DNA of 64,000 bases from IMG/VR virus record IMGVR_UViG_3300009529_000008; one strand, given 5' to 3'. Below are positions 1-64,000 of this stretch, in pieces. The notes below the pieces were generated by a model, which was not told the DNA's origin, searched no databases, and saw nothing but the letters and a program-made list of their open reading frames with translations. Both the position numbers and the translations under genes were made by a program. Positions within the stretch are counted from its first letter, which is position 1. Every line of letters starts with the position of its first letter. Origin of the DNA: an uncultured virus (IMG/VR IMGVR_UViG_3300009529_000008). Lineage: Duplodnaviria > Heunggongvirae > Uroviricota > Caudoviricetes.

Positions 1-78
1 AACTTAAATAAAGAATGAAAAATATTTAATCTGTATATTATTGTACATAGACAACACCATAAAATAATTTTGAATAAT

Positions 79-157
79 TGAAAAAAAAAAAGAAAAATAA
101 AAAAAAAAAAAAAAGGAAGGAAAGAAAAAAAAAAGACAAAAAAAAAAAAAAAAAAAA
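79..157. repeat. Low-complexity poly-A tract
   Basis: About 80 nt of almost pure A with few G/C/T; could be an artefact or a minus-strand T-tract. Confidence 0.7.
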
Positions 158-239
158 CTCATGCTTGTATTGCTGACCAATCTGGTGTGCTTCGCAGGCG
201 GATGGTATATAGGTGGGATGATAGGGTGAAGAAGAGAAA

Positions 240-557
240 ATGACACAAAGGCTGTGGTTTGATATGACCGAAGAGGAATGGCAAAGGGAAAGAGAAGCAT
301 TCGGGAGATGCAGAATAGGTACGTCAAAGAAGAAAGGAGTGAATACTATGGGAACTATATATAGGTGTGTCTGCCCCGATTGTACGGGGTATATATGTTC
401 TAAGCCCGAACCGTTCTCATGGGAAGATGAGCCCGGTGTGAATGGAGAATACTGGGGAGATTGTTGGGTACGTGAATGCGAGAAATTTCTCAATTCTCCA
501 TGTCCACATTATGGTGACGGTGTGGAGAATCAGAGAAAATTCGAGATATATGAATAA
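240..557 (+). CDS. Hypothetical Cys-rich protein
   Basis: ORF on the dominant coding strand with CxCPxC and later Cys/His residues. Confidence 0.4.
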   Translation: MTQRLWFDMTEEEWQREREAFGRCRIGTSKKKGVNTMGTIYRCVCPDCTGYICSKPEPFSWEDEPGVNGEYWGDCWVRECEKFLNSPCPHYGDGVENQRKFEIYE

Positions 558-752
558 AATTGAAGGTACTCAAATAAGAAGTCGCTCATCTTATCTGAGT
601 ACCACTTTACAGTTACTTAAGTAGATGCATAAACATAGAGAGAATGCTTTACAGTATACGCTACTACTTATATGGTCACGTGAGCAGTAAAACAGAAAAA
701 CTTTATCTCTATGGTGCACAATCTACTTGAATAATATTTTTATGGAGAAAGA

Positions 753-1103
753 ATGAAAACTAAAAAGATTGTATTTTGGTTTTGTGGTATGTGGGCTTTT
801 GGTCTTGGATTACGTATGAGCATAGAACTATTGGTTTCAGATGGCTGGGTACATGTACCTCGTAATGCAGGATATGGTGTAAATCTTTGGTTTGATTTTA
901 TACCGTTATGTGTTTTAGGTCTGCTCGTTACAATCTTTTCGACTAATGACATTATAAAAGGAGTAAGAAAAATGAAAAGTGTTAATGAAGTTTTGCCTAT
1001 AATAAAAGAACAAGTGAGAATGGGTATTTTCGAAGCAAAAGAAGAAGGTGTTGAAGAGTTTAAAATAACAAGAGAAAGGAGATTTTGGGTATGGAAAAAA
1101 TAA
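753..1103 (+). CDS. Hypothetical membrane protein
   Basis: Two hydrophobic segments; GGAG upstream of the start. Confidence 0.5.
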   Translation: MKTKKIVFWFCGMWAFGLGLRMSIELLVSDGWVHVPRNAGYGVNLWFDFIPLCVLGLLVTIFSTNDIIKGVRKMKSVNEVLPIIKEQVRMGIFEAKEEGVEEFKITRERRFWVWKK

Positions 1104-1417
1104 CAACAAAAAAAGAATTAGAAGAGAGATTTTTTAAAGCAATAACTAAGTATCATTTACACTTAGCGGGTGCACATAAGAAATACACACCTGATTGGGG
1201 AGCTATTACTGTGTTTCTGACTTTTACGGGAAGAGAATTAGGATTTAATTCTGACGAGTGTGAAGAACTTTTTAGATATGGCATAATAAAGGAGTATGCT
1301 AATACGGCAGGTTTAGACCAAATAGAGATTAAATTAGAAACTCGTAAATTAATGTGTCAAAAAATGAATGATAAACTTAGGAGATTAGGATTTAAGGAGT
1401 TAAGGTGTAGAATATGA
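1085..1417 (+). CDS. Hypothetical protein
   Basis: Stop overlaps the RFC start (ATGA), indicating translational coupling. Confidence 0.55.
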   Translation: MGMEKITTKKELEERFFKAITKYHLHLAGAHKKYTPDWGAITVFLTFTGRELGFNSDECEELFRYGIIKEYANTAGLDQIEIKLETRKLMCQKMNDKLRRLGFKELRCRI

Positions 1418-3453
1418 GTTTACAAAAAAAATATCTTCCAGAAACTTGGGATGAGATAGTTGGTCAGAAGGAAGTAGTAGATATATTGAGCAGTTATAAG
1501 GATATAAAATCTCTACCACACTTAATTTTTATAGGACAATCTGGTGTAGGAAAGACTGCAAGTGCTTATGTATTAGCAAAACAATTAGGTGTGGTAGTTA
1601 AAGAGTTAAATGCGTCTGATTCAAGAGGAATTGATACAATTAGAAATGAGGTGAAGACGATGTTATTTACATCTGGAGAGAGAATTATTTTACTTGATGA
1701 GGCAGACAATCTTTGTCTTCCAAAAGGGACAGAAATTCTTAAAGGTTATGGAACATCTAAAAGTATTGTTCCTATCGAAGAAATACCACAAGACAGATAT
1801 ATTTCAATGCAATCTCTAAATATTGATACAGGAGAAATTGAGAAAGATAAAGGGATGTGTGTTGATTCAGGAATAATTAATTTCTATAAATTAAGTCTTA
1901 TTAATGGAAAAGAATTAATAGCAAGTCCTAATCATCCTTTCTTTACAATAATAAACAATAAAGTTAGAGAGATTAAATTAAAAGATATTAAAGTTGGTGA
2001 TGAGATTTTAGATTATCAGAATGATTTGAAAATAAGAAAGTGTGAGATTTGTGAAAGATTTACTGTAAAAAAAAGATTTTGCTCTGTTAAGTGCCAAGAT
2101 AAAGGACATTCAAATGATATGTCTGGTTCTGGAAACTCAATGTATGGAAAGGAAGCATGGAATAAAGGGAAGTGTATAGAAGATGATATAAGAATAAAGA
2201 AGCAAGGACATCCTGGAGATAGTAATTGTTCAAAAAGACCAGAGGTAAAAGAACAGAGAAGAAACCAGTTTAAGAGTTTTTGGGATTCGTTAGATAGTAA
2301 AGAAAAAGAAACATACCTCAATGAACGTCTTGGTATTTCATGGAATAATAGAAGAGGAAAAACATTTGAAGAATTTTTTGGTGAGAAAAGTGATATTGAA
2401 AGGGCAAAACGAAGTAAATATGGAATTGAAGGATTTAAGGATTCAAATTATAGAAGATATTTAAAAGGAATGAAAATAGTTGAATGTGAATGTTGTCATA
2501 AGAATATAAAGACAAATGGTTCTGATGGAATTTATGTTCATCACAAAGATGGGAATCGTGAAAATAATAAAAGAGAAAATTTAATGTTTGTATGTCCGTA
2601 TTGTCATAATGTAACTATACATGATTTAATATCGCGATTAGTTGAAGGAAGACAAAAAAAAGCGTTGCAAAATAATAGTATTCCAGAAACTATTGGAGAT
2701 TGTCCTGATTTAGTTAAAATAATTAAAGTAGAATATTTTGGTAGAGAAAAAGCATATAATATAACTATGAAGAAGAATAAAAACTTCTTCTTAGGGAATG
2801 GTATTCTAACGCATAATACAAGTGATGCTCAAGCTGCTCTGCGTCGTCCTATGGAATTAGCAAAGTTAAGAACAAAAAATCGAATTATTTTTACTGTAAA
2901 TCGTCCGTGGAAAGTAACTGATGCTTTATATTCAAGATGTACTAATCTTTATTTTAAACCTTTAACCAAAGAAGCACTAATAACAATAATATATCGAGTT
3001 CTCAAACAAGAAGGTTTGAAATTTAAAGATAAAGAAGAAATAAAAAGTGTTATAAATGGTTTAGTTTCTTATTCAAAAGGTGATGCACGGAAGTTATTGG
3101 ATGTAATTGATAATTATTCTCACAGTAAAGAATCCTTGATTCAGTACATTCAAAAGCGAGATGCAGAAGTAAATCAAATTAATGAGATATTTAAGAGAAT
3201 AATCGAGGGACAGTGGCAGGACGCTTTAATGTTGCTCGAAAGTTTCTTAATACAACAACCAACAGTAAATAACTCAGAAATTATTGAATTATTTTATAAA
3301 AGTGTAAAAGATATTGATATACCACCTTTGAAGAAGTTTAGGGTTTATGAAAGACTTGGAGATGTAGAGAAAAATTTAAAGTTGCAATGTTCACCACTTG
3401 TGCAAATCAGTTCATTTTTAGCAAGTGTTCTGGCAGTTGTTCATTATAAGTGA
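1414..3453 (+). CDS. rfcS: Replication factor C small subunit (clamp loader), intein-containing
   Basis: KYLP-x-W-DEIVGQ, Walker A GQSGVGKT, ELNASDSRGID, Walker B DEAD, AQAALRR, SRC, GDARK. Confidence 0.95.
   Translation: MSLQKKYLPETWDEIVGQKEVVDILSSYKDIKSLPHLIFIGQSGVGKTASAYVLAKQLGVVVKELNASDSRGIDTIRNEVKTMLFTSGERIILLDEADNLCLPKGTEILKGYGTSKSIVPIEEIPQDRYISMQSLNIDTGEIEKDKGMCVDSGIINFYKLSLINGKELIASPNHPFFTIINNKVREIKLKDIKVGDEILDYQNDLKIRKCEICERFTVKKRFCSVKCQDKGHSNDMSGSGNSMYGKEAWNKGKCIEDDIRIKKQGHPGDSNCSKRPEVKEQRRNQFKSFWDSLDSKEKETYLNERLGISWNNRRGKTFEEFFGEKSDIERAKRSKYGIEGFKDSNYRRYLKGMKIVECECCHKNIKTNGSDGIYVHHKDGNRENNKRENLMFVCPYCHNVTIHDLISRLVEGRQKKALQNNSIPETIGDCPDLVKIIKVEYFGREKAYNITMKKNKNFFLGNGILTHNTSDAQAALRRPMELAKLRTKNRIIFTVNRPWKVTDALYSRCTNLYFKPLTKEALITIIYRVLKQEGLKFKDKEEIKSVINGLVSYSKGDARKLLDVIDNYSHSKESLIQYIQKRDAEVNQINEIFKRIIEGQWQDALMLLESFLIQQPTVNNSEIIELFYKSVKDIDIPPLKKFRVYERLGDVEKNLKLQCSPLVQISSFLASVLAVVHYK
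1714..2817 (+). mobile_element. Intein (368 aa) with NUMOD3-like motifs and an HNH endonuclease
   Basis: Starts CLPKGT after DEADNL; block B ASPNHPF; ends GILTHN followed by +1 Thr; internal SGSGNSMYGK-AWNKG and CECC...VHHKDGN..NN...NL..VCPYCH. Confidence 0.92.
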
Positions 3454-3479
3454 TTTTAAATATAGAAAAATATAACTAA

Positions 3480-3492
3480 AAAGGTTTATATA
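3480..3492 (+). promoter_or_regulatory. Archaeal BRE/TATA promoter
   Basis: AAAGGTTTATATA about 40 nt upstream of the ATG at 3534. Confidence 0.55.
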
Positions 3493-3533
3493 GACCAAAC
3501 CTAATTAATATTATAAAGGTTAGATAATAAAGT

Positions 3534-3968
3534 ATGGTTAAAATAACAGATGAAGTATTGGGAAAAATGCAGGAGATGCGCAGAAGTGGGGCGGGTTATG
3601 ACGAAATACAGAAAGTATTAAATATTAGTAAATGGTCATGTATAAATTACTTACGAGGAATAAAAGTAACAAAATCAGCGGTAGAAAAAGCATGGCGTAA
3701 GGCAGAAAAGGATGCATCAGATTACTTATCCCTAAATGGTTTTGAAGAATTACATGATTTAAATAAAATTTGCCCTTCACCGTATTGGGATATACTCGGT
3801 AAGAAAAAAGAACAATGGTGGTTAATAGACGTTACAATATCACAAGGAAAAAGAATTGGTGCGAAAATTCCTTATTTTATTGATGGTTATATTCATGCAG
3901 TTCTTTATAGAAATTTAAATAATAATGAATGGAAATTAGTAAAATTATCCTATGAAGTGATAGAATAA
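3534..3968 (+). CDS. N-terminal HTH plus PD-(D/E)XK (Hjc-like) nuclease-fold protein
   Basis: HTH-like MRRSGAGYDEIQKVLNISKWSC; AE...YL..NGF...WDILGKK...LIDV. Confidence 0.55.
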   Translation: MVKITDEVLGKMQEMRRSGAGYDEIQKVLNISKWSCINYLRGIKVTKSAVEKAWRKAEKDASDYLSLNGFEELHDLNKICPSPYWDILGKKKEQWWLIDVTISQGKRIGAKIPYFIDGYIHAVLYRNLNNNEWKLVKLSYEVIE

Positions 3969-3992
3969 TGATATATTATAAGGAGAAATAAA

Positions 3993-4169
3993 ATGGAAAC
4001 AGGAATATATATAAGAGTTTGTTTAGAAGGAAAGTGGCAGAGTATTGATATTGGTGATGAGCAATTACCTGATGAAGAAGTTTGTGAATGGTTGCGAACG
4101 GGAGGAAACAATCCTTTAGCTGAAAATATAGTTATGGAATTTCTTGGAAGGAAGAGGTGTGAAAGATGA
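3993..4169 (+). CDS. Small hypothetical protein (58 aa, below ORF-track cutoff)
   Basis: AGGAG upstream; METGIYIRVCLEGKWQSIDI...; stop overlaps the next start. Confidence 0.6.
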   Translation: METGIYIRVCLEGKWQSIDIGDEQLPDEEVCEWLRTGGNNPLAENIVMEFLGRKRCER

Positions 4170-4432
4170 GAGAAGTACCCGAACCAGTTAAGAAAATGCT
4201 AAATAAGTATGGCAATGAATTTAAAGAAGTTTTTAACACTACACTTGGTCGGTTCACAGGCAAGCTATGGATGGTTGGAATTGCAGACTTTGACTTAGCA
4301 AAGTTTGATAAATACATGGAGACAAGAAGGAATTATGATGAAAGAGATATTAGTCTCGCCGACTTTGTTGAAGAGAGATACGGGAAAAGAGGTAAAGAAT
4401 TAATTGAAGAATTAATAGATATGGAGGTGTAA
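4166..4432 (+). CDS. Hypothetical protein
   Basis: Coupled ORF in an operon-like run. Confidence 0.6.
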   Translation: MREVPEPVKKMLNKYGNEFKEVFNTTLGRFTGKLWMVGIADFDLAKFDKYMETRRNYDERDISLADFVEERYGKRGKELIEELIDMEV

Positions 4433-4435
4433 AAA

Positions 4436-4636
4436 ATGATTGATAGAAAATGGGATGCACCTTTGAAAACACTGATAGGAAAACAAATCAAATCTATAAG
4501 AGCACATGTTGTTGACGATGATTTTGATATCGTTTTTACAGATGGAACTGTAATTTGTTTTTACAGTAAAGACGGAATAATGTACAGCATTGAAAAAGAC
4601 GGTGAATATAACGAAGAAACAAGTTATGAGATATGA
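4436..4636 (+). CDS. Hypothetical protein
   Basis: GGAGGTG SD; LIGKQIKSI...IVFTDG. Confidence 0.55.
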   Translation: MIDRKWDAPLKTLIGKQIKSIRAHVVDDDFDIVFTDGTVICFYSKDGIMYSIEKDGEYNEETSYEI

Positions 4637-4828
4637 GTAGAAGGAAAAGGAGTTGTTTGGGTGGGATAAAATGAAAAGAGAAGATGGATATTATTGGGTA
4701 AGATTGAAAGGTTGTTTTAATGGTTGGCAACCAGCGCAATGGAGTAGAGATGTATGGTGGACACTTGGTTGTGAAATTGATTATGATGATGAAAATATTA
4801 TAGAAGTGGGTGAGAAGATTATTAAGAA

Positions 4829-5542
4829 ATGATAAACATTTTACCATTATCACCTTCGAGTTTTTCAACTTTTCAAACTTGTCCTTTTAAGTTTTTTTGC
4901 CAAAAAAACCCAAATATTATCCCATTACCACAGAAAGATAATGTTTATGCTATTTTCGGAAAAAATCTGCATAAACTTATTCAGAAATACTATTTAAAGG
5001 TTATGCAAACCAAAGAATTTTCTACTGATAATATTCATCCAACTTTAAGCACTACTATCGGAGAGCAAACACCTAAACTTGGTATTGAGAACATTAATAA
5101 AGGCTATACAACTCATCTTAGAAACTTTGAAGACTTTGAAGAGGATAGAATTAAGAATAAGTGGAAGGTATTGGATGTAGAGAAAAGAATTGTTAGCAAA
5201 GGTTTAAAAGGGTTTATAGATGCTATTTTCAGAGATTCAGATGGTAAGATAATTGTAGTGGATTGGAAAACAGGTAAATGGAGAGATGAATTTTTGATGC
5301 AAGGACATATTTATAAGTTACTCTCAAGAGCTGATAAGGTGGTGTTCTTTCAAACTTTAAACGGTATCGAACATAAGTTAAAAGGAAAGGATTTGATGAA
5401 AGGTAAGAATACGGCTCAAGATATTTTAGAACAGATGAAACAAGGAATTAACGAAAGGAGAAAAAACAGATTTTGCGGAGACTGCGAATTTGGGTTGTAC
5501 TGTTCACTTTCAGAAATTGGAATGAAATTAGGAGAAATATAA
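4829..5542 (+). CDS. Cas4/RecB-like PD-(D/E)XK exonuclease with Fe-S cysteines
   Basis: LSPSS...CP, G..LH, E...GFIDA...VVDWKTG, Q...Y, C-terminal CxxCxxxxxC. Confidence 0.88.
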   Translation: MINILPLSPSSFSTFQTCPFKFFCQKNPNIIPLPQKDNVYAIFGKNLHKLIQKYYLKVMQTKEFSTDNIHPTLSTTIGEQTPKLGIENINKGYTTHLRNFEDFEEDRIKNKWKVLDVEKRIVSKGLKGFIDAIFRDSDGKIIVVDWKTGKWRDEFLMQGHIYKLLSRADKVVFFQTLNGIEHKLKGKDLMKGKNTAQDILEQMKQGINERRKNRFCGDCEFGLYCSLSEIGMKLGEI

Positions 5543-5635
5543 TGAAAGATAAGTTGGAAAAAGCAAAAGATATAGTTGCAGATGTATGGTACGAAACTAA
5601 TGTAGATAGAGTGGAGGTTTTATTAAAGTAATAAA

Positions 5636-5881
5636 ATGGAGGAAAAACAGATGAGAAAAATATTTGGCTACTATTTAATCTTAGTAGCGGGAATTAGTAT
5701 TATAGTAATTAGTCTTTTGTTAATGAGATTATTAAGTGGTTTTTTACCGTGTGATAACTCAATACCAAACGCTATTTATGGGTTAGGAATAATTTGTGGA
5801 TTTTATATTTCGTGGGTAGCACGCTTTAGTGTATTTTTGCTTAGTAGATATAAAATGGTTGAAAAGGAGATGAGAAAATAA
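5636..5881 (+). CDS. Small membrane protein (2 TM)
   Basis: Two hydrophobic helices. Confidence 0.55.
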   Translation: MEEKQMRKIFGYYLILVAGISIIVISLLLMRLLSGFLPCDNSIPNAIYGLGIICGFYISWVARFSVFLLSRYKMVEKEMRK

Positions 5882-6081
5882 TGGATAAAAATAAAAAATC
5901 AGGAGAGAAAAGAGGAATTATTTATCAATTTTTATTTGGTTTGTGGTTTTTATTTGGAATGCTTGCAATGGTATGGTTTGTGTATAATGTGGGTTTTGTA
6001 CCAGTGTTTATTGCAATGCTCATTATATCTATTGTATTGTTTGTAATTTTATTGTATCCAGTAAGCAAAAAAACAGGATGA
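5881..6081 (+). CDS. Small membrane protein (2 TM)
   Basis: Two hydrophobic helices; coupled to the previous gene. Confidence 0.55.
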   Translation: MDKNKKSGEKRGIIYQFLFGLWFLFGMLAMVWFVYNVGFVPVFIAMLIISIVLFVILLYPVSKKTG

Positions 6082-6084
6082 GAA

Positions 6085-6375
6085 ATGAAAAGAATATGCA
6101 AGACTTGTCTTCAAGAGTTTGATGGTGCAGATTGGATGAAGCAGTGTTATGATTGCTATAAAAACTTTAAAGGGTTGAAGAGGATACAATTGTTAGGAGA
6201 AACAGGGTTTACGCAAGGTATTTTCATAGTAACACATCCAGACGTTACTAAAGATGAGATAGATGAATATATAAAGAAACGATTTGGTTCTGTTCATACT
6301 CCAGAAAATTGGGGTGCAGTAGAAGTCCCACGCAAAAAAATGAAATTATGGTGGAATTGTCAAAATAGTGATTAG
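6085..6375 (+). CDS. Zn-ribbon hypothetical protein
   Basis: CKTC...CYDC at the N-terminus. Confidence 0.55.
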   Translation: MKRICKTCLQEFDGADWMKQCYDCYKNFKGLKRIQLLGETGFTQGIFIVTHPDVTKDEIDEYIKKRFGSVHTPENWGAVEVPRKKMKLWWNCQNSD

Positions 6376-7156
6376 AAGAGATATAAAAATGAATTTAATA
6401 TCAACTGAAAAACAAACTAAAGAAGCGAATAGCTGGCTCAAAATATGGAAGCGTCAGAAAAAGAAAGCATTAATCCTTTGGGGGCACGTAGGCACCGGTA
6501 AAACTACACTTGCTTATCAAATAGCAGAAAAATACAATTACAGTGTAGTTGAATTTAATGCTTCTGATTTGAGAAACAAAGAGTTTATGCAGAAATTGAA
6601 AAATATTTCATTGCAAAGTTCGTTTGAACCTACGTTGATATTATTAGAAGAAATTGATACCACAGAAGCGAGAATTAGCGAATTGAAAGCTGTTATAGAG
6701 AAAACACAGAAACCTATTATTCTTATTTCAAACTATTACAATAAAATACAAAGCATAATCAAAATTTGTAAGGTTATTCGATTTTATAAACCAAAATTAT
6801 CGGATTTAACGAAATTAGAAGGTTCTGATTTAGTGAAGTTATCTGATTCTGGAGCAAGTGATTTCAGGCAAGCGATAGCAATTGGACAAGGTTCTCAAGG
6901 ATATATAGCTACTTCTGATTCTAAGCGAGAGAGATTAACTGAAATGATTAGAAGTGGGCATTATGAGAAGCTGGATAACGTAGATATAACTTTTTTATTA
7001 GATTCTTCTGTTGATTTATACGGATTTGGTTTATATGAATGGATAAAAGCACTAAGTTGTTGGGACATCTGCAAAAAAGAGATGGTATTAGAAGGATTAA
7101 AACCAGAAATGGATATTAAGGAATTTTATTATTCAAAGAAGAGAATGGAAAAATGA
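6368..7156 (+). CDS. rfcL: RFC large subunit-like AAA+ ATPase (compact)
   Basis: KKALILWGHVGTGKTT, VVEFNASDLR, ILLEEID, PIILISN, DFRQAI. Confidence 0.8.
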   Translation: MIRRDIKMNLISTEKQTKEANSWLKIWKRQKKKALILWGHVGTGKTTLAYQIAEKYNYSVVEFNASDLRNKEFMQKLKNISLQSSFEPTLILLEEIDTTEARISELKAVIEKTQKPIILISNYYNKIQSIIKICKVIRFYKPKLSDLTKLEGSDLVKLSDSGASDFRQAIAIGQGSQGYIATSDSKRERLTEMIRSGHYEKLDNVDITFLLDSSVDLYGFGLYEWIKALSCWDICKKEMVLEGLKPEMDIKEFYYSKKRMEK

Positions 7157-7593
7157 AAGAACCAATAAAAAGTCATATCAAAGAGATAGAAGACAGTGTT
7201 GATTACAGAGGCAAAATTAGGTGTTTCATACACAAAACAGATAATGATGAATATGAAGAGTTTGAAACAGTTGTATTTGATGATTGTTTGATTTCTGACG
7301 TCCCTGATTGGCATTATGATAAAGAATCCTTATCTATGGAGATTGATAATATTGGATTATATGGGTTTGAGGATTCGATAAAGGATATACTTAAGGAATA
7401 TCCTGTGGACAGTTATATAGAAATAGTTGCTGATGCTTTCATTAAATATACTTTCGATAGTTATTATAATGAACCTGATGCAGAAATGTGGTTTGAAAAT
7501 ATAAAACATCGTGAGTTAAATGAGTACCAAGTATTAAGATTTGTAAAAAAGGGGGATGGAAAACAAAATAACTTAGGAGAGGTAGAAAAATGA
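7153..7593 (+). CDS. Acidic hypothetical protein
   Basis: Coupled ORF, D/E-rich. Confidence 0.55.
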   Translation: MKEPIKSHIKEIEDSVDYRGKIRCFIHKTDNDEYEEFETVVFDDCLISDVPDWHYDKESLSMEIDNIGLYGFEDSIKDILKEYPVDSYIEIVADAFIKYTFDSYYNEPDAEMWFENIKHRELNEYQVLRFVKKGDGKQNNLGEVEK

Positions 7594-7802
7594 GGAAAAT
7601 GTATTGGATTTCAATGTTAGTTGGAATTTTATTTATTTTTACAATTACAATAATGATTGAATCTCTTGTGAGTTACTATGATGAAGTAAAGTTTAGAGGA
7701 GTTTATGGTCTTGGAATTATGGTTGGAATTATTCTTAACTCTTTATTTCAAGAAATTATCTTTTGGAAGGAAAAAAGACTTAGAAGAAAAAAAGAAAAAT
7801 GA
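7590..7802 (+). CDS. Small membrane protein (2 TM)
   Basis: Two hydrophobic helices and a basic tail. Confidence 0.5.
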   Translation: MRKMYWISMLVGILFIFTITIMIESLVSYYDEVKFRGVYGLGIMVGIILNSLFQEIIFWKEKRLRRKKEK

Positions 7803-8047
7803 GTGAAAAAATAATAGAAGAAAAGCTAAATATCTTAAATAAGCAAGTATTAAGATTATGGATTCTTCAGATATGTTGGACTATACTATTAATAATGTAT
7901 CTTAGAGGAATGATATAAAATGAATTCTGAATTAGAAAAGTTAGAATCTGTTAGTGAGAAAAGTCAAGCAATCGGTGAATTTTTAGAATGGTTATTTGGT
8001 TCTAAAACTAAATTAGTGGAGAGAGTAAGGGGAGAAGAAAAAGAAAA

Positions 8048-8977
8048 ATGAGAGAAGAAGATATACCTTCAGAGGTTTTTGAAGGATATATAAAAAAAAT
8101 TAGTGGAACACGCCAGATATCGGTTGAAGAACTGATAAGTGAATACGAAAAGATATTGAACAGGGATAGTATGAAAAGATGGAAAGTACCTGAAGAAGAG
8201 AAAAAGAAAGTTGCTGGTAAAATATTGTTTAAAGACTTTATGTCCAAAGAACTAGCAACGACTTATTCAATGTTAATTCCTTTTGGAACAACAGAACCAC
8301 GGCTAAAAAAAGATGCAGAAGATAAAATAGAGAACATGCGTTCAACTATGTTTACTACTGTTAAAGTTAGTAAGGTTAAAGACGGTAAGAAAACCGAGAG
8401 TTTCGAAGTGAAGGAAGTACTTTTCAATGGAAAGTTTGCATCAATGGTTCAGAAGATACAGATGATAAGAGCGTACTCAAATGTAAAGCTTTATGATAGA
8501 GGATATTTTACTGAAGTTGGAGATGATACCAAGTTTGATAATCCACAGAAACTTAAAATGTCAGAGGAGGACTTTATAACGAAAATATGCAAATTACCAA
8601 AGCTGGACAAGCTTTCAGATGTGGTTACGCATAAATCAAAAAGACAAGGAGAAACTATATATGCTGATAAGACAGATATGTTTTTGATTGAGGGAATGGT
8701 GCAGAGAGGGTTTAAAAAAGGTTATGCGATAAAGGACGAATCTTTACCTTATGAAGAAAAACTCGTAAAAATTGGAGATGAAAGTATTATCTTACCACAA
8801 ACACTCACGGTTTGGATACCATCTCGATTCTATAAATGGGACGAGGACTCAGAGTTAGCATTTTTGGGAACGATAGATATTGGTTGGAATGACAAGAAAC
8901 CAGTTATGAGAGCTGTATTAGTATATCCCGCTGGGTATGTATGCGAGTTGCATCAAGGTGAAAAGAAGGAGAAATAA
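8048..8977 (+). CDS. Probable ssDNA-binding protein (RPA-like, two OB folds)
   Basis: N-terminal helical part, then beta-rich segments (LIEGMV...AIKDES...LTVW...LAFLGTI); replication context. Confidence 0.45.
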   Translation: MREEDIPSEVFEGYIKKISGTRQISVEELISEYEKILNRDSMKRWKVPEEEKKKVAGKILFKDFMSKELATTYSMLIPFGTTEPRLKKDAEDKIENMRSTMFTTVKVSKVKDGKKTESFEVKEVLFNGKFASMVQKIQMIRAYSNVKLYDRGYFTEVGDDTKFDNPQKLKMSEEDFITKICKLPKLDKLSDVVTHKSKRQGETIYADKTDMFLIEGMVQRGFKKGYAIKDESLPYEEKLVKIGDESIILPQTLTVWIPSRFYKWDEDSELAFLGTIDIGWNDKKPVMRAVLVYPAGYVCELHQGEKKEK

Positions 8978-8978
8978 A

Positions 8979-9155
8979 ATGGCTGAACAACAACATTATG
9001 CACAAAACAAATTAAGAGAAGCAAAGCTTATTGTGCATGAGGTATTAACTAGAGCAAAAGATGTAAAGCCACAAGAAGATGTGGCATTAATAGTAGGAGA
9101 TTTAGAGCGAGTTATAGGCATCTTAAACTTTTGGGAGGAAACAAAAGATGAATAA
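8979..9155 (+). CDS. Hypothetical helical protein
   Basis: ATG after AGGAG; coupled run. Confidence 0.5.
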   Translation: MAEQQHYAQNKLREAKLIVHEVLTRAKDVKPQEDVALIVGDLERVIGILNFWEETKDE

Positions 9156-9348
9156 AGAGGTAAACAAAGTACTTACTGACTTAGAAATACAAACATTAAA
9201 AAGTATGAGTTTATACTGGGAAGAAGTAAGAAAAAGAGACGATACAAGCCCTTTGTATCATGAAATCGCACAGATACATAGAATGTTAGGAACTAAGATA
9301 TTGTTTGTAATAGAACATTATATTGAATTATTAGAGACGGAGGAATGA
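9148..9348 (+). CDS. Hypothetical protein
   Basis: GGAGG SD; coupled run. Confidence 0.5.
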   Translation: MNKEVNKVLTDLEIQTLKSMSLYWEEVRKRDDTSPLYHEIAQIHRMLGTKILFVIEHYIELLETEE

Positions 9349-9355
9349 ATAAAAA

Positions 9356-10156
9356 ATGACTGAAATAATAATTGGAGAGGATGAGTTAGAGGATTTGTTG
9401 GAAGAAGCGAAGGGAGAACCAGTAGAGGAAGCAAAAGGAGAGAGTACAGAACTAGTAGTAGAGATAGAAAAAGAAGAAGGTGGAGAGGTTGGAATTGAAC
9501 TCGAATTAGAACCAGAAAACCAGAAAGAATCAGAAGTAGAATTAGAAAAGGAAATAAAGAAAGAGGATGAAGAGATAGAACTGGAGGTAGAAGAACCAAA
9601 AGTAGAAGAAAAAGGAGTCGCAGAACCAGAAGTAATTACTGCTCACGAAACAAAACAGACACAACAAACACAGTCTTTACAACCGTTAGCTCAAACTGGA
9701 TTAGTGGCACCGGTTTGTTCAGTCCAAGAATCAGTCAGGATTTTTAAAGAATTTGAACAAGCAAAGAGAAAAATTTTATCTGGGAATGATATTCTCTGGA
9801 TGGGTAGTGATGGAAAACCTGCAATTGAAGGACAAGGAAGTCCGCATATTAAGCGAAGTGGGTGGAGAAAGTTAGCCAGATTTTTTGGATTGAGTTGGGA
9901 TATTGAAAACATAGAAAAACTTAGCATGGAGCATGGAGGATATATGTATAAAGTGAGGGTGAAAGTGTGGCATCCAGCAGGGGCTTCGGTTATTTCTGAA
10001 GGTGTAGCAACTTCACGGGACATTTTTTTCACAAAAGGCGGTAGAAAAAGTGCAGATGAAGAAAATGTGTTAATGAAGGCTCAAACAGTTGCTGTAAATC
10101 GTGCAATATCGGATATATTAGGTAGTGGGGAAGTATCAGGAGAAGAAACTGAGTAA
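9356..10156 (+). CDS. Rad52/Rad22-like single-strand annealing protein with a long acidic N-terminal extension
   Basis: IKRSGWRKLARFFGLS...VRVKV...EG.A...MKAQT.A.NRAISDILG.GEVS.EE; first ~95 aa very Glu-rich. Confidence 0.6.
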   Translation: MTEIIIGEDELEDLLEEAKGEPVEEAKGESTELVVEIEKEEGGEVGIELELEPENQKESEVELEKEIKKEDEEIELEVEEPKVEEKGVAEPEVITAHETKQTQQTQSLQPLAQTGLVAPVCSVQESVRIFKEFEQAKRKILSGNDILWMGSDGKPAIEGQGSPHIKRSGWRKLARFFGLSWDIENIEKLSMEHGGYMYKVRVKVWHPAGASVISEGVATSRDIFFTKGGRKSADEENVLMKAQTVAVNRAISDILGSGEVSGEETE

Positions 10157-10260
10157 TTTTTTGCTAGACCTTTATATACTATTAATATATTTTAGAGTAT
10201 AGATCAGGTGATTTCTCTACGGCAAAAGTTTCTATTCAAGATATTGAGGAGGTGATATAA

Positions 10261-10635
10261 ATGGGTTGGGATGCAATATCAAGTCTAAGATTGGATTGGA
10301 GTGATAGACCTAAAAGGTTGGTAATTGTAAGGGTAGAAGCAAGAAAATTGTTTGAACAAGCAGCAATGGATATAAAGAAAGATGCGGGTTCAGTAGATTG
10401 TTTGTTATCTATTGGAAGTTTGGATGTGAGTGATTGTGGAATTATGCTTGAGAGAGCAACTAGTGAAAGTATGTATAATGAAAATGGCTGGAGTGCAAGA
10501 TTTGTGAAAAAACTGAATAAAGAGGCTGATTGGGATTTTAAGTTTGATAAGAAGGATTTATGGGCATACTTATCAGCGAAAAGGTTTTTGGAGATTTGTG
10601 CTAAGTTGGGTTTGCGTGTGAGATTTAGTTGGTGA
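10261..10635 (+). CDS. Hypothetical protein
   Basis: GGAGGTGA SD; TATA-like CTTTATATA near 10170. Confidence 0.65.
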   Translation: MGWDAISSLRLDWSDRPKRLVIVRVEARKLFEQAAMDIKKDAGSVDCLLSIGSLDVSDCGIMLERATSESMYNENGWSARFVKKLNKEADWDFKFDKKDLWAYLSAKRFLEICAKLGLRVRFSW

Positions 10636-10853
10636 GAAAAATGGATTTAGGACCAGAATTAAATTTAGCTTTGTTGCGAATAAAAAGACACAGACAACAA
10701 TTACATGATAATCTCTTGGCTATTTTTCTTAATAAGGGCAAAGATGAAGATTTAGTGGGAGCAATAGAAGAATCGTCTTTTAGTTCTACAACAAAAGAAG
10801 AGTTAATAGATTGGTTAAGTAAATTTGGTATAAATAAAGGAGATTATAAATAA
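10629..10853 (+). CDS. Hypothetical protein
   Basis: Coupled ORF. Confidence 0.5.
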   Translation: MVRKMDLGPELNLALLRIKRHRQQLHDNLLAIFLNKGKDEDLVGAIEESSFSSTTKEELIDWLSKFGINKGDYK

Positions 10854-10952
10854 TTTAGATATTTTATTCTCATCTAATAATAGATGTGTATGGTTCGGTT
10901 AGGTATGGAATGATGGGAGGGGTTTTACTCCTCCTGGATAACAATTGAAAAA

Positions 10953-11936
10953 ATGAACGAAAATAACATTAATTTTCTTTATAATCAGTTTCCGAGAGAT
11001 GTTTCAATTCCGAATCCATTCAAAAAAGGTAGCTTTTACCGAAAGCAAGTAACTTGCAAAAGGAATTTTCAGCGTTATTTATCATTAATGAGTGGGTCTT
11101 CGATGGGGTGTTATACATCAGTTTATAACATCGGTGAAGAGATTTTGTTGGACAAGTTTGTTTTTGATTTGGATAGTAAAGATTTAAATGAAGTTTTTAC
11201 AGAGGCAGATATACTCGCTTCACGATTGCATGATAGAAATATCAGTTACGCAGTTATTTTTTCGGGAAAGAAGGGCGCACATGTTTATGGTTTATTGAAA
11301 CCAGCAAAACTGGAGCGAGATATAGCCGAATACTATCTCAAAAAATTACACAAAAGTTTTATTGATGGATTAAAAACAGTTGATATGCATCTAGTAGGAA
11401 ATCCGAGTGCAATGATTCGAATTCCAAACACTTTAAATGACGGTAGATACTGCATTCCTTTACCTTTTGAGTTCCGAAAAATGAATATTCAAGAAATTCT
11501 GGATTATAGTAGAATTCAACATAACATAAATTTCTTTCCAGGTGAGCTAAGAACAATTCAGGAATTAGTAGGTGATTTAAAGGTACAAAAAAGAGATGAT
11601 ACAATATTCAAAGATGAAATTAAGCTTAGGTCAGTTCCGAGTATGGAAATTTTGGAAGAGTTGATTCGACCGTGTGTTATTACAGAAATTAAGAAAAATA
11701 ATCCATGCAATATAGCGAGAATTGACTTTGTTTCCGAAATGATGTTCACTGGATTTATACCCAAACAAATCTTAGAAGTTATTAAAGATTTAGAATGGGA
11801 TGATTTTGATGAGAAACAAACACAATATTATATTAGAAAAGTCTTTGAGAGGAGATTGAAGCCGTATTCTAATTTTAAATTAAAAGAAGCTTTTGGTTGT
11901 ATGGATAAAGGATATTACTGGTGGAACGGGAAATGA
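10953..11936 (+). CDS. priS: Archaeo-eukaryotic primase (PriS) fused to a PriL-C/PriX-like domain
   Basis: FDLDS, FSGKKGAHVY, D...MIRIPNTLN; C-terminal PC....AR....DFDEKQTQY. Confidence 0.85.
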   Translation: MNENNINFLYNQFPRDVSIPNPFKKGSFYRKQVTCKRNFQRYLSLMSGSSMGCYTSVYNIGEEILLDKFVFDLDSKDLNEVFTEADILASRLHDRNISYAVIFSGKKGAHVYGLLKPAKLERDIAEYYLKKLHKSFIDGLKTVDMHLVGNPSAMIRIPNTLNDGRYCIPLPFEFRKMNIQEILDYSRIQHNINFFPGELRTIQELVGDLKVQKRDDTIFKDEIKLRSVPSMEILEELIRPCVITEIKKNNPCNIARIDFVSEMMFTGFIPKQILEVIKDLEWDDFDEKQTQYYIRKVFERRLKPYSNFKLKEAFGCMDKGYYWWNGK

Positions 11937-12145
11937 ATGACACAGAAAAGATAGAATTTAGTGAAACCATACTATCTGAAATATCAAAGCAAATAAGAGC
12001 GGGCGGTGTCAGAATTCATAAATCATCTGATTTCTCGGTAGATGGATATTCAATAATGTTAAGTATTTTTGTTTCATTTTCAGAAGATTATCTTACGAAC
12101 GAAAAGATAGATAAGTTAAAATTAATTTTAGAGGAAAATGAGTAA
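11933..12145 (+). CDS. Hypothetical protein
   Basis: ATGA overlap with the primase stop. Confidence 0.45.
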   Translation: MNDTEKIEFSETILSEISKQIRAGGVRIHKSSDFSVDGYSIMLSIFVSFSEDYLTNEKIDKLKLILEENE

Positions 12146-12568
12146 TATGGATATAGGAACGCATGATGAGGTGCCAAGGGATATATTGCCATTGGATGAG
12201 AAAATGTTAGTATTGAAGAAACGAGACGAGATGTTGAAGAGAGCAGAAAGGGAAATAATAGAAAATGAATAACTTGGCTACTATTCGATAAAATGAAAGA
12301 TAAAGTTTATAGAAGAGAGCAAAGAGAGAAAAGAAAGTTAGTGAAGGAGTTTATGAAAACTGATGTGATGGAAAAAGATGATACATTAATTTCAATTGAA
12401 CAAGAGGAAGATGCTTTGGATGGGATGAATAGGTTTATAAAATATGAAATGGAGATGAGATAGTTAATAAAAAAATATGGAGAATGTGTGTATAAGAAAT
12501 GGAAGTAGGAAAAATTATGCGTAAAAAGGTGGATACATTTAGGTATTCATTGAAAAAGGAGGTAAAAG

Positions 12569-12820
12569 ATGTTATACGAACCAAACATGATTGACTGGAG
12601 AGTAGGAGCTATTGTTGTCCATGATGCGGATGCTAAGAGAGTGAGTATGCTGATGCAAGTAATAAAAATACAGAAGAATGGGCTAATACAAACAAAATAT
12701 TTATTCCCAGATGGCGGAAAAAGCATACGCAAAATATGGAAAAACGGGAAGGAACATCTCCTTGACCCTAAACGGTTCGGGATTGTTCTTCCTGAAGTGG
12801 GTGAAAAAAATGCTCGGTGA
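12569..12820 (+). CDS. Hypothetical protein (SH3-like beta barrel?)
   Basis: GGAGG SD; W.VG.IV.H..DAK...LM.V. Confidence 0.55.
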   Translation: MLYEPNMIDWRVGAIVVHDADAKRVSMLMQVIKIQKNGLIQTKYLFPDGGKSIRKIWKNGKEHLLDPKRFGIVLPEVGEKNAR

Positions 12821-13010
12821 GAAAATGAAATATTGGAAAGGGTATGGATTAAACATTCCAATGTCAAAAGCGGACTCATGCGTCCATACAAAAGACGACC
12901 ATCCAGATAATGAATGTTATACACAACTAATGATAAAGCATGTTTTTGCTCTTATTACGGATGATGCATGTGCGACTTGTTCTCTAACGAGAGAAGGAGA
13001 AAAAGAATGA
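12810..13010 (+). CDS. Hypothetical Cys/His-containing protein
   Basis: Coupled ORF; start probably at MLGEK or MKYW. Confidence 0.4.
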   Translation: MLGEKMKYWKGYGLNIPMSKADSCVHTKDDHPDNECYTQLMIKHVFALITDDACATCSLTREGEKE

Positions 13011-13033
13011 GTGAAGAGTTGATAAAATAAAAA

Positions 13034-15277
13034 ATGAAAGGACTTCTTATAAGTGCTCACCGACGTGGGAGTTTGGTGGATTTATGGATAAGAGATGGAA
13101 GTAACCAAAAAAGACAAGTTACTATTTCAGATTTTCAACCTTATTTTTATGTCGAAAATCCTTTTGGTCAATTCAAAGGAATTTACGGTGAAAGTTTATC
13201 TATTGTTCATACTAAAGACCCTTCGCAAGTGAGAACAGAAAGAACAAAGTATCCAAAAACATGGGAAGCTGATATTGTATTTGCGAGAAGGGTATTAATT
13301 GATTTAGGAATTTACAAAGGAATTGAAATTCCAGATAGTCAGCAATATATTTCGCAGAACGACATAAAACCTTGTGAAGTAAGTATTAATCCATTAATTT
13401 TATTTTTGGATATTGAAGTATTACCAGAGAAGGGTTTTCCAACACCAGAAGAAGCAAAACAACCTGTTATAAGTTTTTCATTCAGAACAAATAAAAGTAA
13501 TAAGTTATTTGGTTATATTTTCAAAGGAGGAAGAAGTGGTATAGAGTGTGAGAAAGACCAAACAATAGTTTATTTTGATAATGAGAAGGACTTACTTATA
13601 GGTTTTTGTGATGTAATTGAAAAGATAGAACCGGATATTATTACTGGTTATAATATTGTAGATTTTGATTTACTTTATTTTAAAAACAGGTTTAAGAGAC
13701 TTGATTTAAAATGGGTAGATGAAAGAACTTTTGAATCCTTTGATTTGCAGGCAGGTTACCAGAAACTGAAATCCATAACTTCAAAAATACCACTTAAACG
13801 CGTCGTAATTTCAGAGGGGATAACTACTGAAGATAAAATTAAAACAATTAAGGAGGCTTTAAAGGATTATCGTGCTGGTGGAGATATGTCTTATTTTAAG
13901 GAATATGCAAGTGATGATGTAAGATATATATTTGCGCTTGATAAAAAATATTCAATAATTGATTATTTTCTCAACCTCAAATATTTAGCGGGAATGGAAA
14001 GTATTAATAAAACTTTGGGAAATTCTGTGTTAGTAGATACTATTCATCTCAGAATAGCAAAAGAACAAGGGATAAAATTACCAACAACTGTTGAAAACTT
14101 AAAGAACGAGGAATTTCAGGGAGCTTATGTAATGGCTGCTGATGCAGGATTATATGAAGGAGTAGCATCATTTGATTTTACTTCCTACTATCCTAATCTT
14201 GTTCTCAGTTTCTTTATATCACCAGAAAATATATCCGAGAAAGGTGGGATTTTTATTCCTGAGTTTAATACCAAATTTGTAAAAAATGAAGGAATTAATC
14301 AAATTTTTGTGAAATATTTAATGAAAGAAAAGATTGAAATATCAAAGCAAATGGAAGAAGCGATACCCGGAAGTGAGATACGTAAATCCTTATATTTAAA
14401 ACGTCAGGCAATAAAATTTGTTCTTAATGCGGGTTCTTATGGAGTTTTTGCTTATCCAGGTTTCAGATTTTATAATCTAACTTTAGCTAAAATTATTGCT
14501 TCTCTCGCACGAGAAGGTATAAAACATGGTTCTTTAATTGCTGAAGAGAACAATTATAAACTTCTTTTGGCTGATACGGATTCGGTCTATGTCCAAACAT
14601 ATTTTAAAAATGCAAAAAATATTCAAGAAAAATTAGGAAAAGGAATTAATAATTATTTTCTAGAAAAATATAATGTAAAAACAAATCTTAATCTGGATTT
14701 TGAAAAATATATAAAATACTTACTGCTTCCAGGGGTTAAGAAACGTTATGTAATGCGAATCGTACATGAAAAAGGTAAGGACTGTGATTATATTGTTTCT
14801 AAGGGGTTTGAAAATATTAGAACTGATCAGAGTAAGTTTACACGAAATCTTCTTAATGAATTGTTTGACCTTATAATGTATGATAAAAGAGAAGAGATAA
14901 AGGATTTTATTAATGGAAAATTAGTTGACTTTACTAAATGTTCTTTGAGTGATATAGGCATTGCTAAAGGACTGAATAAATCTTTTAAAGACTATAAGGG
15001 TAATATTGCTCATGTAAGGTCTGCTATATGGTCAAATACTTATTTGAATACAAATTTTGGTTATAAAGATAAACCTATGATGCTCTGGGTTAAGGGAGTT
15101 AAAGGATTACCAACAACAAACATAATGAGTTTTGATGAGGATACTGATTTAAGTTCTCTCGAAATAATCGTGGATTGGGAACACATGAAACGTGTTTGCA
15201 TTTTAGACAAAGTAACTCCCATTCTGGATGCAGTTGGAACATCACTGGATTCATTCGGGAAACAAATAACCTTTTAA
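13034..15277 (+). CDS. polB: Family B DNA polymerase (RNA-primed type) with 3'-5' exonuclease
   Basis: ExoI LDIE, ExoII GYN..DFD, ExoIII Y...D; DFTSYYP, K..LN..YG, ADTDS, KKRY, KGFE..R; no TPR1/2 inserts evident. Confidence 0.96.
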   Translation: MKGLLISAHRRGSLVDLWIRDGSNQKRQVTISDFQPYFYVENPFGQFKGIYGESLSIVHTKDPSQVRTERTKYPKTWEADIVFARRVLIDLGIYKGIEIPDSQQYISQNDIKPCEVSINPLILFLDIEVLPEKGFPTPEEAKQPVISFSFRTNKSNKLFGYIFKGGRSGIECEKDQTIVYFDNEKDLLIGFCDVIEKIEPDIITGYNIVDFDLLYFKNRFKRLDLKWVDERTFESFDLQAGYQKLKSITSKIPLKRVVISEGITTEDKIKTIKEALKDYRAGGDMSYFKEYASDDVRYIFALDKKYSIIDYFLNLKYLAGMESINKTLGNSVLVDTIHLRIAKEQGIKLPTTVENLKNEEFQGAYVMAADAGLYEGVASFDFTSYYPNLVLSFFISPENISEKGGIFIPEFNTKFVKNEGINQIFVKYLMKEKIEISKQMEEAIPGSEIRKSLYLKRQAIKFVLNAGSYGVFAYPGFRFYNLTLAKIIASLAREGIKHGSLIAEENNYKLLLADTDSVYVQTYFKNAKNIQEKLGKGINNYFLEKYNVKTNLNLDFEKYIKYLLLPGVKKRYVMRIVHEKGKDCDYIVSKGFENIRTDQSKFTRNLLNELFDLIMYDKREEIKDFINGKLVDFTKCSLSDIGIAKGLNKSFKDYKGNIAHVRSAIWSNTYLNTNFGYKDKPMMLWVKGVKGLPTTNIMSFDEDTDLSSLEIIVDWEHMKRVCILDKVTPILDAVGTSLDSFGKQITF

Positions 15278-15278
15278 A

Positions 15279-15518
15279 ATGATTGAAGAAAAATATCCAA
15301 AATGGAACGTAGTACCAAAAGTGAGAGTACTTACTGGAAAAATATACACACTTCGAGAAATGCTATATTCCGATGTAAATACAGCTAAGAATTTAGCAAG
15401 AATAAGACGGTTGGCTGGATACTGGGTAAGAGTAGAAAAGATACCTAAACATATTTTTGGTGAGTATGGATATGTATTGTATGAAAGAAACCGAGATAAA
15501 AAACTGAAAAATGAATAA
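15279..15518 (+). CDS. Small basic protein, member of the paralogous family in the 26.7-35.7 kb array
   Basis: LTGKIY...AKNLAR..R.AGYWVRV...YVLYER. Confidence 0.65.
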   Translation: MIEEKYPKWNVVPKVRVLTGKIYTLREMLYSDVNTAKNLARIRRLAGYWVRVEKIPKHIFGEYGYVLYERNRDKKLKNE

Positions 15519-15729
15519 TATACCATATCTCTGGTTCACCAAAGATAGTAAACTAATTCTCAAACACGAATTAAAGAGACGACATAAGTACGCTAAATAT
15601 AGTATTGACTATGGTGCAGGGAAGGATAGAAGAACTAAAACATTTAAGACTAAGAAGGAAGCATTGGCATGGATAAAGAAGAATAAGAAGTATTTTCATC
15701 CTACTGCTGTTTATTTGAAAAGGGAATGA
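15511..15729 (+). CDS. Small basic protein (AP2/Arm-DNA-binding-like)
   Basis: Y..GKDRRTKTFKTKKEALAW. Confidence 0.55.
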   Translation: MNNIPYLWFTKDSKLILKHELKRRHKYAKYSIDYGAGKDRRTKTFKTKKEALAWIKKNKKYFHPTAVYLKRE

Positions 15730-15733
15730 AGGA

Positions 15734-16246
15734 ATGAACTATAAAAAATTTCAAAAAGGAATAACTAAGTTAAAAGTAATAAGTGGAAAATGCTCATTAT
15801 GCGGAAATTCAATAAATCTTCAGATTCATCATTTATCTTATAATCCTGAGATATTTGTTGTTCTGTGTAAAAATTGTCATGAAGGAATACATAAACATAC
15901 AACTGGAAAAGTTCAAAAATTTACCAAATATGGATATGAAGATTTTAGAGATGAACACAAAGAGGAAGTTAAAGATGTAAAAGACTTCTTTGAGAATTAT
16001 ATTTCTAATGGAAGGATGTTATCCAAAGCAATTCTTAAGGATAAGATGTTAATGAAGATTTTATATGGGTTTGGTCCTATAAGAGAAACAAAGAAAAAAA
16101 TAATGATGGAATGGTTGGAAATAAAAGTTGTTTTATGGGGATTTAGAGAGATGGAAAACTTATGGAGAGAGAAAAAGAATGAAATATTAAAAGGACTGGA
16201 TAATTCTGAAGGTGAAGATGAAATAGAGTTGGAGTTTGAAAAATGA
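15734..16246 (+). CDS. HNH endonuclease-domain protein
   Basis: CSLCG...LQIHHLSY......LCKNCH..IH. Confidence 0.8.
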   Translation: MNYKKFQKGITKLKVISGKCSLCGNSINLQIHHLSYNPEIFVVLCKNCHEGIHKHTTGKVQKFTKYGYEDFRDEHKEEVKDVKDFFENYISNGRMLSKAILKDKMLMKILYGFGPIRETKKKIMMEWLEIKVVLWGFREMENLWREKKNEILKGLDNSEGEDEIELEFEK

Positions 16247-16372
16247 AAAATAAAGTGAAAATTAAGAAGACTAAAAAATTGAGGAGTTGGTATAAGCAGG
16301 GATACAGTAAAAGATATGAAGAAGGTATTCAAGTAAATTGTAAAGAGATTGTTAAGAAGGTGATAAAATAAA

Positions 16373-16564
16373 ATGAGCTTAGGAGAGATAATTTGGTTAG
16401 CATTGATAGTAGTGTACACTATCTACCAAATACCTTCTGCGAATGGTATCTATGAAATACTTGGAATGTTAATTGGTGGAATAATACTTGGAATTTTACC
16501 TATTTATATAGGAAGAAAATTGGAACAGAGAAAAGCATTCGAAGATAATAAAAATAGGAGGTGA
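16373..16564 (+). CDS. Small membrane protein
   Basis: Two hydrophobic helices; AGGTGA SD. Confidence 0.55.
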   Translation: MSLGEIIWLALIVVYTIYQIPSANGIYEILGMLIGGIILGILPIYIGRKLEQRKAFEDNKNRR

Positions 16565-16577
16565 GATAAAATAAAAA

Positions 16578-17222
16578 ATGAAAATTAAAACAATAGTTTT
16601 AATGGTTGTAGTTTGCACAGTAGTAACGACAATAGGATGCATTGATAAATTGGAAACTGAAAAAATACCTACATCTATACCTACAATAGTTCCAACACAT
16701 ATACCAACAGAAACAGTTGTTTCATCAATGGAAATGGATAAAGAAGAATTTATAGACAAATATACTAAAGCGAAGAAGATATTTAACTATGGTAGTTATG
16801 AGCCTGAACTAAAAGCAAATGAATCAGAAAATTTAGCAGACTCATATTATGAAAGGGATGAATTTAGTAAAGCTGGTGATAAGTATGGCGAAGCAGCACA
16901 ATTTTACTTAGAAGCAAGAGAACAAAATATAGAAGCTAAAGCACTATTTGAAGAACTATATAAGATAGCACCAACAGAGCATTACAAAGGGCTTTGCAGG
17001 TTATATGTCGATACAACACAATCCTATGCAAAGTTGATGGATTATATGAGTTCTGCAACGGAACACATGGAAAAAGCCTGCGATTATTATGAGAAGGGGA
17101 ATTACAAAGCAGGTAATGAAGAGGTAGATAAAGCAGAGAAAGAAATAATACAATACAATATTGAAGTAGTGATGATATACAATGTGGCTATAGAAAAAAT
17201 AGATGAAATTGAATATAGATGA
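16578..17222 (+). CDS. Predicted lipoprotein with P/T linker and helical bundle
   Basis: Signal peptide ending TIGC; IPT repeats; alpha-helical body. Confidence 0.65.
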   Translation: MKIKTIVLMVVVCTVVTTIGCIDKLETEKIPTSIPTIVPTHIPTETVVSSMEMDKEEFIDKYTKAKKIFNYGSYEPELKANESENLADSYYERDEFSKAGDKYGEAAQFYLEAREQNIEAKALFEELYKIAPTEHYKGLCRLYVDTTQSYAKLMDYMSSATEHMEKACDYYEKGNYKAGNEEVDKAEKEIIQYNIEVVMIYNVAIEKIDEIEYR

Positions 17223-17345
17223 AATTGAATGCTATTAAAATGGATAAAGAAACTTCTATAATTGAAAGAATAGGTAATGGAAAGATATAACAGAACTATA
17301 GAAAAAATAGACGAAATTGGAGAATGGTAAAAACTAAAAAATTGT

Positions 17346-17390
17346 AATGTAGAAAAATATTTTTCAATTTCTACATTTCTTTTATTTTTA
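17346..17390 (+). terminator. Hairpin plus T-tract
   Basis: AATGTAGAAA...TTTCTACATT followed by TCTTTTATTTT. Confidence 0.4.
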
Positions 17391-17551
17391 AAGCTTATAA
17401 AGGAGACTTATACTTTGGTATAAAATCATGATGTAAATAAACATTTATACAAACCTTTATGCGTTACTAAAATAAATTATAATTGTAATAATACTGACAA
17501 GAATGAAATACCTAAAGCGTGTAAAGCGTGTTCTTTGTTTGAGATGGAAAA

Positions 17552-18031
17552 ATGAAAATAATATGCGAAAATTGTGGTATTGAGGCACAGACAAAATACG
17601 TTAAATTTTATCAGAACATTGGAATGCTTATTATAAGACAAACAAAAACAATTGAAGGTAACTTTTGTAAATTGTGTATTCACAAAAACTTCTGGAAATT
17701 TTTTCTTATTACATTATTTTTAGGATGGTGGGGGATAATTTCCTTTCTTATCACCCCTTTTTTTCTTATTAATAATATTTTTCGATATATTATGAATTTG
17801 GGAATGGAATCTGTTCCAAAACACGCTAAAATCCCTCAACTTACAAATGAAGTTATTGAAAAACTACAACCGCTAACTGAACATATAATTAATCGTCTCA
17901 ATAGTAATGAAGACGTGGATACCATACTCAAAAGTATCTCCTTAGAAACTGAACTTATACCCGGACAAGTATATCTTTACATCTTAAAAATTATAAATGA
18001 ACAAAATGAAAATACTAATAGTATGTCCTAA
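17552..18031 (+). CDS. Zn-ribbon membrane protein
   Basis: CENC...CKLC, then [11 protein letters not shown] hydrophobic hairpin. Confidence 0.6.
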
Positions 18032-18049
18032 TTTAACCTATTTAGGTGG

Positions 18050-18230
18050 CTTAGACCCCTTTCTCGGTTCTGGAACAACTTCAGTAGCAGCAGAAAGGTT
18101 AGGAAGGAATAGTATAGGTATAGAAATATCGAAAGAATATTGTGAAATTGCTTATAAAAGACTTCTTAAAGAAGTATCCCAAATTAAAATGGATAGAGAA
18201 CCTTCTATAATTAAAAGAATAGGATTTTAA
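18050..18230 (+). pseudogene. C-terminal remnant of an N4/N6 DNA methyltransferase
   Basis: [22 protein letters not shown]...YC.IA..RL (SAM motif I) with no DPPY/SPPY half upstream. Confidence 0.8.
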
Positions 18231-18391
18231 AATGATAAATCTCGTAGTTATAAGAGAAGATAATAATGCGGTATGGAGTAAGGAACTCGATAAGGACGAC
18301 TTTTATTTGTTTTTCGAGGAAGTGTTCCGTCTCTGGCTTAAAAAACTTCAGAGAGATGAATGTCAATAAATTGACAAAAAGGAGTAAGAAA

Positions 18392-18538
18392 ATGTATAAA
18401 AACGAAAGCATAAAGAATAGTATAGTAGGAGTAGAGAGTGCAGAGAACTTTAGAGAACTGAAAGAAGCAATTGTGGACGTGATTAAAGTGATAGACAGAG
18501 AAATAAGTTATATGGATAGTAGAAGAAGGGGTGTGTAG
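18392..18538 (+). CDS. Small hypothetical protein
   Basis: AGGAG then ATG (MYKNESIK...) inside the 18266 ORF. Confidence 0.4.
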   Translation: MYKNESIKNSIVGVESAENFRELKEAIVDVIKVIDREISYMDSRRRGV

Positions 18539-18544
18539 AAAAAA

Positions 18545-19297
18545 ATGAAAATAAGTGTAGAAACGGGTTTTTTTAAGGCGTTAGTAAGGGCAGTGTGCAT
18601 GAACGGAGAGGTAGAGACACCAGTAATGGTATTCAAAGAACAATACATGGAATCAATAAACAAAGATATAGCAGACTCAGCAATGGCAGTGTGCAGATTT
18701 GAGAAAGATGCTTTTCTGGAGTATGAAATAATTGGTGAAGAAGAGGAGATAGCAATAGAAGCAGAGAAGACAATGAAACTGATACGAAATTTGTCGGGAG
18801 ATGAGGTAACAATAGAAAAGACCGATAATTCATTGTTACTGAGAACGGAAAATGAAAAATTGAAGATACCCGTAATTGAAGCAGGAAAAGAATTTCCGCT
18901 TCCAAAGGCGTTCTTTGTACGAGATGAGAATGGTATTGTGGAATTATCAAAGGATGGTGAATGGATAGTAAAGGAAACAATACCTGTGCTTAGAAAAGAA
19001 CTGGAAGGACTGGGAGAATCAGTAACCGTGTTTGAAATGAAGGATGGTAAACTTTCGGTTATGCAAGAAACGACAGATGGATATTCTTTTCAGAGTAATG
19101 TAGTGGAGAATATAAAGTCAGAAGACTTTACGACGATGTTCAATACGGACTATCTGAAAAACGTATTTAATGCAGTGATAGATGACGAAGTAGTTTTGAG
19201 TCTGGGAAAGGATTTAATACCACTGGTACTGGAGAACAATACAAACAACTACCGCATATTACAGCTATTACTGCCGAGAGTTGAATACAGTGGGTAA
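18545..19297 (+). CDS. pcn: DNA sliding clamp (PCNA)
   Basis: 250 aa, acidic; F...F.EY, FN.DYL......V.LSLG.D..PL.L......LL.PR pattern. Confidence 0.85.
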   Translation: MKISVETGFFKALVRAVCMNGEVETPVMVFKEQYMESINKDIADSAMAVCRFEKDAFLEYEIIGEEEEIAIEAEKTMKLIRNLSGDEVTIEKTDNSLLLRTENEKLKIPVIEAGKEFPLPKAFFVRDENGIVELSKDGEWIVKETIPVLRKELEGLGESVTVFEMKDGKLSVMQETTDGYSFQSNVVENIKSEDFTTMFNTDYLKNVFNAVIDDEVVLSLGKDLIPLVLENNTNNYRILQLLLPRVEYSG

Positions 19298-19451
19298 GGA
19301 AAATGATTTCCTTCCCTTTACAATTTTTGGTTACCGATTACTACTATTTTGAGTTGTGGGAAATATACCAGATGATTTTTGATGCACACTATGGGAGATT
19401 TGTAGGTATGAATCATGGTAGAAGAAGAGAAGATTTTTTGGAGAAGTAAAA

Positions 19452-19796
19452 ATGAAAATAAGTAAAATATTTTTAGGCTTAGAAAAGAAAGCGAAATATT
19501 CTTCAAGTGATACACCTTTTGTGGTTGGAGTTAGTAAGTATTCGATTAATAAGTTAATAAATATTATCAGAGAGTTCAACAAACGAAGCTTTACTTACTA
19601 TAAATTATTTGGTGAGAGTAACATAACAGATGGTGATACCAGAAAATTTTGGTTCAACGACAAACTTATTAATAAATACACTTCTCAAATGAGTGATTCT
19701 TTTGAAATTTGGATACCAACTGAGGAAGCACCATTATTAATTGACCATACTGAACAAGATTTGAGGATATTAATTTCGCCGATGATAAGGAAGTAA
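19452..19796 (+). CDS. Hypothetical protein, possible half-clamp-like domain
   Basis: C-terminal APLLI...LRILISP resembles a clamp C-terminus. Confidence 0.4.
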   Translation: MKISKIFLGLEKKAKYSSSDTPFVVGVSKYSINKLINIIREFNKRSFTYYKLFGESNITDGDTRKFWFNDKLINKYTSQMSDSFEIWIPTEEAPLLIDHTEQDLRILISPMIRK

Positions 19797-19805
19797 AAAG
19801 ATAAA

Positions 19806-20336
19806 ATGCCATATAGAAAGTTTTTTGAAGGGGGCAGTGAATATGAAAGTTTAGATGAATTAGCAATACTATTAACAAACCCGAACATAAGAATTTTATG
19901 GAAACATGCTGAGACATTAATGTTTAAGCAAAAGGACAAAGGTATTTACGGAAAAACAATATTTTATATTTTTTACCAGGATATAAGAGAAGAGTTAAAA
20001 CAAGAACAGAGTGATTTCAAAGGGAAGTTAGAGATAGCAAAGCAGGTGAGTATAGATGAGAGATATGTAGGTTGTGAAGAGAGAAATATCAAATCACTTA
20101 AAAACCAAAGACAGCGAGAACTGTTTTTACTTTCTGAATATTTCTTATCGAAAACAGAAGCTCAGGATGTAATGGAATTATTGAAACCAGAAATGGCTAA
20201 GATTATTAGGGAAAGCGAAGAGGAAGATGTAGAAGAAGATGTAAAAGGTGTTATACTCGTAGAAAACCCCAAGAAAATAAATGAAGAAGAGATAGATAAA
20301 GAAATGAAAGAAATTGAGAAGGAGTTAGATGAATAA
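19806..20336 (+). CDS. Helical protein, possible GINS A-domain-like
   Basis: FY.DIRE.L...NIK.L...R.RELF.L....LS..E pattern; replication context. Confidence 0.35.
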   Translation: MPYRKFFEGGSEYESLDELAILLTNPNIRILWKHAETLMFKQKDKGIYGKTIFYIFYQDIREELKQEQSDFKGKLEIAKQVSIDERYVGCEERNIKSLKNQRQRELFLLSEYFLSKTEAQDVMELLKPEMAKIIRESEEEDVEEDVKGVILVENPKKINEEEIDKEMKEIEKELDE

Positions 20337-20339
20337 AAA

Positions 20340-20618
20340 ATGAGTGAAAATAACCTTAAAACAGCGATGGAAATATTCAGTAAAGTATCAACAACTAAGG
20401 AAGAGGCATTTCTAAAAGGTTATCTTATGGGTTTAGATATTACGGGTTATGAACCGAATTGGATGTTGTTAAAAAACCATCCAGAACTAAAAATTGTTTT
20501 TGATACTGAAAAGGATATTGCTGAAGTACATAGAACTGTGAGAAATAAATTCATTGAAGAAGCAAAAGCTATGTTAATTGAAGTATATCAGAAGGAAAAT
20601 AGAAAAATACCAGAGTAG
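20340..20618 (+). CDS. Hypothetical protein
   Basis: Coupled ORF. Confidence 0.55.
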   Translation: MSENNLKTAMEIFSKVSTTKEEAFLKGYLMGLDITGYEPNWMLLKNHPELKIVFDTEKDIAEVHRTVRNKFIEEAKAMLIEVYQKENRKIPE

Positions 20619-20638
20619 TTAAAAGGAGAAATAGAAAA

Positions 20639-21160
20639 ATGAGTGAATTTTTAGTCAAGTGTATCGAGAATAAGACAAACTATTGGGTTGATATAAGTAA
20701 TGGACAGAAATTTGAGAAATGTAATGTACCCTATAATTTGGCTCAACATGGGTTGTGTAAAACATTAGATAGAAAGGTTTTAAAGAAAATCACAAATGAT
20801 GGTTTTGAACCTTTGGTGTTTATGTCCATAGAAAAAACAAATCCAAAATTGCCAAAGAAAGGAATATCATTCCCATATAAAACCGAAGATAAAGTAAAAG
20901 CTATGTGGTCTTTTATGCCTTACGAAATAATGGAGGCTATTGGAGGCTTAGAGGAAGATATGAATGACCGAGAATTAGCTATAATGCTGTTTGCACCACG
21001 AGACGTAGTTGAGAAGTTAAGGTATAAATTGGAAGGTGGATATATAGAAAAAATAATGAAAGAAATAGGAGGTGATGTGGAAAATGACAAACGAAGAGAT
21101 AAGGGTGTTGCCGTCCGAAGGATTGCTCACGTTAAAGGAACTCGCCAGATTTCTTGGTGA
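20639..21160 (+). CDS. Hypothetical protein, possible GINS B-domain-like N-terminus
   Basis: LVKCIE...NVPYNLA..G; AGGAG SD. Confidence 0.35.
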   Translation: MSEFLVKCIENKTNYWVDISNGQKFEKCNVPYNLAQHGLCKTLDRKVLKKITNDGFEPLVFMSIEKTNPKLPKKGISFPYKTEDKVKAMWSFMPYEIMEAIGGLEEDMNDRELAIMLFAPRDVVEKLRYKLEGGYIEKIMKEIGGDVENDKRRDKGVAVRRIAHVKGTRQISW

Positions 21161-21299
21161 AAATGAAGTTGTTATCAGAGGGTATGTAAAGAAAGCCGAG
21201 ATACCAATGTTCAAATACAAACAAGGACATTTTTTGATCTCTCTTAAGGCTGTGGCAACCTATCTTGAAACACCAAAAAAAGATACTGAAAACTTATAG
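21084..21299 (+). CDS. Excisionase/MerR-type HTH DNA-binding protein
   Basis: LLTLKELARFLG.....IR.YVK...IP; GGAGGTGA SD. Confidence 0.7.
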   Translation: MTNEEIRVLPSEGLLTLKELARFLGENEVVIRGYVKKAEIPMFKYKQGHFLISLKAVATYLETPKKDTENL

Positions 21300-21412
21300 A
21301 AACAGACAGCAACTTATCAAAACCATTCTATTTTTTGTAATGTAGAGAAGGTATGGTGTAGCATAGGAGAAAGAAAAAATGACTAAAAACATAGATAGAG
21401 AAATTTCTAAAA

Positions 21413-23146
21413 TTGAGAGAGTTGGATTTTAAAATGTGGAATTTATACAAAAACAATGAACTAATTAGTCCACTTTTGTACAGTAATGGGTTGGGACAAG
21501 ACACAGTTACCGAAGAGATAATAGAAGCTTTTGAATCTTATAAAACAGTTTTTTTCAAAGCTTGTGTAGGCAGCGGAAAGTCGGTTGTGGCTCTAAATGT
21601 AGCTAATGAGTTGAATGGAGGTTTAATTATCGTTCCAACGAAACTTCTTCAGCAACAATATGTCCGAGATTATTGTGAAAATAACTATAAAATCCTAAAA
21701 AAGAACGGTGATTGGTTACGAATTAGTCTAATAAAAGGTAGAAACAACTTTGATTGCTTATATGACCCTTATGTTAAATGCAATTATAAAAAATTACCCT
21801 GCGTAAAAGCATTGCCAAAGAAAGATGGGAAACCAATTTCACGGTTAGAAATAGCAAGTGAATGTGAGTTTTTTAGTCCAGTAATACGTTCAGGTTTGGA
21901 AGCGTTATATTCTAAGGAATTAGACTGTCAATTTGAACCAATACGATATAAAGGTGTAGGCGGTGAGTTCGCAATTTTAAGAAGAAGTGAAGAAGTTTGT
22001 CCTTATTATCAGCAGTATCGAGATTATGAATCCAGTGATATTATCATAATGAATGATTCAATTTGGAAACTTGAAACTCTATCACTTAAAAGAAAGCCTG
22101 TAAAGCCTGTTGAGATAATAGACGAAGGTGATATGTTTCTAGATAGCCTTTCATTGAAAAAGTCAATAAATTATAAAATGCTTGATAGTATTGAAAATAA
22201 ACTAATTGAGGATGCAACTACCGAAAAAGAACAATTAGAAATGTTTACAGGCATTAAAAATATGTTTATTGATATTACAAAAACGAACTATGAAGGTAAT
22301 ATTGGCAAAGATGAAAAAGTATTTTTAAGTAATTTTGTGAAGTTTTTAACGAATATAGGAGATAAAAACACTGGTAAATATTCGGATATTTTGGAATTTA
22401 TAAATGAATGTTATGTATCGGTTAAGGATAGACAGATTGAGTATTTCATACCAGAACCTAAAATAGTTGTCAAAAAGTTACTAAATTTAAGTGCCGATAA
22501 GATGTTGCTTATGTCAGCTACGTTTCAGTCAGAGAAAATTTTAGAAGAGATATTTGGCTTTGATAACTTTTGCTTTATTGAAGGAGAGCCAAAGTTTCCG
22601 GGTATTGTTTATCCTAAAAAATTAGGAACTGAAAATAGAGTTACGTATAAGACGTGGAAACATGAAGAGTTTAAGAGGCAATATTGGAGAAATTTAGTTA
22701 ATGCAATTAAACAGTCTGCAAAACCATGTATGATACCCGTTCATGCTTTTAAGTATTTACCTGAAGGTATTCGTGAAAAATTGAAAGGTCAGGGAACATT
22801 GAGAACAAAAAATGGAGACATTACATTCTCAACAGTGATGAAAAGGGGTGTGGACTTAAAAGATGATGAATGTAGAAGTATTGTTATGCTTAAATTTCCT
22901 TTCCCAGATATAAATGACGCTACATTGAAAGCAATGAAACTAAAACTTGGTGATAATGCGTTTTGGATGTATTATCGAGATATAGCAAAAAGGGAGTTTA
23001 TACAAACTATTGGTAGAGGTGTAAGACATAAAGATGACTGGTGCGAGATTTGGTCGCCAGATAAAACTGTATTCGGCTTTTTAGAGGAGTTGTGGGAAGG
23101 AGAGATAGATTGGGATGGTAGAAAACAAATAAAAATAGAGATATGA
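21413..23146 (+). CDS. DinG/XPD (Rad3)-like SF2 helicase with Fe-S cysteines
   Basis: GSGKS, PTK.LQ.QY, KGR.NF.C, CPY, IIDEGD, MSAT, GVDL..D.CR...KFPFP, Q..GR.VRH.DDW. Confidence 0.92.
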   Translation: MRELDFKMWNLYKNNELISPLLYSNGLGQDTVTEEIIEAFESYKTVFFKACVGSGKSVVALNVANELNGGLIIVPTKLLQQQYVRDYCENNYKILKKNGDWLRISLIKGRNNFDCLYDPYVKCNYKKLPCVKALPKKDGKPISRLEIASECEFFSPVIRSGLEALYSKELDCQFEPIRYKGVGGEFAILRRSEEVCPYYQQYRDYESSDIIIMNDSIWKLETLSLKRKPVKPVEIIDEGDMFLDSLSLKKSINYKMLDSIENKLIEDATTEKEQLEMFTGIKNMFIDITKTNYEGNIGKDEKVFLSNFVKFLTNIGDKNTGKYSDILEFINECYVSVKDRQIEYFIPEPKIVVKKLLNLSADKMLLMSATFQSEKILEEIFGFDNFCFIEGEPKFPGIVYPKKLGTENRVTYKTWKHEEFKRQYWRNLVNAIKQSAKPCMIPVHAFKYLPEGIREKLKGQGTLRTKNGDITFSTVMKRGVDLKDDECRSIVMLKFPFPDINDATLKAMKLKLGDNAFWMYYRDIAKREFIQTIGRGVRHKDDWCEIWSPDKTVFGFLEELWEGEIDWDGRKQIKIEI

Positions 23147-23517
23147 AAAAAATGAAAACAAAAGTAGAATTGGAATTAGATAAAGCATACGAAAGTATTG
23201 GAGTGAAACCACGAATATACCATTTTGTATACCATTTTATTGATGTGTATCCATTTCGTGCTGTAACCGTAGCTACGGATAACCCTGAGTACACGTGGAA
23301 CGACATAAAGGAGTTTATAGAAGATGATATATGGGAAAGTAGGATAGTTAGTGAATATAATCGTGCAACGCATCTTTTACGTAAGTTAGAGGTTAGTTAT
23401 AATTTTCACGGTGTTGCTATCTGCGATAGACGTGACCAGTTTAATAGACAGAGAGGACGAGTAATAGCTAAAGGTAGATTGTTAAAATATTTGAGAAACG
23501 AGAAATTTGAAAAATGA
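23143..23517 (+). CDS. Hypothetical viral protein
   Basis: GVAIC...DQFNR..GR.IA.GR motif typical of small phage proteins. Confidence 0.6.
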   Translation: MKKMKTKVELELDKAYESIGVKPRIYHFVYHFIDVYPFRAVTVATDNPEYTWNDIKEFIEDDIWESRIVSEYNRATHLLRKLEVSYNFHGVAICDRRDQFNRQRGRVIAKGRLLKYLRNEKFEK

Positions 23518-23659
23518 GTAAGACAGAAAAACCAGTAATAGATATAGAAAAAGCGTTACACGAAAAAGAGACTATGCAGAAACATTTTGTCAGAGAACAT
23601 GGATGTGAATCTTCAGTTCTTATTCTTTTAATTGAACATTTTAAGGAAAAATTAGAAAA

Positions 23660-24025
23660 ATGAGTTTAATTCTAACTAAATTACGTACTAACCAAATTAC
23701 AAAATTAGCCAGTAAAGGGTTTTCAAAGATTAGAATAGCAGAACAATTAGAAATTGACGTTAATTCCGTAACATATTGGTATAGAAAACTAAATATAGAA
23801 CCTGAAGAAAAAGATAAAAGTGAGATAATTAAAATGAATAAAAATAATGGTATTAAAAAAGTGTGTAGAATAACAATATATAGAAAAGAAGATGATTCGG
23901 TGGTATATGAAAATGTTTATATCAAAATAAAACCAGATGCAATTGATATTTCGGATAGAGAAGATTTTATGTTTATATATTACTTTCTTCTCAGTGAGAT
24001 TAAGAAGTTTGAGATTGAAGAATAG
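23660..24025 (+). CDS. HTH-domain protein
   Basis: KGFSKIRIAEQLEID..SV..W. Confidence 0.6.
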   Translation: MSLILTKLRTNQITKLASKGFSKIRIAEQLEIDVNSVTYWYRKLNIEPEEKDKSEIIKMNKNNGIKKVCRITIYRKEDDSVVYENVYIKIKPDAIDISDREDFMFIYYFLLSEIKKFEIEE

Positions 24026-24387
24026 ATATGTTATTAATATGTTTATATAATTTATATAAACATATAAACTTTTTATTATTTCAAAAGTTTATATACTACT
24101 TTTTTAAAAAACTAAAACTTTATATTAAAGTAGGTGTTTTTCATTAAACTTTTAATGAAAAGAAGAATTTCCTGTCAGTTAGAAGCAGAATAGAAAAATT
24201 TAAGCCAGTAGAAAAAAAGTTTATATGTTTATATGTACCATTGGTACTACGTAGTAGTATTAATAAAGTTAATATATTTTTCATTTTATATAAGAAATGA
24301 CTTTTTATATAAGATATATAAACTGTAAGAATTTATATACTATTATAAATTCAAAGGTTTTTATATAATGAAGATAATATATTAATT
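24026..24387. other. AT-rich non-coding region, candidate replication origin or promoter cluster
   Basis: About 360 nt without an ORF; many TTTATAT/ATATAAA copies on both strands; palindrome TACTACGTAGTA at 24245-24256. Confidence 0.45.
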
Positions 24388-24963
24388 ATGTTATACACAG
24401 AAAGTTTGGATGGAATATTAAGTAAGAATTGGAAGAAAGTAAAAGAAGAAAATAAGAAGAGAACAACAATTCAGTTACCACAGTGGTTGAGAATATCTCT
24501 TTCTGAGTTGAGAGAGATATATAATTTAAGTTGGTCGGAACTGACTAATAGAATGATTCAACACGGATTCAGTATAATTGAAAACGGTTATAGGGAAGAG
24601 ATAAGAGACATAGGAAAATATCGTAAAACATTAAGGTTTGCTAAGTTAGAATTAATAAGGAATTTCTTTACGGATTTTTCTGTAAATGTAAATGGGTTGG
24701 ATAAGTCGAAGAACAAACCCATTGCTTTGGATAAGAATATCTATTCGGGAATAGTTGAGACGGGGGAAAAGTTAGGTATAGATGTATCTTCTATGGTACG
24801 GCTTTGTTTTTATTATAGCATTATAAGAACTGGAAATATACCAATAGAAATAACTAATTATGCTCTTACTGAAACAGAGAAATTTGAAAGGAAACTTAAG
24901 GAGAGAAAGGCTGTGATGGAGAAGTTAATTGAAGTTAATGAAAATTGGGGTGAGAAGAATTAA
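24388..24963 (+). CDS. Protein with two ribbon-helix-helix-like motifs
   Basis: RTTIQLP..L...L..L.....S.SEL and KPIALD...Y..I......G...S.MVR. Confidence 0.55.
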   Translation: MLYTESLDGILSKNWKKVKEENKKRTTIQLPQWLRISLSELREIYNLSWSELTNRMIQHGFSIIENGYREEIRDIGKYRKTLRFAKLELIRNFFTDFSVNVNGLDKSKNKPIALDKNIYSGIVETGEKLGIDVSSMVRLCFYYSIIRTGNIPIEITNYALTETEKFERKLKERKAVMEKLIEVNENWGEKN

Positions 24964-25120
24964 AAATGATTGAAAAAGAAGAAATTTGTATAAGCGATAC
25001 GAAGACCATAGCAGACATTAGAGAAATACAGAAATATATCAAAAAGAAAGGAGAACAAGTAACAGAAGTTGAGGTAGTGTAAGCGTGCATAAATTTAGTA
25101 AAGAGATTGGGTGCTAATAA

Positions 25121-25160
25121 CTGGAGTATATATCTGGAAGCTGGAGTATATATCTGGAAG
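25121..25160 (+). repeat. Perfect tandem duplication, 2 x 20 bp
   Basis: CTGGAGTATATATCTGGAAG twice. Confidence 0.95.
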
Positions 25161-25200
25161 TAAAGCATGTCTATGATAAATGCTTTAAGGAGGTGAAATA

Positions 25201-25578
25201 ATGAATGCAACGTTAAAGTTACCTATACTAAGTGAAGAACAACTAAAATACATACAAAAAGCAAGGAATGAATTAACCAAAGCAGGTGTAACTTTTGATT
25301 CGGGATATGATTTAAGAAAAGACATATTTGATTGGGAATTGGATTGGTCACTTGAGAATGCAAAGCTTCTGGAAAACAAAGTATTACAGTTCAATGTATA
25401 TACAATCAAAAAAGCAAAACACATTATGAATGCCGAAGATGAACTAAGACAAGCAGAAATATTTTTTAATAGTAGACTTGATAATGAGGATAGAATTGTG
25501 TGGGAATTGGACAAGTTACAAGGTGCTAAATTGGTAGTTAGAAATGATTATAAAGACCTTATCAAAGAGGTGAAGTAG
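25201..25578 (+). CDS. Hypothetical protein with an internal duplication
   Basis: I..A..EL..A...F.S......WELD....AKL present twice; GGAGGTGA SD. Confidence 0.7.
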   Translation: MNATLKLPILSEEQLKYIQKARNELTKAGVTFDSGYDLRKDIFDWELDWSLENAKLLENKVLQFNVYTIKKAKHIMNAEDELRQAEIFFNSRLDNEDRIVWELDKLQGAKLVVRNDYKDLIKEVK

Positions 25579-25590
25579 TTTGTTTTGATT

Positions 25591-25866
25591 ATGAAGAAAG
25601 AACCATCCAAATCTCAAAAGAAACAATTTACGAAAGGATTTTTCTGGGGTCGGGTTGAGCATCGCTTAGAAGGCTATACAACCTTTTTATTACTAATTGG
25701 AGTAATGCTTCAGATTGCTGGATTACTCACAAGAAAATGGTCGTGGTTATTGGTTGCATTTGTTTTATTTATCTTGGCTTTATTTTTCAGGATTGGAGCA
25801 GGTATCGCTCACAGAGTTGAGAAGCACTATATGAATGAGCTAAGATTTGGGAAGTGGAAAAAATAA
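25591..25866 (+). CDS. Small membrane protein (2 TM)
   Basis: Two hydrophobic helices flanked by HR(L/V)E repeats. Confidence 0.55.
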   Translation: MKKEPSKSQKKQFTKGFFWGRVEHRLEGYTTFLLLIGVMLQIAGLLTRKWSWLLVAFVLFILALFFRIGAGIAHRVEKHYMNELRFGKWKK

Positions 25867-26031
25867 TGAAATAAGTTTTGTGTCAGTCCTTTTTGTGTAT
25901 AAATCTAAAATATTAAATTAGGGTGATGTAAAATGGAAGAAAAAACAGAAGAAAAGAAAGAAGAAGAACCGAAAAAGAAGAAGGGTAGATTGTTTGGTGA
26001 CCCGTTGGTGGAGTTAGAAGAATAGGCGAAA

Positions 26032-26679
26032 ATGGATAAATATGCAGATAGTCTGCCGATAAATGCTCGCATCACGGTAGACTATACCAAACCAAACAAT
26101 GATGTAAAGTTTGAGTACCCAGTTGAAAATAGAAATATAAGGAATTGGGTACTCTCTTTTATTTTTCCGGTTATCTTCTTAGCGTGGGTTTTTGTTGCAG
26201 GATTTAGTTTCATTGGGTATAACATCTTAGCAAATTTAGATAAGGTTTTTAATGTGGAACTGCCAGAAACAGCTTTTATTCTATCTGAATTATTAGTGGT
26301 GTTGGGTCAAATGTTCCTAATGCTTGGTGTTGTATTCCTTCCACCGCTTTTAATCAGTTTTTACATTGGTTACAACTACGACAAATTCAAATATATTTTC
26401 CCAAAGTTTAATGCATTTATGGCTCGTTTTTTTGGTTCTTCGCATTTTCATACATTTGTAGTGGACGAGTTGGAAGAGCCGGTGTTTGAAATACCTTTGT
26501 TTAAGAATGTTTTGCTAACTTACGAAGCGTCAGGGGACTTCTCTAAATATCTACAAAGGGTTGAGATACGAGAACATGATTTTTATTATAAATATGAGAA
26601 AACGCAGTGGTTGTGGAAAGCTAAATTTGTGTTTTCTGAAGTGCCTAAATCCGGGATGCTGATAGGAAAATTTCAGTGA
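26032..26679 (+). CDS. Membrane protein (2 TM plus soluble beta domain)
   Basis: Hydrophobicity pattern. Confidence 0.6.
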   Translation: MDKYADSLPINARITVDYTKPNNDVKFEYPVENRNIRNWVLSFIFPVIFLAWVFVAGFSFIGYNILANLDKVFNVELPETAFILSELLVVLGQMFLMLGVVFLPPLLISFYIGYNYDKFKYIFPKFNAFMARFFGSSHFHTFVVDELEEPVFEIPLFKNVLLTYEASGDFSKYLQRVEIREHDFYYKYEKTQWLWKAKFVFSEVPKSGMLIGKFQ

Positions 26680-26693
26680 GATAACTATGAAAA

Positions 26694-26715
26694 ATCGAAA
26701 GGTTTATATACCCCT
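26694..26715 (+). promoter_or_regulatory. BRE/TATA promoter, ATCGAAAG-N-TTTATATA class
   Basis: ATCGAAAGGTTTATATACCCCT; 21/22 match on the minus strand at 55196-55217. Confidence 0.75.
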
Positions 26716-26777
26716 TTGTATATTATAATAGTATAGTAAGTAAAAAATATTTGAAGGGGGAAATAAGGGGGATAAAA

Positions 26778-27050
26778 ATGGGTACAACAATGGGTAAAAA
26801 GGAATTTGAGAAATACGTAGGGACACAACCAAAACAAGTTCGATATTTTAATGGAAAACGTTATTTACGGGCAGTTTCGTCAAATAACAAAGCACATTTA
26901 AAGCAACTTGGAGAGAATAGAAAAAAAAGGTTATTAAAATCGAAGACACGGAGAAAAGAAGCGAGTTATCGTATAGTTCCAGCATCCAAAGAATATAGAT
27001 GGAAATATGTATTATACGAACGAAGCGATAGATGTATGGATTTAGGATAA
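26778..27050 (+). CDS. Small basic protein (F[DN]GK.Y family)
   Basis: YFNGKRY...YRIV...KYVLYER. Confidence 0.65.
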   Translation: MGTTMGKKEFEKYVGTQPKQVRYFNGKRYLRAVSSNNKAHLKQLGENRKKRLLKSKTRRKEASYRIVPASKEYRWKYVLYERSDRCMDLG

Positions 27051-27274
27051 AAAAAATGATAAAAAAGCGACCAGGTAGGAAACCAGTAAATCATAGTATA
27101 GACTATAAACGAGGTTACTCTGCGGGCTTTCGCAGAGCAGAACGTAAAGCTAAAGGACAGATACCAATAACTCGCAAAGTGAAGGACAAACTAAAAAGTG
27201 AGGATTATCAAGCGGGGATGACTGCGGGATTAAAAGCAGGAAGAAGGTTTTATGGAAATGGTAAAGGAAAATAG
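27032..27274 (+). CDS. Small basic protein with two DYxxG repeats
   Basis: DYKRGYSAGFRRA and DYQAGMTAGLKAG. Confidence 0.6.
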   Translation: MYGFRIKKMIKKRPGRKPVNHSIDYKRGYSAGFRRAERKAKGQIPITRKVKDKLKSEDYQAGMTAGLKAGRRFYGNGKGK

Positions 27275-27283
27275 GAGAGAAAG

Positions 27284-27550
27284 ATGAGAAAGAAAAGAAA
27301 AAAAGGGGGAAGACATCCCAAAGAAAAAGAGGATTATTTTGGAAGAGTATATCGCAAGTTTGATGGTAAACGCTTTGACAAAAAAGAAATGACACTTAGT
27401 TTGAAAGTGGCAAAAGAATTACAAGCAAAGTGGCAAAATAAGGGGTATTACGTTCGTATAGTTAGAAAGATACCAAGAAAAAGAAAGGATGGATATATTT
27501 CAATAGAAGCGGATTGTAGATATGTTATTTTTGTAAGGAAAAGGAAATAG
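27284..27550 (+). CDS. Small basic protein (F[DN]GK.Y family)
   Basis: KFDGKRF...AK......KGYYVRIV...YVIFVRK. Confidence 0.7.
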   Translation: MRKKRKKGGRHPKEKEDYFGRVYRKFDGKRFDKKEMTLSLKVAKELQAKWQNKGYYVRIVRKIPRKRKDGYISIEADCRYVIFVRKRK

Positions 27551-27562
27551 GAGGCGAAAACT

Positions 27563-27739
27563 ATGAGAAAAACACCAAGTAAGAAAATCTATTATAAGGC
27601 GAACAAAAAACCTGTGGGATTGGGCAGAGCAACAGAAATCAAGGAAAATCACAGAGATAGAGAAGTGCATATTGTGCGTATCAAGTCTGGACATTTCGGG
27701 AATGCCTACAATGTTTATATTCGTAGAAAAGGGAAATAG
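27563..27739 (+). CDS. Small basic protein (58 aa)
   Basis: GGAGG SD; MRKTPSKK...HIVRI...YNVYIRRKGK. Confidence 0.65.
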   Translation: MRKTPSKKIYYKANKKPVGLGRATEIKENHRDREVHIVRIKSGHFGNAYNVYIRRKGK

Positions 27740-27751
27740 GAGGTGATAAAC

Positions 27752-27895
27752 ATGCCAACGTATAAATTAAAATTTCGTGGAAGAAATCATGGATGGCACA
27801 AAGTTATAGCAAAAGATGCAGAAACGGCAAGAAAGAAATTTGTGAAAGGTACTACCGTTAATCCTTATGATGTATTGTTGAAAAAAGAGAAATAG
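27752..27895 (+). CDS. Small basic protein (47 aa)
   Basis: GGAGGTGA SD; MPTYKLKF...AKDAETARKKF. Confidence 0.65.
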   Translation: MPTYKLKFRGRNHGWHKVIAKDAETARKKFVKGTTVNPYDVLLKKEK

Positions 27896-27905
27896 GAGGT
27901 AAAAA

Positions 27906-28073
27906 ATGGTAAAAACAATATATATCGGGAAATCATACAAAAACGCTGTAATTACCAAGCGTAAACCAAAAAACAGTGTTAAAATTGGTGAAACAAAATC
28001 ATACAGGCGTTATGTGTTAGGGGCAAAAGAATATCTGGTCGCAAAACCAGGATTTAAATTGGTGAGAAACTAA
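27906..28073 (+). CDS. Small basic protein (55 aa)
   Basis: GGAGG SD; MVKTIYIGK... Confidence 0.6.
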   Translation: MVKTIYIGKSYKNAVITKRKPKNSVKIGETKSYRRYVLGAKEYLVAKPGFKLVRN

Positions 28074-28076
28074 AAA

Positions 28077-28289
28077 ATGGCAAAATCAATAAAGTTACCA
28101 AGAGAAAAATTTACAATACATTCAAATGGACATACTTACTACATAACACATCTTCTACCAACGAAAACACCGAGAACAAACAACTTATGGGTTGTAAATA
28201 GAGATAGTAAAGACGTCATAAAAGCTAAACTATTCAAAACGAAAGTGGATATGCTAAAGCACTATCCCAATTTAAGAGGAGCATTCTAA
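28077..28289 (+). CDS. Small basic protein
   Basis: Coupled ORF; LFKTK.D motif. Confidence 0.6.
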   Translation: MAKSIKLPREKFTIHSNGHTYYITHLLPTKTPRTNNLWVVNRDSKDVIKAKLFKTKVDMLKHYPNLRGAF

Positions 28290-28543
28290 TGCAACCAAAA
28301 AGAAATCCAAAATTATGGATACAAGAAGCAATACACAAAGGCAGAAAAGGAGCTTTGAGCAGACAACTTGATATACCAGAAAAGGATAATATTCCAGTTG
28401 CTTTGTTAAGAGTGATAAAATATGCAGATATAGGTGAGATGGTACATAATCCAACATCGAAAGGGAAAAAGTGGATAAAAGTTACGAGGTTATTGAAACG
28501 AAGGGCAGTAATGGCTATGACGTTGAAGGGGTTGAAGAAATAG
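28289..28543 (+). CDS. Small basic protein (WIQ.A....GAL...L..P...IP...RA..A.TL family)
   Basis: Motif recalled from small basic viral proteins; function unknown. Confidence 0.65.
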   Translation: MQPKRNPKLWIQEAIHKGRKGALSRQLDIPEKDNIPVALLRVIKYADIGEMVHNPTSKGKKWIKVTRLLKRRAVMAMTLKGLKK

Positions 28544-28555
28544 GATGTGAAATGT

Positions 28556-28720
28556 ATGACAGATCAAAAATGGAAAGCTAAGAGGTGGTTTGATACCGAT
28601 AAATGGATAGTGGTAAAAGGAAGTCTCAGATATAATAGGAAGAAAAAAGGAGAAAGAAGAGTGGTAATGTTTAAGACAAGGCAAGATGCTGTAAACTTCG
28701 CTAAAAACCTAAATAAATGA
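28556..28720 (+). CDS. Small basic protein (54 aa)
   Basis: MTDQKWK...MFKTRQDAVNFA. Confidence 0.6.
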   Translation: MTDQKWKAKRWFDTDKWIVVKGSLRYNRKKKGERRVVMFKTRQDAVNFAKNLNK

Positions 28721-28899
28721 AATGAAGATGCCCAATAATAAAAGACCAATTTGCACTGGAACATCACAACTATTTGATATTTCGATGAAATTGAAAAAGA
28801 AGTGGGATGCAGAAGGAATTGACATTGGTCAGAAAGCATCTGAACGGGAAGCAACATAAAGCGAGGTATGTGCAGATAAGAAATAGGAGGTAAAAAAAC

Positions 28900-29091
28900 A
28901 TGGTATTTGAAAAAAGACCAGAGCATTTTTATAAGTGGAATGCCCTAATTCCGTCAGGTAAATATTGGACGTTAGTTGCTTGTGGGAGAACAAAGGAGGA
29001 AGTGATTAGGAAAGTGAATAGCTATGTGGCAAAACATCCGAGAACAATAGTGCATATATTTGAGAACATGGGATTTGTTGGGAAGGGATGA
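28900..29091 (+). CDS. Small basic protein
   Basis: GGAGG SD; GRTKEEV. Confidence 0.6.
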   Translation: MVFEKRPEHFYKWNALIPSGKYWTLVACGRTKEEVIRKVNSYVAKHPRTIVHIFENMGFVGKG

Positions 29092-29094
29092 AAT

Positions 29095-29412
29095 ATGAAA
29101 ACCAAAAGAAAAATAAACGGGGAAATATGGTTGCAGTGTTTTGATTATCCACAGACAAAACGTAGTGCTGAAGAATATGCAAAGATGGCAAGACAGATAG
29201 GGATGCACATTCGAGTGATTAAGCGAAAAGAGGAATACTATCCTTTTATGCGTAAAAAGGATATTGGAAGTGCAATGAGGATGATGAAATACATAAAAAG
29301 AGAAGTAAAAAATAAAGGCAATCAACAGAGATGGGGAGAAAAATATACAAATCGTCACATAAAGACAGTTAAAGAGTTGAGAATAGCAAAGAGAAAATAT
29401 AAAAGAGGGTGA
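29095..29412 (+). CDS. Small basic protein (F[DN]GK.Y family)
   Basis: KINGEIW...TKRSAEEYAK.AR..G...RVI...Y..FMRK. Confidence 0.65.
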   Translation: MKTKRKINGEIWLQCFDYPQTKRSAEEYAKMARQIGMHIRVIKRKEEYYPFMRKKDIGSAMRMMKYIKREVKNKGNQQRWGEKYTNRHIKTVKELRIAKRKYKRG

Positions 29413-29418
29413 AAAAAC

Positions 29419-29643
29419 ATGGGTAAAATAAAAGGATGGAAGTGGGCGCATGTACCCAAAACTAAGAAGTTTAACGGCAAGACATACCGAAGAGGCAATA
29501 TGCCTAATGACTCGAAGAGCGAAGCTATCAGAGGTGCCAAATCTCTCCGTAGTGTAGGGCAGTTGGCAAGAGTCGTGAACGTGGCAGGGGAATGGTGGGT
29601 ATACAAAAGAATACCAGAAGATTTAAGAATAAAAAGACGATGA
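29419..29643 (+). CDS. Small basic protein (F[DN]GK.Y family)
   Basis: KFNGKTY...SKSEA...AK.LR..G..ARVV...WWVYKR. Confidence 0.7.
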   Translation: MGKIKGWKWAHVPKTKKFNGKTYRRGNMPNDSKSEAIRGAKSLRSVGQLARVVNVAGEWWVYKRIPEDLRIKRR

Positions 29644-29647
29644 TAGT

Positions 29648-29938
29648 ATGCTAAAAACCAAAGCAGAAGCGGTAGCAGCCGCTAAAAGAGTCAAGGAACT
29701 GATGAAGGAAGTTGAGGGTTTGAAAACATCTTTGAAAACTCTTGATAATGAACAGATAAATGCAGAGAAAAGAATGAAATCACTTTCGGCGACTTCAAAA
29801 CAGTTACCAGAGGCTATACGGTTGGTAAAAAATCTTAACACCGCATGGATCAATGGAGCGGAAAAAAGAAATTCAGTTAAGAAAAAACTGATCAAAGAGT
29901 ACACGGCAGTTCTGGATTATAAAAAGAGGAATCCATAA
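29648..29938 (+). CDS. Basic coiled-coil protein
   Basis: Heptad pattern; KTKAEA. Confidence 0.55.
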   Translation: MLKTKAEAVAAAKRVKELMKEVEGLKTSLKTLDNEQINAEKRMKSLSATSKQLPEAIRLVKNLNTAWINGAEKRNSVKKKLIKEYTAVLDYKKRNP

Positions 29939-30098
29939 TGTATAAATTAATCGAAGAAACCGTCATCGCTGATATTAAGGTAGAGGAATCTGACGACCTC
30001 AAATTTTTACGAGGTCGTAAAGACGCGCTAGAATCAACAGCGATGGAGCACACATATAGAATCGACTAAAACCGTTGTATAAATAGGAGGCAAAAAAA

Positions 30099-30380
30099 AT
30101 GCAAATGACAGAAGAGTATGCAAAGAAGCAAGGGTATAAAAAACTCAGCAGAACGAAGCATTGGTATAGATTTCCGAAAGTTGTGGGAAATGTTTGGGCA
30201 AAATTGGGTGTAAAATCCCCCCGTAGTGTTTGCTTCGAGCAGTTACGACATGGTGGAGGAGTGTATATTGTGTACACATTTCTGCACACCGCTACTTCAC
30301 GAATCAAGGTATTGGGAGTAAGAGATTCATTTATCAATGCACAGCATTTTGCAGAGAGTTGGATGAGGCAGAATGATTGA
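30099..30380 (+). CDS. Small basic protein
   Basis: GGAGG SD. Confidence 0.6.
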   Translation: MQMTEEYAKKQGYKKLSRTKHWYRFPKVVGNVWAKLGVKSPRSVCFEQLRHGGGVYIVYTFLHTATSRIKVLGVRDSFINAQHFAESWMRQND

Positions 30381-30401
30381 AGAAATAGGAGGTGATAAAA
30401 A

Positions 30402-30575
30402 ATGGGAAAAAGAGAAATCATAAAAAAGAAAACCAGAAAGTTTTATGTAGAGCGAAAGGCAAACGGACAGTTTAAGAAGTGGACACGCATAGGGAGAAGT
30501 CTAAAAGTGGATAGAAGAGTAAAAGCGAAAAGGAAGGTAAAATCGGGATATGGACATCTCGGTGATAGGAAATAG
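30402..30575 (+). CDS. Small basic protein (57 aa), YV.R...GQFK....GRSL..DRR.KAK..VK.G.G..GD family
   Basis: GGAGGTGA SD; motif recalled from conserved bacterial hypothetical proteins. Confidence 0.7.
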   Translation: MGKREIIKKKTRKFYVERKANGQFKKWTRIGRSLKVDRRVKAKRKVKSGYGHLGDRK

Positions 30576-30577
30576 TA

Positions 30578-30727
30578 ATGCCAAAATTTTTCAAGATTGG
30601 ACGTTGGTGGTTCACTAAACGAGAAGAAGCAGAAGCGGAAAGAAAGCACGGTGAGAACATATATTTCGATACCTGCCAAAAGGTTTATTACATCAGAAAA
30701 CCAAAACAATCAATTTGGGTCTTTTAA
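30578..30727 (+). CDS. Small basic protein (49 aa)
   Basis: MPKFFKIGRWWFTKREEAEA...YYIRKP. Confidence 0.6.
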   Translation: MPKFFKIGRWWFTKREEAEAERKHGENIYFDTCQKVYYIRKPKQSIWVF

Positions 30728-31155
30728 TGAAAATGCAAAAAGCTAAAAAGAAGGCAAGTAGGAAACTGAAGAAGCAGGTATCACTTAAATCACGTATATC
30801 CCGTGGAGTATTATATCACGGATCACCGAGAAAGGGATTGCGATGGATAACTCCTTCATCATTATACATGGAAGACGAAATGGCTCCACCATTGTTGCGT
30901 TTTATGGCTGGCAGTGAATTGGTCTGGGCTACATCAAGTTTTCAACGTGCTGTTGGTGCGGCAGTTTCATCTTTGAGAGCGGGTCAACGTGTAAAAGCTA
31001 TTTCAGTATATGCTGTTAGTCGGAGTTCTTTCCAAAAAGAAGTTGATGGATATGCAAGTCCAAAAAAAGTACGGGTGTTAAAGGAGTATCGAGTTACCTC
31101 ACCGTGGGGGCGTTGGGAATTTGACCATGCTACCGAAAAATATGTTATATTGTAA
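30727..31155 (+). CDS. Putative ADP-ribosyltransferase-fold protein (Arr-like) with a basic N-terminal tail
   Basis: LYHGS, VWATS, VY.V, S...VRVL.E. Confidence 0.6.
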   Translation: MKMQKAKKKASRKLKKQVSLKSRISRGVLYHGSPRKGLRWITPSSLYMEDEMAPPLLRFMAGSELVWATSSFQRAVGAAVSSLRAGQRVKAISVYAVSRSSFQKEVDGYASPKKVRVLKEYRVTSPWGRWEFDHATEKYVIL

Positions 31156-31276
31156 GAGGAGAAAATAATGCCAAAAACAAAAAAGAAATCGAAGAAGAAA
31201 ACGGTTGTACAGGTTTACAATTCAAAAACCAAAAGATGTGTAAAGGGTACTATTCGCTAAAACAGGAGGGAAGGAT

Positions 31277-31867
31277 GTGAAAACTATACCAAAAAGTTTA
31301 GAGCCATTAGCAAAAGAAGCGCGCAAGTATAAAACAGCAGAAGAGTTTGAAAACGCGATGAAAAAAGCATCAAAATCTATAACCAAATGGAAAGAATACG
31401 TAGATAGAAACTATTTTGATGTAGCTAATGAATATTTACACGATGCTTTTAGAGAACTAAAAACTGATAAAGTTTCAACCATGATTTTAGAAAAACTTAA
31501 AAATATTAATCTCCGTGATTTCTATAAGCAAGCAACTAAACAAGGCTTAACTCGGACATGGAACTCAAAGACAAAACAATGGGAATATAAATACACAAAG
31601 AGAAAGAAGAAAGCTACGAAGAAACAACCAGATATAAAACTATCTCAACACGACAAACTACTTTTAGCTGGCGAATACAAAATACAGGATAAGCCTAAAG
31701 AAGTACGGAATTTAGGAAAGCCGATTACGAGCAACTTAAAGAAGATAACTAAAACTAAACCTAAAACAAAACCAAAGAAGAAAAAGCGAACTAAATCTAA
31801 ATCTAAACCACGGTCACCTTTTGACTTTACAATACAGGAAACATTATTTGAAGGGGTGTTGAAATGA
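31277..31867 (+). CDS. Basic protein with LAKEARKYK.AEEF...L.DFY.QA motif and K-rich tail
   Basis: Motif and composition; GGAGG SD. Confidence 0.6.
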   Translation: MKTIPKSLEPLAKEARKYKTAEEFENAMKKASKSITKWKEYVDRNYFDVANEYLHDAFRELKTDKVSTMILEKLKNINLRDFYKQATKQGLTRTWNSKTKQWEYKYTKRKKKATKKQPDIKLSQHDKLLLAGEYKIQDKPKEVRNLGKPITSNLKKITKTKPKTKPKKKKRTKSKSKPRSPFDFTIQETLFEGVLK

Positions 31868-32424
31868 CCTTAAAAAACCCAGAAGAGTATGATATTGTAG
31901 GGTATTTAAGTAATCGAGTAGGTACACTACATCATGCTACACGAAAATATTTTGTAGATATAGGAGGAAATAAATGGAACAGAGAATCTACTGCGGGAAT
32001 ACCACCTTTGTATTCTATTGTAAAGAAGAAGAAAAATAGTATAGTGTACCATGAACTGGACGCAATTAAAAAAACAAGAAGCGAAACGAAGAAACATATT
32101 TTACAATACATTAAAAATAAAGATTGGTTACTGTTTCCCGTTTTATTTGATGCACTCGAAAAAGAGTATCATCATGGTGCTGCGGGAATATCTGATGGAA
32201 TATGTAGTCTAAAATCACAGGGATTGATTGAAACAAAGGAAACAACTGAGAAATATGGGAAATATGGAAAGGGTACTGGACTAATAAAGGAAAAGAAGGG
32301 GAAGTCTAAAACAAAAGGAAAGAAGAAAAAGCCTGTTAAAGGAAAATCACCTAAGATAGATGAAGGAAAGGTTGATGATTTCTTTTTAGAATGGGAAAAA
32401 GTTATTTATAATTTAAAATTTTAG
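31864..32424 (+). CDS. Basic protein with possible winged-helix domain and K-rich tail
   Basis: ILQYIK...L...L......I...I..LK.QGLIE. Confidence 0.55.
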   Translation: MTLKNPEEYDIVGYLSNRVGTLHHATRKYFVDIGGNKWNRESTAGIPPLYSIVKKKKNSIVYHELDAIKKTRSETKKHILQYIKNKDWLLFPVLFDALEKEYHHGAAGISDGICSLKSQGLIETKETTEKYGKYGKGTGLIKEKKGKSKTKGKKKKPVKGKSPKIDEGKVDDFFLEWEKVIYNLKF

Positions 32425-32437
32425 GAGGTTGTAAAAA

Positions 32438-32782
32438 ATGATAGGCACGCCAGGATTAGGATTTGGAAAATATTACAAATACATGCTTGCTTGGGATATT
32501 GTAGAAAAGGAAGAATTAAGAGAATTGATAGCGAATATAAAATACCAGACCGCAATAAAGAACTTTAAAAGTGGTTTGAAAATACCCACTGGGATGACCC
32601 TTCAAAAATCCTTAACCAAAACAGGTGGACAGATGTATTTCAAAAGTAGTGATGGAAAGAAAAAATCGAAAGTTTTAAATACTAAGAAAACAAAGAAGAG
32701 AGTAAAAAAAGGAAGCGACAATCTTATGACTTTCGGAATAAGGATGGCGGATGTTAGAACGTTGGAGGATATGGTGAAATGA
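32438..32782 (+). CDS. Basic protein with K-rich tail
   Basis: GGAGG SD; composition. Confidence 0.55.
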   Translation: MIGTPGLGFGKYYKYMLAWDIVEKEELRELIANIKYQTAIKNFKSGLKIPTGMTLQKSLTKTGGQMYFKSSDGKKKSKVLNTKKTKKRVKKGSDNLMTFGIRMADVRTLEDMVK

Positions 32783-32982
32783 AAACATTAGAAAAAGATA
32801 TGGAAAACATAAGGAAGTTGTTGGATGATTTAGGATACTGCAAAGATTGTATTTCAGATATACAAATACAAATAGCCAGAGAATCATTCGAAACAAACGA
32901 AGAGATTTTAGAGGAGATTGGAAGAGCATCAGACTTTTTGGTAGATGCAGAAAAACATTTAAAGAAAACGGTGGATGATTAG
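32779..32982 (+). CDS. Small acidic helical protein
   Basis: Coupled ORF. Confidence 0.5.
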   Translation: MKTLEKDMENIRKLLDDLGYCKDCISDIQIQIARESFETNEEILEEIGRASDFLVDAEKHLKKTVDD

Positions 32983-32987
32983 ATAAA

Positions 32988-33212
32988 ATGAATATAAAAT
33001 ATCAATTGGAAAAATTCGAGGAATGTCAACAACTTCAGAAGGAAATAAACAGAAAAGAGCGATGGATTAAATACTTATCCCGTTTTTGGATTATAAAAAA
33101 AATCTTTGTCCATGATATAAATATTCTTTCTTTTGAAATAATGATCTTACGTATAGACCAAATAGATGCTAGTATAAAAGGATTAATAGATGCAGAAAAG
33201 AATAAAATATGA
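32988..33212 (+). CDS. Hypothetical protein
   Basis: Coupled ORF. Confidence 0.45.
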   Translation: MNIKYQLEKFEECQQLQKEINRKERWIKYLSRFWIIKKIFVHDINILSFEIMILRIDQIDASIKGLIDAEKNKI

Positions 33213-33448
33213 AACAATCAAAACTTGTATCGGGAAAACCAGAAATTATATCGGTTTGGAAATTTAAAGGTGGTAACCTTCTAAGAATCAAAAAAGCATT
33301 ACGAAAAGGAAAGAAAAAGATAGTACTACAAAGTTATAAACAAGGAAAGTGGAAAACATTTCAAACATTAAGCGAAGATAAACTTCCTATTATTATGGAA
33401 AATATAAAAAAGAAGAAAGGAGTTAAAACGGGAAATACGATAAAATGA
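33209..33448 (+). CDS. Small basic protein
   Basis: Coupled ORF, K-rich. Confidence 0.5.
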   Translation: MKQSKLVSGKPEIISVWKFKGGNLLRIKKALRKGKKKIVLQSYKQGKWKTFQTLSEDKLPIIMENIKKKKGVKTGNTIK

Positions 33449-33659
33449 ATAAAAAAGTGAGAAGATATAAAATATGGGGTGATTCTCCCGCAAGAAAAGA
33501 ACCACAATACTTCTTTGCGAAGAACAAAGCGAGTTTGCTAAAAAGTTTTTCCGAATTAACAAGAGAGAAAATTAGAAAAGGAAAGATAAATGTCAAATAT
33601 AATGGGGTTGTTGATTGGTAAAAATGATAGAACAGCAAGAGAAGTGGTTAAGGAAACAT

Positions 33660-35025
33660 GGATATAGTTACGTTTTTCAATAAAAACAAATAAAAATACA
33701 TTCAAATAATATCATTAAGTTAAAACCATAAACCAGCCGATTGGTAGAGAAAGAAGGAGGAGAGAACAAAGAATGAAAATTAATGTCGTGCGAACAGAGC
33801 AAATATGGCTACATCCAAGCAGAATACTCAGCAATCTCTGCCATCTGTCTAAGAATCTCTATAACCAGGCGAATTACATTATCAAGCAAGCGGAGAAAGG
33901 GAATTGGATTCGATATAGCAAGCTGAATGCAATCCTCAGAGAAGAGAACGAGAACTATAAAGCATTGCCTGCACAGACGGCACAACAAATCCTTAAACTC
34001 GTTGATAAAAGCTGGAAGTCCTTTTTCAAAGTAATACGGGAATGGAAAGCACATCCTGAAAAATTCTTAAAGAAGCCGAATCCACCCCGTTATAAGAGGA
34101 AAGACGGGGAGCATATCCTGGTGTTTACAAATCAGCAGTGCAAGATAAGAGAGGGACGACTTATCTTTCCTAAGATGGTGGGATTGGAGATAAAAACACG
34201 ATTGCTTGATGAAACAAATCTCAGAGAAGTAAGGATAATTCCACGGGGCGTGGGTTATGTGTGCGAAATAGTATATGAGAAGGAGGTGATAGGAGAAGAG
34301 CGAAATAGGGACAGGGTTGTAGGAATAGATTTTGGAAGCAAGAACATCATTGCAATGGTAAACAATATCGGTGAGAAGTCGATTGTTGTTAAGGATGATG
34401 GGCAAGGCATAAAATCTATCAACCAGTTTTATAATAAGTGGAAAGCGGAATTGCAGAGTATTTATGACAAACAGGGGATAAAATACGGGGATAAGATGCG
34501 GAGATTGGAAACAAAGCGGAACAAGAAAGTTAATGACTGGATACACAAACTGAGCAGATTCATCGTGGATTGGTGTGAGAAGTATGACATCGGAACGATA
34601 ATAGTGGGGCATAATGACAATTGGAAACAAGAAGTTGAATTGGGGAGGAGAAATAACCAGAACTTTGTTCAAATTGCATTTGATACGATAATACGGAAAG
34701 TGGTGTATAAAGCGGAAGAGAAAGGGATGGAAGTAAAAGAGCAGGAGGAGAGTCATACAAGCAAATGCAGCTTCTTAGACCGGGAGTCAGTGGAACACCA
34801 CGATAAATATGTTGGTAAGCGGATACGAAGAGGATTGTTCAGAACGGCAAAGGGATTGCTAATTAATGCAGACGTAAACGCTGGCTACAACATAATAAAG
34901 AAAAGCGACCCGAAAGCCTTTGCGAGAGTTGAGGCAGACGGTGTAGGAGGGTGTGCCTTACACCCGTTGTGTTGTTATATAACACATAAAGGAACACTTA
35001 TCAATGTTTAGTGTTTTTCATAAGG
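33660..35025 (+). mobile_element. Non-autonomous TnpB element (IS607/IS1341-like), GG at both junctions
   Basis: Removal at GG/GG restores a 33-aa ORF (33624-33661 joined to 35026-35089); right end TGTTTTTCATAAGG shared with the element at 51334. Confidence 0.6.
33773..35011 (+). CDS. tnpB: TnpB RNA-guided nuclease, rearranged-RuvC clade
   Basis: SKNLYN.ANY, GIDFG, IVG.N..WKQ...NNQNFV.I, EESHTS, INAD.NA. Confidence 0.93.
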   Translation: MKINVVRTEQIWLHPSRILSNLCHLSKNLYNQANYIIKQAEKGNWIRYSKLNAILREENENYKALPAQTAQQILKLVDKSWKSFFKVIREWKAHPEKFLKKPNPPRYKRKDGEHILVFTNQQCKIREGRLIFPKMVGLEIKTRLLDETNLREVRIIPRGVGYVCEIVYEKEVIGEERNRDRVVGIDFGSKNIIAMVNNIGEKSIVVKDDGQGIKSINQFYNKWKAELQSIYDKQGIKYGDKMRRLETKRNKKVNDWIHKLSRFIVDWCEKYDIGTIIVGHNDNWKQEVELGRRNNQNFVQIAFDTIIRKVVYKAEEKGMEVKEQEESHTSKCSFLDRESVEHHDKYVGKRIRRGLFRTAKGLLINADVNAGYNIIKKSDPKAFARVEADGVGGCALHPLCCYITHKGTLINV

Positions 35026-35421
35026 TAGTGATGTAGCAATTAAAGAGATTGAGCTACATCAAAAAATTCTATTAGGTAAAGAAAAATGAACGAAACCAAA
35101 GAAGAAGCAGATATAAAGGAATTTTTAGAATACGGGTACACAATGGAAGAGATAGAAAAAATGAGTAACGAGAAGTCTGTTTACAGTGTGGTCGCATTGA
35201 TAAATGGAAAAATTAAAGAGGAGATAGATAAGGAATTGGGAAAAAGGTAAAATGAGAAGATTTCAGTTAAGACCGCAAATAGAAGAAATGCCAGATATAA
35301 AAGACATAGAAATAGACGGTAACATTATAAGATTTATCAATATACGTAAAGGTAAAGAAAACGAACCGAGTATTGTTATCGAAAGCAGGAGAGAAAAAAG
35401 AAGAATTAGGGGGGTGATAAA

Positions 35422-35721
35422 ATGAGCATATTAAAAAAAATATTGGCTAAAAGAACAGTTAAGAAAAGCATAAACCGTCTTGAAAAATCGAAAATAAAAA
35501 GAATAAAAGCCAGAAGTAAGAGAGTGGGTGTCGAGTTCAGAATACCGTCCAAACGTATATTTGAGGGAAAGGAATATAGAATTTTTGATTGGAAAATATC
35601 TCTACCAGCAGCAAAAAAGATAGCAAAGGAACTACGTGAAGATGATTATAAATCCCGTGTTGCGGAACAGTGTAGTGGCGATGGTCGAAAAGGTTGGGGT
35701 ATTTACATAAGGAAAGAATAA
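35422..35721 (+). CDS. Small basic protein (F[DN]GK.Y family)
   Basis: IFEGKEY...AAKKIAKELR...YKSRV...WGIYIRK. Confidence 0.7.
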   Translation: MSILKKILAKRTVKKSINRLEKSKIKRIKARSKRVGVEFRIPSKRIFEGKEYRIFDWKISLPAAKKIAKELREDDYKSRVAEQCSGDGRKGWGIYIRKE

Positions 35722-35733
35722 ACAACAGTTTTT

Positions 35734-36768
35734 ATGAAAACCTTAACACAAGCTGAGATAAGAAGGAAGAATGCAGCACTGACGATTGTAAAAACTCTAT
35801 CAGAAGAGACAAGCATAATAGCAAAACCGTTAAGTAGTATTGACATAAAAAATATCCCTAACTCAGTAGAACCAGCTATAAAAAACTGGATACGGAAATA
35901 TAAAGGCAAAAGCGAAGTTTATGGTTCTGCTGCAATGGCAACACACTCAATACATGCACGCAGACCACAGGATTTAGACATAGTAATAGATAATCCTTCT
36001 CATGCTGCACATATTTTATCAGAATTGATGAGACAGCGAGGCATAAAAACTAAAATCGTTGCCAATTCAGAATGGGGTAGTTATGTTGTTCAGGTTAATA
36101 TCAAAGGTGAATGGAAGGACGCACTGGATATACACCCCATTAAAGACCATTATGGTAAATATGAATTTTACGGTTCTTCAAAACCACCTATAAAGAAGAA
36201 AGGTATAAACTTACAAAGAGCATCCGACCAGCTCCTTCGGAAGTTTAATGCAATTACACAATGCCAGAAAGACGGCTCAATGGGTGCTGCACCACATAGA
36301 GAAATCAAAGATACCATAGATGCTATACAAATCACTGAACTATTACTTGCTTCTATGGAACTCAAATCAAAAGCGGAAATAGCAAAAGCCAAAAAAGTAA
36401 GAGAAGAATTAAAAATATGGAAGACACATCTAAGAACATTACAAAAAGGAAAGAAAAGTGCAGTAAAAAGAGAACCATTAAGTGCGACACGTCAGAAGAA
36501 GTTTATAGCTAAAGTAGTTAAGGAAACAGATAAAGATATTGACGATTTGATATTTGAAAATGGTAAAGTAATTCTACGTAAAACATCTTTATCTAAAACA
36601 ATAAAAATGTCTAATAAAAGAGTAGTTGTAAATCCCTATTATGGTATAACAGAATCACCATATCAACAAAAGAAAGAAGGACAAAGAAGAAAGAAGAAAA
36701 TAACAAGAGTACCTTACGATAAAATCTTAAAAGCAACACATTCATTCTCAGAAACGTTAAAAAGATAG
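35734..36768 (+). CDS. Pol-beta-superfamily nucleotidyltransferase (AbiEii/MenT-like) with a basic tail
   Basis: VYGS, R.P.DLDIV, LDIH, Q..RK, R.IKD..D. Confidence 0.75.
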   Translation: MKTLTQAEIRRKNAALTIVKTLSEETSIIAKPLSSIDIKNIPNSVEPAIKNWIRKYKGKSEVYGSAAMATHSIHARRPQDLDIVIDNPSHAAHILSELMRQRGIKTKIVANSEWGSYVVQVNIKGEWKDALDIHPIKDHYGKYEFYGSSKPPIKKKGINLQRASDQLLRKFNAITQCQKDGSMGAAPHREIKDTIDAIQITELLLASMELKSKAEIAKAKKVREELKIWKTHLRTLQKGKKSAVKREPLSATRQKKFIAKVVKETDKDIDDLIFENGKVILRKTSLSKTIKMSNKRVVVNPYYGITESPYQQKKEGQRRKKKITRVPYDKILKATHSFSETLKR

Positions 36769-36801
36769 GTAGAAAGAGAAGGAGAAAGAAGAAAAAATAA
36801 A

Positions 36802-39800
36802 ATGGTTTGGTATGATCCACGTACATGGACTACGCAAATACGGCAAGCACATAGACAACCAACGAGAACATCTCAGCGATTGGCACAGCGACAAACAGAA
36901 TGGTGGAGAACACACATAACCCCTCACCAACCAACACCAACACAGGAGAAAAGGACTTTACAGGAAATGAGTGGTGGCAGATTAACCATACCATCTATAA
37001 TGTCAATGACACGTAAGAAAAGAATCCCTATATCGGTTGAGCCTTTTAGAAAAAGAGAAATCTCAATAAAAAGAGAAAAACCTAAACCTAAACCTAAACC
37101 TATATTTGTACCACATAAACCTGAAACTTATAGACCTTCACCTACTACACCCACTAAACCATCTAAACCAACAATAAGTCCAGGACGGATGGGATTGACG
37201 GTGGGTGCTCAAGCAGTTTTACCCTTTTTAAAGGAGAAAGTACCACCAACTATTAAACAAATAAAAAGTAAAATAGGAAGTATAGGTATTTATTCAACTA
37301 CTTTTGGTTATGTTAAACCGAGTGAGGTATCAAAACTCCTTGCTGTACCAAGTAAAGAACCACCTAAGTTTAGAGATATACTATTTGAACCTGCAAAAGT
37401 TCATACTAAAATCAAAACCACATTATTGACAGGTGCAGAAGTAATTACAGGGAGAGTTTGGAAAGAAAAAGTTGTAGCTCCTGTTATTAGTGGATATAAA
37501 AAATATAAAACATGGGAAGAAAAGAGAATAGGAATACCTACAACAAAATTACCTTCAAAAGACCTCAAAGAAACATATCAAAAAGAATACGTACCTCCGC
37601 TTCGAGAACCCTTGGAAAAGATATTTGAAACAGTATTCGGTAAAGAGAGATTTGCTCGAATGCAAGAAGAATTTAAACCAAAAGAAGGAATAGACCCTTA
37701 TGCTATTACACCTACAACATTAAGAGAAGCAGGAAGGAGATATACAAGATTAGTATCTGAACCTGTTCATACTCTTATGGGTGGGAAAAGACAGGTAGAT
37801 ATAATAAGACAAGAAAAAACAGTATCAGAAACACATAGAGCAACACAGGATTTAATAAAACCTGAATGGACTAAACCATCTGGAGAAATTATTTTACCTG
37901 TTAAACCATCACAAGAAATTGTAGATTGGAGTAATAAATGGAAACCTTATATAAAAGGTGAAACCTTTACTGGAACTGAAGAACAGTTTAACGAATATCA
38001 ATCAGAATTTGAGAAGTACTATACTAAAAAGAATGGTGAATATTACCCTAAAGATAAATATGTTGAATATACTCCTGAAGCACAAAAATACGTAACAGCG
38101 TATGAAACATACGAAACAGAACAAGCAAAACTTGAAGGAATGCCTGAACCACACGTGGCAAGGCGATTTGGAATGGGTGCAGGTACAATGATTGCATCCT
38201 TACCTGGTTTTTTAGTTTTCGAAGCGCCTCGTATCGCTGTTGAAACGATTATCAAACCAACTGTAGCTCCAGGAAAATTAACTGAATATGGAAAAGGAAT
38301 GGTTGAATTTGCAAAAGTAAAACCAGTTGAATTTACAGGTTCGATAACTGCCATGTGGGGTTTAGGAGGATTTAGAGTTCCAGGTGGAAGATTTAAAATT
38401 CAAAAAGCAAAAATGCCTTCGGGAGCAGTATCATATTCTGCAGGGTTTTTAAGAACAAAAAAGACAAGTATTTTAGGCAAGCCTGCATATCAAGAATTTT
38501 ATGCTGGTCCAACTTTTACTTATAAACTACCAAAAACAGTAACAAGAGAACCTTTAGAATTTGGGAAACCAATAGTTGGAGAGGCTGAAATAGTAGTAGC
38601 CTTTGCAAAAGTAAATGAAGGTTATGTTGCAGGTTCGAGAGGTATCTATTATCAGATGCCAAAAGGTACAGTAAGGTATGGTGCTGATACTGATATATAC
38701 TTTGCAGGGAAGACACGACCACAAATAAGGACGTTGGCAGATAAGTTACAATCTCAACTCGGTAAGAATTATGAAGTAAGAATTAGTAAAGGTGGTAATG
38801 CCCAAATATACAATAAAACTACAGGAAAGCAAGTTGTTGATATGTTAACAAGAAAAGTAGGTCAAGATAAAATAGTTATAAAAAATGATATACCTTTAAG
38901 AGATTATAAACAGATTTTAAGGGATAAAAGAGCAATAGTAAAACATGTTTCAAAATCAGACCCCAAATATAAAAAAGCAGTAACCGATTTAACAAAGACA
39001 GAAGAAGCAATAAAGAAAGGTGAATACAAAATTCGTACAGAAAGAGGAGTCAGTTTTAAACGATACCCGGTAACATCTTATAAACAACTTTTTGGTGCAG
39101 AAAAAGGAAAGTGGTTACCAGAATCTCCATTTGAAACAAAAATATTAAGGAAGATTTCTGGTGTAGAAGAACCGTTAATAGTTGAAGCACGTGGTACAAG
39201 ATTTTTTACTATCAGGTCAAAGGTTGCGGCAAAGGAAGTAAAGTCAGGTATAATTGAAATATTAGAACGAGAAAAAGTTCCAAATCCAAGTAAAGTGGCG
39301 GATGTTATAATAAGAGACTTAAAAAAATATAATGCAGAGTTGTATGGAAGTTTAATACAACAACAAGCAGGAAAAGCTATTGGAAAGCCCGGATTGGGCA
39401 GAGTAGCGAGAGATATTGATGTACATGTAACAGGTATGGAAGAGTTTGCTGAAGTTGTTGTAGAATCTATAAATAGAGCGGCGGGAAGGAAAGTAATTAA
39501 AGTTAAAGTGGATATACATGGAAAAACACCCACAATGATAAAATCAGGAGAGAAGTTATTTGATATTCATAGTAAAGAAGTTCCTGGATATAAATATGGC
39601 GAAGAGTTTTTGGGATGGGGTTTATCTGCTGAAAAGATGGTAAAAACAAAAGAAGGACTTAAAGGTATTACTTTATCTGAGCAGGCTTCACGTAAATTTA
39701 GGGGAGCAGTTCAAGTGAGAAGTGAACCATTCTATATTATTGAAGGTATAAATCCTAAAACAGGTGCACTAGAGATAATGCTGAAACCTGCAAGATTAGT

Positions 39801-41232
39801 TGAAAAAGTAATAACAGGAATTTCAACTAAAGTAAAAACAAGTGAAGTATTTAGAGGTATGAAATATACACCTAAACTTAAATCCAAATTATTTGAAGGA
39901 CATCCAAAAGGTGATAAAAGTATAATTTCAGGTGGAACTGATAGATTACAATTTCATCATATCGTTAAAACAGGTAAGGGTGAAACAGGTGTTTTAATGA
40001 CTTATAAAGAACATTTAGCTATTGAAACTGCAATGGGTCGTCTTGGTCCAGTAATTGGAAAGGATACCTTATTTTATAAACTATTCAGAGAAAGGGTATC
40101 CCTTACACCAAAAGAGATTCAAGATATAATTAAATACGGAAAATCGAAACAGGTTCGTAACGAAATTAATTATATTTTAAAGGAAATAGAAATAAGAGAA
40201 ACTGGCTTTGATATTGGAAGAGGAATAACAGAAATTTCAAAAGAAGGACTTTCTATTGGAACTAAAGTAAAAGAAGGTGTAATTATTAGAGGAAAAGGAT
40301 ATTTAGTTCCCGAACACGGAGGGCGGTTTAAGGATATAACAGACTATTACTTTGCAGAAAAGACAAATATAGCTGGATTGAAACATAGAGGTAAATTACT
40401 TGATGCAAAAAGAGCTGATGCACATTTAGAGAAATGGACTGATGCTTGGGGTATAGAAATTGCAAAAAGAGTTAGAGATGCATATACAGATGTAATAAAG
40501 AAAGAAGGGGAGAAAGTATTTTTGGGTACTTTTGGTGAAGAAAAACCAGTTTTTGGTTTCGGGTTACAGAACATTGCAGAACAAATAAAAGGTGTATCGT
40601 ATCCCCCAGCAGCAGTTTCAAGTGCTGTTCCTTCCGCTTTTCAATCGGCACTTGTATTACCGTATAAATCTCCGTACATGCCCTCTTATGGAAAAATCGA
40701 AAGAGCCTCTGTTAGTCCTTCTCTCTCGGTATCAATGTCTAAAAAAATATCACCTTTTTTATCAATGAGTATATCTGCGAGTAGGTCACCCACATCACCT
40801 TCAATATCACATATTACATCCCCCAGTACAAGTTTATCTATTGCACTCTCAATTTCACCATATATCTCACCAAAAATATCTCCAAATATTTCTCTATCAC
40901 CATCACCCTATATATCACCGAGTATTAGTCCGTCTCCTTCACCGTCTCCTTCACCGTCTCCTTCACCGTCTCCTTCACCGTATATACAACCATATCCACC
41001 TGGAAAATCGTTATTTATATCATATCCATATCCGTATCCCAAGAAGAAAGAGAAAGAGAAAGCAAAAAAGAAGAAACAATGGGAATGGTTGGAAGAGTTT
41101 ATGGTACAACGTCCGACCGAGCTTCATTTTGGTGCAATTGAATCAGGCATCCCAAAAATATCAAAAGTTACAATGTTACCACAAATAACAATGGCAGATA
41201 CAATACCTAAAAGGAAAAAAGGAAAAGTTTAA
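36802..41232 (+). CDS. Large polyvalent protein: basic/Pro-rich N-terminus, Gly-rich hydrophobic hairpin, two nucleotidyltransferase domains (second with an HNH-like insert), SP repeat, K-rich tail
   Basis: YVAGS...ADTDIY...VDML...K..K...D; LYGS...RDIDVH...FDIH...Q..RKF...RFKD..D; QFHHI...EH. Confidence 0.75.
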   Translation: MVWYDPRTWTTQIRQAHRQPTRTSQRLAQRQTEWWRTHITPHQPTPTQEKRTLQEMSGGRLTIPSIMSMTRKKRIPISVEPFRKREISIKREKPKPKPKPIFVPHKPETYRPSPTTPTKPSKPTISPGRMGLTVGAQAVLPFLKEKVPPTIKQIKSKIGSIGIYSTTFGYVKPSEVSKLLAVPSKEPPKFRDILFEPAKVHTKIKTTLLTGAEVITGRVWKEKVVAPVISGYKKYKTWEEKRIGIPTTKLPSKDLKETYQKEYVPPLREPLEKIFETVFGKERFARMQEEFKPKEGIDPYAITPTTLREAGRRYTRLVSEPVHTLMGGKRQVDIIRQEKTVSETHRATQDLIKPEWTKPSGEIILPVKPSQEIVDWSNKWKPYIKGETFTGTEEQFNEYQSEFEKYYTKKNGEYYPKDKYVEYTPEAQKYVTAYETYETEQAKLEGMPEPHVARRFGMGAGTMIASLPGFLVFEAPRIAVETIIKPTVAPGKLTEYGKGMVEFAKVKPVEFTGSITAMWGLGGFRVPGGRFKIQKAKMPSGAVSYSAGFLRTKKTSILGKPAYQEFYAGPTFTYKLPKTVTREPLEFGKPIVGEAEIVVAFAKVNEGYVAGSRGIYYQMPKGTVRYGADTDIYFAGKTRPQIRTLADKLQSQLGKNYEVRISKGGNAQIYNKTTGKQVVDMLTRKVGQDKIVIKNDIPLRDYKQILRDKRAIVKHVSKSDPKYKKAVTDLTKTEEAIKKGEYKIRTERGVSFKRYPVTSYKQLFGAEKGKWLPESPFETKILRKISGVEEPLIVEARGTRFFTIRSKVAAKEVKSGIIEILEREKVPNPSKVADVIIRDLKKYNAELYGSLIQQQAGKAIGKPGLGRVARDIDVHVTGMEEFAEVVVESINRAAGRKVIKVKVDIHGKTPTMIKSGEKLFDIHSKEVPGYKYGEEFLGWGLSAEKMVKTKEGLKGITLSEQASRKFRGAVQVRSEPFYIIEGINPKTGALEIMLKPARLVEKVITGISTKVKTSEVFRGMKYTPKLKSKLFEGHPKGDKSIISGGTDRLQFHHIVKTGKGETGVLMTYKEHLAIETAMGRLGPVIGKDTLFYKLFRERVSLTPKEIQDIIKYGKSKQVRNEINYILKEIEIRETGFDIGRGITEISKEGLSIGTKVKEGVIIRGKGYLVPEHGGRFKDITDYYFAEKTNIAGLKHRGKLLDAKRADAHLEKWTDAWGIEIAKRVRDAYTDVIKKEGEKVFLGTFGEEKPVFGFGLQNIAEQIKGVSYPPAAVSSAVPSAFQSALVLPYKSPYMPSYGKIERASVSPSLSVSMSKKISPFLSMSISASRSPTSPSISHITSPSTSLSIALSISPYISPKISPNISLSPSPYISPSISPSPSPSPSPSPSPSPSPYIQPYPPGKSLFISYPYPYPKKKEKEKAKKKKQWEWLEEFMVQRPTELHFGAIESGIPKISKVTMLPQITMADTIPKRKKGKV
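40930..40980 (+). repeat. 12-bp tandem repeat (CCGTCTCCTTCA x4.25) encoding a Pro-Ser run
   Basis: Seen directly in sequence. Confidence 0.95.
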
Positions 41233-41312
41233 CTTATGAGCCAAGAAATCCCCTTCCGAAAGGTGGGGATTTCTTGGCTCCCTTGTTATCTTTCTATTCT
41301 ATGCATATCTAT

Positions 41313-41351
41313 AAAAAGCAACAAAAATAGAAAAGCTTATATAGGAATATC
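41313..41351 (+). repeat. 39-bp direct repeat, copy 1 (copy 2 at 42176-42214)
   Basis: AAAAAGCAACAAAAATAGAAAAGCTTATATAGGAATATC identical twice; contains a BRE/TATA-like AAAAGCTTATATA. Confidence 0.95.
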
Positions 41352-41491
41352 ATTAACTAACACTGATATAATATCTAATAAAGTCATCACAGGCGGAACT
41401 CCCTTATCTTTTAATACATATCAAGTTATCATAAAGGAAATATCAACAGAAACAATATTAGTAAATCAGCAAATTCAAATCACATGAAAAA

Positions 41492-42073
41492 ATGAAAAAA
41501 TATATAGCAATAGGAATAGCAGTTTTGGTAGGGTTAAGTTTATTGATAAACGGTGTTTGTGCAATAGAACCCATTGAATTATGGAAAGTGGATTACGATA
41601 CCTACACTGCTACTACGGGAACGCAAGGGTTTGAAACATCTTCATTTGCAGGATATCAAAATTCGATAATAATTGCAGGAACAGCACAAGCAAATACTGC
41701 TACTCCACAATTCAGTTTTCCAGATGTATGGTACACATTTAGATTTATTGTAAATGGTGTAGTCTTAACTGGATATAGATTTAGTGATGGATGGGATTTG
41801 CAACTTGTAACCGTAACATTTACGAATACAGACAGGCTGACATCGGGTTATGTTAGATTGGGAGTAGGTGCTGCGGATAGAGTATCCGTTTTTGATTACA
41901 TCCGCGTCCGCAAATATGCCTCGTCTGAGCCGAGTACAAATTTAGGAAGTGAAGATACGCGACTTATTCCAGTATGGACTATGACAGTTTGGACAGGCTT
42001 TCAGTTCTTTTTGCTGCCGTTGTATCCATTCATGCCTGCATCAATTGATCTCTTTCTCAAATTCCGATACTGA
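41492..42073 (+). CDS. Chimeric secreted-protein fragment (signal peptide plus DUF2341-like C-terminal piece), probably scrambled
   Basis: Signal peptide similar to that of the 44377 gene; DYIRVRKYASSEP...GSE; tail derived from an antisense gene fragment. Confidence 0.45.
   Translation: MKKYIAIGIAVLVGLSLLINGVCAIEPIELWKVDYDTYTATTGTQGFETSSFAGYQNSIIIAGTAQANTATPQFSFPDVWYTFRFIVNGVVLTGYRFSDGWDLQLVTVTFTNTDRLTSGYVRLGVGAADRVSVFDYIRVRKYASSEPSTNLGSEDTRLIPVWTMTVWTGFQFFLLPLYPFMPASIDLFLKFRY
41942..42040 (-). pseudogene. Fragment of an archaeal small Zn-ribbon protein
   Basis: CRHEWIQR......CPNCHSPYWNKSR preceded by an in-frame stop; first Cys missing. Confidence 0.6.
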
Positions 42074-42229
42074 ATCTTGCCACCCACCTTTCATTACTCT
42101 CATTCCCATTACAATAGTATGTCCTTTTGTAGGATAACTTTTTTTCCACGAAGGGTATAGTTTCCAAAGGTCAGCAAAAAGCAACAAAAATAGAAAAGCT
42201 TATATAGGAATATCTATAATATACTAACT

Positions 42230-42364
42230 ATGACCTATAAACTTGATATGTTTTGGTCTCGTTCCTATTTCCTCGCTACTACCGAGCAGGTAACTTTAGA
42301 CCAATTGAAGAAATATGTGGAATCACAAGGAGAGAAGAAAAAGAGAAATGCAAACAACCTATAA
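42230..42364 (+). pseudogene. tnpA: Internally deleted IS200-type Y1 transposase (44 aa)
   Basis: MTYKLD fused to [27 protein letters not shown] motif absent. Confidence 0.85.
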
Positions 42365-43478
42365 ATTTCGGATGTACCCTGCAAAGGAAGATGAAAAGAA
42401 GTTGTTATTTGTGTTAGAAATATGCAGATTGCTCTACAATTCCTTCCTGGCTATCTGGAATGATAGTGATAAGATTCCTTCCCGATACAAGTTGCAGGCG
42501 ATGCTGCCCGTGATGAAAGGGGAGAAGGAAAGACTGAAAAAGGTAAATTCAAAAACGCTACAAATGGTACTGTTCATGCTGTACAACAATCTGAAGGCAT
42601 TGCGCGAGCTGAAGAAGAAAGGCAGAAAAGTGGGTAAGTTGCGCTATAAGAAATACGGTAAAATCAAAAGTTTCATCCTCAACCAGTCAGGATTCAAAGT
42701 AATCATGACAGGCAATAGGCTCGACAATCTCTATATATCCAAAGTAGGGGACATTCCAATGCGAATTCACCGGGAGATAGAGGGGAAGATAAAACAGGTG
42801 ATTGTAAAGCAGTACAAATCGGGGGAATGGTACGCATTGATTTCGGTGGATAAAGAAGTTTCGGTAATAATGAGGACAATAGAGAAAGTTATTGGGTTAG
42901 ATGTGGGAATAAAATTCTTCCTTTCTGATAGCGATGGCAGGCAGATAGAGAATCCAAAATTCTATAAGAAAACGCTGGAGCGGATAAGAATAGAGCAGCG
43001 AAAACTATCACGCAAGAAGAAAGGTTCGCAGAACCGTAAGAAAGAGATTCTGTGGGTAGCAAAGCTACATCAGCGACTGACAAATCAGCGTGATGATTTC
43101 CTACACAAGCTGTCACGATTCTATGTGGATAACTATGACCTGATAGCAATTGAGGATTTGAATATAAAAGGAATGACGAAGAATCATCACCTTGCACAGT
43201 CAATATTAGATGCTTCGTGGAGCAAGTTCTTTAGGATGCTGGAGACCAAAGCTGAAATAGCTGGCTCTTTGGTATCTAAGATAAACCCACGGGGCACATC
43301 GAAAGAGCATAAATACGGCATGGAAATAGACAGGGATTATAATGCAAGTATAAACATACTCGAAAGAGGATTGACGGGGCAGGGACTGCCCTTTGTGCCT
43401 TCTGAGGTGGAACCACTACGGGAGTTGATACCAATTTCCGCAAGTTCTATCGTTGAAGTAGGAAACTCCCTGCGATAG
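42348..43478 (+). CDS. tnpB: TnpB RNA-guided nuclease (IS605 type, zinc finger absent)
   Basis: YKFRMYP, GLDVGI, IAIEDL.IKGM, P.GTS, DRD.NAS.NI. Confidence 0.93.
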
Positions 43479-43513
43479 CTGGAGGTAGTTCACATAGGAA
43501 GAAAACAATAGGA
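43370..43513 (+). ncRNA. Predicted TnpB reRNA (scaffold to TCAC at 43493, guide 43494-43513)
   Basis: Known IS605 right-end architecture; exact 5' boundary uncertain. Confidence 0.55.
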
Positions 43514-43528
43514 ATAAAGAACGAAAAA

Positions 43529-43822
43529 ATGAAGTTTATAAGTGATAAAAGGGGACTTGCAAGTGCATTAGTATATGCAATGTTTGTAGTTATAGTTATA
43601 GCTGTATTGTACATGAGTTTAGGTGTAGGTGTCAGTTTAGTAGTCGAAATGGCAAATCAGTTTGCAGTTGAAGGTATAATTGCACCTATTATTTTAGACA
43701 CGATAAATTGGACTGTAAAATTCTGGGCATGGTTCCCCATCCTCATACTCATCGCGGCCGGCTTATATGTTATCCGGCGTGCAATCCGGCGTGGTACTTA
43801 TTCCGGGAGTGATGAATTCTAA
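43529..43822 (+). CDS. Two-TM protein with class III-like leader (DKRG/L), possible minor virion protein
   Basis: MKFISDKRG then a hydrophobic helix, spacer, second helix and basic tail. Confidence 0.6.
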   Translation: MKFISDKRGLASALVYAMFVVIVIAVLYMSLGVGVSLVVEMANQFAVEGIIAPIILDTINWTVKFWAWFPILILIAAGLYVIRRAIRRGTYSGSDEF

Positions 43823-43851
43823 AATTAGAGGAAATTAGGAGGACAATATAA

Positions 43852-44127
43852 ATGGAAAAAGAAAAGAAGAAAGAGAATTTAGAAACAAAAGAAACAGAAA
43901 ACGAACTGACCGAAGATTCAGTAACATATCAAATAGCAACAAGTATTGAATGGATAGAAGGTTTAATGCAAAGAATACAACAATCATTAATTAGCAACAC
44001 CCCGCTGATTATGTGCAAGAAGGATTTGGATGCTCTGGATTTTCAGATATTAGTAGCGACTTGTGTAGAACCGAAATTGGTATTAGCGAAGATAGAAGAG
44101 ATAAAAGAAAAAATACCTGAAGAGTAA
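43852..44127 (+). CDS. Hypothetical protein
   Basis: GGAGGA SD. Confidence 0.55.
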   Translation: MEKEKKKENLETKETENELTEDSVTYQIATSIEWIEGLMQRIQQSLISNTPLIMCKKDLDALDFQILVATCVEPKLVLAKIEEIKEKIPEE

Positions 44128-44132
44128 ATAAA

Positions 44133-44384
44133 ATGTTTGAACCTTTTGACGAAACTGAATTTGAAGCACAATTATCATTGAAAAGAAGAAAGAAAATACG
44201 AACCGGACATAGTACCATATATGCACAGTTATCAAAGATGCCCGAAATGCAAAACATAATCGTAACTCAAAGGGAGTTAGGAGCAATGCAAAGAAGGATG
44301 GAACGGCAATACAACCGTATCTTATCCGAAAGCGAATTAGAAGTGATAGTTAGAGTGGAGAAAACTAAAAGGGTGTTTGGTTAA
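44133..44384 (+). CDS. Hypothetical protein
   Basis: Coupled ORF. Confidence 0.5.
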   Translation: MFEPFDETEFEAQLSLKRRKKIRTGHSTIYAQLSKMPEMQNIIVTQRELGAMQRRMERQYNRILSESELEVIVRVEKTKRVFG

Positions 44385-47355
44385 GAAGATGAACAAAAAA
44401 AGATTAATGTGGATAGGAATAGTAGTTTTGGTGGTGTTGAGTTTATTAATTGGTGGTGTTAATGCGTTATGTGATAATGTGCAGAATCATCCAAGTAATA
44501 ACTTAATTCTTTATTATGAGAATGAAATTTGTACCGCTCCTTGGGAAGATGCATCAACGTATGCAGGAGGAGGATTAGGGAATGCTCATGTTTCTATATC
44601 CAATTATCCGTATACAGATACCAAAGCCATACAATTTTATGGATGGGTTTATTCTGGACCAACAGCCAAATGGGCAAAACCAGCAATAAAAAACATAAAT
44701 CCTGAATTAATTACTCGTTTTTCTTGTGTCCCTCGTAGCAGTCCGGATCATGTTTCAATATGTTTGTATAACATTTCAAATGTGGAAATTAACTGTTCAA
44801 ATGATATGCATACTTATATAAAAGCGAATGATTACTGCACTTTTTTAAAATCAGGAAATGTATTTGCGTTATATGTGAATGGAACATATATTACGGATAT
44901 TGGAGGTACTTACAATGAAGATGCGTATTATATAAAATTTGCAGGTCGTTATGACACAATTTATCCAGGAGGGGAAACTTATTATGATGATTTTTCAATA
45001 ATTGGAAATGTAGTAGGTACACTTGAACATACTTCTGTTGTGGAACGAAATGTAGATAACCCTGCTTCAAGTACAGATTTTATCAATACTTCTTATACAT
45101 GGAAAACAAGAGAAGCAGGTGTTCCGTTAGACCCTGCTGATTCTTTAATAACCAAATATGCAAAAACTGGCGAAATAGTGAATACAACCGTACCAAACGT
45201 AAGTAAACCATGTGGAATAATAACATACAACATAAGCGATATGCTTTACCACGACAATTGGCAAGATGACAATTACGGTTATTATTACCAAGAGTTAAAG
45301 CGTGGTGGTGAGGTTTTAGCAACCGATTATTTCTTCTATATGTATGTAGTAAGTGGTGCATCAACGGCGACAATAAACTGGGATAAGGATAGTTATGTAA
45401 GCGGAGATAGTGCAGAAGTTAGCTGGTCTATTACTGATTCGGATTTTACGGATTATACCTATAAAGGAAGCGTATGGGGTTTAACTGACCCAACTACTGT
45501 AAAATATACCTGGGCTATAACATCAGCAAGCGGAACGGAAAATGTAGATTTGAGTGATTACGAAACAGATACCTATTTTGTTGTGTTAACAATGCGAGAT
45601 AAATCAACGGGACACGAATATGACATAGCAGGAGATACAATGGCTTTGAACGAAGAAATATTAATAGAAGGCATAACCTATAACGCAGAAACCGAAGCAA
45701 TTTTAGGCACTGTAAACACTTCCTTCTTACAGAGCACACAATATTATAATGCTACTTCAAATACTTCAACGGGAGAATACAACGTAAGTGGTTTAAGCGT
45801 AGATATTGAAACTGATGTAAATGCAACTAAAACAAATTACACACATAACGATTTTTCGTTTACACCTTTACAAGTAGATTTATACGAAATGGATATTTTC
45901 ATGCTTCCTGATATTGACCATATAACTTACCACAACACTTCAATCGGAGGGTTAGTGCAATCATATCCTTTTTATCAAAATGTAAGCGGAGCAACGGTAA
46001 ATTTATGGAATGTTTCTTGGAATACTTCAACAACTGCAAATTCAATGGGATATTACATATTTGAGAATTTGACCAATGGCACATATTCAATAAATGCAAC
46101 CTGTGAAAGCTATTTAGCAAGTGAAAACGAAGAAATAGAAACGAATAACGGTAGCTTCCTTTATCATTATATCTTACTACAACCTCAATTTATCTTAACT
46201 GTTAAAGCACACGATGCAAGTACCCACGCAACTATAATGGGTTTTACCGCAATTGTTAATGATGACACGGTAAAAGAGACAACAAACGGCTCAATTACTT
46301 TTACTGTTGGTTATGGTACTCAGAAAGTAGAAACAAATGCAGAAGGATTTTATGCTTCATTAGAATATGTTTATACGGATAAAAATACCGAAAAAATAAT
46401 GTATTTGACACCGTTGGAAAGTGCTGGTGGTACTGGAACTTATTACCCTCCTCCACATTTAGTCGAATTTAAGGTAATGAATATTCAGGGTATTCCATAC
46501 AGCAATGTAGATGTAACAGCAATTGGTATTGAAACAACAATGACCACATGGGATAAAATTAAATCACTTTTTGGAATAGGGAACATAATGATTCTAAACG
46601 AAACAATGTCTGGCACAACCGATTCAAACGGTGGTATCTCTTTTTGGATGCTTGAAGTGGTAAAATATGAAATGACCTTTACTAAGGCAAGTGAAGGCAT
46701 AAATGAAACATTATATATCTACCCCAAAGAAGACCATTATAAAGTCATAATCGGTGATACGGAATGGGTTGAAACTACTTCCATGTGGGATGTAGTGAAC
46801 TACTCTATTCTAATTAATGATATACCAGGAAATGATACACACTCATATATTAACTTTAGCTATGTTGATTTAAACAATGTAACATCAGAACTTTACTATT
46901 TTATCAACCAGACAAATGGAACTAATTCATCTAATATATACAATCATACTTACACAGATGGCGACTGTGCGAATATTTTTGATAGTTATGAAGTAGAGAG
47001 AGGGGAAGCATATATAATTGGCTTTGTAGCTGATAATGATGATTATGGCGAAATAAAATACTCGATAACCATAAGAATTTTTGAAAAAGATAAACGTCTT
47101 TTAGAATTTGAATCCGTACCCGATTATATGTACACTTATATATCGGTTGGATTAATATGTTTAATTGCAGCATTTTTTGGAGTAATAACCGTTCCAGAAG
47201 GCAGTATAGTTGTAGTTTTATCAGGTTGGATTACATGGTATCTCGGATGGTTTTTATGGTTAAACCCCTTAGCCCCGTTATACCTTACCGTTGCCACAGT
47301 TTTTGCAGTGCTTATAATTTTTACTAACAAAGGACGGCAGAAGGGGGTGAGCTAA
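44377..47355 (+). CDS. Large secreted, membrane-anchored glycoprotein (Ig/carboxypeptidase-regulatory-like repeats, 3 C-terminal TM), candidate adhesin or tail protein
   Basis: Signal peptide, many N-x-S/T sequons, GATV.L...T..N..GYY.F.NL..GTY.I.A, C-terminal TM helices. Confidence 0.75.
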   Translation: MVKKMNKKRLMWIGIVVLVVLSLLIGGVNALCDNVQNHPSNNLILYYENEICTAPWEDASTYAGGGLGNAHVSISNYPYTDTKAIQFYGWVYSGPTAKWAKPAIKNINPELITRFSCVPRSSPDHVSICLYNISNVEINCSNDMHTYIKANDYCTFLKSGNVFALYVNGTYITDIGGTYNEDAYYIKFAGRYDTIYPGGETYYDDFSIIGNVVGTLEHTSVVERNVDNPASSTDFINTSYTWKTREAGVPLDPADSLITKYAKTGEIVNTTVPNVSKPCGIITYNISDMLYHDNWQDDNYGYYYQELKRGGEVLATDYFFYMYVVSGASTATINWDKDSYVSGDSAEVSWSITDSDFTDYTYKGSVWGLTDPTTVKYTWAITSASGTENVDLSDYETDTYFVVLTMRDKSTGHEYDIAGDTMALNEEILIEGITYNAETEAILGTVNTSFLQSTQYYNATSNTSTGEYNVSGLSVDIETDVNATKTNYTHNDFSFTPLQVDLYEMDIFMLPDIDHITYHNTSIGGLVQSYPFYQNVSGATVNLWNVSWNTSTTANSMGYYIFENLTNGTYSINATCESYLASENEEIETNNGSFLYHYILLQPQFILTVKAHDASTHATIMGFTAIVNDDTVKETTNGSITFTVGYGTQKVETNAEGFYASLEYVYTDKNTEKIMYLTPLESAGGTGTYYPPPHLVEFKVMNIQGIPYSNVDVTAIGIETTMTTWDKIKSLFGIGNIMILNETMSGTTDSNGGISFWMLEVVKYEMTFTKASEGINETLYIYPKEDHYKVIIGDTEWVETTSMWDVVNYSILINDIPGNDTHSYINFSYVDLNNVTSELYYFINQTNGTNSSNIYNHTYTDGDCANIFDSYEVERGEAYIIGFVADNDDYGEIKYSITIRIFEKDKRLLEFESVPDYMYTYISVGLICLIAAFFGVITVPEGSIVVVLSGWITWYLGWFLWLNPLAPLYLTVATVFAVLIIFTNKGRQKGVS

Positions 47356-47363
47356 ACAAAAAA

Positions 47364-47768
47364 ATGAAATTCTACGAAGTTGCGGTGATATTATTCAGTA
47401 TGGGCTTAGCAATTGGTTTGATAAACTCTATGAATCTTTTTTCTGCAAGTCAAACCGTAGAAACGCCTTCTTTCGCAATAATAAAAGAAGGAAATATAAG
47501 CACGGGAATAGAAGCGGAAAAGCCAGGAGGTGGATTTTTAGATATGGTCTGGGGATTCAGTAAGGCAGTGGGATTCTTCATAGACGGCTTAAAATTCGCT
47601 ACATATCCGTATCCCACACTTGCATATACGTTTGGCGTGCCTTCAATGAATCATCCTAATGAGAATATGCGGATTCCTTTAGCTGAAACTTTACAAGCTT
47701 TAGTAACGTTTATTTATTTAATCGGTTTGGCATCCTTTTTAAGAGGATATTCAATAGAAAGGAGTTGA
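47364..47768 (+). CDS. Membrane protein, probable virion component
   Basis: N- and C-terminal hydrophobic helices; structural-module context. Confidence 0.6.
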   Translation: MKFYEVAVILFSMGLAIGLINSMNLFSASQTVETPSFAIIKEGNISTGIEAEKPGGGFLDMVWGFSKAVGFFIDGLKFATYPYPTLAYTFGVPSMNHPNENMRIPLAETLQALVTFIYLIGLASFLRGYSIERS

Positions 47769-47772
47769 AAAG

Positions 47773-48498
47773 ATGAAACAACACACAGAAACAGTGATAT
47801 TAGCAACAGTAGTTATTTCCGTACTGTTCTTACTTGGTGTAGTATGCTTAGTAGATGCAACACCACCCAATAAACCTTTTGACCCGGTGCCTTCGGGTGG
47901 TGCAATCAATATAGAACCACAAAATACCGTAATTAGTTGGAACTGCACACATCCTGATAGTGATAACATGACTTACAATATAAAATTCTATCGTAAGGAA
48001 TATAATATGCAGATGAAAGAATATGTATCAGAAAACCAGGAAGAGAAGTCGTGGAATCCACAAGTTATGTTTTATAACACTAAATACCGGTGGCAAATAA
48101 CAGCAATTGATGAAAATGGTACAACAAATACATCGGAGTTATGGAATTTTACCACAAGAGATTTAGGTGATGACACAATAGAGGATAAGAATTATTCCAA
48201 ACCATTTGAAGATACTTTTGGTACAATGAACTTTTCAATATTACAAATAAGTGATGGTGTACAAGCAATATATAATAACGCAATTCCTGCTGGTCTGTTT
48301 TATCTATTCATATTCGGAATGTTTTTTGTAGGCATATACATACAGCAAGGAGATATCGCAATTCCTGCAATATTGGGTATAATTCTATCACCAGCAATTT
48401 GGACTTTTGTACCTATTGAATATCAAGGAGTTACATATTGGTTGTTAGCTTTAAGTGTCTGTGGTATCTTAGCAGCAGTGTTCAAATCAAGAATGTAA
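47773..48498 (+). CDS. Secreted FN3-like domain plus 3 TM
   Basis: ISW...PD.D..TY.I...Y.WQI.A.D..G......W.FTT. Confidence 0.7.
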   Translation: MKQHTETVILATVVISVLFLLGVVCLVDATPPNKPFDPVPSGGAINIEPQNTVISWNCTHPDSDNMTYNIKFYRKEYNMQMKEYVSENQEEKSWNPQVMFYNTKYRWQITAIDENGTTNTSELWNFTTRDLGDDTIEDKNYSKPFEDTFGTMNFSILQISDGVQAIYNNAIPAGLFYLFIFGMFFVGIYIQQGDIAIPAILGIILSPAIWTFVPIEYQGVTYWLLALSVCGILAAVFKSRM

Positions 48499-48502
48499 AA
48501 AA

Positions 48503-48733
48503 ATGGAAAAAGAGAAAGAAGCGAATAACGAAAAGAGAAAGAAACAATACCCAACCTATCCGAAATGTGATGTGTTTATACCCGAAATACTTCTGCTAAA
48601 CACAAAAACATATTGTAAGATATGGAAATTGCATAACGTGAGCTTAGACGAAGCAATTGCACAACTTTCACGATTGAACGATTTAAAATTCAAGCAGAGC
48701 GGAGATAGTCAAAAAAGGAGGGAGAAAAAATGA
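48503..48733 (+). CDS. Hypothetical protein
   Basis: Coupled ORF. Confidence 0.45.
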   Translation: MEKEKEANNEKRKKQYPTYPKCDVFIPEILLLNTKTYCKIWKLHNVSLDEAIAQLSRLNDLKFKQSGDSQKRREKK

Positions 48734-49065
48734 ATTTTAAAAAATGGCTCAAAGGAAGCAGATTAGCGGAAATGGTTGATGAAGCTGCGATAGTAAAAAA
48801 AGTAGAGAAAGCAAAACAAAGAAAAGAATTAGAGAAAGAATTAAAAGAAGAGGCGGCACCACTGGTCGAAGAACTTGGTTTTTCTTTAGAAGAAGCAATG
48901 TTATATGTACAAGCGAAGAGACGAAAAGAAAGAGCAAAAGAGAAAATAAAACAAATGAAAGAAGGGTTTAGTAAATTTCAAGATTTTTGTGATCTGCGAG
49001 TTGAACCACCTAAAAGTATTATCTCGCAAAAAGGAGGAGAAAAAAATGAGAGAAAAACTAAGTAA
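48730..49065 (+). CDS. Charged helical protein
   Basis: GGAGG SD. Confidence 0.55.
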   Translation: MNFKKWLKGSRLAEMVDEAAIVKKVEKAKQRKELEKELKEEAAPLVEELGFSLEEAMLYVQAKRRKERAKEKIKQMKEGFSKFQDFCDLRVEPPKSIISQKGGEKNERKTK

Positions 49066-49522
49066 AAGAGAGAAAGAAAAACGCAAAGCAGAAAGAAAGG
49101 AAAGACGTGCAGAAGCAATGGCTGAAATGAGAAGACGTGCAGCTATGTTTGGAGGTACACGGATAGTAAAATTTGATGGACATGAAACAGTTGTACCCAT
49201 AATTGCAAAAGAGCAATATACAAAAAAGAAGAAAGTGGAAAGAAAAAATGATGTGCCACCACCAATTCCAACATTTTCGTGGAACACTACCGCACAAACA
49301 ATGGAAAAAATAGAACCGGTAAGCATAAAAGAAATAGAGGAGAAGGGAAAAATGGGAAAAGCAAGAAAAGCAATTAAAAAAGCAGAACAAGTAGGAGCAA
49401 AGATAGAAACAGGACGTAAACTTGGAGAGAATTTCTTTGGGAGAATCACTGAGAATATTGTAGAAGGAGGGTTAATACCAAGAACATGGTTTGAAAAAAG
49501 AAAGTCACGAACCCCGCGCTAA
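49046..49522 (+). CDS. Basic protein; C-terminus altered by the IscB insertion
   Basis: GGAGGA SD; the empty site would end ...FEKRK-stop. Confidence 0.6.
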   Translation: MREKLSKREKEKRKAERKERRAEAMAEMRRRAAMFGGTRIVKFDGHETVVPIIAKEQYTKKKKVERKNDVPPPIPTFSWNTTAQTMEKIEPVSIKEIEEKGKMGKARKAIKKAEQVGAKIETGRKLGENFFGRITENIVEGGLIPRTWFEKRKSRTPR

Positions 49523-49785
49523 AGCGCGAGGCATGTCGTAAGACATAGCCTCTTCGTGATTAGGGAGCGTAGAAGAAAGATGCAAACAGAAGCAGAAGAA
49601 AAAAATACGCAGCAGTTGGGAAGTAGCATCATGCCTGGGATACTGCTCACGTCTCCACAAGGCATGGTCGAAGGGTTAAAGACTACGAGGGGTAGTAGCG
49701 GTGCTCTCGACGTAAAAACGCTTTCCAACAATCCCAAGGAACAGGGACTCCGACCAGCAGGAGAGCCTAAAGCGAAATCGCTGGT
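49484..49785 (+). ncRNA. Predicted omega-RNA (guide about 49484-49503 plus scaffold)
   Basis: Blocks GATTAGGGAGCG, CGCAGCAGTT and AACAATCCC shared with element 2. Confidence 0.7.
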
Positions 49786-51042
49786 ATATGTCATAAATAA
49801 AAACGGGAAGCCTTTAATGCCGTGCAAATCGGCAAAGGCAAGACATTTGTTAGAAGCAGGCAAGGCAAAAGTAGCGAACCACAATCCTTTTACCATTCAG
49901 CTATTGTGGGATTGTGAAGAGAATGTGGACAAATTAGTGTTAGGAATAGATGCAGGTTACAAGACCATTGGATATAGCGTAATATCGAAAACACGAGAAT
50001 TGATAGCAGGCGAACTCGAATTAAGAACAGACATAAAGAGATTATTGGATAAGAGAAGAGCATATAGGAGAACGCGCAGAAGTAGATTATGGTATAGAAA
50101 ACCGGGGTTCGAACATAATACCAAAAAGGAAGGATGGCTTGCCCCAAGTCTTCAGCATAAGTTAGATAGTCATATCAAACTTGTTGAGCGATTGAAGCAG
50201 ATATTACCGGTAACAAAAGTGATAGTAGAAGTAGCTTCATTTGACCAGCAGAAGATGCAACACCCTGAGATAACCGGTGTAGAATACCAGCAGGGTGAAC
50301 TTCGAGGTTATGAAGTAAGAGAGTATCTGTTAGAGAAGTGGCAACGCAAGTGCGCTTACTGCGGTAAGGAGGACGTGCCATTGGAAGTAGAGCATATCGT
50401 GCCGAAGTCAAGAGGCGGCAGTGATAGAGTGTCTAATTTGGCTATAAGTTGCCACGACTGCAACCGGGAGAAGGGCAACCTAACCGCAGAGGAGTTTGGA
50501 CACCCAGAGATACAAAAGAAAACGAGACAATCGTTAAAAGCAACGGCATTTATGAACGTTATACGGTGGAAACTGGTGAACATACTTGGTTGTGGTTATA
50601 CTTATGGTTATATCACGAAATACAATCGCATAAAGTGTGGACTGACGAAGTCACACGTGAACGATGCGTTTGTTATTGGCGGTGGTAAGAATACACATAA
50701 CCGTGCAGAAGTGCATGTGATTACGAAACAGGTGCGAAGACAAAACAGGAGTTTATACAAGGCGAACTTATTGAAAGGTGGGAAGTTAAAACGGAATACC
50801 GTGAAAGAAGTAAAAGGCTTCAGGAGGTTTGACAAGGTGATGTACGGAAAGGTAAAATGCTTCATATTTGGATTGAGGAGTAGTGGATATTTCAATTTGA
50901 AAACAATAGAAGGCGAAAAGGTAAATGATTCAGTAAGTTGTAAAAAGTTGACATTCGTAGAAAGAGCAAGAGGAAGAATAGAGGAGATGAAAAGGGCAGT
51001 TCCTCTCTGGACTGAAGTCCAGAGTCTCCCTGCCCCTGTATG
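49504..51042 (+). mobile_element. Non-autonomous IscB (OMEGA) element 1, followed by ATGA
   Basis: Starts GTCACGAACCCCGCGCTAAAGCGCG hairpin; ends with hairpin GGGCAG..TCTGGACTGAAGTCCAGA..CTGCCC; empty site restores the upstream stop codon. Confidence 0.85.
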
Positions 51043-51043
51043 A
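49580..51043 (+). CDS. iscB: IscB RNA-guided nuclease
   Basis: PLMP, GIDAG, RR.YRR.RR.R bridge helix, VE..SFD, CAYC...EHIVP.SRGG....NL...C..CN, SH.NDA. Confidence 0.95.
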   Translation: MQTEAEEKNTQQLGSSIMPGILLTSPQGMVEGLKTTRGSSGALDVKTLSNNPKEQGLRPAGEPKAKSLVYVINKNGKPLMPCKSAKARHLLEAGKAKVANHNPFTIQLLWDCEENVDKLVLGIDAGYKTIGYSVISKTRELIAGELELRTDIKRLLDKRRAYRRTRRSRLWYRKPGFEHNTKKEGWLAPSLQHKLDSHIKLVERLKQILPVTKVIVEVASFDQQKMQHPEITGVEYQQGELRGYEVREYLLEKWQRKCAYCGKEDVPLEVEHIVPKSRGGSDRVSNLAISCHDCNREKGNLTAEEFGHPEIQKKTRQSLKATAFMNVIRWKLVNILGCGYTYGYITKYNRIKCGLTKSHVNDAFVIGGGKNTHNRAEVHVITKQVRRQNRSLYKANLLKGGKLKRNTVKEVKGFRRFDKVMYGKVKCFIFGLRSSGYFNLKTIEGEKVNDSVSCKKLTFVERARGRIEEMKRAVPLWTEVQSLPAPV

Positions 51044-51098
51044 TGAAAGAAGAAGAGATTGAAATATGGGTTAAATATTTAGGAGGTGAAAAAAGAAA

Positions 51099-51332
51099 AT
51101 GGTATCACCAGATAGGAAATTAGTTGTAAAAACTATGCGTAAACACCTTGACATACCTGAAAAAGTATTGATTGATGGAAAATACTATAGGTTGTTTGAC
51201 ATGTGGAATTCAAGATCTCAAGCTATAGTATATGCCGATAAAATGAGGAAAAAGGGGTGGATTGTACGTATGAAATTACGTGTAAGAAAGGGCGAGGCTA
51301 AAGTGTGGATATTGTATCGCAGAAGGAAATAG
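51099..51332 (+). CDS. Small basic protein (F[DN]GK.Y family)
   Basis: LIDGKYY...SRSQA..YA..MR.KGW.VR...WILYRR; GGAGGTGA SD. Confidence 0.7.
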   Translation: MVSPDRKLVVKTMRKHLDIPEKVLIDGKYYRLFDMWNSRSQAIVYADKMRKKGWIVRMKLRVRKGEAKVWILYRRRK

Positions 51333-51353
51333 ACCTTATGAAAAACAATAAAT

Positions 51354-52586
51354 CTAATAAAAAGTACTATTAGATTTATTAATTTCTTTATTCGTTACAC
51401 GTAATGGGTGTAAGGCACACCCTCCTACACCATCCACTTCTCTTTGCAGAAAGGCTTTTGGTTCGCTTTTAGCTATTATGTTGTAGCTCGCATTGACGTC
51501 GGCATTTATCAACAAACCTTTTGCAGTCCTGAACAATCCTCGTTTTATTCGCTTGCCTAAATATTTGTTGTGGTGTTTTATCGGTTCATTATCCAAGAAG
51601 CTACAAACACTTGTATGGCTCTCTTCTTGTTCTTTTAAGGTTATTCCTACCTCTTCTACTTTATAACTAAGTTTTTGAATAATTGTATCAAAAGGGATTA
51701 ATACAAAATTCTGATTGTTTTTTCTTCCTAATTTAATCTTCTGTTTCCAATATTGATTTTTGCCAATTACTATTGTCCCTATGTTATGTTTTACACACCA
51801 ATCTACCATCCATTTTGTTAGTTTATGTATCCAATCATTTGCTTTTTTATCTCTTTTTACTTGTAGTCTTCGCATCTTATCACCATACTTAATTCCTTGC
51901 GTTGCATATATATTCTGCAATTCTGCTTTTCGTTTATTATAGAATTGATTTATAGATTTTATACCACTTCCATCATCTTTTATAACAATTGGTTTTAATC
52001 CAATGTTATTTACCATTGCGATGATATTCTTGCTTCCAAAATCAATTCCTACTATTCTACTTTGGTCTTTTTCTTCTATATCTACTTCCTTTTCATATAC
52101 AATTTCTGCTACATATCCTACTCCTTTAGGTATGATTCTTACTTCTCTAAGGTTTGTATTATCTGGGAGGCGTGTCTTTACCTTAATTCCCCCTTTCTTT
52201 GGAAATTTGAGTATGCCGTCTTTTATGTGACATTGTTGGTTTGTAAAAATAAGGATATGCTCCCCGTTCTTCTTCTTATAGTGAGGCGGATTTGGTTTCT
52301 TTAGGAATTTGTCCGGATGCTTTTTCCACGCTCTTATAGCTCTAAAAAATGAAGTCCAACTTTTGTCTAAGAGTTTAAGAATTTGTTGAGATGTTTGAGT
52401 TGGTAGAGATTGGTAGTTTTCGCTTTCTTCTTTGAGAATTTTATTAAGGTCACCGTAGCGAATCCATTTACCTTTCTCTGCATTTTTGATGATGTAATTA
52501 GCCTGGTTAAACAAATTCTTAGATAAGTGACACAATTTGCTGATTATTCTGTTAGCTTTCATCCATATTTGTTCTGTTCGTATCAT
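51354..52586 (-). CDS. tnpB: TnpB RNA-guided nuclease, rearranged-RuvC clade (paralog of 33773)
   Basis: RTEQIW, SKNL.NQANY, GIDFGSKN, VIG.N..WKQ, EESHTS, INADVNA; right end TGTTTTTCATAAGG near 51334. Confidence 0.93.
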   Translation of the reverse strand: MIRTEQIWMKANRIISKLCHLSKNLFNQANYIIKNAEKGKWIRYGDLNKILKEESENYQSLPTQTSQQILKLLDKSWTSFFRAIRAWKKHPDKFLKKPNPPHYKKKNGEHILIFTNQQCHIKDGILKFPKKGGIKVKTRLPDNTNLREVRIIPKGVGYVAEIVYEKEVDIEEKDQSRIVGIDFGSKNIIAMVNNIGLKPIVIKDDGSGIKSINQFYNKRKAELQNIYATQGIKYGDKMRRLQVKRDKKANDWIHKLTKWMVDWCVKHNIGTIVIGKNQYWKQKIKLGRKNNQNFVLIPFDTIIQKLSYKVEEVGITLKEQEESHTSVCSFLDNEPIKHHNKYLGKRIKRGLFRTAKGLLINADVNASYNIIAKSEPKAFLQREVDGVGGCALHPLRVTNKEINKSNSTFY

Positions 52587-52719
52587 TGATATTATTCTAC
52601 TACATACAACTCCATTACAGCAATAATTAGTCATTTTCTTATCTTTTATAATAAATGTAATTTGATATTTATTAAGGTTTATTGTTTGTTGGTATTATAA
52701 ACAAGTTCAAATATTACAA

Positions 52720-52908
52720 TCATTTTTCTTCTCTTTCTATCTCCTCTTTCATCTCTTCCAACACTTCTATATCTAACTTCTGATTGAGCCATTTATCCGA
52801 CCGTTTCTGGTTGATAAGAAACTCAATGTATGCTTTACGCTTTTCTTTGGTTATGCCCAACTTCTTCATCAGGTTTTCAAAATATTCATGTCGTTCTTGT
52901 TTGTTCAT
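52720..52908 (-). CDS. Hypothetical protein
   Basis: Minus-strand run; A-rich leader. Confidence 0.5.
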   Translation of the reverse strand: MNKQERHEYFENLMKKLGITKEKRKAYIEFLINQKRSDKWLNQKLDIEVLEEMKEEIEREEK

Positions 52909-52912
52909 TTTT

Positions 52913-53137
52913 TTACGTCTCCTTACCGATTGCTAAAAACAATACACCTAACATTAGTGCTACTCCCCCTACAATAATTGTATGTGGAGTGGAGGATGAA
53001 ATCGAGAGCAAAATTAGTGCATAACAAAAAGCTGAAATTAAAAACATTCCTGCTGCCCCGATATATAACATACATTGGGTTAGACCAGTATCCATATCCA
53101 AACAACATTTATTTCTTTCTTTGTTCTCTTTTTTCAT
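52913..53137 (-). CDS. Small membrane protein
   Basis: Two hydrophobic helices. Confidence 0.5.
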   Translation of the reverse strand: MKKENKERNKCCLDMDTGLTQCMLYIGAAGMFLISAFCYALILLSISSSTPHTIIVGGVALMLGVLFLAIGKET

Positions 53138-53279
53138 TTTTCTATAAACTCCTTTGGAACATCAGATTCCGGTATTTCGCGGATATGCAAAATCCATCTT
53201 CTAAATAATATCAATCCTTGATAGTATTTTACAGTCTTACCGTACACACACGTATGTATTACTCTGTCTATTATTTTAT

Positions 53280-54811
53280 CTAAGTGCCGAGAAGACCCCT
53301 TCCGAGTTTGCTCGGTGGGGGATGAATCGGCTTCACTCCCATTGTATTCCTTTTCCATATTTTAACACCTCTACATTCTTAATGTTTGTATTAATTACCT
53401 CGCCCACTTTAGTTACTATTCTTACCCATTTACCGTAACTGAATATGCCTTTTACTCTGCATAGCATACTGCTATAATTCACCAAATCGTTGGGTTGCAT
53501 TTTGTATCTTTGACGCCGTATTGATGGTTTGTAACCCTTTCGGTTTGTTTGTATGCTTCTGTTGTTTCGTCTTGTTTGTGTTAGTTGCTGTGCTTTGCTT
53601 CTTTCTTGGGTGTTCCCGCCGCCAGCAATAATAAACGCATCATTTACATGTGATTTTTCTAAGCCTTGTTGTATTCGGTTGTGTTTCGTGATGTAGCCAT
53701 AAGTCCAATTGCAATTAAGGATATTCACCAGTTTCCACCGGATATTATTCATAAATGCCGTTGCTTTCAGCGATTGCTTTGCTTGTTTCTGTATTTCCGG
53801 ATAGCCGAATTCCGCTGCTGTCAGGTCGCCTTTTTTATGGTTACATTTGTGGCATGCGATTGTGAGGTTGGAGACTCTATCACTTCCTCCTCTTGATTTT
53901 GGTATGATATGTTCCACTTGCAACGGCACATTTGTCTCACCACAGTAAGCGCACTTTCTGCACCATTTCTCCAGCAAGTATTCACGCACTTCATAACCTT
54001 GTAGCTTGCCTTGCTGGTATTCTATACCGGTTATATCGGGTTTTTGCATCTTCTGGGTGTCGAAACTTGCTACTTCTACGATTGTTTTCGTTATCGGCAG
54101 TATTCGCTCCAAGCGGTCTATTAATCGGATATGTGTTTGTAGTTTGTGTTCCAGAGAAGGAGCTAACCAGCCGTCTCTTCTACCGCGATTATCGAATCTC
54201 GACTCTCTATACCATTTCTGGTTTCTTCTTCCCCTGCGGTATGCACTGCGCATTTGTAACAACTTCTTGATGTTGCTCCTCAATTTGAGTTCACCCGCTA
54301 TCAATTCGCGGTTTGTTGTCGTTGCGCTGTATCCGATGTGTGCATAACCCGCATCTATGCCCAACACTATCTCTTGTTTCGCTTCGCCTGTTGAATACAA
54401 TAACCGGATAACAAATGGTGCCCGGCTAACTACTTTCGCTTTACCCTGTTCCAACAGTTTACGTGCTTTCCGCGGTGTCGTTGGCATCAATGGCTCACCA
54501 CGCATATTTAATACAGGTACTCGCAAGTCCTGTCCACTCTTGCCAGAGTGTCGGTTCCCATCGGGATTGTTAAGAAGGGTTTTTGAATCCGGCACACTGA
54601 GAGTTGCCTCTCTGTTTAATGACGGATCACAGTTGCTACGGACTTGGGAAGCATCCGTAGGTGTGTATGTATTTCTCCTTCCTAACTGCTGCGTCTTTTT
54701 TTCCATTTCTTTCTTTTCCTTTTACGCTCCCTAATCAACCAGTTGCCCTCGCTCCTCACGGAACAAGCCCCTCCCTCAAAACCTGTTAGGGTTTAGGGAG
54801 GGGTGATTGAC
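53280..54811 (-). mobile_element. Non-autonomous IscB element 2, followed by ATAA
   Basis: Starts GTCAATCACCCCTCCCTAAA hairpin; ends GCCGA..CCCC.CCGAGCAAACTCGG.GGGG..TCGGC; empty site gives ...ENEIK-stop for the upstream gene. Confidence 0.8.
53333..54706 (-). CDS. iscB: IscB RNA-guided nuclease
   Basis: PLMP, GIDAG, bridge helix, VE..SFD, HNH, SH.NDA. Confidence 0.95.
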   Translation of the reverse strand: MEKKTQQLGRRNTYTPTDASQVRSNCDPSLNREATLSVPDSKTLLNNPDGNRHSGKSGQDLRVPVLNMRGEPLMPTTPRKARKLLEQGKAKVVSRAPFVIRLLYSTGEAKQEIVLGIDAGYAHIGYSATTTNRELIAGELKLRSNIKKLLQMRSAYRRGRRNQKWYRESRFDNRGRRDGWLAPSLEHKLQTHIRLIDRLERILPITKTIVEVASFDTQKMQKPDITGIEYQQGKLQGYEVREYLLEKWCRKCAYCGETNVPLQVEHIIPKSRGGSDRVSNLTIACHKCNHKKGDLTAAEFGYPEIQKQAKQSLKATAFMNNIRWKLVNILNCNWTYGYITKHNRIQQGLEKSHVNDAFIIAGGGNTQERSKAQQLTQTRRNNRSIQTNRKGYKPSIRRQRYKMQPNDLVNYSSMLCRVKGIFSYGKWVRIVTKVGEVINTNIKNVEVLKYGKGIQWE

Positions 54812-54831
54812 CTCATTCTCTCTTATTGAAA
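54520..54831 (-). ncRNA. Predicted omega-RNA (guide about 54831-54812 plus scaffold)
   Basis: Same conserved blocks as element 1. Confidence 0.7.
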
Positions 54832-55165
54832 CCCGTGTAAAAAATTGTTCTCTGTGAGTAATAATCCACTCAATTTCATATTTGTTTCCTTTTTTGAGTT
54901 GATTAAATCGGACTTTGGGAATGTCTTTATACATCATAATACCTTCACACCCTATAAGGTATATGTAGCCATCAGTATCCGCGAAATAATAATCTCCTTC
55001 GTTTCCTTCCCATAGATGCTCTATTGTAATTTCAGCTTCATGCACAGACGTTTCCAATATTGTTGGCAAAAACCAAATATAAAGAAACCCGAAAGCTATT
55101 GCAACAACTGAAAAAATGGTTAGAAAAGTATACCTATCCATCCATCCTTTTTTTTCTTCATTCAT
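54776..55165 (-). CDS. Membrane-anchored OB-fold-like protein; C-terminus altered by IscB element 2
   Basis: N-terminal TM; F..LKKG.KY.I. Confidence 0.55.
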   Translation of the reverse strand: MNEEKKGWMDRYTFLTIFSVVAIAFGFLYIWFLPTILETSVHEAEITIEHLWEGNEGDYYFADTDGYIYLIGCEGIMMYKDIPKVRFNQLKKGNKYEIEWIITHREQFFTRVSIRENEVNHPSLNPNRF

Positions 55166-55195
55166 TTTTTTTTCTTCAAATATATCATAGAGTAT

Positions 55196-55217
55196 AGGGG
55201 TATATAAATCTTTCGAT
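55196..55217 (-). promoter_or_regulatory. BRE/TATA promoter, ATCGAAAG-N-TTTATATA class
   Basis: ATCGAAAGATTTATATACCCCT on the minus strand. Confidence 0.7.
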
Positions 55218-55293
55218 ATTTAAAAAATAAAAACTAACTTTATGAATGAAACTTTATATGACATTATTACCAAAAATCAAAACTCTAAAATAA

Positions 55294-55309
55294 ACGAAAA
55301 CTTTATATA
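55294..55309 (+). promoter_or_regulatory. BRE/TATA promoter for the adhesin operon
   Basis: ACGAAAACTTTATATA. Confidence 0.55.
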
Positions 55310-55462
55310 TTACAAAATACATTATAAGATTAATATCTTCCTCGCCCTTCCAAAATTATATGAGAACGGCGAGTAATATAATTTAAAAATGCAATTAGAC
55401 AAAGAGCAACTTAGGATATTAAAATATTTCTGGTGTGAAGAGTACGAGGGGAACTATATAAA

Positions 55463-58400
55463 TTGAAAAAGATATTAGTGATAGGAATAATTGCACTCTT
55501 AGTAATCTCATTAGTTTCACCTGTTCAAGCGGGTACAATTGATGATTTAATTGAGTCTGTAAAGATATTTTTTGGTTACACGCCAAAGGAAGGGTCAAAA
55601 ATAGTGATGCTTAGTGAAGGAAATGAACCAATTACTACCTACGGCAACGGCTGGAAGAAAATTCACTATGCAGATGGTCATATATCACACACCGATGGCA
55701 TACGCACATTTCAACGGTGGGATGGTGAATGGCGACCCCAATCTGAATGGAATACCACTTATATAAATACAACAGAGGGTGTAATAGCAGATGGCGGCAC
55801 CTTCAAATCCATCTTCCACCAGCGTAAAAACACCATTGTGACGGATAAATTCAGCTTTTCGCAGCAGCCATCTGCTTTGCGCTTCCTAAACATTGAGACA
55901 AAAGAGCACACTAAAATACTGGATGCCACCGCGGCTTCTCAAATCACGCTTCAAAACAATAAACTCGTTTATGAAGACATTTACCCTGATATGGATTACG
56001 AATTCATTTATGATGGTATAAAGCTCAAGGAGGATATTGTTTCTCATAAGACAGATTATCCCGCTTCTCCTTACCCGCTTGACAAAACATATCTGGTATT
56101 TTCAACGAAGTTGTGGGAGTTTTCGGGCATTCACAAACTTATGGATGATGATGGTGAAGTCATAATAGATAAAGACGTTAAAGGCATCCTGAAACTTAAA
56201 AATGTGAATGAGGATGTCTTAGCATATCTCCCGATTGGTGATGCTTCTTCCCTTTTTGTAAATCAGACATGCTACAACGAAACAACTGGAGAACCTTATT
56301 TATGCAATCAAACAAAAACCACAACAGTTCGCAACAGGGTGATTAAAGTTGATGGGATATGGTATCTGTTTTCGGGGATAAATTATGCTTGGGTGAAGGA
56401 TGCAAATCGAACTGGTGATATAACGATTGACCCCACTTGGGTTGTCGGTAGCGGCGGTGGCAATGCTTGGAGCGGGAATGTTTCGCATGATAATACCACA
56501 GAAGTACAGGCTACTGGAAAGGTTGAGCTGAGACAGGAAGTAGATGATTATGTTTCTTATTGGAGATTTGATGAAGGTTCTGGGACAAATGCGAATGATG
56601 AGAATACCACGAATAATAATGATGGAACTTTAAAACCAACGGGTTCAGAATCAATATGGAATTCTTCATCAATGTATGGTGATTATGCTTTGGATTTTGA
56701 CGGCACAGATGATTATGTTGATTGCGGGAATGATATGAGTTTGAATCCTACTGATGCGATTACGATAGAAGCGTGGGTGAGAGTGGATACTTTACCAGCT
56801 TCAAGTGATAAAATTATAAATAAACAAGATGCTTGGTTATTTGATATACGAAACCCAAGCGGTAGCACATACGAAATTAGATTTTATAATTATGGCGGTG
56901 CTTCTGGATTAAATTCTGCTGCTGTTGATGTTGGTAAGTGGATTCATGCCACTGTTACTTTTGATAAAGATGTTAGTACAAACAATACAAAACTCTATAT
57001 CAACGGAGTGATAAGTAATCAATTAACCAATCTCAACACTATACCTTCTAACAATAATGTCATTTATATGGGGAGTTATCTTGGTACATCATTTTATTTA
57101 GATGGCACAATAGACGAAGTCCGCATTTACAATCGGGCATTATCCAATAATGAAATCAATCAAACTATGGATAACGAACATAAAACGGAAGGCAACCTCA
57201 CCTCCTGGCACGATGCGGGGAGCGGCAACGAAACCTACAAACTATCTGCAAACTTCACCTTCCCTGCCAACACCAATGCCAGCATCAACCTCTATAACAA
57301 TGATACGGGGGCATTCATAGAAACTTTAGCAACCTACACAACGACTACGAATTGGAATGCCACCATCACCAGCCCAGTTCAGGATTCAAAGGTGAATATA
57401 ACGCTGTACGGGAATGTAAGCCAGACGCCTGAAGTGCACAACATTACATTCCATACGCAGGCATCGGTAAGCGGAACAACACCTTCAATTTCAAATACGA
57501 CAAACGGTAGCATTAACACAACTGCTCATTGGATAGATTGGGATGTAAACCAAAGTTGTGCAAACAGAATAAAATATTCTAATGAATCTGATTTAACACC
57601 TACTTATTGGAGCAATTGGGAAAACAATACGGCAACACCAAACATAACTATTTCCGTATTATCACCTTCTACAACTTATTATTTCCAAGCATGGAGTTAT
57701 AACACAACGAACAATATACTAACAGATAATAGTACAACTTTTAGTTTTACAACACCCACAATAGATACCACCTTCACCGTAAGCTTACCAACAGGCTATA
57801 CTTATGCTCATTTTCAACCACCTAACAGCACTGCTACGAACTATGACCCCGAAGGGCAGAGCAGTATTAATTATACCAATTGGTATAATAGTAGTTGGTC
57901 GTACCGCAAGCAATGGACTATCACCAATGTAAATACCACCACACTAACTAATTATCCAGCATATATTAATGTAACTGATGAACCCGAAATGCAGGCAGAT
58001 TGGGATGATGTAATATTTACGGATTCTAATAATAATTTAATCGCCTACGAATTGGAGAACTACACCGCTGACTTTGGCGATTATTGGGTTAATATCTCAT
58101 TCCTACCCGCAAGTGGTACATATACTGGCTGGATATATTATGGCAATGACGGTGCTTCTTCGCAGGAGAATCCAGAAGGTGTTTATGACAGCAATACTAA
58201 AATGGTACATCATTTGCAAGAAGCGCCTGCTAATGATACGGTAGGGCATCTGGATTCAACTTCAAATGATAATGACGGCACACCAAAGAATTTTAACGGG
58301 ATTGCTACTTCAACAACAGATGGCATGGGACTGATAGATGGTGCAAATGTATTTGACGGCTACAACGACTACATCAGCTGCGGCAACGACCCCTCCCTAA

Positions 58401-59146
58401 ACATCACTGATGCGATTACGATTGAGGCGTGGGTGAAATCTGCTGTAATCGGAACAAGTCAAAGCAATCATGCTGGTATAGTGGCAACTAATGGATATAA
58501 ATTAGATGTAAATGTAGATGGTGATGGAAAATTCTTTTTCAGGGTATATACTGCATCAGGACAACAACCAATAGCAGTTGGCGCAACAATTTCTGAAGCA
58601 GGACAATGGTATTTTGTTGTTGCTCAATATACGGGAAGTAAAATAAGAATATATGTAAATGGTGTTTTGGAGGATGAGGAGAATAGGACAGGGGCAATAA
58701 ATGTTTTTGGGGGGTTAGATATAGGGAGGGAAACAGGAGACGCAAATAGACATTTCAACGGCACAATAGACGAGGTCAGGATTTACAATCGGGCGTTGAG
58801 CGCGGATGAGATTAACCAGAGTTACCAACTCACCACCAACCAGAGCAGTTTTGTGGAGTGGGGAAGTGAAGAAAAATATACTACACCATTTTATCAAGTT
58901 ACAAACATGGGCAATGTCAATTTAGACGTGATAATGCAACTAAATTCAACTATTGCAGATATTGTTTTAAAGGCTGATACTGATAACAATTCATCAGGTG
59001 CTCAGGAAATTAATACCACACAACTTACGATTTATTCTAGTCTGCAACCAGACAATTGCTTAAATGTATGGATTTGGAGCGATTTTAACCACACCGTTGA
59101 GCAACAAACTAACAAAACTTTATATATTAATGTCACACAGTTATAA
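55463..59146 (+). CDS. Large secreted mosaic adhesin: two LamG/concanavalin-like domains, FN3, DUF2341, split C-terminal filament-like domain
   Basis: YWRFDEG, AITIEAWV, LYING, GTIDEVRIYNRALS x2, W.YRK, YYGN; many sequons. Confidence 0.85.
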   Translation: MKKILVIGIIALLVISLVSPVQAGTIDDLIESVKIFFGYTPKEGSKIVMLSEGNEPITTYGNGWKKIHYADGHISHTDGIRTFQRWDGEWRPQSEWNTTYINTTEGVIADGGTFKSIFHQRKNTIVTDKFSFSQQPSALRFLNIETKEHTKILDATAASQITLQNNKLVYEDIYPDMDYEFIYDGIKLKEDIVSHKTDYPASPYPLDKTYLVFSTKLWEFSGIHKLMDDDGEVIIDKDVKGILKLKNVNEDVLAYLPIGDASSLFVNQTCYNETTGEPYLCNQTKTTTVRNRVIKVDGIWYLFSGINYAWVKDANRTGDITIDPTWVVGSGGGNAWSGNVSHDNTTEVQATGKVELRQEVDDYVSYWRFDEGSGTNANDENTTNNNDGTLKPTGSESIWNSSSMYGDYALDFDGTDDYVDCGNDMSLNPTDAITIEAWVRVDTLPASSDKIINKQDAWLFDIRNPSGSTYEIRFYNYGGASGLNSAAVDVGKWIHATVTFDKDVSTNNTKLYINGVISNQLTNLNTIPSNNNVIYMGSYLGTSFYLDGTIDEVRIYNRALSNNEINQTMDNEHKTEGNLTSWHDAGSGNETYKLSANFTFPANTNASINLYNNDTGAFIETLATYTTTTNWNATITSPVQDSKVNITLYGNVSQTPEVHNITFHTQASVSGTTPSISNTTNGSINTTAHWIDWDVNQSCANRIKYSNESDLTPTYWSNWENNTATPNITISVLSPSTTYYFQAWSYNTTNNILTDNSTTFSFTTPTIDTTFTVSLPTGYTYAHFQPPNSTATNYDPEGQSSINYTNWYNSSWSYRKQWTITNVNTTTLTNYPAYINVTDEPEMQADWDDVIFTDSNNNLIAYELENYTADFGDYWVNISFLPASGTYTGWIYYGNDGASSQENPEGVYDSNTKMVHHLQEAPANDTVGHLDSTSNDNDGTPKNFNGIATSTTDGMGLIDGANVFDGYNDYISCGNDPSLNITDAITIEAWVKSAVIGTSQSNHAGIVATNGYKLDVNVDGDGKFFFRVYTASGQQPIAVGATISEAGQWYFVVAQYTGSKIRIYVNGVLEDEENRTGAINVFGGLDIGRETGDANRHFNGTIDEVRIYNRALSADEINQSYQLTTNQSSFVEWGSEEKYTTPFYQVTNMGNVNLDVIMQLNSTIADIVLKADTDNNSSGAQEINTTQLTIYSSLQPDNCLNVWIWSDFNHTVEQQTNKTLYINVTQL

Positions 59147-59187
59147 AAGGTGACAAAAAAAAAAAAAGGAGGTGAAAAAAAACAAAA

Positions 59188-59697
59188 ATGAAAAACAAAA
59201 TATTAGTAGCAGGATTGATAGTAGCAATGGTGTTAGGAGCAGTAGGCAGCGCAGCGGCAGTATATGATGCGAGTACCCCATGGACAGGAACGGTAAAGTG
59301 GATAGTACCGAGTGATACGGCATTCTCAATAACTTTCGCAGGTGGAGAAAGTACGATAGATTTCGATAATAACCTGACATCGCAAACACAAAGTGGAGTC
59401 CAACCTGATTCGCAGAACAACGCAACAAGCACGCCAATAATAACAATAACAAATGATGGTAATCTCAACCTAAATTTCACGTGCAACTTAACTGCAACGA
59501 AACCCGATTGGGCAGTTATTAAACAAAACAATGAAACATCTTATACCGGGGCAACGACTTTCGATACAACCGCAGTTGTAGTTAATGCAAGTGTACCTGC
59601 ATCACAAAGCACCAGTATGTATATCTGGACAGATGTAACAAGTGCTCCTGCTGGAACTACCGAAAGAACATTGCAGATAAATTCGGCACAGGTTTAG
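59188..59697 (+). CDS. Secreted beta-sandwich protein, candidate filament/tail subunit
   Basis: GGAGGTGA SD, signal peptide, ITNDGN.NL; homologous to the split C-terminus of 55463. Confidence 0.65.
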   Translation: MKNKILVAGLIVAMVLGAVGSAAAVYDASTPWTGTVKWIVPSDTAFSITFAGGESTIDFDNNLTSQTQSGVQPDSQNNATSTPIITITNDGNLNLNFTCNLTATKPDWAVIKQNNETSYTGATTFDTTAVVVNASVPASQSTSMYIWTDVTSAPAGTTERTLQINSAQV

Positions 59698-59720
59698 AAG
59701 TAGAGGAGGAAGAAGACAAA

Positions 59721-60527
59721 ATGCAAAAAGGAATTGTATTAGTCGCTATAATTATAGCGATAGGAATAAGCATAATTGGAGCGAGTAGCATCTTGTATTT
59801 CTGTTCTCCTTCTCCTACTTCTAATCATATAGACTATATGAGTGAATTGCCAGAGAAACCCAGTGATTTTTATGTTGTTACAAGAGAAATACAATCGCAC
59901 TATATAAATCTTTGTGAACTCGATGGTTCTTATTATTTACAACCCGAATTCTATGTACAGAGTTGGGAAAGAGGAAAACATTATTACGATTCCCACGATT
60001 ATTCTCGGTGGGGCGTTCACGGTCACGGTGCTTATCCGGGAAACCCGCAAATATATTTCAACAATACTACACCAAACTCATGGATTTCGTTCTGCGTGTT
60101 CTACCGTACTGGTTGGAATATAGAAACATGGCAAGGGCTTAAACTAATAGCAGAAGAAAACGAGTATTTTGATGTGTACATAGAACCTGATGAATTTCTG
60201 TTAGAACCCACTTTCCCTGTTTTCAAAGAAGGATGGGCAAAGAAGTTAAAAATTACAGTGCTCATAAAGAAAACACCACCTAAAGGCACTTACAAAATTG
60301 CCATAAATGCTATTAATCCATCCGAAGAAAAAGCTAAAGGATGGTTCTGGGAAGTTCTCAAACAGGAAACACAGACAAAAGAAGAGTTAGCAATGATAGA
60401 GCAGTGCGAACAACAAGGTATGTCCGTGCAATGCAAGGAATGGATTGAAACAGACAGAAAAAACAAATATGTGGATGCTGGGTTTATACAAGTAGGAAAT
60501 AGACTATTGTTGGAAATAAATGTATGA
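59721..60527 (+). CDS. Membrane-anchored secreted protein with an Ig-like segment
   Basis: N-terminal TM; P.GTY.I.I. Confidence 0.6.
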   Translation: MQKGIVLVAIIIAIGISIIGASSILYFCSPSPTSNHIDYMSELPEKPSDFYVVTREIQSHYINLCELDGSYYLQPEFYVQSWERGKHYYDSHDYSRWGVHGHGAYPGNPQIYFNNTTPNSWISFCVFYRTGWNIETWQGLKLIAEENEYFDVYIEPDEFLLEPTFPVFKEGWAKKLKITVLIKKTPPKGTYKIAINAINPSEEKAKGWFWEVLKQETQTKEELAMIEQCEQQGMSVQCKEWIETDRKNKYVDAGFIQVGNRLLLEINV

Positions 60528-61564
60528 ACAAAAATATTATTCGAGGAATATTTGCAGTTGCTTTGGTTGTTTGTTTTCTAATACAACCAATAGGGGGTGA
60601 TTACGACAAATACAATGTAAACTGGCGATTACCGTACAATATCACAGGTTATGTTCTGCACATCAATGGCACAGGAATAGAAAATGCTTATGTCCAGAAT
60701 AATGTTACTACTGAAACAAATTATTCTAGTATATCGGGTTATTATATCCTATCTGGAATAGAAGACAACTCAGTTTTGGTCACCACGAGTAAAACGGGTT
60801 ATATAACTAATTCGATAACCGTTAATGCAGATGGCAATTTAACATTATACAATCAAAACATAACACTTTCAGAGATGGTGTATGCACCAAACATAACATC
60901 ATGGTGGAATAATTACACTTCTGATAATTCTACCAATTTCACCATTCCCCACGAGGACGAAAACAACCGCACGGTATTTTTTAATGTCACTGCTGACCAG
61001 GAAATAGATTATTGGGTATGGTACGTAGATGGTGAACTTTATCAAAATTCTTCTTCCGATAATATCACAAAAACATGGGACGAAGGAGGTGACAAAACCG
61101 TAAGTATTTATGGTATCAACGCAAACGGGCAAACAAATACATTAACATGGAATATTGAAATAGAGTTTACAAGTTACGAATACGAAAAGCTTATATATGA
61201 ACAGAACTTATTATTATTGGAGGAAAATGAAATGATAGGACAAACTATGTTATTTGCGATACTTCTTATTATCGCTTTTGTATCCTTAGCGGTTGGCTAT
61301 CTCTCACCAAATTCTCAATTTAAGATTTTCGGTGCCGCATTCTCATCGCTTTTATTTATCATTTTAGCGTATGCAATTATAGGCAATCAATTCGGTGAGA
61401 AATTGCAGATGGCATGGCTCGCTACACTTTTAGTTGCATTAGGTATTGTTCAGACAATTTATACATTATTAACAGTTATCAGCTTATTATATATGATGTT
61501 TGTATCGAAAGGGCAAGCGGGGATGAATAATATACCCTTTGACCCGTACGATGGAAAGTGGTAA
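60524..61564 (+). CDS. Secreted glycoprotein (carboxypeptidase-regulatory-like plus PKD-like) with 3 C-terminal TM
   Basis: ITGYV...G..IENA.V...GYY.L; W.WYVDG; TM helices. Confidence 0.7.
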   Translation: MNKNIIRGIFAVALVVCFLIQPIGGDYDKYNVNWRLPYNITGYVLHINGTGIENAYVQNNVTTETNYSSISGYYILSGIEDNSVLVTTSKTGYITNSITVNADGNLTLYNQNITLSEMVYAPNITSWWNNYTSDNSTNFTIPHEDENNRTVFFNVTADQEIDYWVWYVDGELYQNSSSDNITKTWDEGGDKTVSIYGINANGQTNTLTWNIEIEFTSYEYEKLIYEQNLLLLEENEMIGQTMLFAILLIIAFVSLAVGYLSPNSQFKIFGAAFSSLLFIILAYAIIGNQFGEKLQMAWLATLLVALGIVQTIYTLLTVISLLYMMFVSKGQAGMNNIPFDPYDGKW

Positions 61565-61879
61565 TTACCTTCTTTTCTCTTCAGTAAAGCAATCCACCCC
61601 ACGAACAACCAAAACTTGCCATGGTTTCATATCACATTCTTTAATAAGATAATTATTGTTATAAAATTTTACATGAATACCAAACCGCATAAAACATGTA
61701 TGAACAAAAAAATTTGTTGGTTTTTTGAATGTAAATACTAATTTACCATCAAAATTTCTCTTAAACATTAATCCCAGTGTTCTTTTTAGAAATGTGTTCG
61801 CATATTCTATTTTGTATCTCTCAAACATGCCTTGTGGTGCAACATTCTCCATGTCTACAATGAATTGTATGGGTATCAT
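61565..61879 (-). CDS. DUF192 (COG1430) family protein
   Basis: A.TF..R..GLMF....G.LVF......VHT.FMRF.I. Confidence 0.75.
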   Translation of the reverse strand: MIPIQFIVDMENVAPQGMFERYKIEYANTFLKRTLGLMFKRNFDGKLVFTFKKPTNFFVHTCFMRFGIHVKFYNNNYLIKECDMKPWQVLVVRGVDCFTEEKRR

Positions 61880-61899
61880 GCTTTCATTCGCTTATCGGG

Positions 61900-61940
61900 T
61901 TTAAAAAAATAAAAAAGAGAGGTAAAAAGAAATCCTCTCA
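61900..61940 (-). terminator. Hairpin plus T-tract after the putative capsid gene
   Basis: Minus strand GAGAGG-N11-CCTCTC followed by TTTTTTATTTTTTT. Confidence 0.6.
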
Positions 61941-61972
61941 ATGTTTTCTATTTGTTTTTTTGTGGCGTTTGC

Positions 61973-62308
61973 TTACTCACCACCTTTGCGTGAGAACATC
62001 ATGAACAGCATCGGAAGTACGATTGCCATTATTCCCATCAGTGCGACTAACTTGTACATACTGAATCCCAATGCCACACCGCCTACTACATTGTAGTAAG
62101 ATTCGTTCCACTTACTGTCGTTCGCTATCGTGATGACCTTATCAGTTTCACCTACGAGCATCATCATCACTGATCCAATTACCGCTGCCAGACCGAACAG
62201 GATTATCACGTACACTATCGGATGATCCATGAAACCTCCGCCTATCTGTCCTTTCTTGTCCCTTTTTATCTTCCTCGCGTCTGTTAAAATTTCGTGTAGT
62301 TTACTCAT
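61973..62308 (-). CDS. Putative major capsid protein of a spindle-shaped virus (two hydrophobic helices) with class III-like leader KKG/Q
   Basis: Basic leader, KKGQ, helix 1, short N-x-S loop, helix 2, basic tail; GGAGGTGA SD; strong terminator. Confidence 0.6.
   Translation of the reverse strand: MSKLHEILTDARKIKRDKKGQIGGGFMDHPIVYVIILFGLAAVIGSVMMMLVGETDKVITIANDSKWNESYYNVVGGVALGFSMYKLVALMGIMAIVLPMLFMMFSRKGGE
61989..62077. repeat. 89-bp perfect direct repeat, copy 1 (copy 2 at 62650-62738)
   Basis: Base-by-base identical; encodes VALGFSMYKLVALMGIMAIVLPMLFMMFS(R). Confidence 0.95.
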
Positions 62309-62317
62309 TTTTCTTTT

Positions 62318-62584
62318 TCACCTCCCTCGCATTTTCATTGCAGCAAACATCAATGATAAAAATCCGAACATCGCCGCCAATATAAGAAATATTGTTGCTC
62401 CAGAAAGCATTGTAAAGCTTGTTTGTGTCATACCAACCGTTAGGGTGTATGTTTCGTTCAATCCAGATTCGTTAAGCGATGTTTGATTAATATTTTGGTC
62501 TATTGATGTTATACCACTCATTGCTGCAAAGCTTAAGATACCCACTGCTACAAAAAGCATCAGGATACCTAATATTTTTATCAT
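62318..62584 (-). CDS. Two-TM capsid-like protein without a leader
   Basis: Helix, glycosylatable loop, helix, basic tail. Confidence 0.55.
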   Translation of the reverse strand: MIKILGILMLFVAVGILSFAAMSGITSIDQNINQTSLNESGLNETYTLTVGMTQTSFTMLSGATIFLILAAMFGFLSLMFAAMKMRGR

Positions 62585-62633
62585 TTCTCTTCTCTCCGTT
62601 CGAGTAATTGTTTCTCTTTTGTTTGGTTATGTA

Positions 62634-63161
62634 CTACTCTTCCCTGCGTCGTGAGAACATCATGAACAGCATCGGAAGTACGATTGCCATTATTCCCATC
62701 AGTGCGACTAACTTGTACATACTGAATCCCAATGCCACGCCACTGACGATATTGAGATAGCTTCCGTTCCACTTATTCTCATCGTATTTGTAGTCCACAC
62801 CATAAGTTCCGTTAGTCCATGCAGTTATGTTCATCAATACATTATCACTTATATTATAGTGCGTGTCTTTCGTAAGTATCGTTCCTGGTGTACTAACATT
62901 GTACACACTTTCACTGTCGCCTTCTACATTTGCATGAGCAAGAGTATTTGTGTATGTATCTGAATTGTTTGTCCAGAACACCCATGACTCATTAGTTACT
63001 GAAGGTGTATCTAAGTTTGGTGCCACTACTTTATCTGTCTCGCCGACTATCATCATCATCACTGAGCCGATTATTGCTGCAAGCCCGAAGAGAATTATGA
63101 CATACACAATGGGATGGTCTAAAAACCCCCCGCCTGCTTGTCCTCGCTTGTCTCTAATCAC
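62634..63161 (-). CDS. Paralog of the putative capsid protein with a ~80-aa beta-rich loop insertion; leader KRG/Q
   Basis: Near-identical helices to 61973; likely GTG start (MIRDKRGQ). Confidence 0.6.
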   Translation of the reverse strand: MIRDKRGQAGGGFLDHPIVYVIILFGLAAIIGSVMMMIVGETDKVVAPNLDTPSVTNESWVFWTNNSDTYTNTLAHANVEGDSESVYNVSTPGTILTKDTHYNISDNVLMNITAWTNGTYGVDYKYDENKWNGSYLNIVSGVALGFSMYKLVALMGIMAIVLPMLFMMFSRRREE

Positions 63162-63277
63162 TCGAAAATTTGACTTATTTCTCTCTTTTCTAATCAATGT
63201 TTCACTCCATAGCTTAAGATGCTCGGCTCGCTCTCTCGGCAAACAAAACACCACTAAAAAACTACATTATTTTCGTA

Positions 63278-63760
63278 CTATATAAAGCTTTCGATTATTA
63301 GAACTACAATCCACCCAATTGTTATGTGAGGTAAGAATGGTATTCCTCCTTTCTTTCGAGTAAATATAGTATATAATGCTCCTGATAATGAACTAAAAAA
63401 CAAAATATTTAACGCTGTTATAGGAAAAGGCAGGAGGGGGAAGCAAAACGAAGAAGGGAAAGAGGGCAATGAGGTTGGATTGATAAAATAAGGATAGAGA
63501 ATACTTAAACACAACATTGCTTTAACATCAGCACCAGCGAACCACTCGAAACGATAGAAGGCAAACATTATAATTGACATCATGATAATAGAACAGAGTA
63601 ACGGAACAAAAACAAAATCTGTGATAAGAAACACCAACCCGACAATAATTAAAAAACTCCACACCTTATTACTTACTTCACCTCTTCTTATATCACTATA
63701 AGAAGCGTAAACTAAGCATATTGCTACAATAATGATTTTAATGAATTCTAAATCAAACAT
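63278..63760 (-). CDS. A24-family prepilin/preflagellin peptidase (PibD/FlaK-like)
   Basis: ASYSDI....VSN.VW (Asp1), AGADVK (Asp2), IPFLP.I..G; multi-TM. Confidence 0.9.
   Translation of the reverse strand: MFDLEFIKIIIVAICLVYASYSDIRRGEVSNKVWSFLIIVGLVFLITDFVFVPLLCSIIMMSIIMFAFYRFEWFAGADVKAMLCLSILYPYFINPTSLPSFPSSFCFPLLPFPITALNILFFSSLSGALYTIFTRKKGGIPFLPHITIGWIVVLIIESFI
63279..63295 (-). promoter_or_regulatory. BRE/TATA promoter, ATCGAAAG-N-TTTATATA class, upstream of the capsid-like genes
   Basis: ATCGAAAGCTTTATATA on the minus strand. Confidence 0.7.
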
Positions 63761-63795
63761 TGGTTTTATTTGTATAATTTCTCATTATTGAATCA

Positions 63796-64000
63796 TCAGC
63801 CACGGGCAATGAGACCTCGTGCTTCAGCACGGGAAGGAATTGCTCTTTTCACCTCCTGTATTTTTCCTCTTGCATGTTCCAATAACTTCAACTTCTTGCA
63901 GTTTACTGACGCTCCTATCTGGTTCCTCTCTATATCTCGCAAATCAAAGTAACCACTACTTCTTAATCCAAATATGAACCCTTTTACTTTTCCAAATAGC
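63796..64000 (-). CDS. iscB: C-terminus of a third IscB (element runs off the window), followed by ATGA
   Basis: Minus strand reads GFIFGLRSSGYFDL...SVNCKKL.LLE.ARG.I.E.KRAIP, matching the C-terminus of IscB 1; end hairpin CCCGTGCTGAAGCACGAGG. Confidence 0.85.
   Translation of the reverse strand, partial: LFGKVKGFIFGLRSSGYFDLRDIERNQIGASVNCKKLKLLEHARGKIQEVKRAIPSRAEARGLIARG

Follow-up and report, generated by a model that had tools for sequence, protein, structure and literature searches.

A virus-encoded class III signal peptidase beside helical-hairpin proteins that may form the coat of a large archaeal virus

An A24 (prepilin/class III signal) peptidase gene lies next to genes for three two-helix, or hairpin, proteins in the 64-kb stretch of DNA analysed here (the window; a further 14.6 kb of the same contig lies outside it). 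We give about an even chance to the reading that these hairpins are virion coat proteins whose maturation depends on a class III signal peptidase that the virus itself encodes, the virus being a large archaeal one of the spindle type. The cluster comprises five genes on the minus strand, running from 63760 to 61565 in the order peptidase, three two-helix proteins and DUF192 protein. These genes, their neighbors and one more distant gene that is discussed below are as follows.

63796..64000, minus strand: 3′ end of an IscB-like (RRXRR-HNH) mobile-element gene, 67 residues, the gene being cut by the window edge
63278..63760, minus strand: A24 (prepilin/class III signal) aspartyl peptidase, 160 aa (PF01478)
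62634..63197, minus strand: long-loop hairpin paralogue, 187 or 175 aa; basic leader ending KRG/Q, helix 1, loop, helix 2
62318..62584, minus strand: leaderless hairpin, 88 aa; two hydrophobic segments
61973..62308, minus strand: 111-aa hairpin, the shorter paralogue; its basic leader has 20 residues with KKG/Q at the end, then the spacer QIGGGFMDHP
61565..61879, minus strand: DUF192 protein (COG1430), 104 aa, soluble; PF02643 at E 8e-7, 29.5 bits against a cut-off of 27
59721..61564, plus strand: two convergent neighbor genes, 268 aa and 346 aa; N-termini MQKG/IVLV... and MNKNIIRG/IFAV...
43529..43822, plus strand: 97-aa two-helix protein; canonical class III leader of 9 residues, KRG/L (motif scan)

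The initial annotation had described an A24 gene with both Asp motifs upstream of two paralogous leader-bearing hairpins, a leaderless two-helix gene between these paralogues and a DUF192 gene after them, and all of these are indeed present on the minus strand; the 88-aa leaderless protein is, in addition, apparently a third paralogue (see below). The five-gene order is repeated in L001, a related metagenome contig of 46 kb, and is found in part in two further related loci, L002 and L003. Such recurrence indicates that the cluster is more than a chance arrangement. In the window, L001 and L003, the three loci in which it is present, the peptidase gene lies immediately upstream of the hairpins. 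A tblastn search of 50,697 phage and archaeal-virus records with the hairpin and peptidase sequences gave no match.

The 160-aa peptidase has several hydrophobic segments and matches the Pfam Peptidase_A24 family over the full profile (PF01478, positions 1–104; E 9.9e-13, 48.9 bits against a cut-off of 26.5). Its residues D23 and D78, the latter within AGADVK, which resembles the G-x-G-D-x-K motif, are unchanged in 13/13 relatives and line up with the two motif Asp residues of FlaK (PDB 3S0X; profile E 5e-7), and on this evidence the enzyme looks catalytically competent. NCBIfam FlaK_Arch matches its N-terminal half only (E 9e-6, far under the cut-off); judged by these alignments, the protein is a minimal A24 form without the FlaK C-terminal domain. 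A predicted complex of the peptidase with the 111-aa precursor scored 0.02, which we count neither for nor against their pairing.

Each of the three hairpins has two hydrophobic segments of ~30 residues apiece, and a second long hydrophobic helix at the C-terminal end is found in all members of the hairpin family. In the 111-aa protein the spacer is followed by helix 1, a short loop with 2 sequons, helix 2 and a basic C-terminal end. The long paralogue, whose stop is at 62634, has two candidate starts, a TTG at 63197 with GGAGTG ahead of it (187 aa) and a GTG at 63161, chosen in the initial annotation (175 aa); the TTG is the better fit because the orthologues run 187–194 aa. Its loop of ~80 aa is beta-rich and carries 7 N-X-S/T sequons. 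AF2 models, both of low confidence (pLDDT 62 in each case), place helices at residues 29–57 and 140–184 with strands between them in the 187-aa protein, and at 3–21, 30–59 and 67–110 in the 111-aa protein. The two paralogues have in common, at the DNA level, 131 nt at 89% identity in the second helix and 128 nt at 76% identity in the first. The 88-aa protein has 3 N-X-S/T sequons in its loop and an L001 orthologue with 92% identity. It aligns with the family profile (A4; hhalign) at a probability of 86% and E 4.9e-6, over 74 columns that span helix 1, loop and helix 2, and the negative control, the unrelated 97-aa hairpin, reached 0.8% against the same profile; by this profile comparison it is a third, distant paralogue of the leader-bearing hairpins. 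The family is tiny, with 12 matches in 1.84 billion representative proteins. Its loop inserts range from ~80 up to ~480 residues, and one distant member has a DUF2341 domain inside the loop, an insertion that suits a surface-exposed virion protein.

The predicted cut site is strongly conserved: all 9 close family members have Gly before the cut (−1), Gln after it (+1) and K/R at −2 and −3, and two distant members retain KAG/Q and TRG/Q. Four distant members (P0024, P0025, P0026 and P0030) have no leader, and P0024 and P0026 start M-x4-F-M-x-H-P, equal in length to the Q-x-G-G-G-F-M-D-H-P predicted for the mature form; in other words, the leaderless proteins begin where the leader-bearing hairpins would begin after cleavage. 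P0026 shares its 10.3-kb contig with another distant homologue, P0028. In both the 111-aa and the 187-aa protein the leader is that of a class III signal, short and basic with K/R at −2 and Gly at −1, but the hydrophobic helix begins ~8 residues past G/Q, after a QxGGGF[LM]DHP spacer, and not directly after the cut as it does in a canonical class III signal. Gln at +1 is a mark of the substrates of the archaeal A24 enzyme EppA.

A further candidate substrate is the 97-aa protein, in which the helix follows directly after the predicted cut (offset 0). Residues G9, L10, A11 and S12 are identical in 16/16 of its relatives, which apparently share their large contigs with the peptidase; in the window its gene is 18 kb from the peptidase/hairpin cluster. 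The protein resembles neither the other hairpins nor the SSV1/His1 proteins, and from its leader it is likely to be another substrate of the viral peptidase. A ‘PulF’ label carried by one of its relatives was dropped because Pfam T2SSF gave no match at E up to 10. The N-termini of the convergently transcribed 268-aa and 346-aa proteins could be class III signals or ordinary signal anchors, which makes these proteins weak candidate substrates; the 346-aa protein has many sequons and C-terminal membrane helices, and its gene has an orthologue at the same position in L002.

On the other side of the cluster, the immediate upstream neighbor of the peptidase is the IscB-like gene, which is outside the system; its 67 residues resemble, in a by-eye comparison, the C-terminus of an RRXRR/HNH protein encoded at 49556–51043. 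The initial annotation had named a pilus ATPase/TadC operon just outside the window as a finding that would explain these genes otherwise; the IscB-like gene stands upstream here, and the 8.5 kb upstream in L001 are without such genes. The DUF192 gene follows the hairpins in the window, L001 and L002. Its L001 orthologue matches PF02643 at 32.1 bits, and the window protein matches NCBIfam PRK03760 at E 1e-12, under the family cut-off. A T-rich tract and a TATA-like box, read in the intergenic sequence upstream of the DUF192 gene, suggest that it is probably its own transcription unit. Among the literature matches listed for DUF192, none concerns such a context.

The window encodes a PolB, an intein-bearing RFC-like ATPase, a sliding-clamp-like protein, a primase-polymerase and a helicase, and its 104 ORFs gave no match to cellular housekeeping, pilus or conjugation families; by gene content the element looks like a large archaeal virus. 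Pfam searches of these 104 ORFs and 26 L001 ORFs returned no HK97 or double-jelly-roll capsid, portal, terminase, T2SSE, T2SSF or VirB4, and PHROGs named no capsid among 40 window ORFs and 15 L001 ORFs. L001 encodes, 1 kb upstream of the peptidase (L001:6519–7466), a 315-aa P-loop ATPase that matches phrog_5484 (E 8.2e-7), a family that also takes in SSV1 B251 (5e-101) and His1 ORF16 (3e-62), and its C-terminal helix-turn-helix (HTH_23 at residues 274–312) is as in His1 ORF16. The PHROG profile is the sole link to those two proteins, BLASTP against them being non-significant (E 0.5–0.6), and the B251-type ATPase was found in L001 only, with no copy within the window. In IMG/VR no genuine match was obtained with P0024 or with profiles of the peptidase, the hairpins and the 97-aa protein; the one locus that came back (L004) matches by chance, on the non-coding strand of a tailed-phage-like contig. 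Scans of species genomes with the profiles of the peptidase and the 97-aa protein likewise gave no match, and no provirus or host was found.

In architecture the hairpins resemble the capsid proteins of spindle viruses, which are ~70–100 residues long when mature, in having two ~30-residue helices and a sequon-bearing loop (from hydropathy and the low-confidence AF2 models); VP1 of SSV19 is a hairpin with helices at 15–44 and 54–83, ~30 residues each (PMC9351363). Sequence similarity is non-significant. The window's three hairpins gave no match to Pfam VP1_VP3 (PF06281) or His1_capsid (PF25665) at E up to 10, the family profile reached a probability of 10.7% against SSV1 VP1/VP3 and His1 VP21 (hhalign), and the distant member P0024 reached His1_capsid at E 3.2 only. 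The His1_capsid profile test is low-powered, as SSV1 VP1 itself reaches only E 0.053, and a tblastn search with His1 VP21 retrieved His1 alone. In the ESM Atlas the named clusters nearest to the 111-aa protein are His1_capsid and VP1_VP3 (0.86), but the unrelated 97-aa hairpin falls by the same two clusters (0.82), so this proximity is a generic ‘small viral hairpin’ signal. The fold comparison with spindle capsids and pilins that had been suggested at the outset yielded non-specific helical-hairpin matches only. Foldseek with the 111-aa model gave 0 matches in PDB and 0 in BFVD, and VIA-align against 48,161 chains gave 1 row at Z ≥ 8 and 849 at Z ≥ 5, all of them generic helical hairpins or coiled coils; the best Foldseek match of the 187-aa model, to phage tail-fibre N-termini (E 0.028, TM ~0.3, rmsd >10), is not significant. 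With the fold searches uninformative, the hairpins stand as putative members of the spindle capsid family. The earlier proposal of a spindle-type capsid matured by the virus's own peptidase thus draws support from the large-archaeal-virus genes, both catalytic Asp residues, the invariant G/Q, the leaderless homologues and the L001 ATPase, and is left without the homology to SSV1/His1 capsids.

From the genes, their motifs, conservation and synteny we infer the following maturation pathway. The three paralogous helix-loop-helix proteins would insert in the host membrane with both ends inside and the loop, which may be glycosylated, outside. Two of them would be made with a ~20-residue basic leader, and the viral A24 enzyme would cut after [KR][KR]G at the cytoplasmic membrane face, leaving an N-terminal Gln that is possibly cyclised to pyroglutamate; the third (88-aa) paralogue would need no cut. 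The mature hairpins would then build or decorate the shell of a putatively spindle-shaped virion, with the small beta domain of the long-loop paralogue displayed on the surface, and the 97-aa hairpin with its canonical leader would probably be cut by the same enzyme.

Several other readings of this cluster must be weighed against that pathway. The hairpins might be cut by the peptidase and serve not as capsid but as a membrane structure of the infected cell that the host assembles, for example a filament (adhesive or pilus-like), a device for egress or for blocking entry, or a non-spindle envelope. A24 enzymes usually work for type IV filament systems, adhesin-like loop inserts also fit a cell-surface protein, and capsid-family membership is, as noted, putative. 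Moreover, the pleolipovirus SNJ2 is described as encoding pilins that rely on host PilB/PilC and PibD (PMC12426801), so a filament is compatible with the missing assembly genes. We nevertheless consider this unlikely. Type IV pilins and archaellins have a single N-terminal hydrophobic helix and a globular domain, unlike these proteins with their two long hydrophobic helices and two basic ends, and Pfam found no type IV filament assembly ATPase (T2SSE) or platform protein (T2SSF) in the 104 window and 26 L001 ORFs; SNJ2, as described, has pilins and no peptidase, no other capsid candidate was found in 64 kb, and a spindle-virus-type ATPase lies near the cluster in L001. It is decidedly improbable, in our judgment, that the peptidase serves instead the 97-aa protein, the 268-aa and 346-aa proteins or host pilins/archaellins, the G/Q hairpins being left uncut or to another protease. 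The peptidase adjoins those hairpins in each of the three loci, as against 18 kb to the 97-aa gene, the G/Q and its two basic residues are invariant, leaderless homologues begin at the predicted mature end, and Gln at +1 is typical of EppA substrates; what speaks for such other substrates is the textbook leader of the 97-aa protein, invariant from G9 to S12 in its 16 relatives, the apparent presence of these relatives on the peptidase's contigs and the atypical 8-residue spacer of the G/Q hairpins.

A third alternative, which we regard as very improbable, makes the hairpins subunits of the VirB2/TraA or CedA1/TedC kind, belonging to a conjugation-type pilus of a plasmid-like element. Conjugative and Ced/Ted systems do have helix-loop-helix pilins whose leaders are cleaved, but to our knowledge VirB2/TraA and CedA1/TedC pilins are not A24 substrates, and their loops are short and cytoplasmic, as against the sequon-bearing loops with inserts to ~480 residues seen here. 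No VirB4, VirD4, VirB6 or CedB-like family was found in the 104 window and 26 L001 ORFs, and all PDB chain sequences, searched with a profile, yielded one irrelevant match (E 0.71) and no pilin; a type IV secretion stalk protein did appear at Z 7.2, as one of the 849 non-specific VIA-align rows.

If the hairpins are coat proteins cut by the viral enzyme, viral capsid maturation would gain an enzyme class that is new to it, the intramembrane aspartyl peptidases. The enzyme would also be, so far as the literature was searched, the first prepilin peptidase of an archaeal virus for which a role has been proposed. Among the literature matches listed, the SNJ2 report (PMC12426801) describes virus-encoded pilins and no peptidase, and full-text searches found nothing tying prepilin peptidases or PibD to spindle-virus capsid processing. 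More tentatively, and with the chances somewhat against it, class III peptidase cleavage might be a general maturation step of spindle-type coats, in which SSV1-like viruses would borrow host PibD to cut VP1 after KLTKG and large ones would carry their own A24 gene. On that view coat hairpins, inserted in the membrane and processed by the peptidase, would be treated in the same way as type IV filament subunits, and spindle capsids would be linked in their assembly, and perhaps in their origin, to pilus-type biogenesis. The A24 gene beside coat-like hairpins suggests host PibD as a candidate enzyme for SSV1 VP1; pibD deletion strains of Sulfolobus islandicus are described (PMC7217056). In SSV1 VP1 residues 61–65 are reported to be essential and E66Q to be viable, and the protease that matures spindle-virus VP1 was still described as unknown in 2017 (PMC5748691).

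The SSV1 VP1 precursor has KLTKG followed by E at the mapped mature end, and VP3 has no leader; the present cluster shares with SSV1 VP1/VP3 the side-by-side paralogues, one with a leader (cleaved in SSV1 after K-x-x-K-G) and one without, and with SSV1/SSV19 VP1/VP3 and His1 VP21 the two ~30-residue hydrophobic helices and sequon-bearing loop. The B251/ORF16-type ATPase near the cluster in L001 is a feature in common with fuselloviruses and His1. The hairpins differ from SSV1 VP1 in having Gln instead of Glu after the predicted cut and an 8-residue spacer before helix 1, and from the SSV1/His1 capsids in their loop inserts of ~80 to ~480 residues and in having no significant sequence similarity; the genome is ~5 times larger than those of fuselloviruses and has a peptidase gene adjoining the hairpins. 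The predicted spindle viruses of ANME-1 (Itzamnaviridae and Tepeuviridae) are described as having 45–73 kb genomes with structural and enzymatic arms and encoding an RNA-primed PolB, primase, PCNA and RFC, with two capsid genes in the itzamnaviruses, and the main text of that preprint has no occurrence of the word peptidase (bioRxiv 10.1101/2022.07.04.498658). They are likened to the present element by description only, in their large genome and replication gene set.

Like SNJ2, this apparent archaeal virus supplies proteins with class III signals for an A24 enzyme (their cleavage being predicted here), but SNJ2 has a canonical pilin fold and uses host PibD, whereas here there are a viral peptidase gene and hairpins. 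The peptidase is like FlaK, PibD and EppA (MEROPS A24B; FlaK 3S0X) in its Pfam A24 domain and two Asp motifs, and the hairpins are like the substrates of those enzymes in their basic leader and Gly at −1, with Gln at +1 as in EppA substrates. It is unlike them in being virus-encoded and only 160 aa long, in having presumed substrates that are hairpins and not pilins or archaellins, and in that no assembly ATPase or platform gene was seen near it. HK97-type prohead proteases and others are virus-encoded, lie beside the capsid gene and trim an N-terminal part of the capsid protein during assembly; the enzyme described here, by comparison, is an intramembrane aspartyl peptidase and not a serine protease, and its predicted cut would be made in the host membrane and not inside a procapsid.

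The final 2.4 kb of the window comprises five genes, all on the minus strand:

63760..63278, minus strand, A24 peptidase, 160 aa (Pfam Peptidase_A24)
stop at 62634, minus strand, long hairpin, start at GTG 63161 or TTG 63197
62584..62318, minus strand, 88-aa hairpin
62308..61973, minus strand, short hairpin, 111 aa
61879..61565, minus strand, DUF192 protein, 104 aa (Pfam DUF192)

The initial annotation recognized here an A24 peptidase with both catalytic Asp motifs and a DUF192 gene, and both identifications hold. The 160-aa protein matches Peptidase_A24 across the full Pfam profile (E 9.9e-13; 48.9 bits, cut-off 26.5), and the 104-aa protein matches Pfam DUF192 with 29.5 bits (cut-off 27). 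Relatives of the peptidase number 12, the window's own protein included (61–100% identity); with the copy from the related metagenome locus L001 added, all 13 sequences keep D23 and D78 (the latter in AGADVK). The peptidase-family profile matches FlaK (PDB 3S0X; E 5e-7), and both Asp residues align with the motif Asp of FlaK. The NCBIfam FlaK match (E 9e-6) covers the N-terminal half only, and thus the viral peptidase is a minimal A24 enzyme.

The long and 111-aa hairpins are paralogs with a basic leader and K[KR]G/Q, as had been proposed; the DNA of the two genes is 89% identical over 131 nt in the second helix and 76% over 128 nt in the first. For the long gene, the GTG at 63161, chosen by the initial annotation and the database, gives 175 aa, and the TTG at 63197, which lies behind GGAGTG, gives 187 aa; long-hairpin orthologs measure 187–194 aa. 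Both paralogs have a basic leader, [KR][KR]G, Q and a spacer xGGGF[LM]DHP, followed by a hydrophobic segment of ~30 residues, a loop, another hydrophobic segment of ~30 residues and a basic end. The loops carry two (111 aa), seven (187 aa) and three (88 aa) sequons. AF2 predicts helical hairpins, the long form having in addition a small, beta-rich domain in its loop (low confidence, pLDDT 62). Profile alignment places the 88-aa protein in the hairpin family as its third, distant paralog (hhalign against the family profile, probability 86%, E 4.9e-6, 74 columns; 0.8% for the unrelated 97-aa hairpin at 43529–43822, used as negative control).

A word-indexed search of 5.8 billion clusters found eight hairpin proteins, and among 1.84 billion representatives a profile search yielded 12 matches with E of 0.001 or below, including a clearly spurious one to a repeat protein. 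All nine close members have G at −1, Q at +1 and K/R at −2 and −3, and the site persists in two distant members as KAG/Q and TRG/Q. The leader is missing from four distant homologs (P0024, P0025, P0026 and P0030), and P0024 and P0026 start M-x4-F-M-x-H-P, exactly the length that the predicted G/Q cut would leave; this is the strongest internal argument for the predicted removal of the leader at that site. Loop inserts of these distant homologs reach ~480 residues and are Cys- and sequon-rich. P0026 (long loop) and P0028 (short) each lie on a 10,329-bp contig, so they are probably on one contig, and the short-plus-long pair would probably recur in that lineage. A DUF2341 domain lies inside the P0030 loop insert, and another is part of the LamG surface protein at 55463–59146 in the window (1227 aa), suggesting that virion proteins exchange surface modules.

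Our metagenome scan found three related loci. All five genes recur in identical order in L001 (13.7 kb of a 46-kb contig), at identities of 65% (peptidase), 58% (long hairpin), 92% (88 aa), 87% (short hairpin) and 73% (DUF192); L003 has the peptidase and then a long hairpin, and L002 an 87-aa protein, a short hairpin and DUF192. In L001, 1 kb before the peptidase, lies a P-loop ATPase of 315 aa that carries a helix-turn-helix at its C-terminus and matches phrog_5484 (E 8.2e-7), whose members include SSV1 B251 (5e-101) and His1 ORF16 (3e-62); this link comes from one related contig, and pairwise BLASTP of the L001 ATPase against B251 and ORF16 does not show the relationship. The L001 segment 2282–8298 is absent from the window, and its flanking genes match window 47767–49504 on the opposite strand, so the cluster is inverted in the window. 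Two IscB genes and one TnpB gene cluster at this synteny break. The window's contig is 78,616 bp, and a B251-type ATPase, if present in this virus, would fall in the 14.6 kb outside the window. After the cluster, L001 (10879–13690) encodes a VapB-like antitoxin, a UDP-glucose dehydrogenase-like protein, an FkbM methyltransferase and a family 2 glycosyltransferase, a set for glycan modification that the window lacks at the corresponding place.

The window as a whole looks like a large archaeal virus, and its other features include:

13034–15277, PolB
1414–3453, RFC-like/clamp-loader-like AAA ATPase with intein (Pfam Intein_splicing E 1e-14) and an HNH-type endonuclease part
17552–18031 and 17997–18230, 159-aa ORF and N6/N4 DNA methylase C-terminal part
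33773–35011, 42315–43478, 51354–52634 (minus), 49556–51043, 53333–54706 (minus) and 63796–64000 (minus, cut by the window end), TnpB-/IscB-like genes

There are also a clamp-like protein, a primase-polymerase, a helicase, a PD-(D/E)XK nuclease and large sequon-rich surface proteins, of which the one with LamG and DUF2341 matches a PHROG "virion structural protein" family. Against 50,697 records of phages and archaeal viruses, no PolB match exceeds 25% identity. The methylase part (PF01555 E 2.5e-14) is in a separate frame overlapping the preceding ORF, and the gene could be frameshifted or split. Three TnpB-like (OrfB_IS605 plus Cas12f-like TNB) and three IscB-like (RRXRR-HNH) genes are an unusually heavy OMEGA-type load for one virus-like genome. 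About ten small (70–115 aa), strongly basic Lys/Arg-rich proteins run through 26750–33450 and 35422–35721, several with a common Y-[RV]-I-V-like motif by eye; they match no Pfam or PHROG family and may condense DNA as virion proteins, a role like that of SSV1 VP2. A 344-aa protein (35734–36768; GS...DLD motif, nucleotidyltransferase-like by eye) precedes a 1476-aa protein (36802–41232) without family match, whose C-end is a long Ser/Pro tract (SPSPSP...) and a basic tail. GC skew is strong, steady and positive (~+0.3) over 1–36000 on the plus strand, home of nearly all genes, and drops to near or under zero across the structural region.

Our best reading, which we hold at about an even chance, is that the hairpins would insert in the membrane with both ends cytoplasmic, that the viral A24 enzyme would take off the leader after Gly, and that the mature hairpins would form or decorate the virion shell. 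Pfam finds no HK97 or double-jelly-roll capsid, portal or terminase in the 104 window ORFs. The hairpins might instead be cleaved and serve as non-capsid membrane or filament proteins, which we consider rather unlikely; viral class III proteins do have a precedent in SNJ2 (PMC12426801). Somewhat less probable again is that the peptidase acts on proteins other than the hairpins. As for further candidate substrates, a class III leader scan of all start codons in 451 six-frame open stretches of at least 50 codons (basic leader, [KR][GA], hydrophobic window) matched only the two hairpins, a 129-aa protein, 268-aa and 346-aa neighbors, and the following:

43529–43822, 97-aa two-helix protein, candidate substrate, with a 9-residue leader, KRG/L and a helix directly after

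G9, L10, A11 and S12 are invariant in the 16 members of its family, which occur on large contigs matching in size those of the peptidase relatives, and from its sequence it is predicted to be the enzyme's most canonical substrate. That the hairpins build a conjugative-type pilus seems very improbable. The initial annotation had named an adjacent pilus operon as an explanation that would overturn its proposal, and the peptidase's immediate upstream neighbor is an IscB-like gene 3′ end (63796–64000, minus strand), L001 has no pilus genes in the 8.5 kb upstream of its cluster, and Pfam finds no T2SSE, T2SSF or VirB4 in the 104 window ORFs.

Our full-text literature search found no paper tying prepilin peptidases or PibD to spindle capsid processing, and "peptidase" is absent from the main text of the ANME-1 virome preprint (bioRxiv 10.1101/2022.07.04.498658). 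The SSV1 VP1 reading frame runs ...KLTKG and then EATNIGVLL..., the known mature end, and VP3 has no leader. According to Iverson et al. (PMC5748691), the VP1-processing protease is unknown, deletion of VP1 residues 61–65 is lethal to the virus and E66Q is viable; SSV19 VP1 is described as a curved hairpin with helices 15–44 and 54–83 (PMC9351363). The proposal of a spindle-type capsid thus stands in part: architecture, paralog pattern and cut motif agree with SSV-type capsid proteins, but sequence does not. The window hairpins have no match to Pfam VP1_VP3 or His1_capsid at E up to 10, the hairpin family aligns with spindle capsid proteins at a probability of only 10.7% (hhalign), one distant member matches His1_capsid at only E 3.2, and a profile search finds no PDB sequence match. 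The Pfam test is a weak one, because SSV1 VP1 itself scores only E 0.053 against His1_capsid. The fold comparison suggested initially returned generic hairpins only, from low-confidence models. We therefore do not file the hairpins as members of the spindle capsid proteins, and propose that they work like them.
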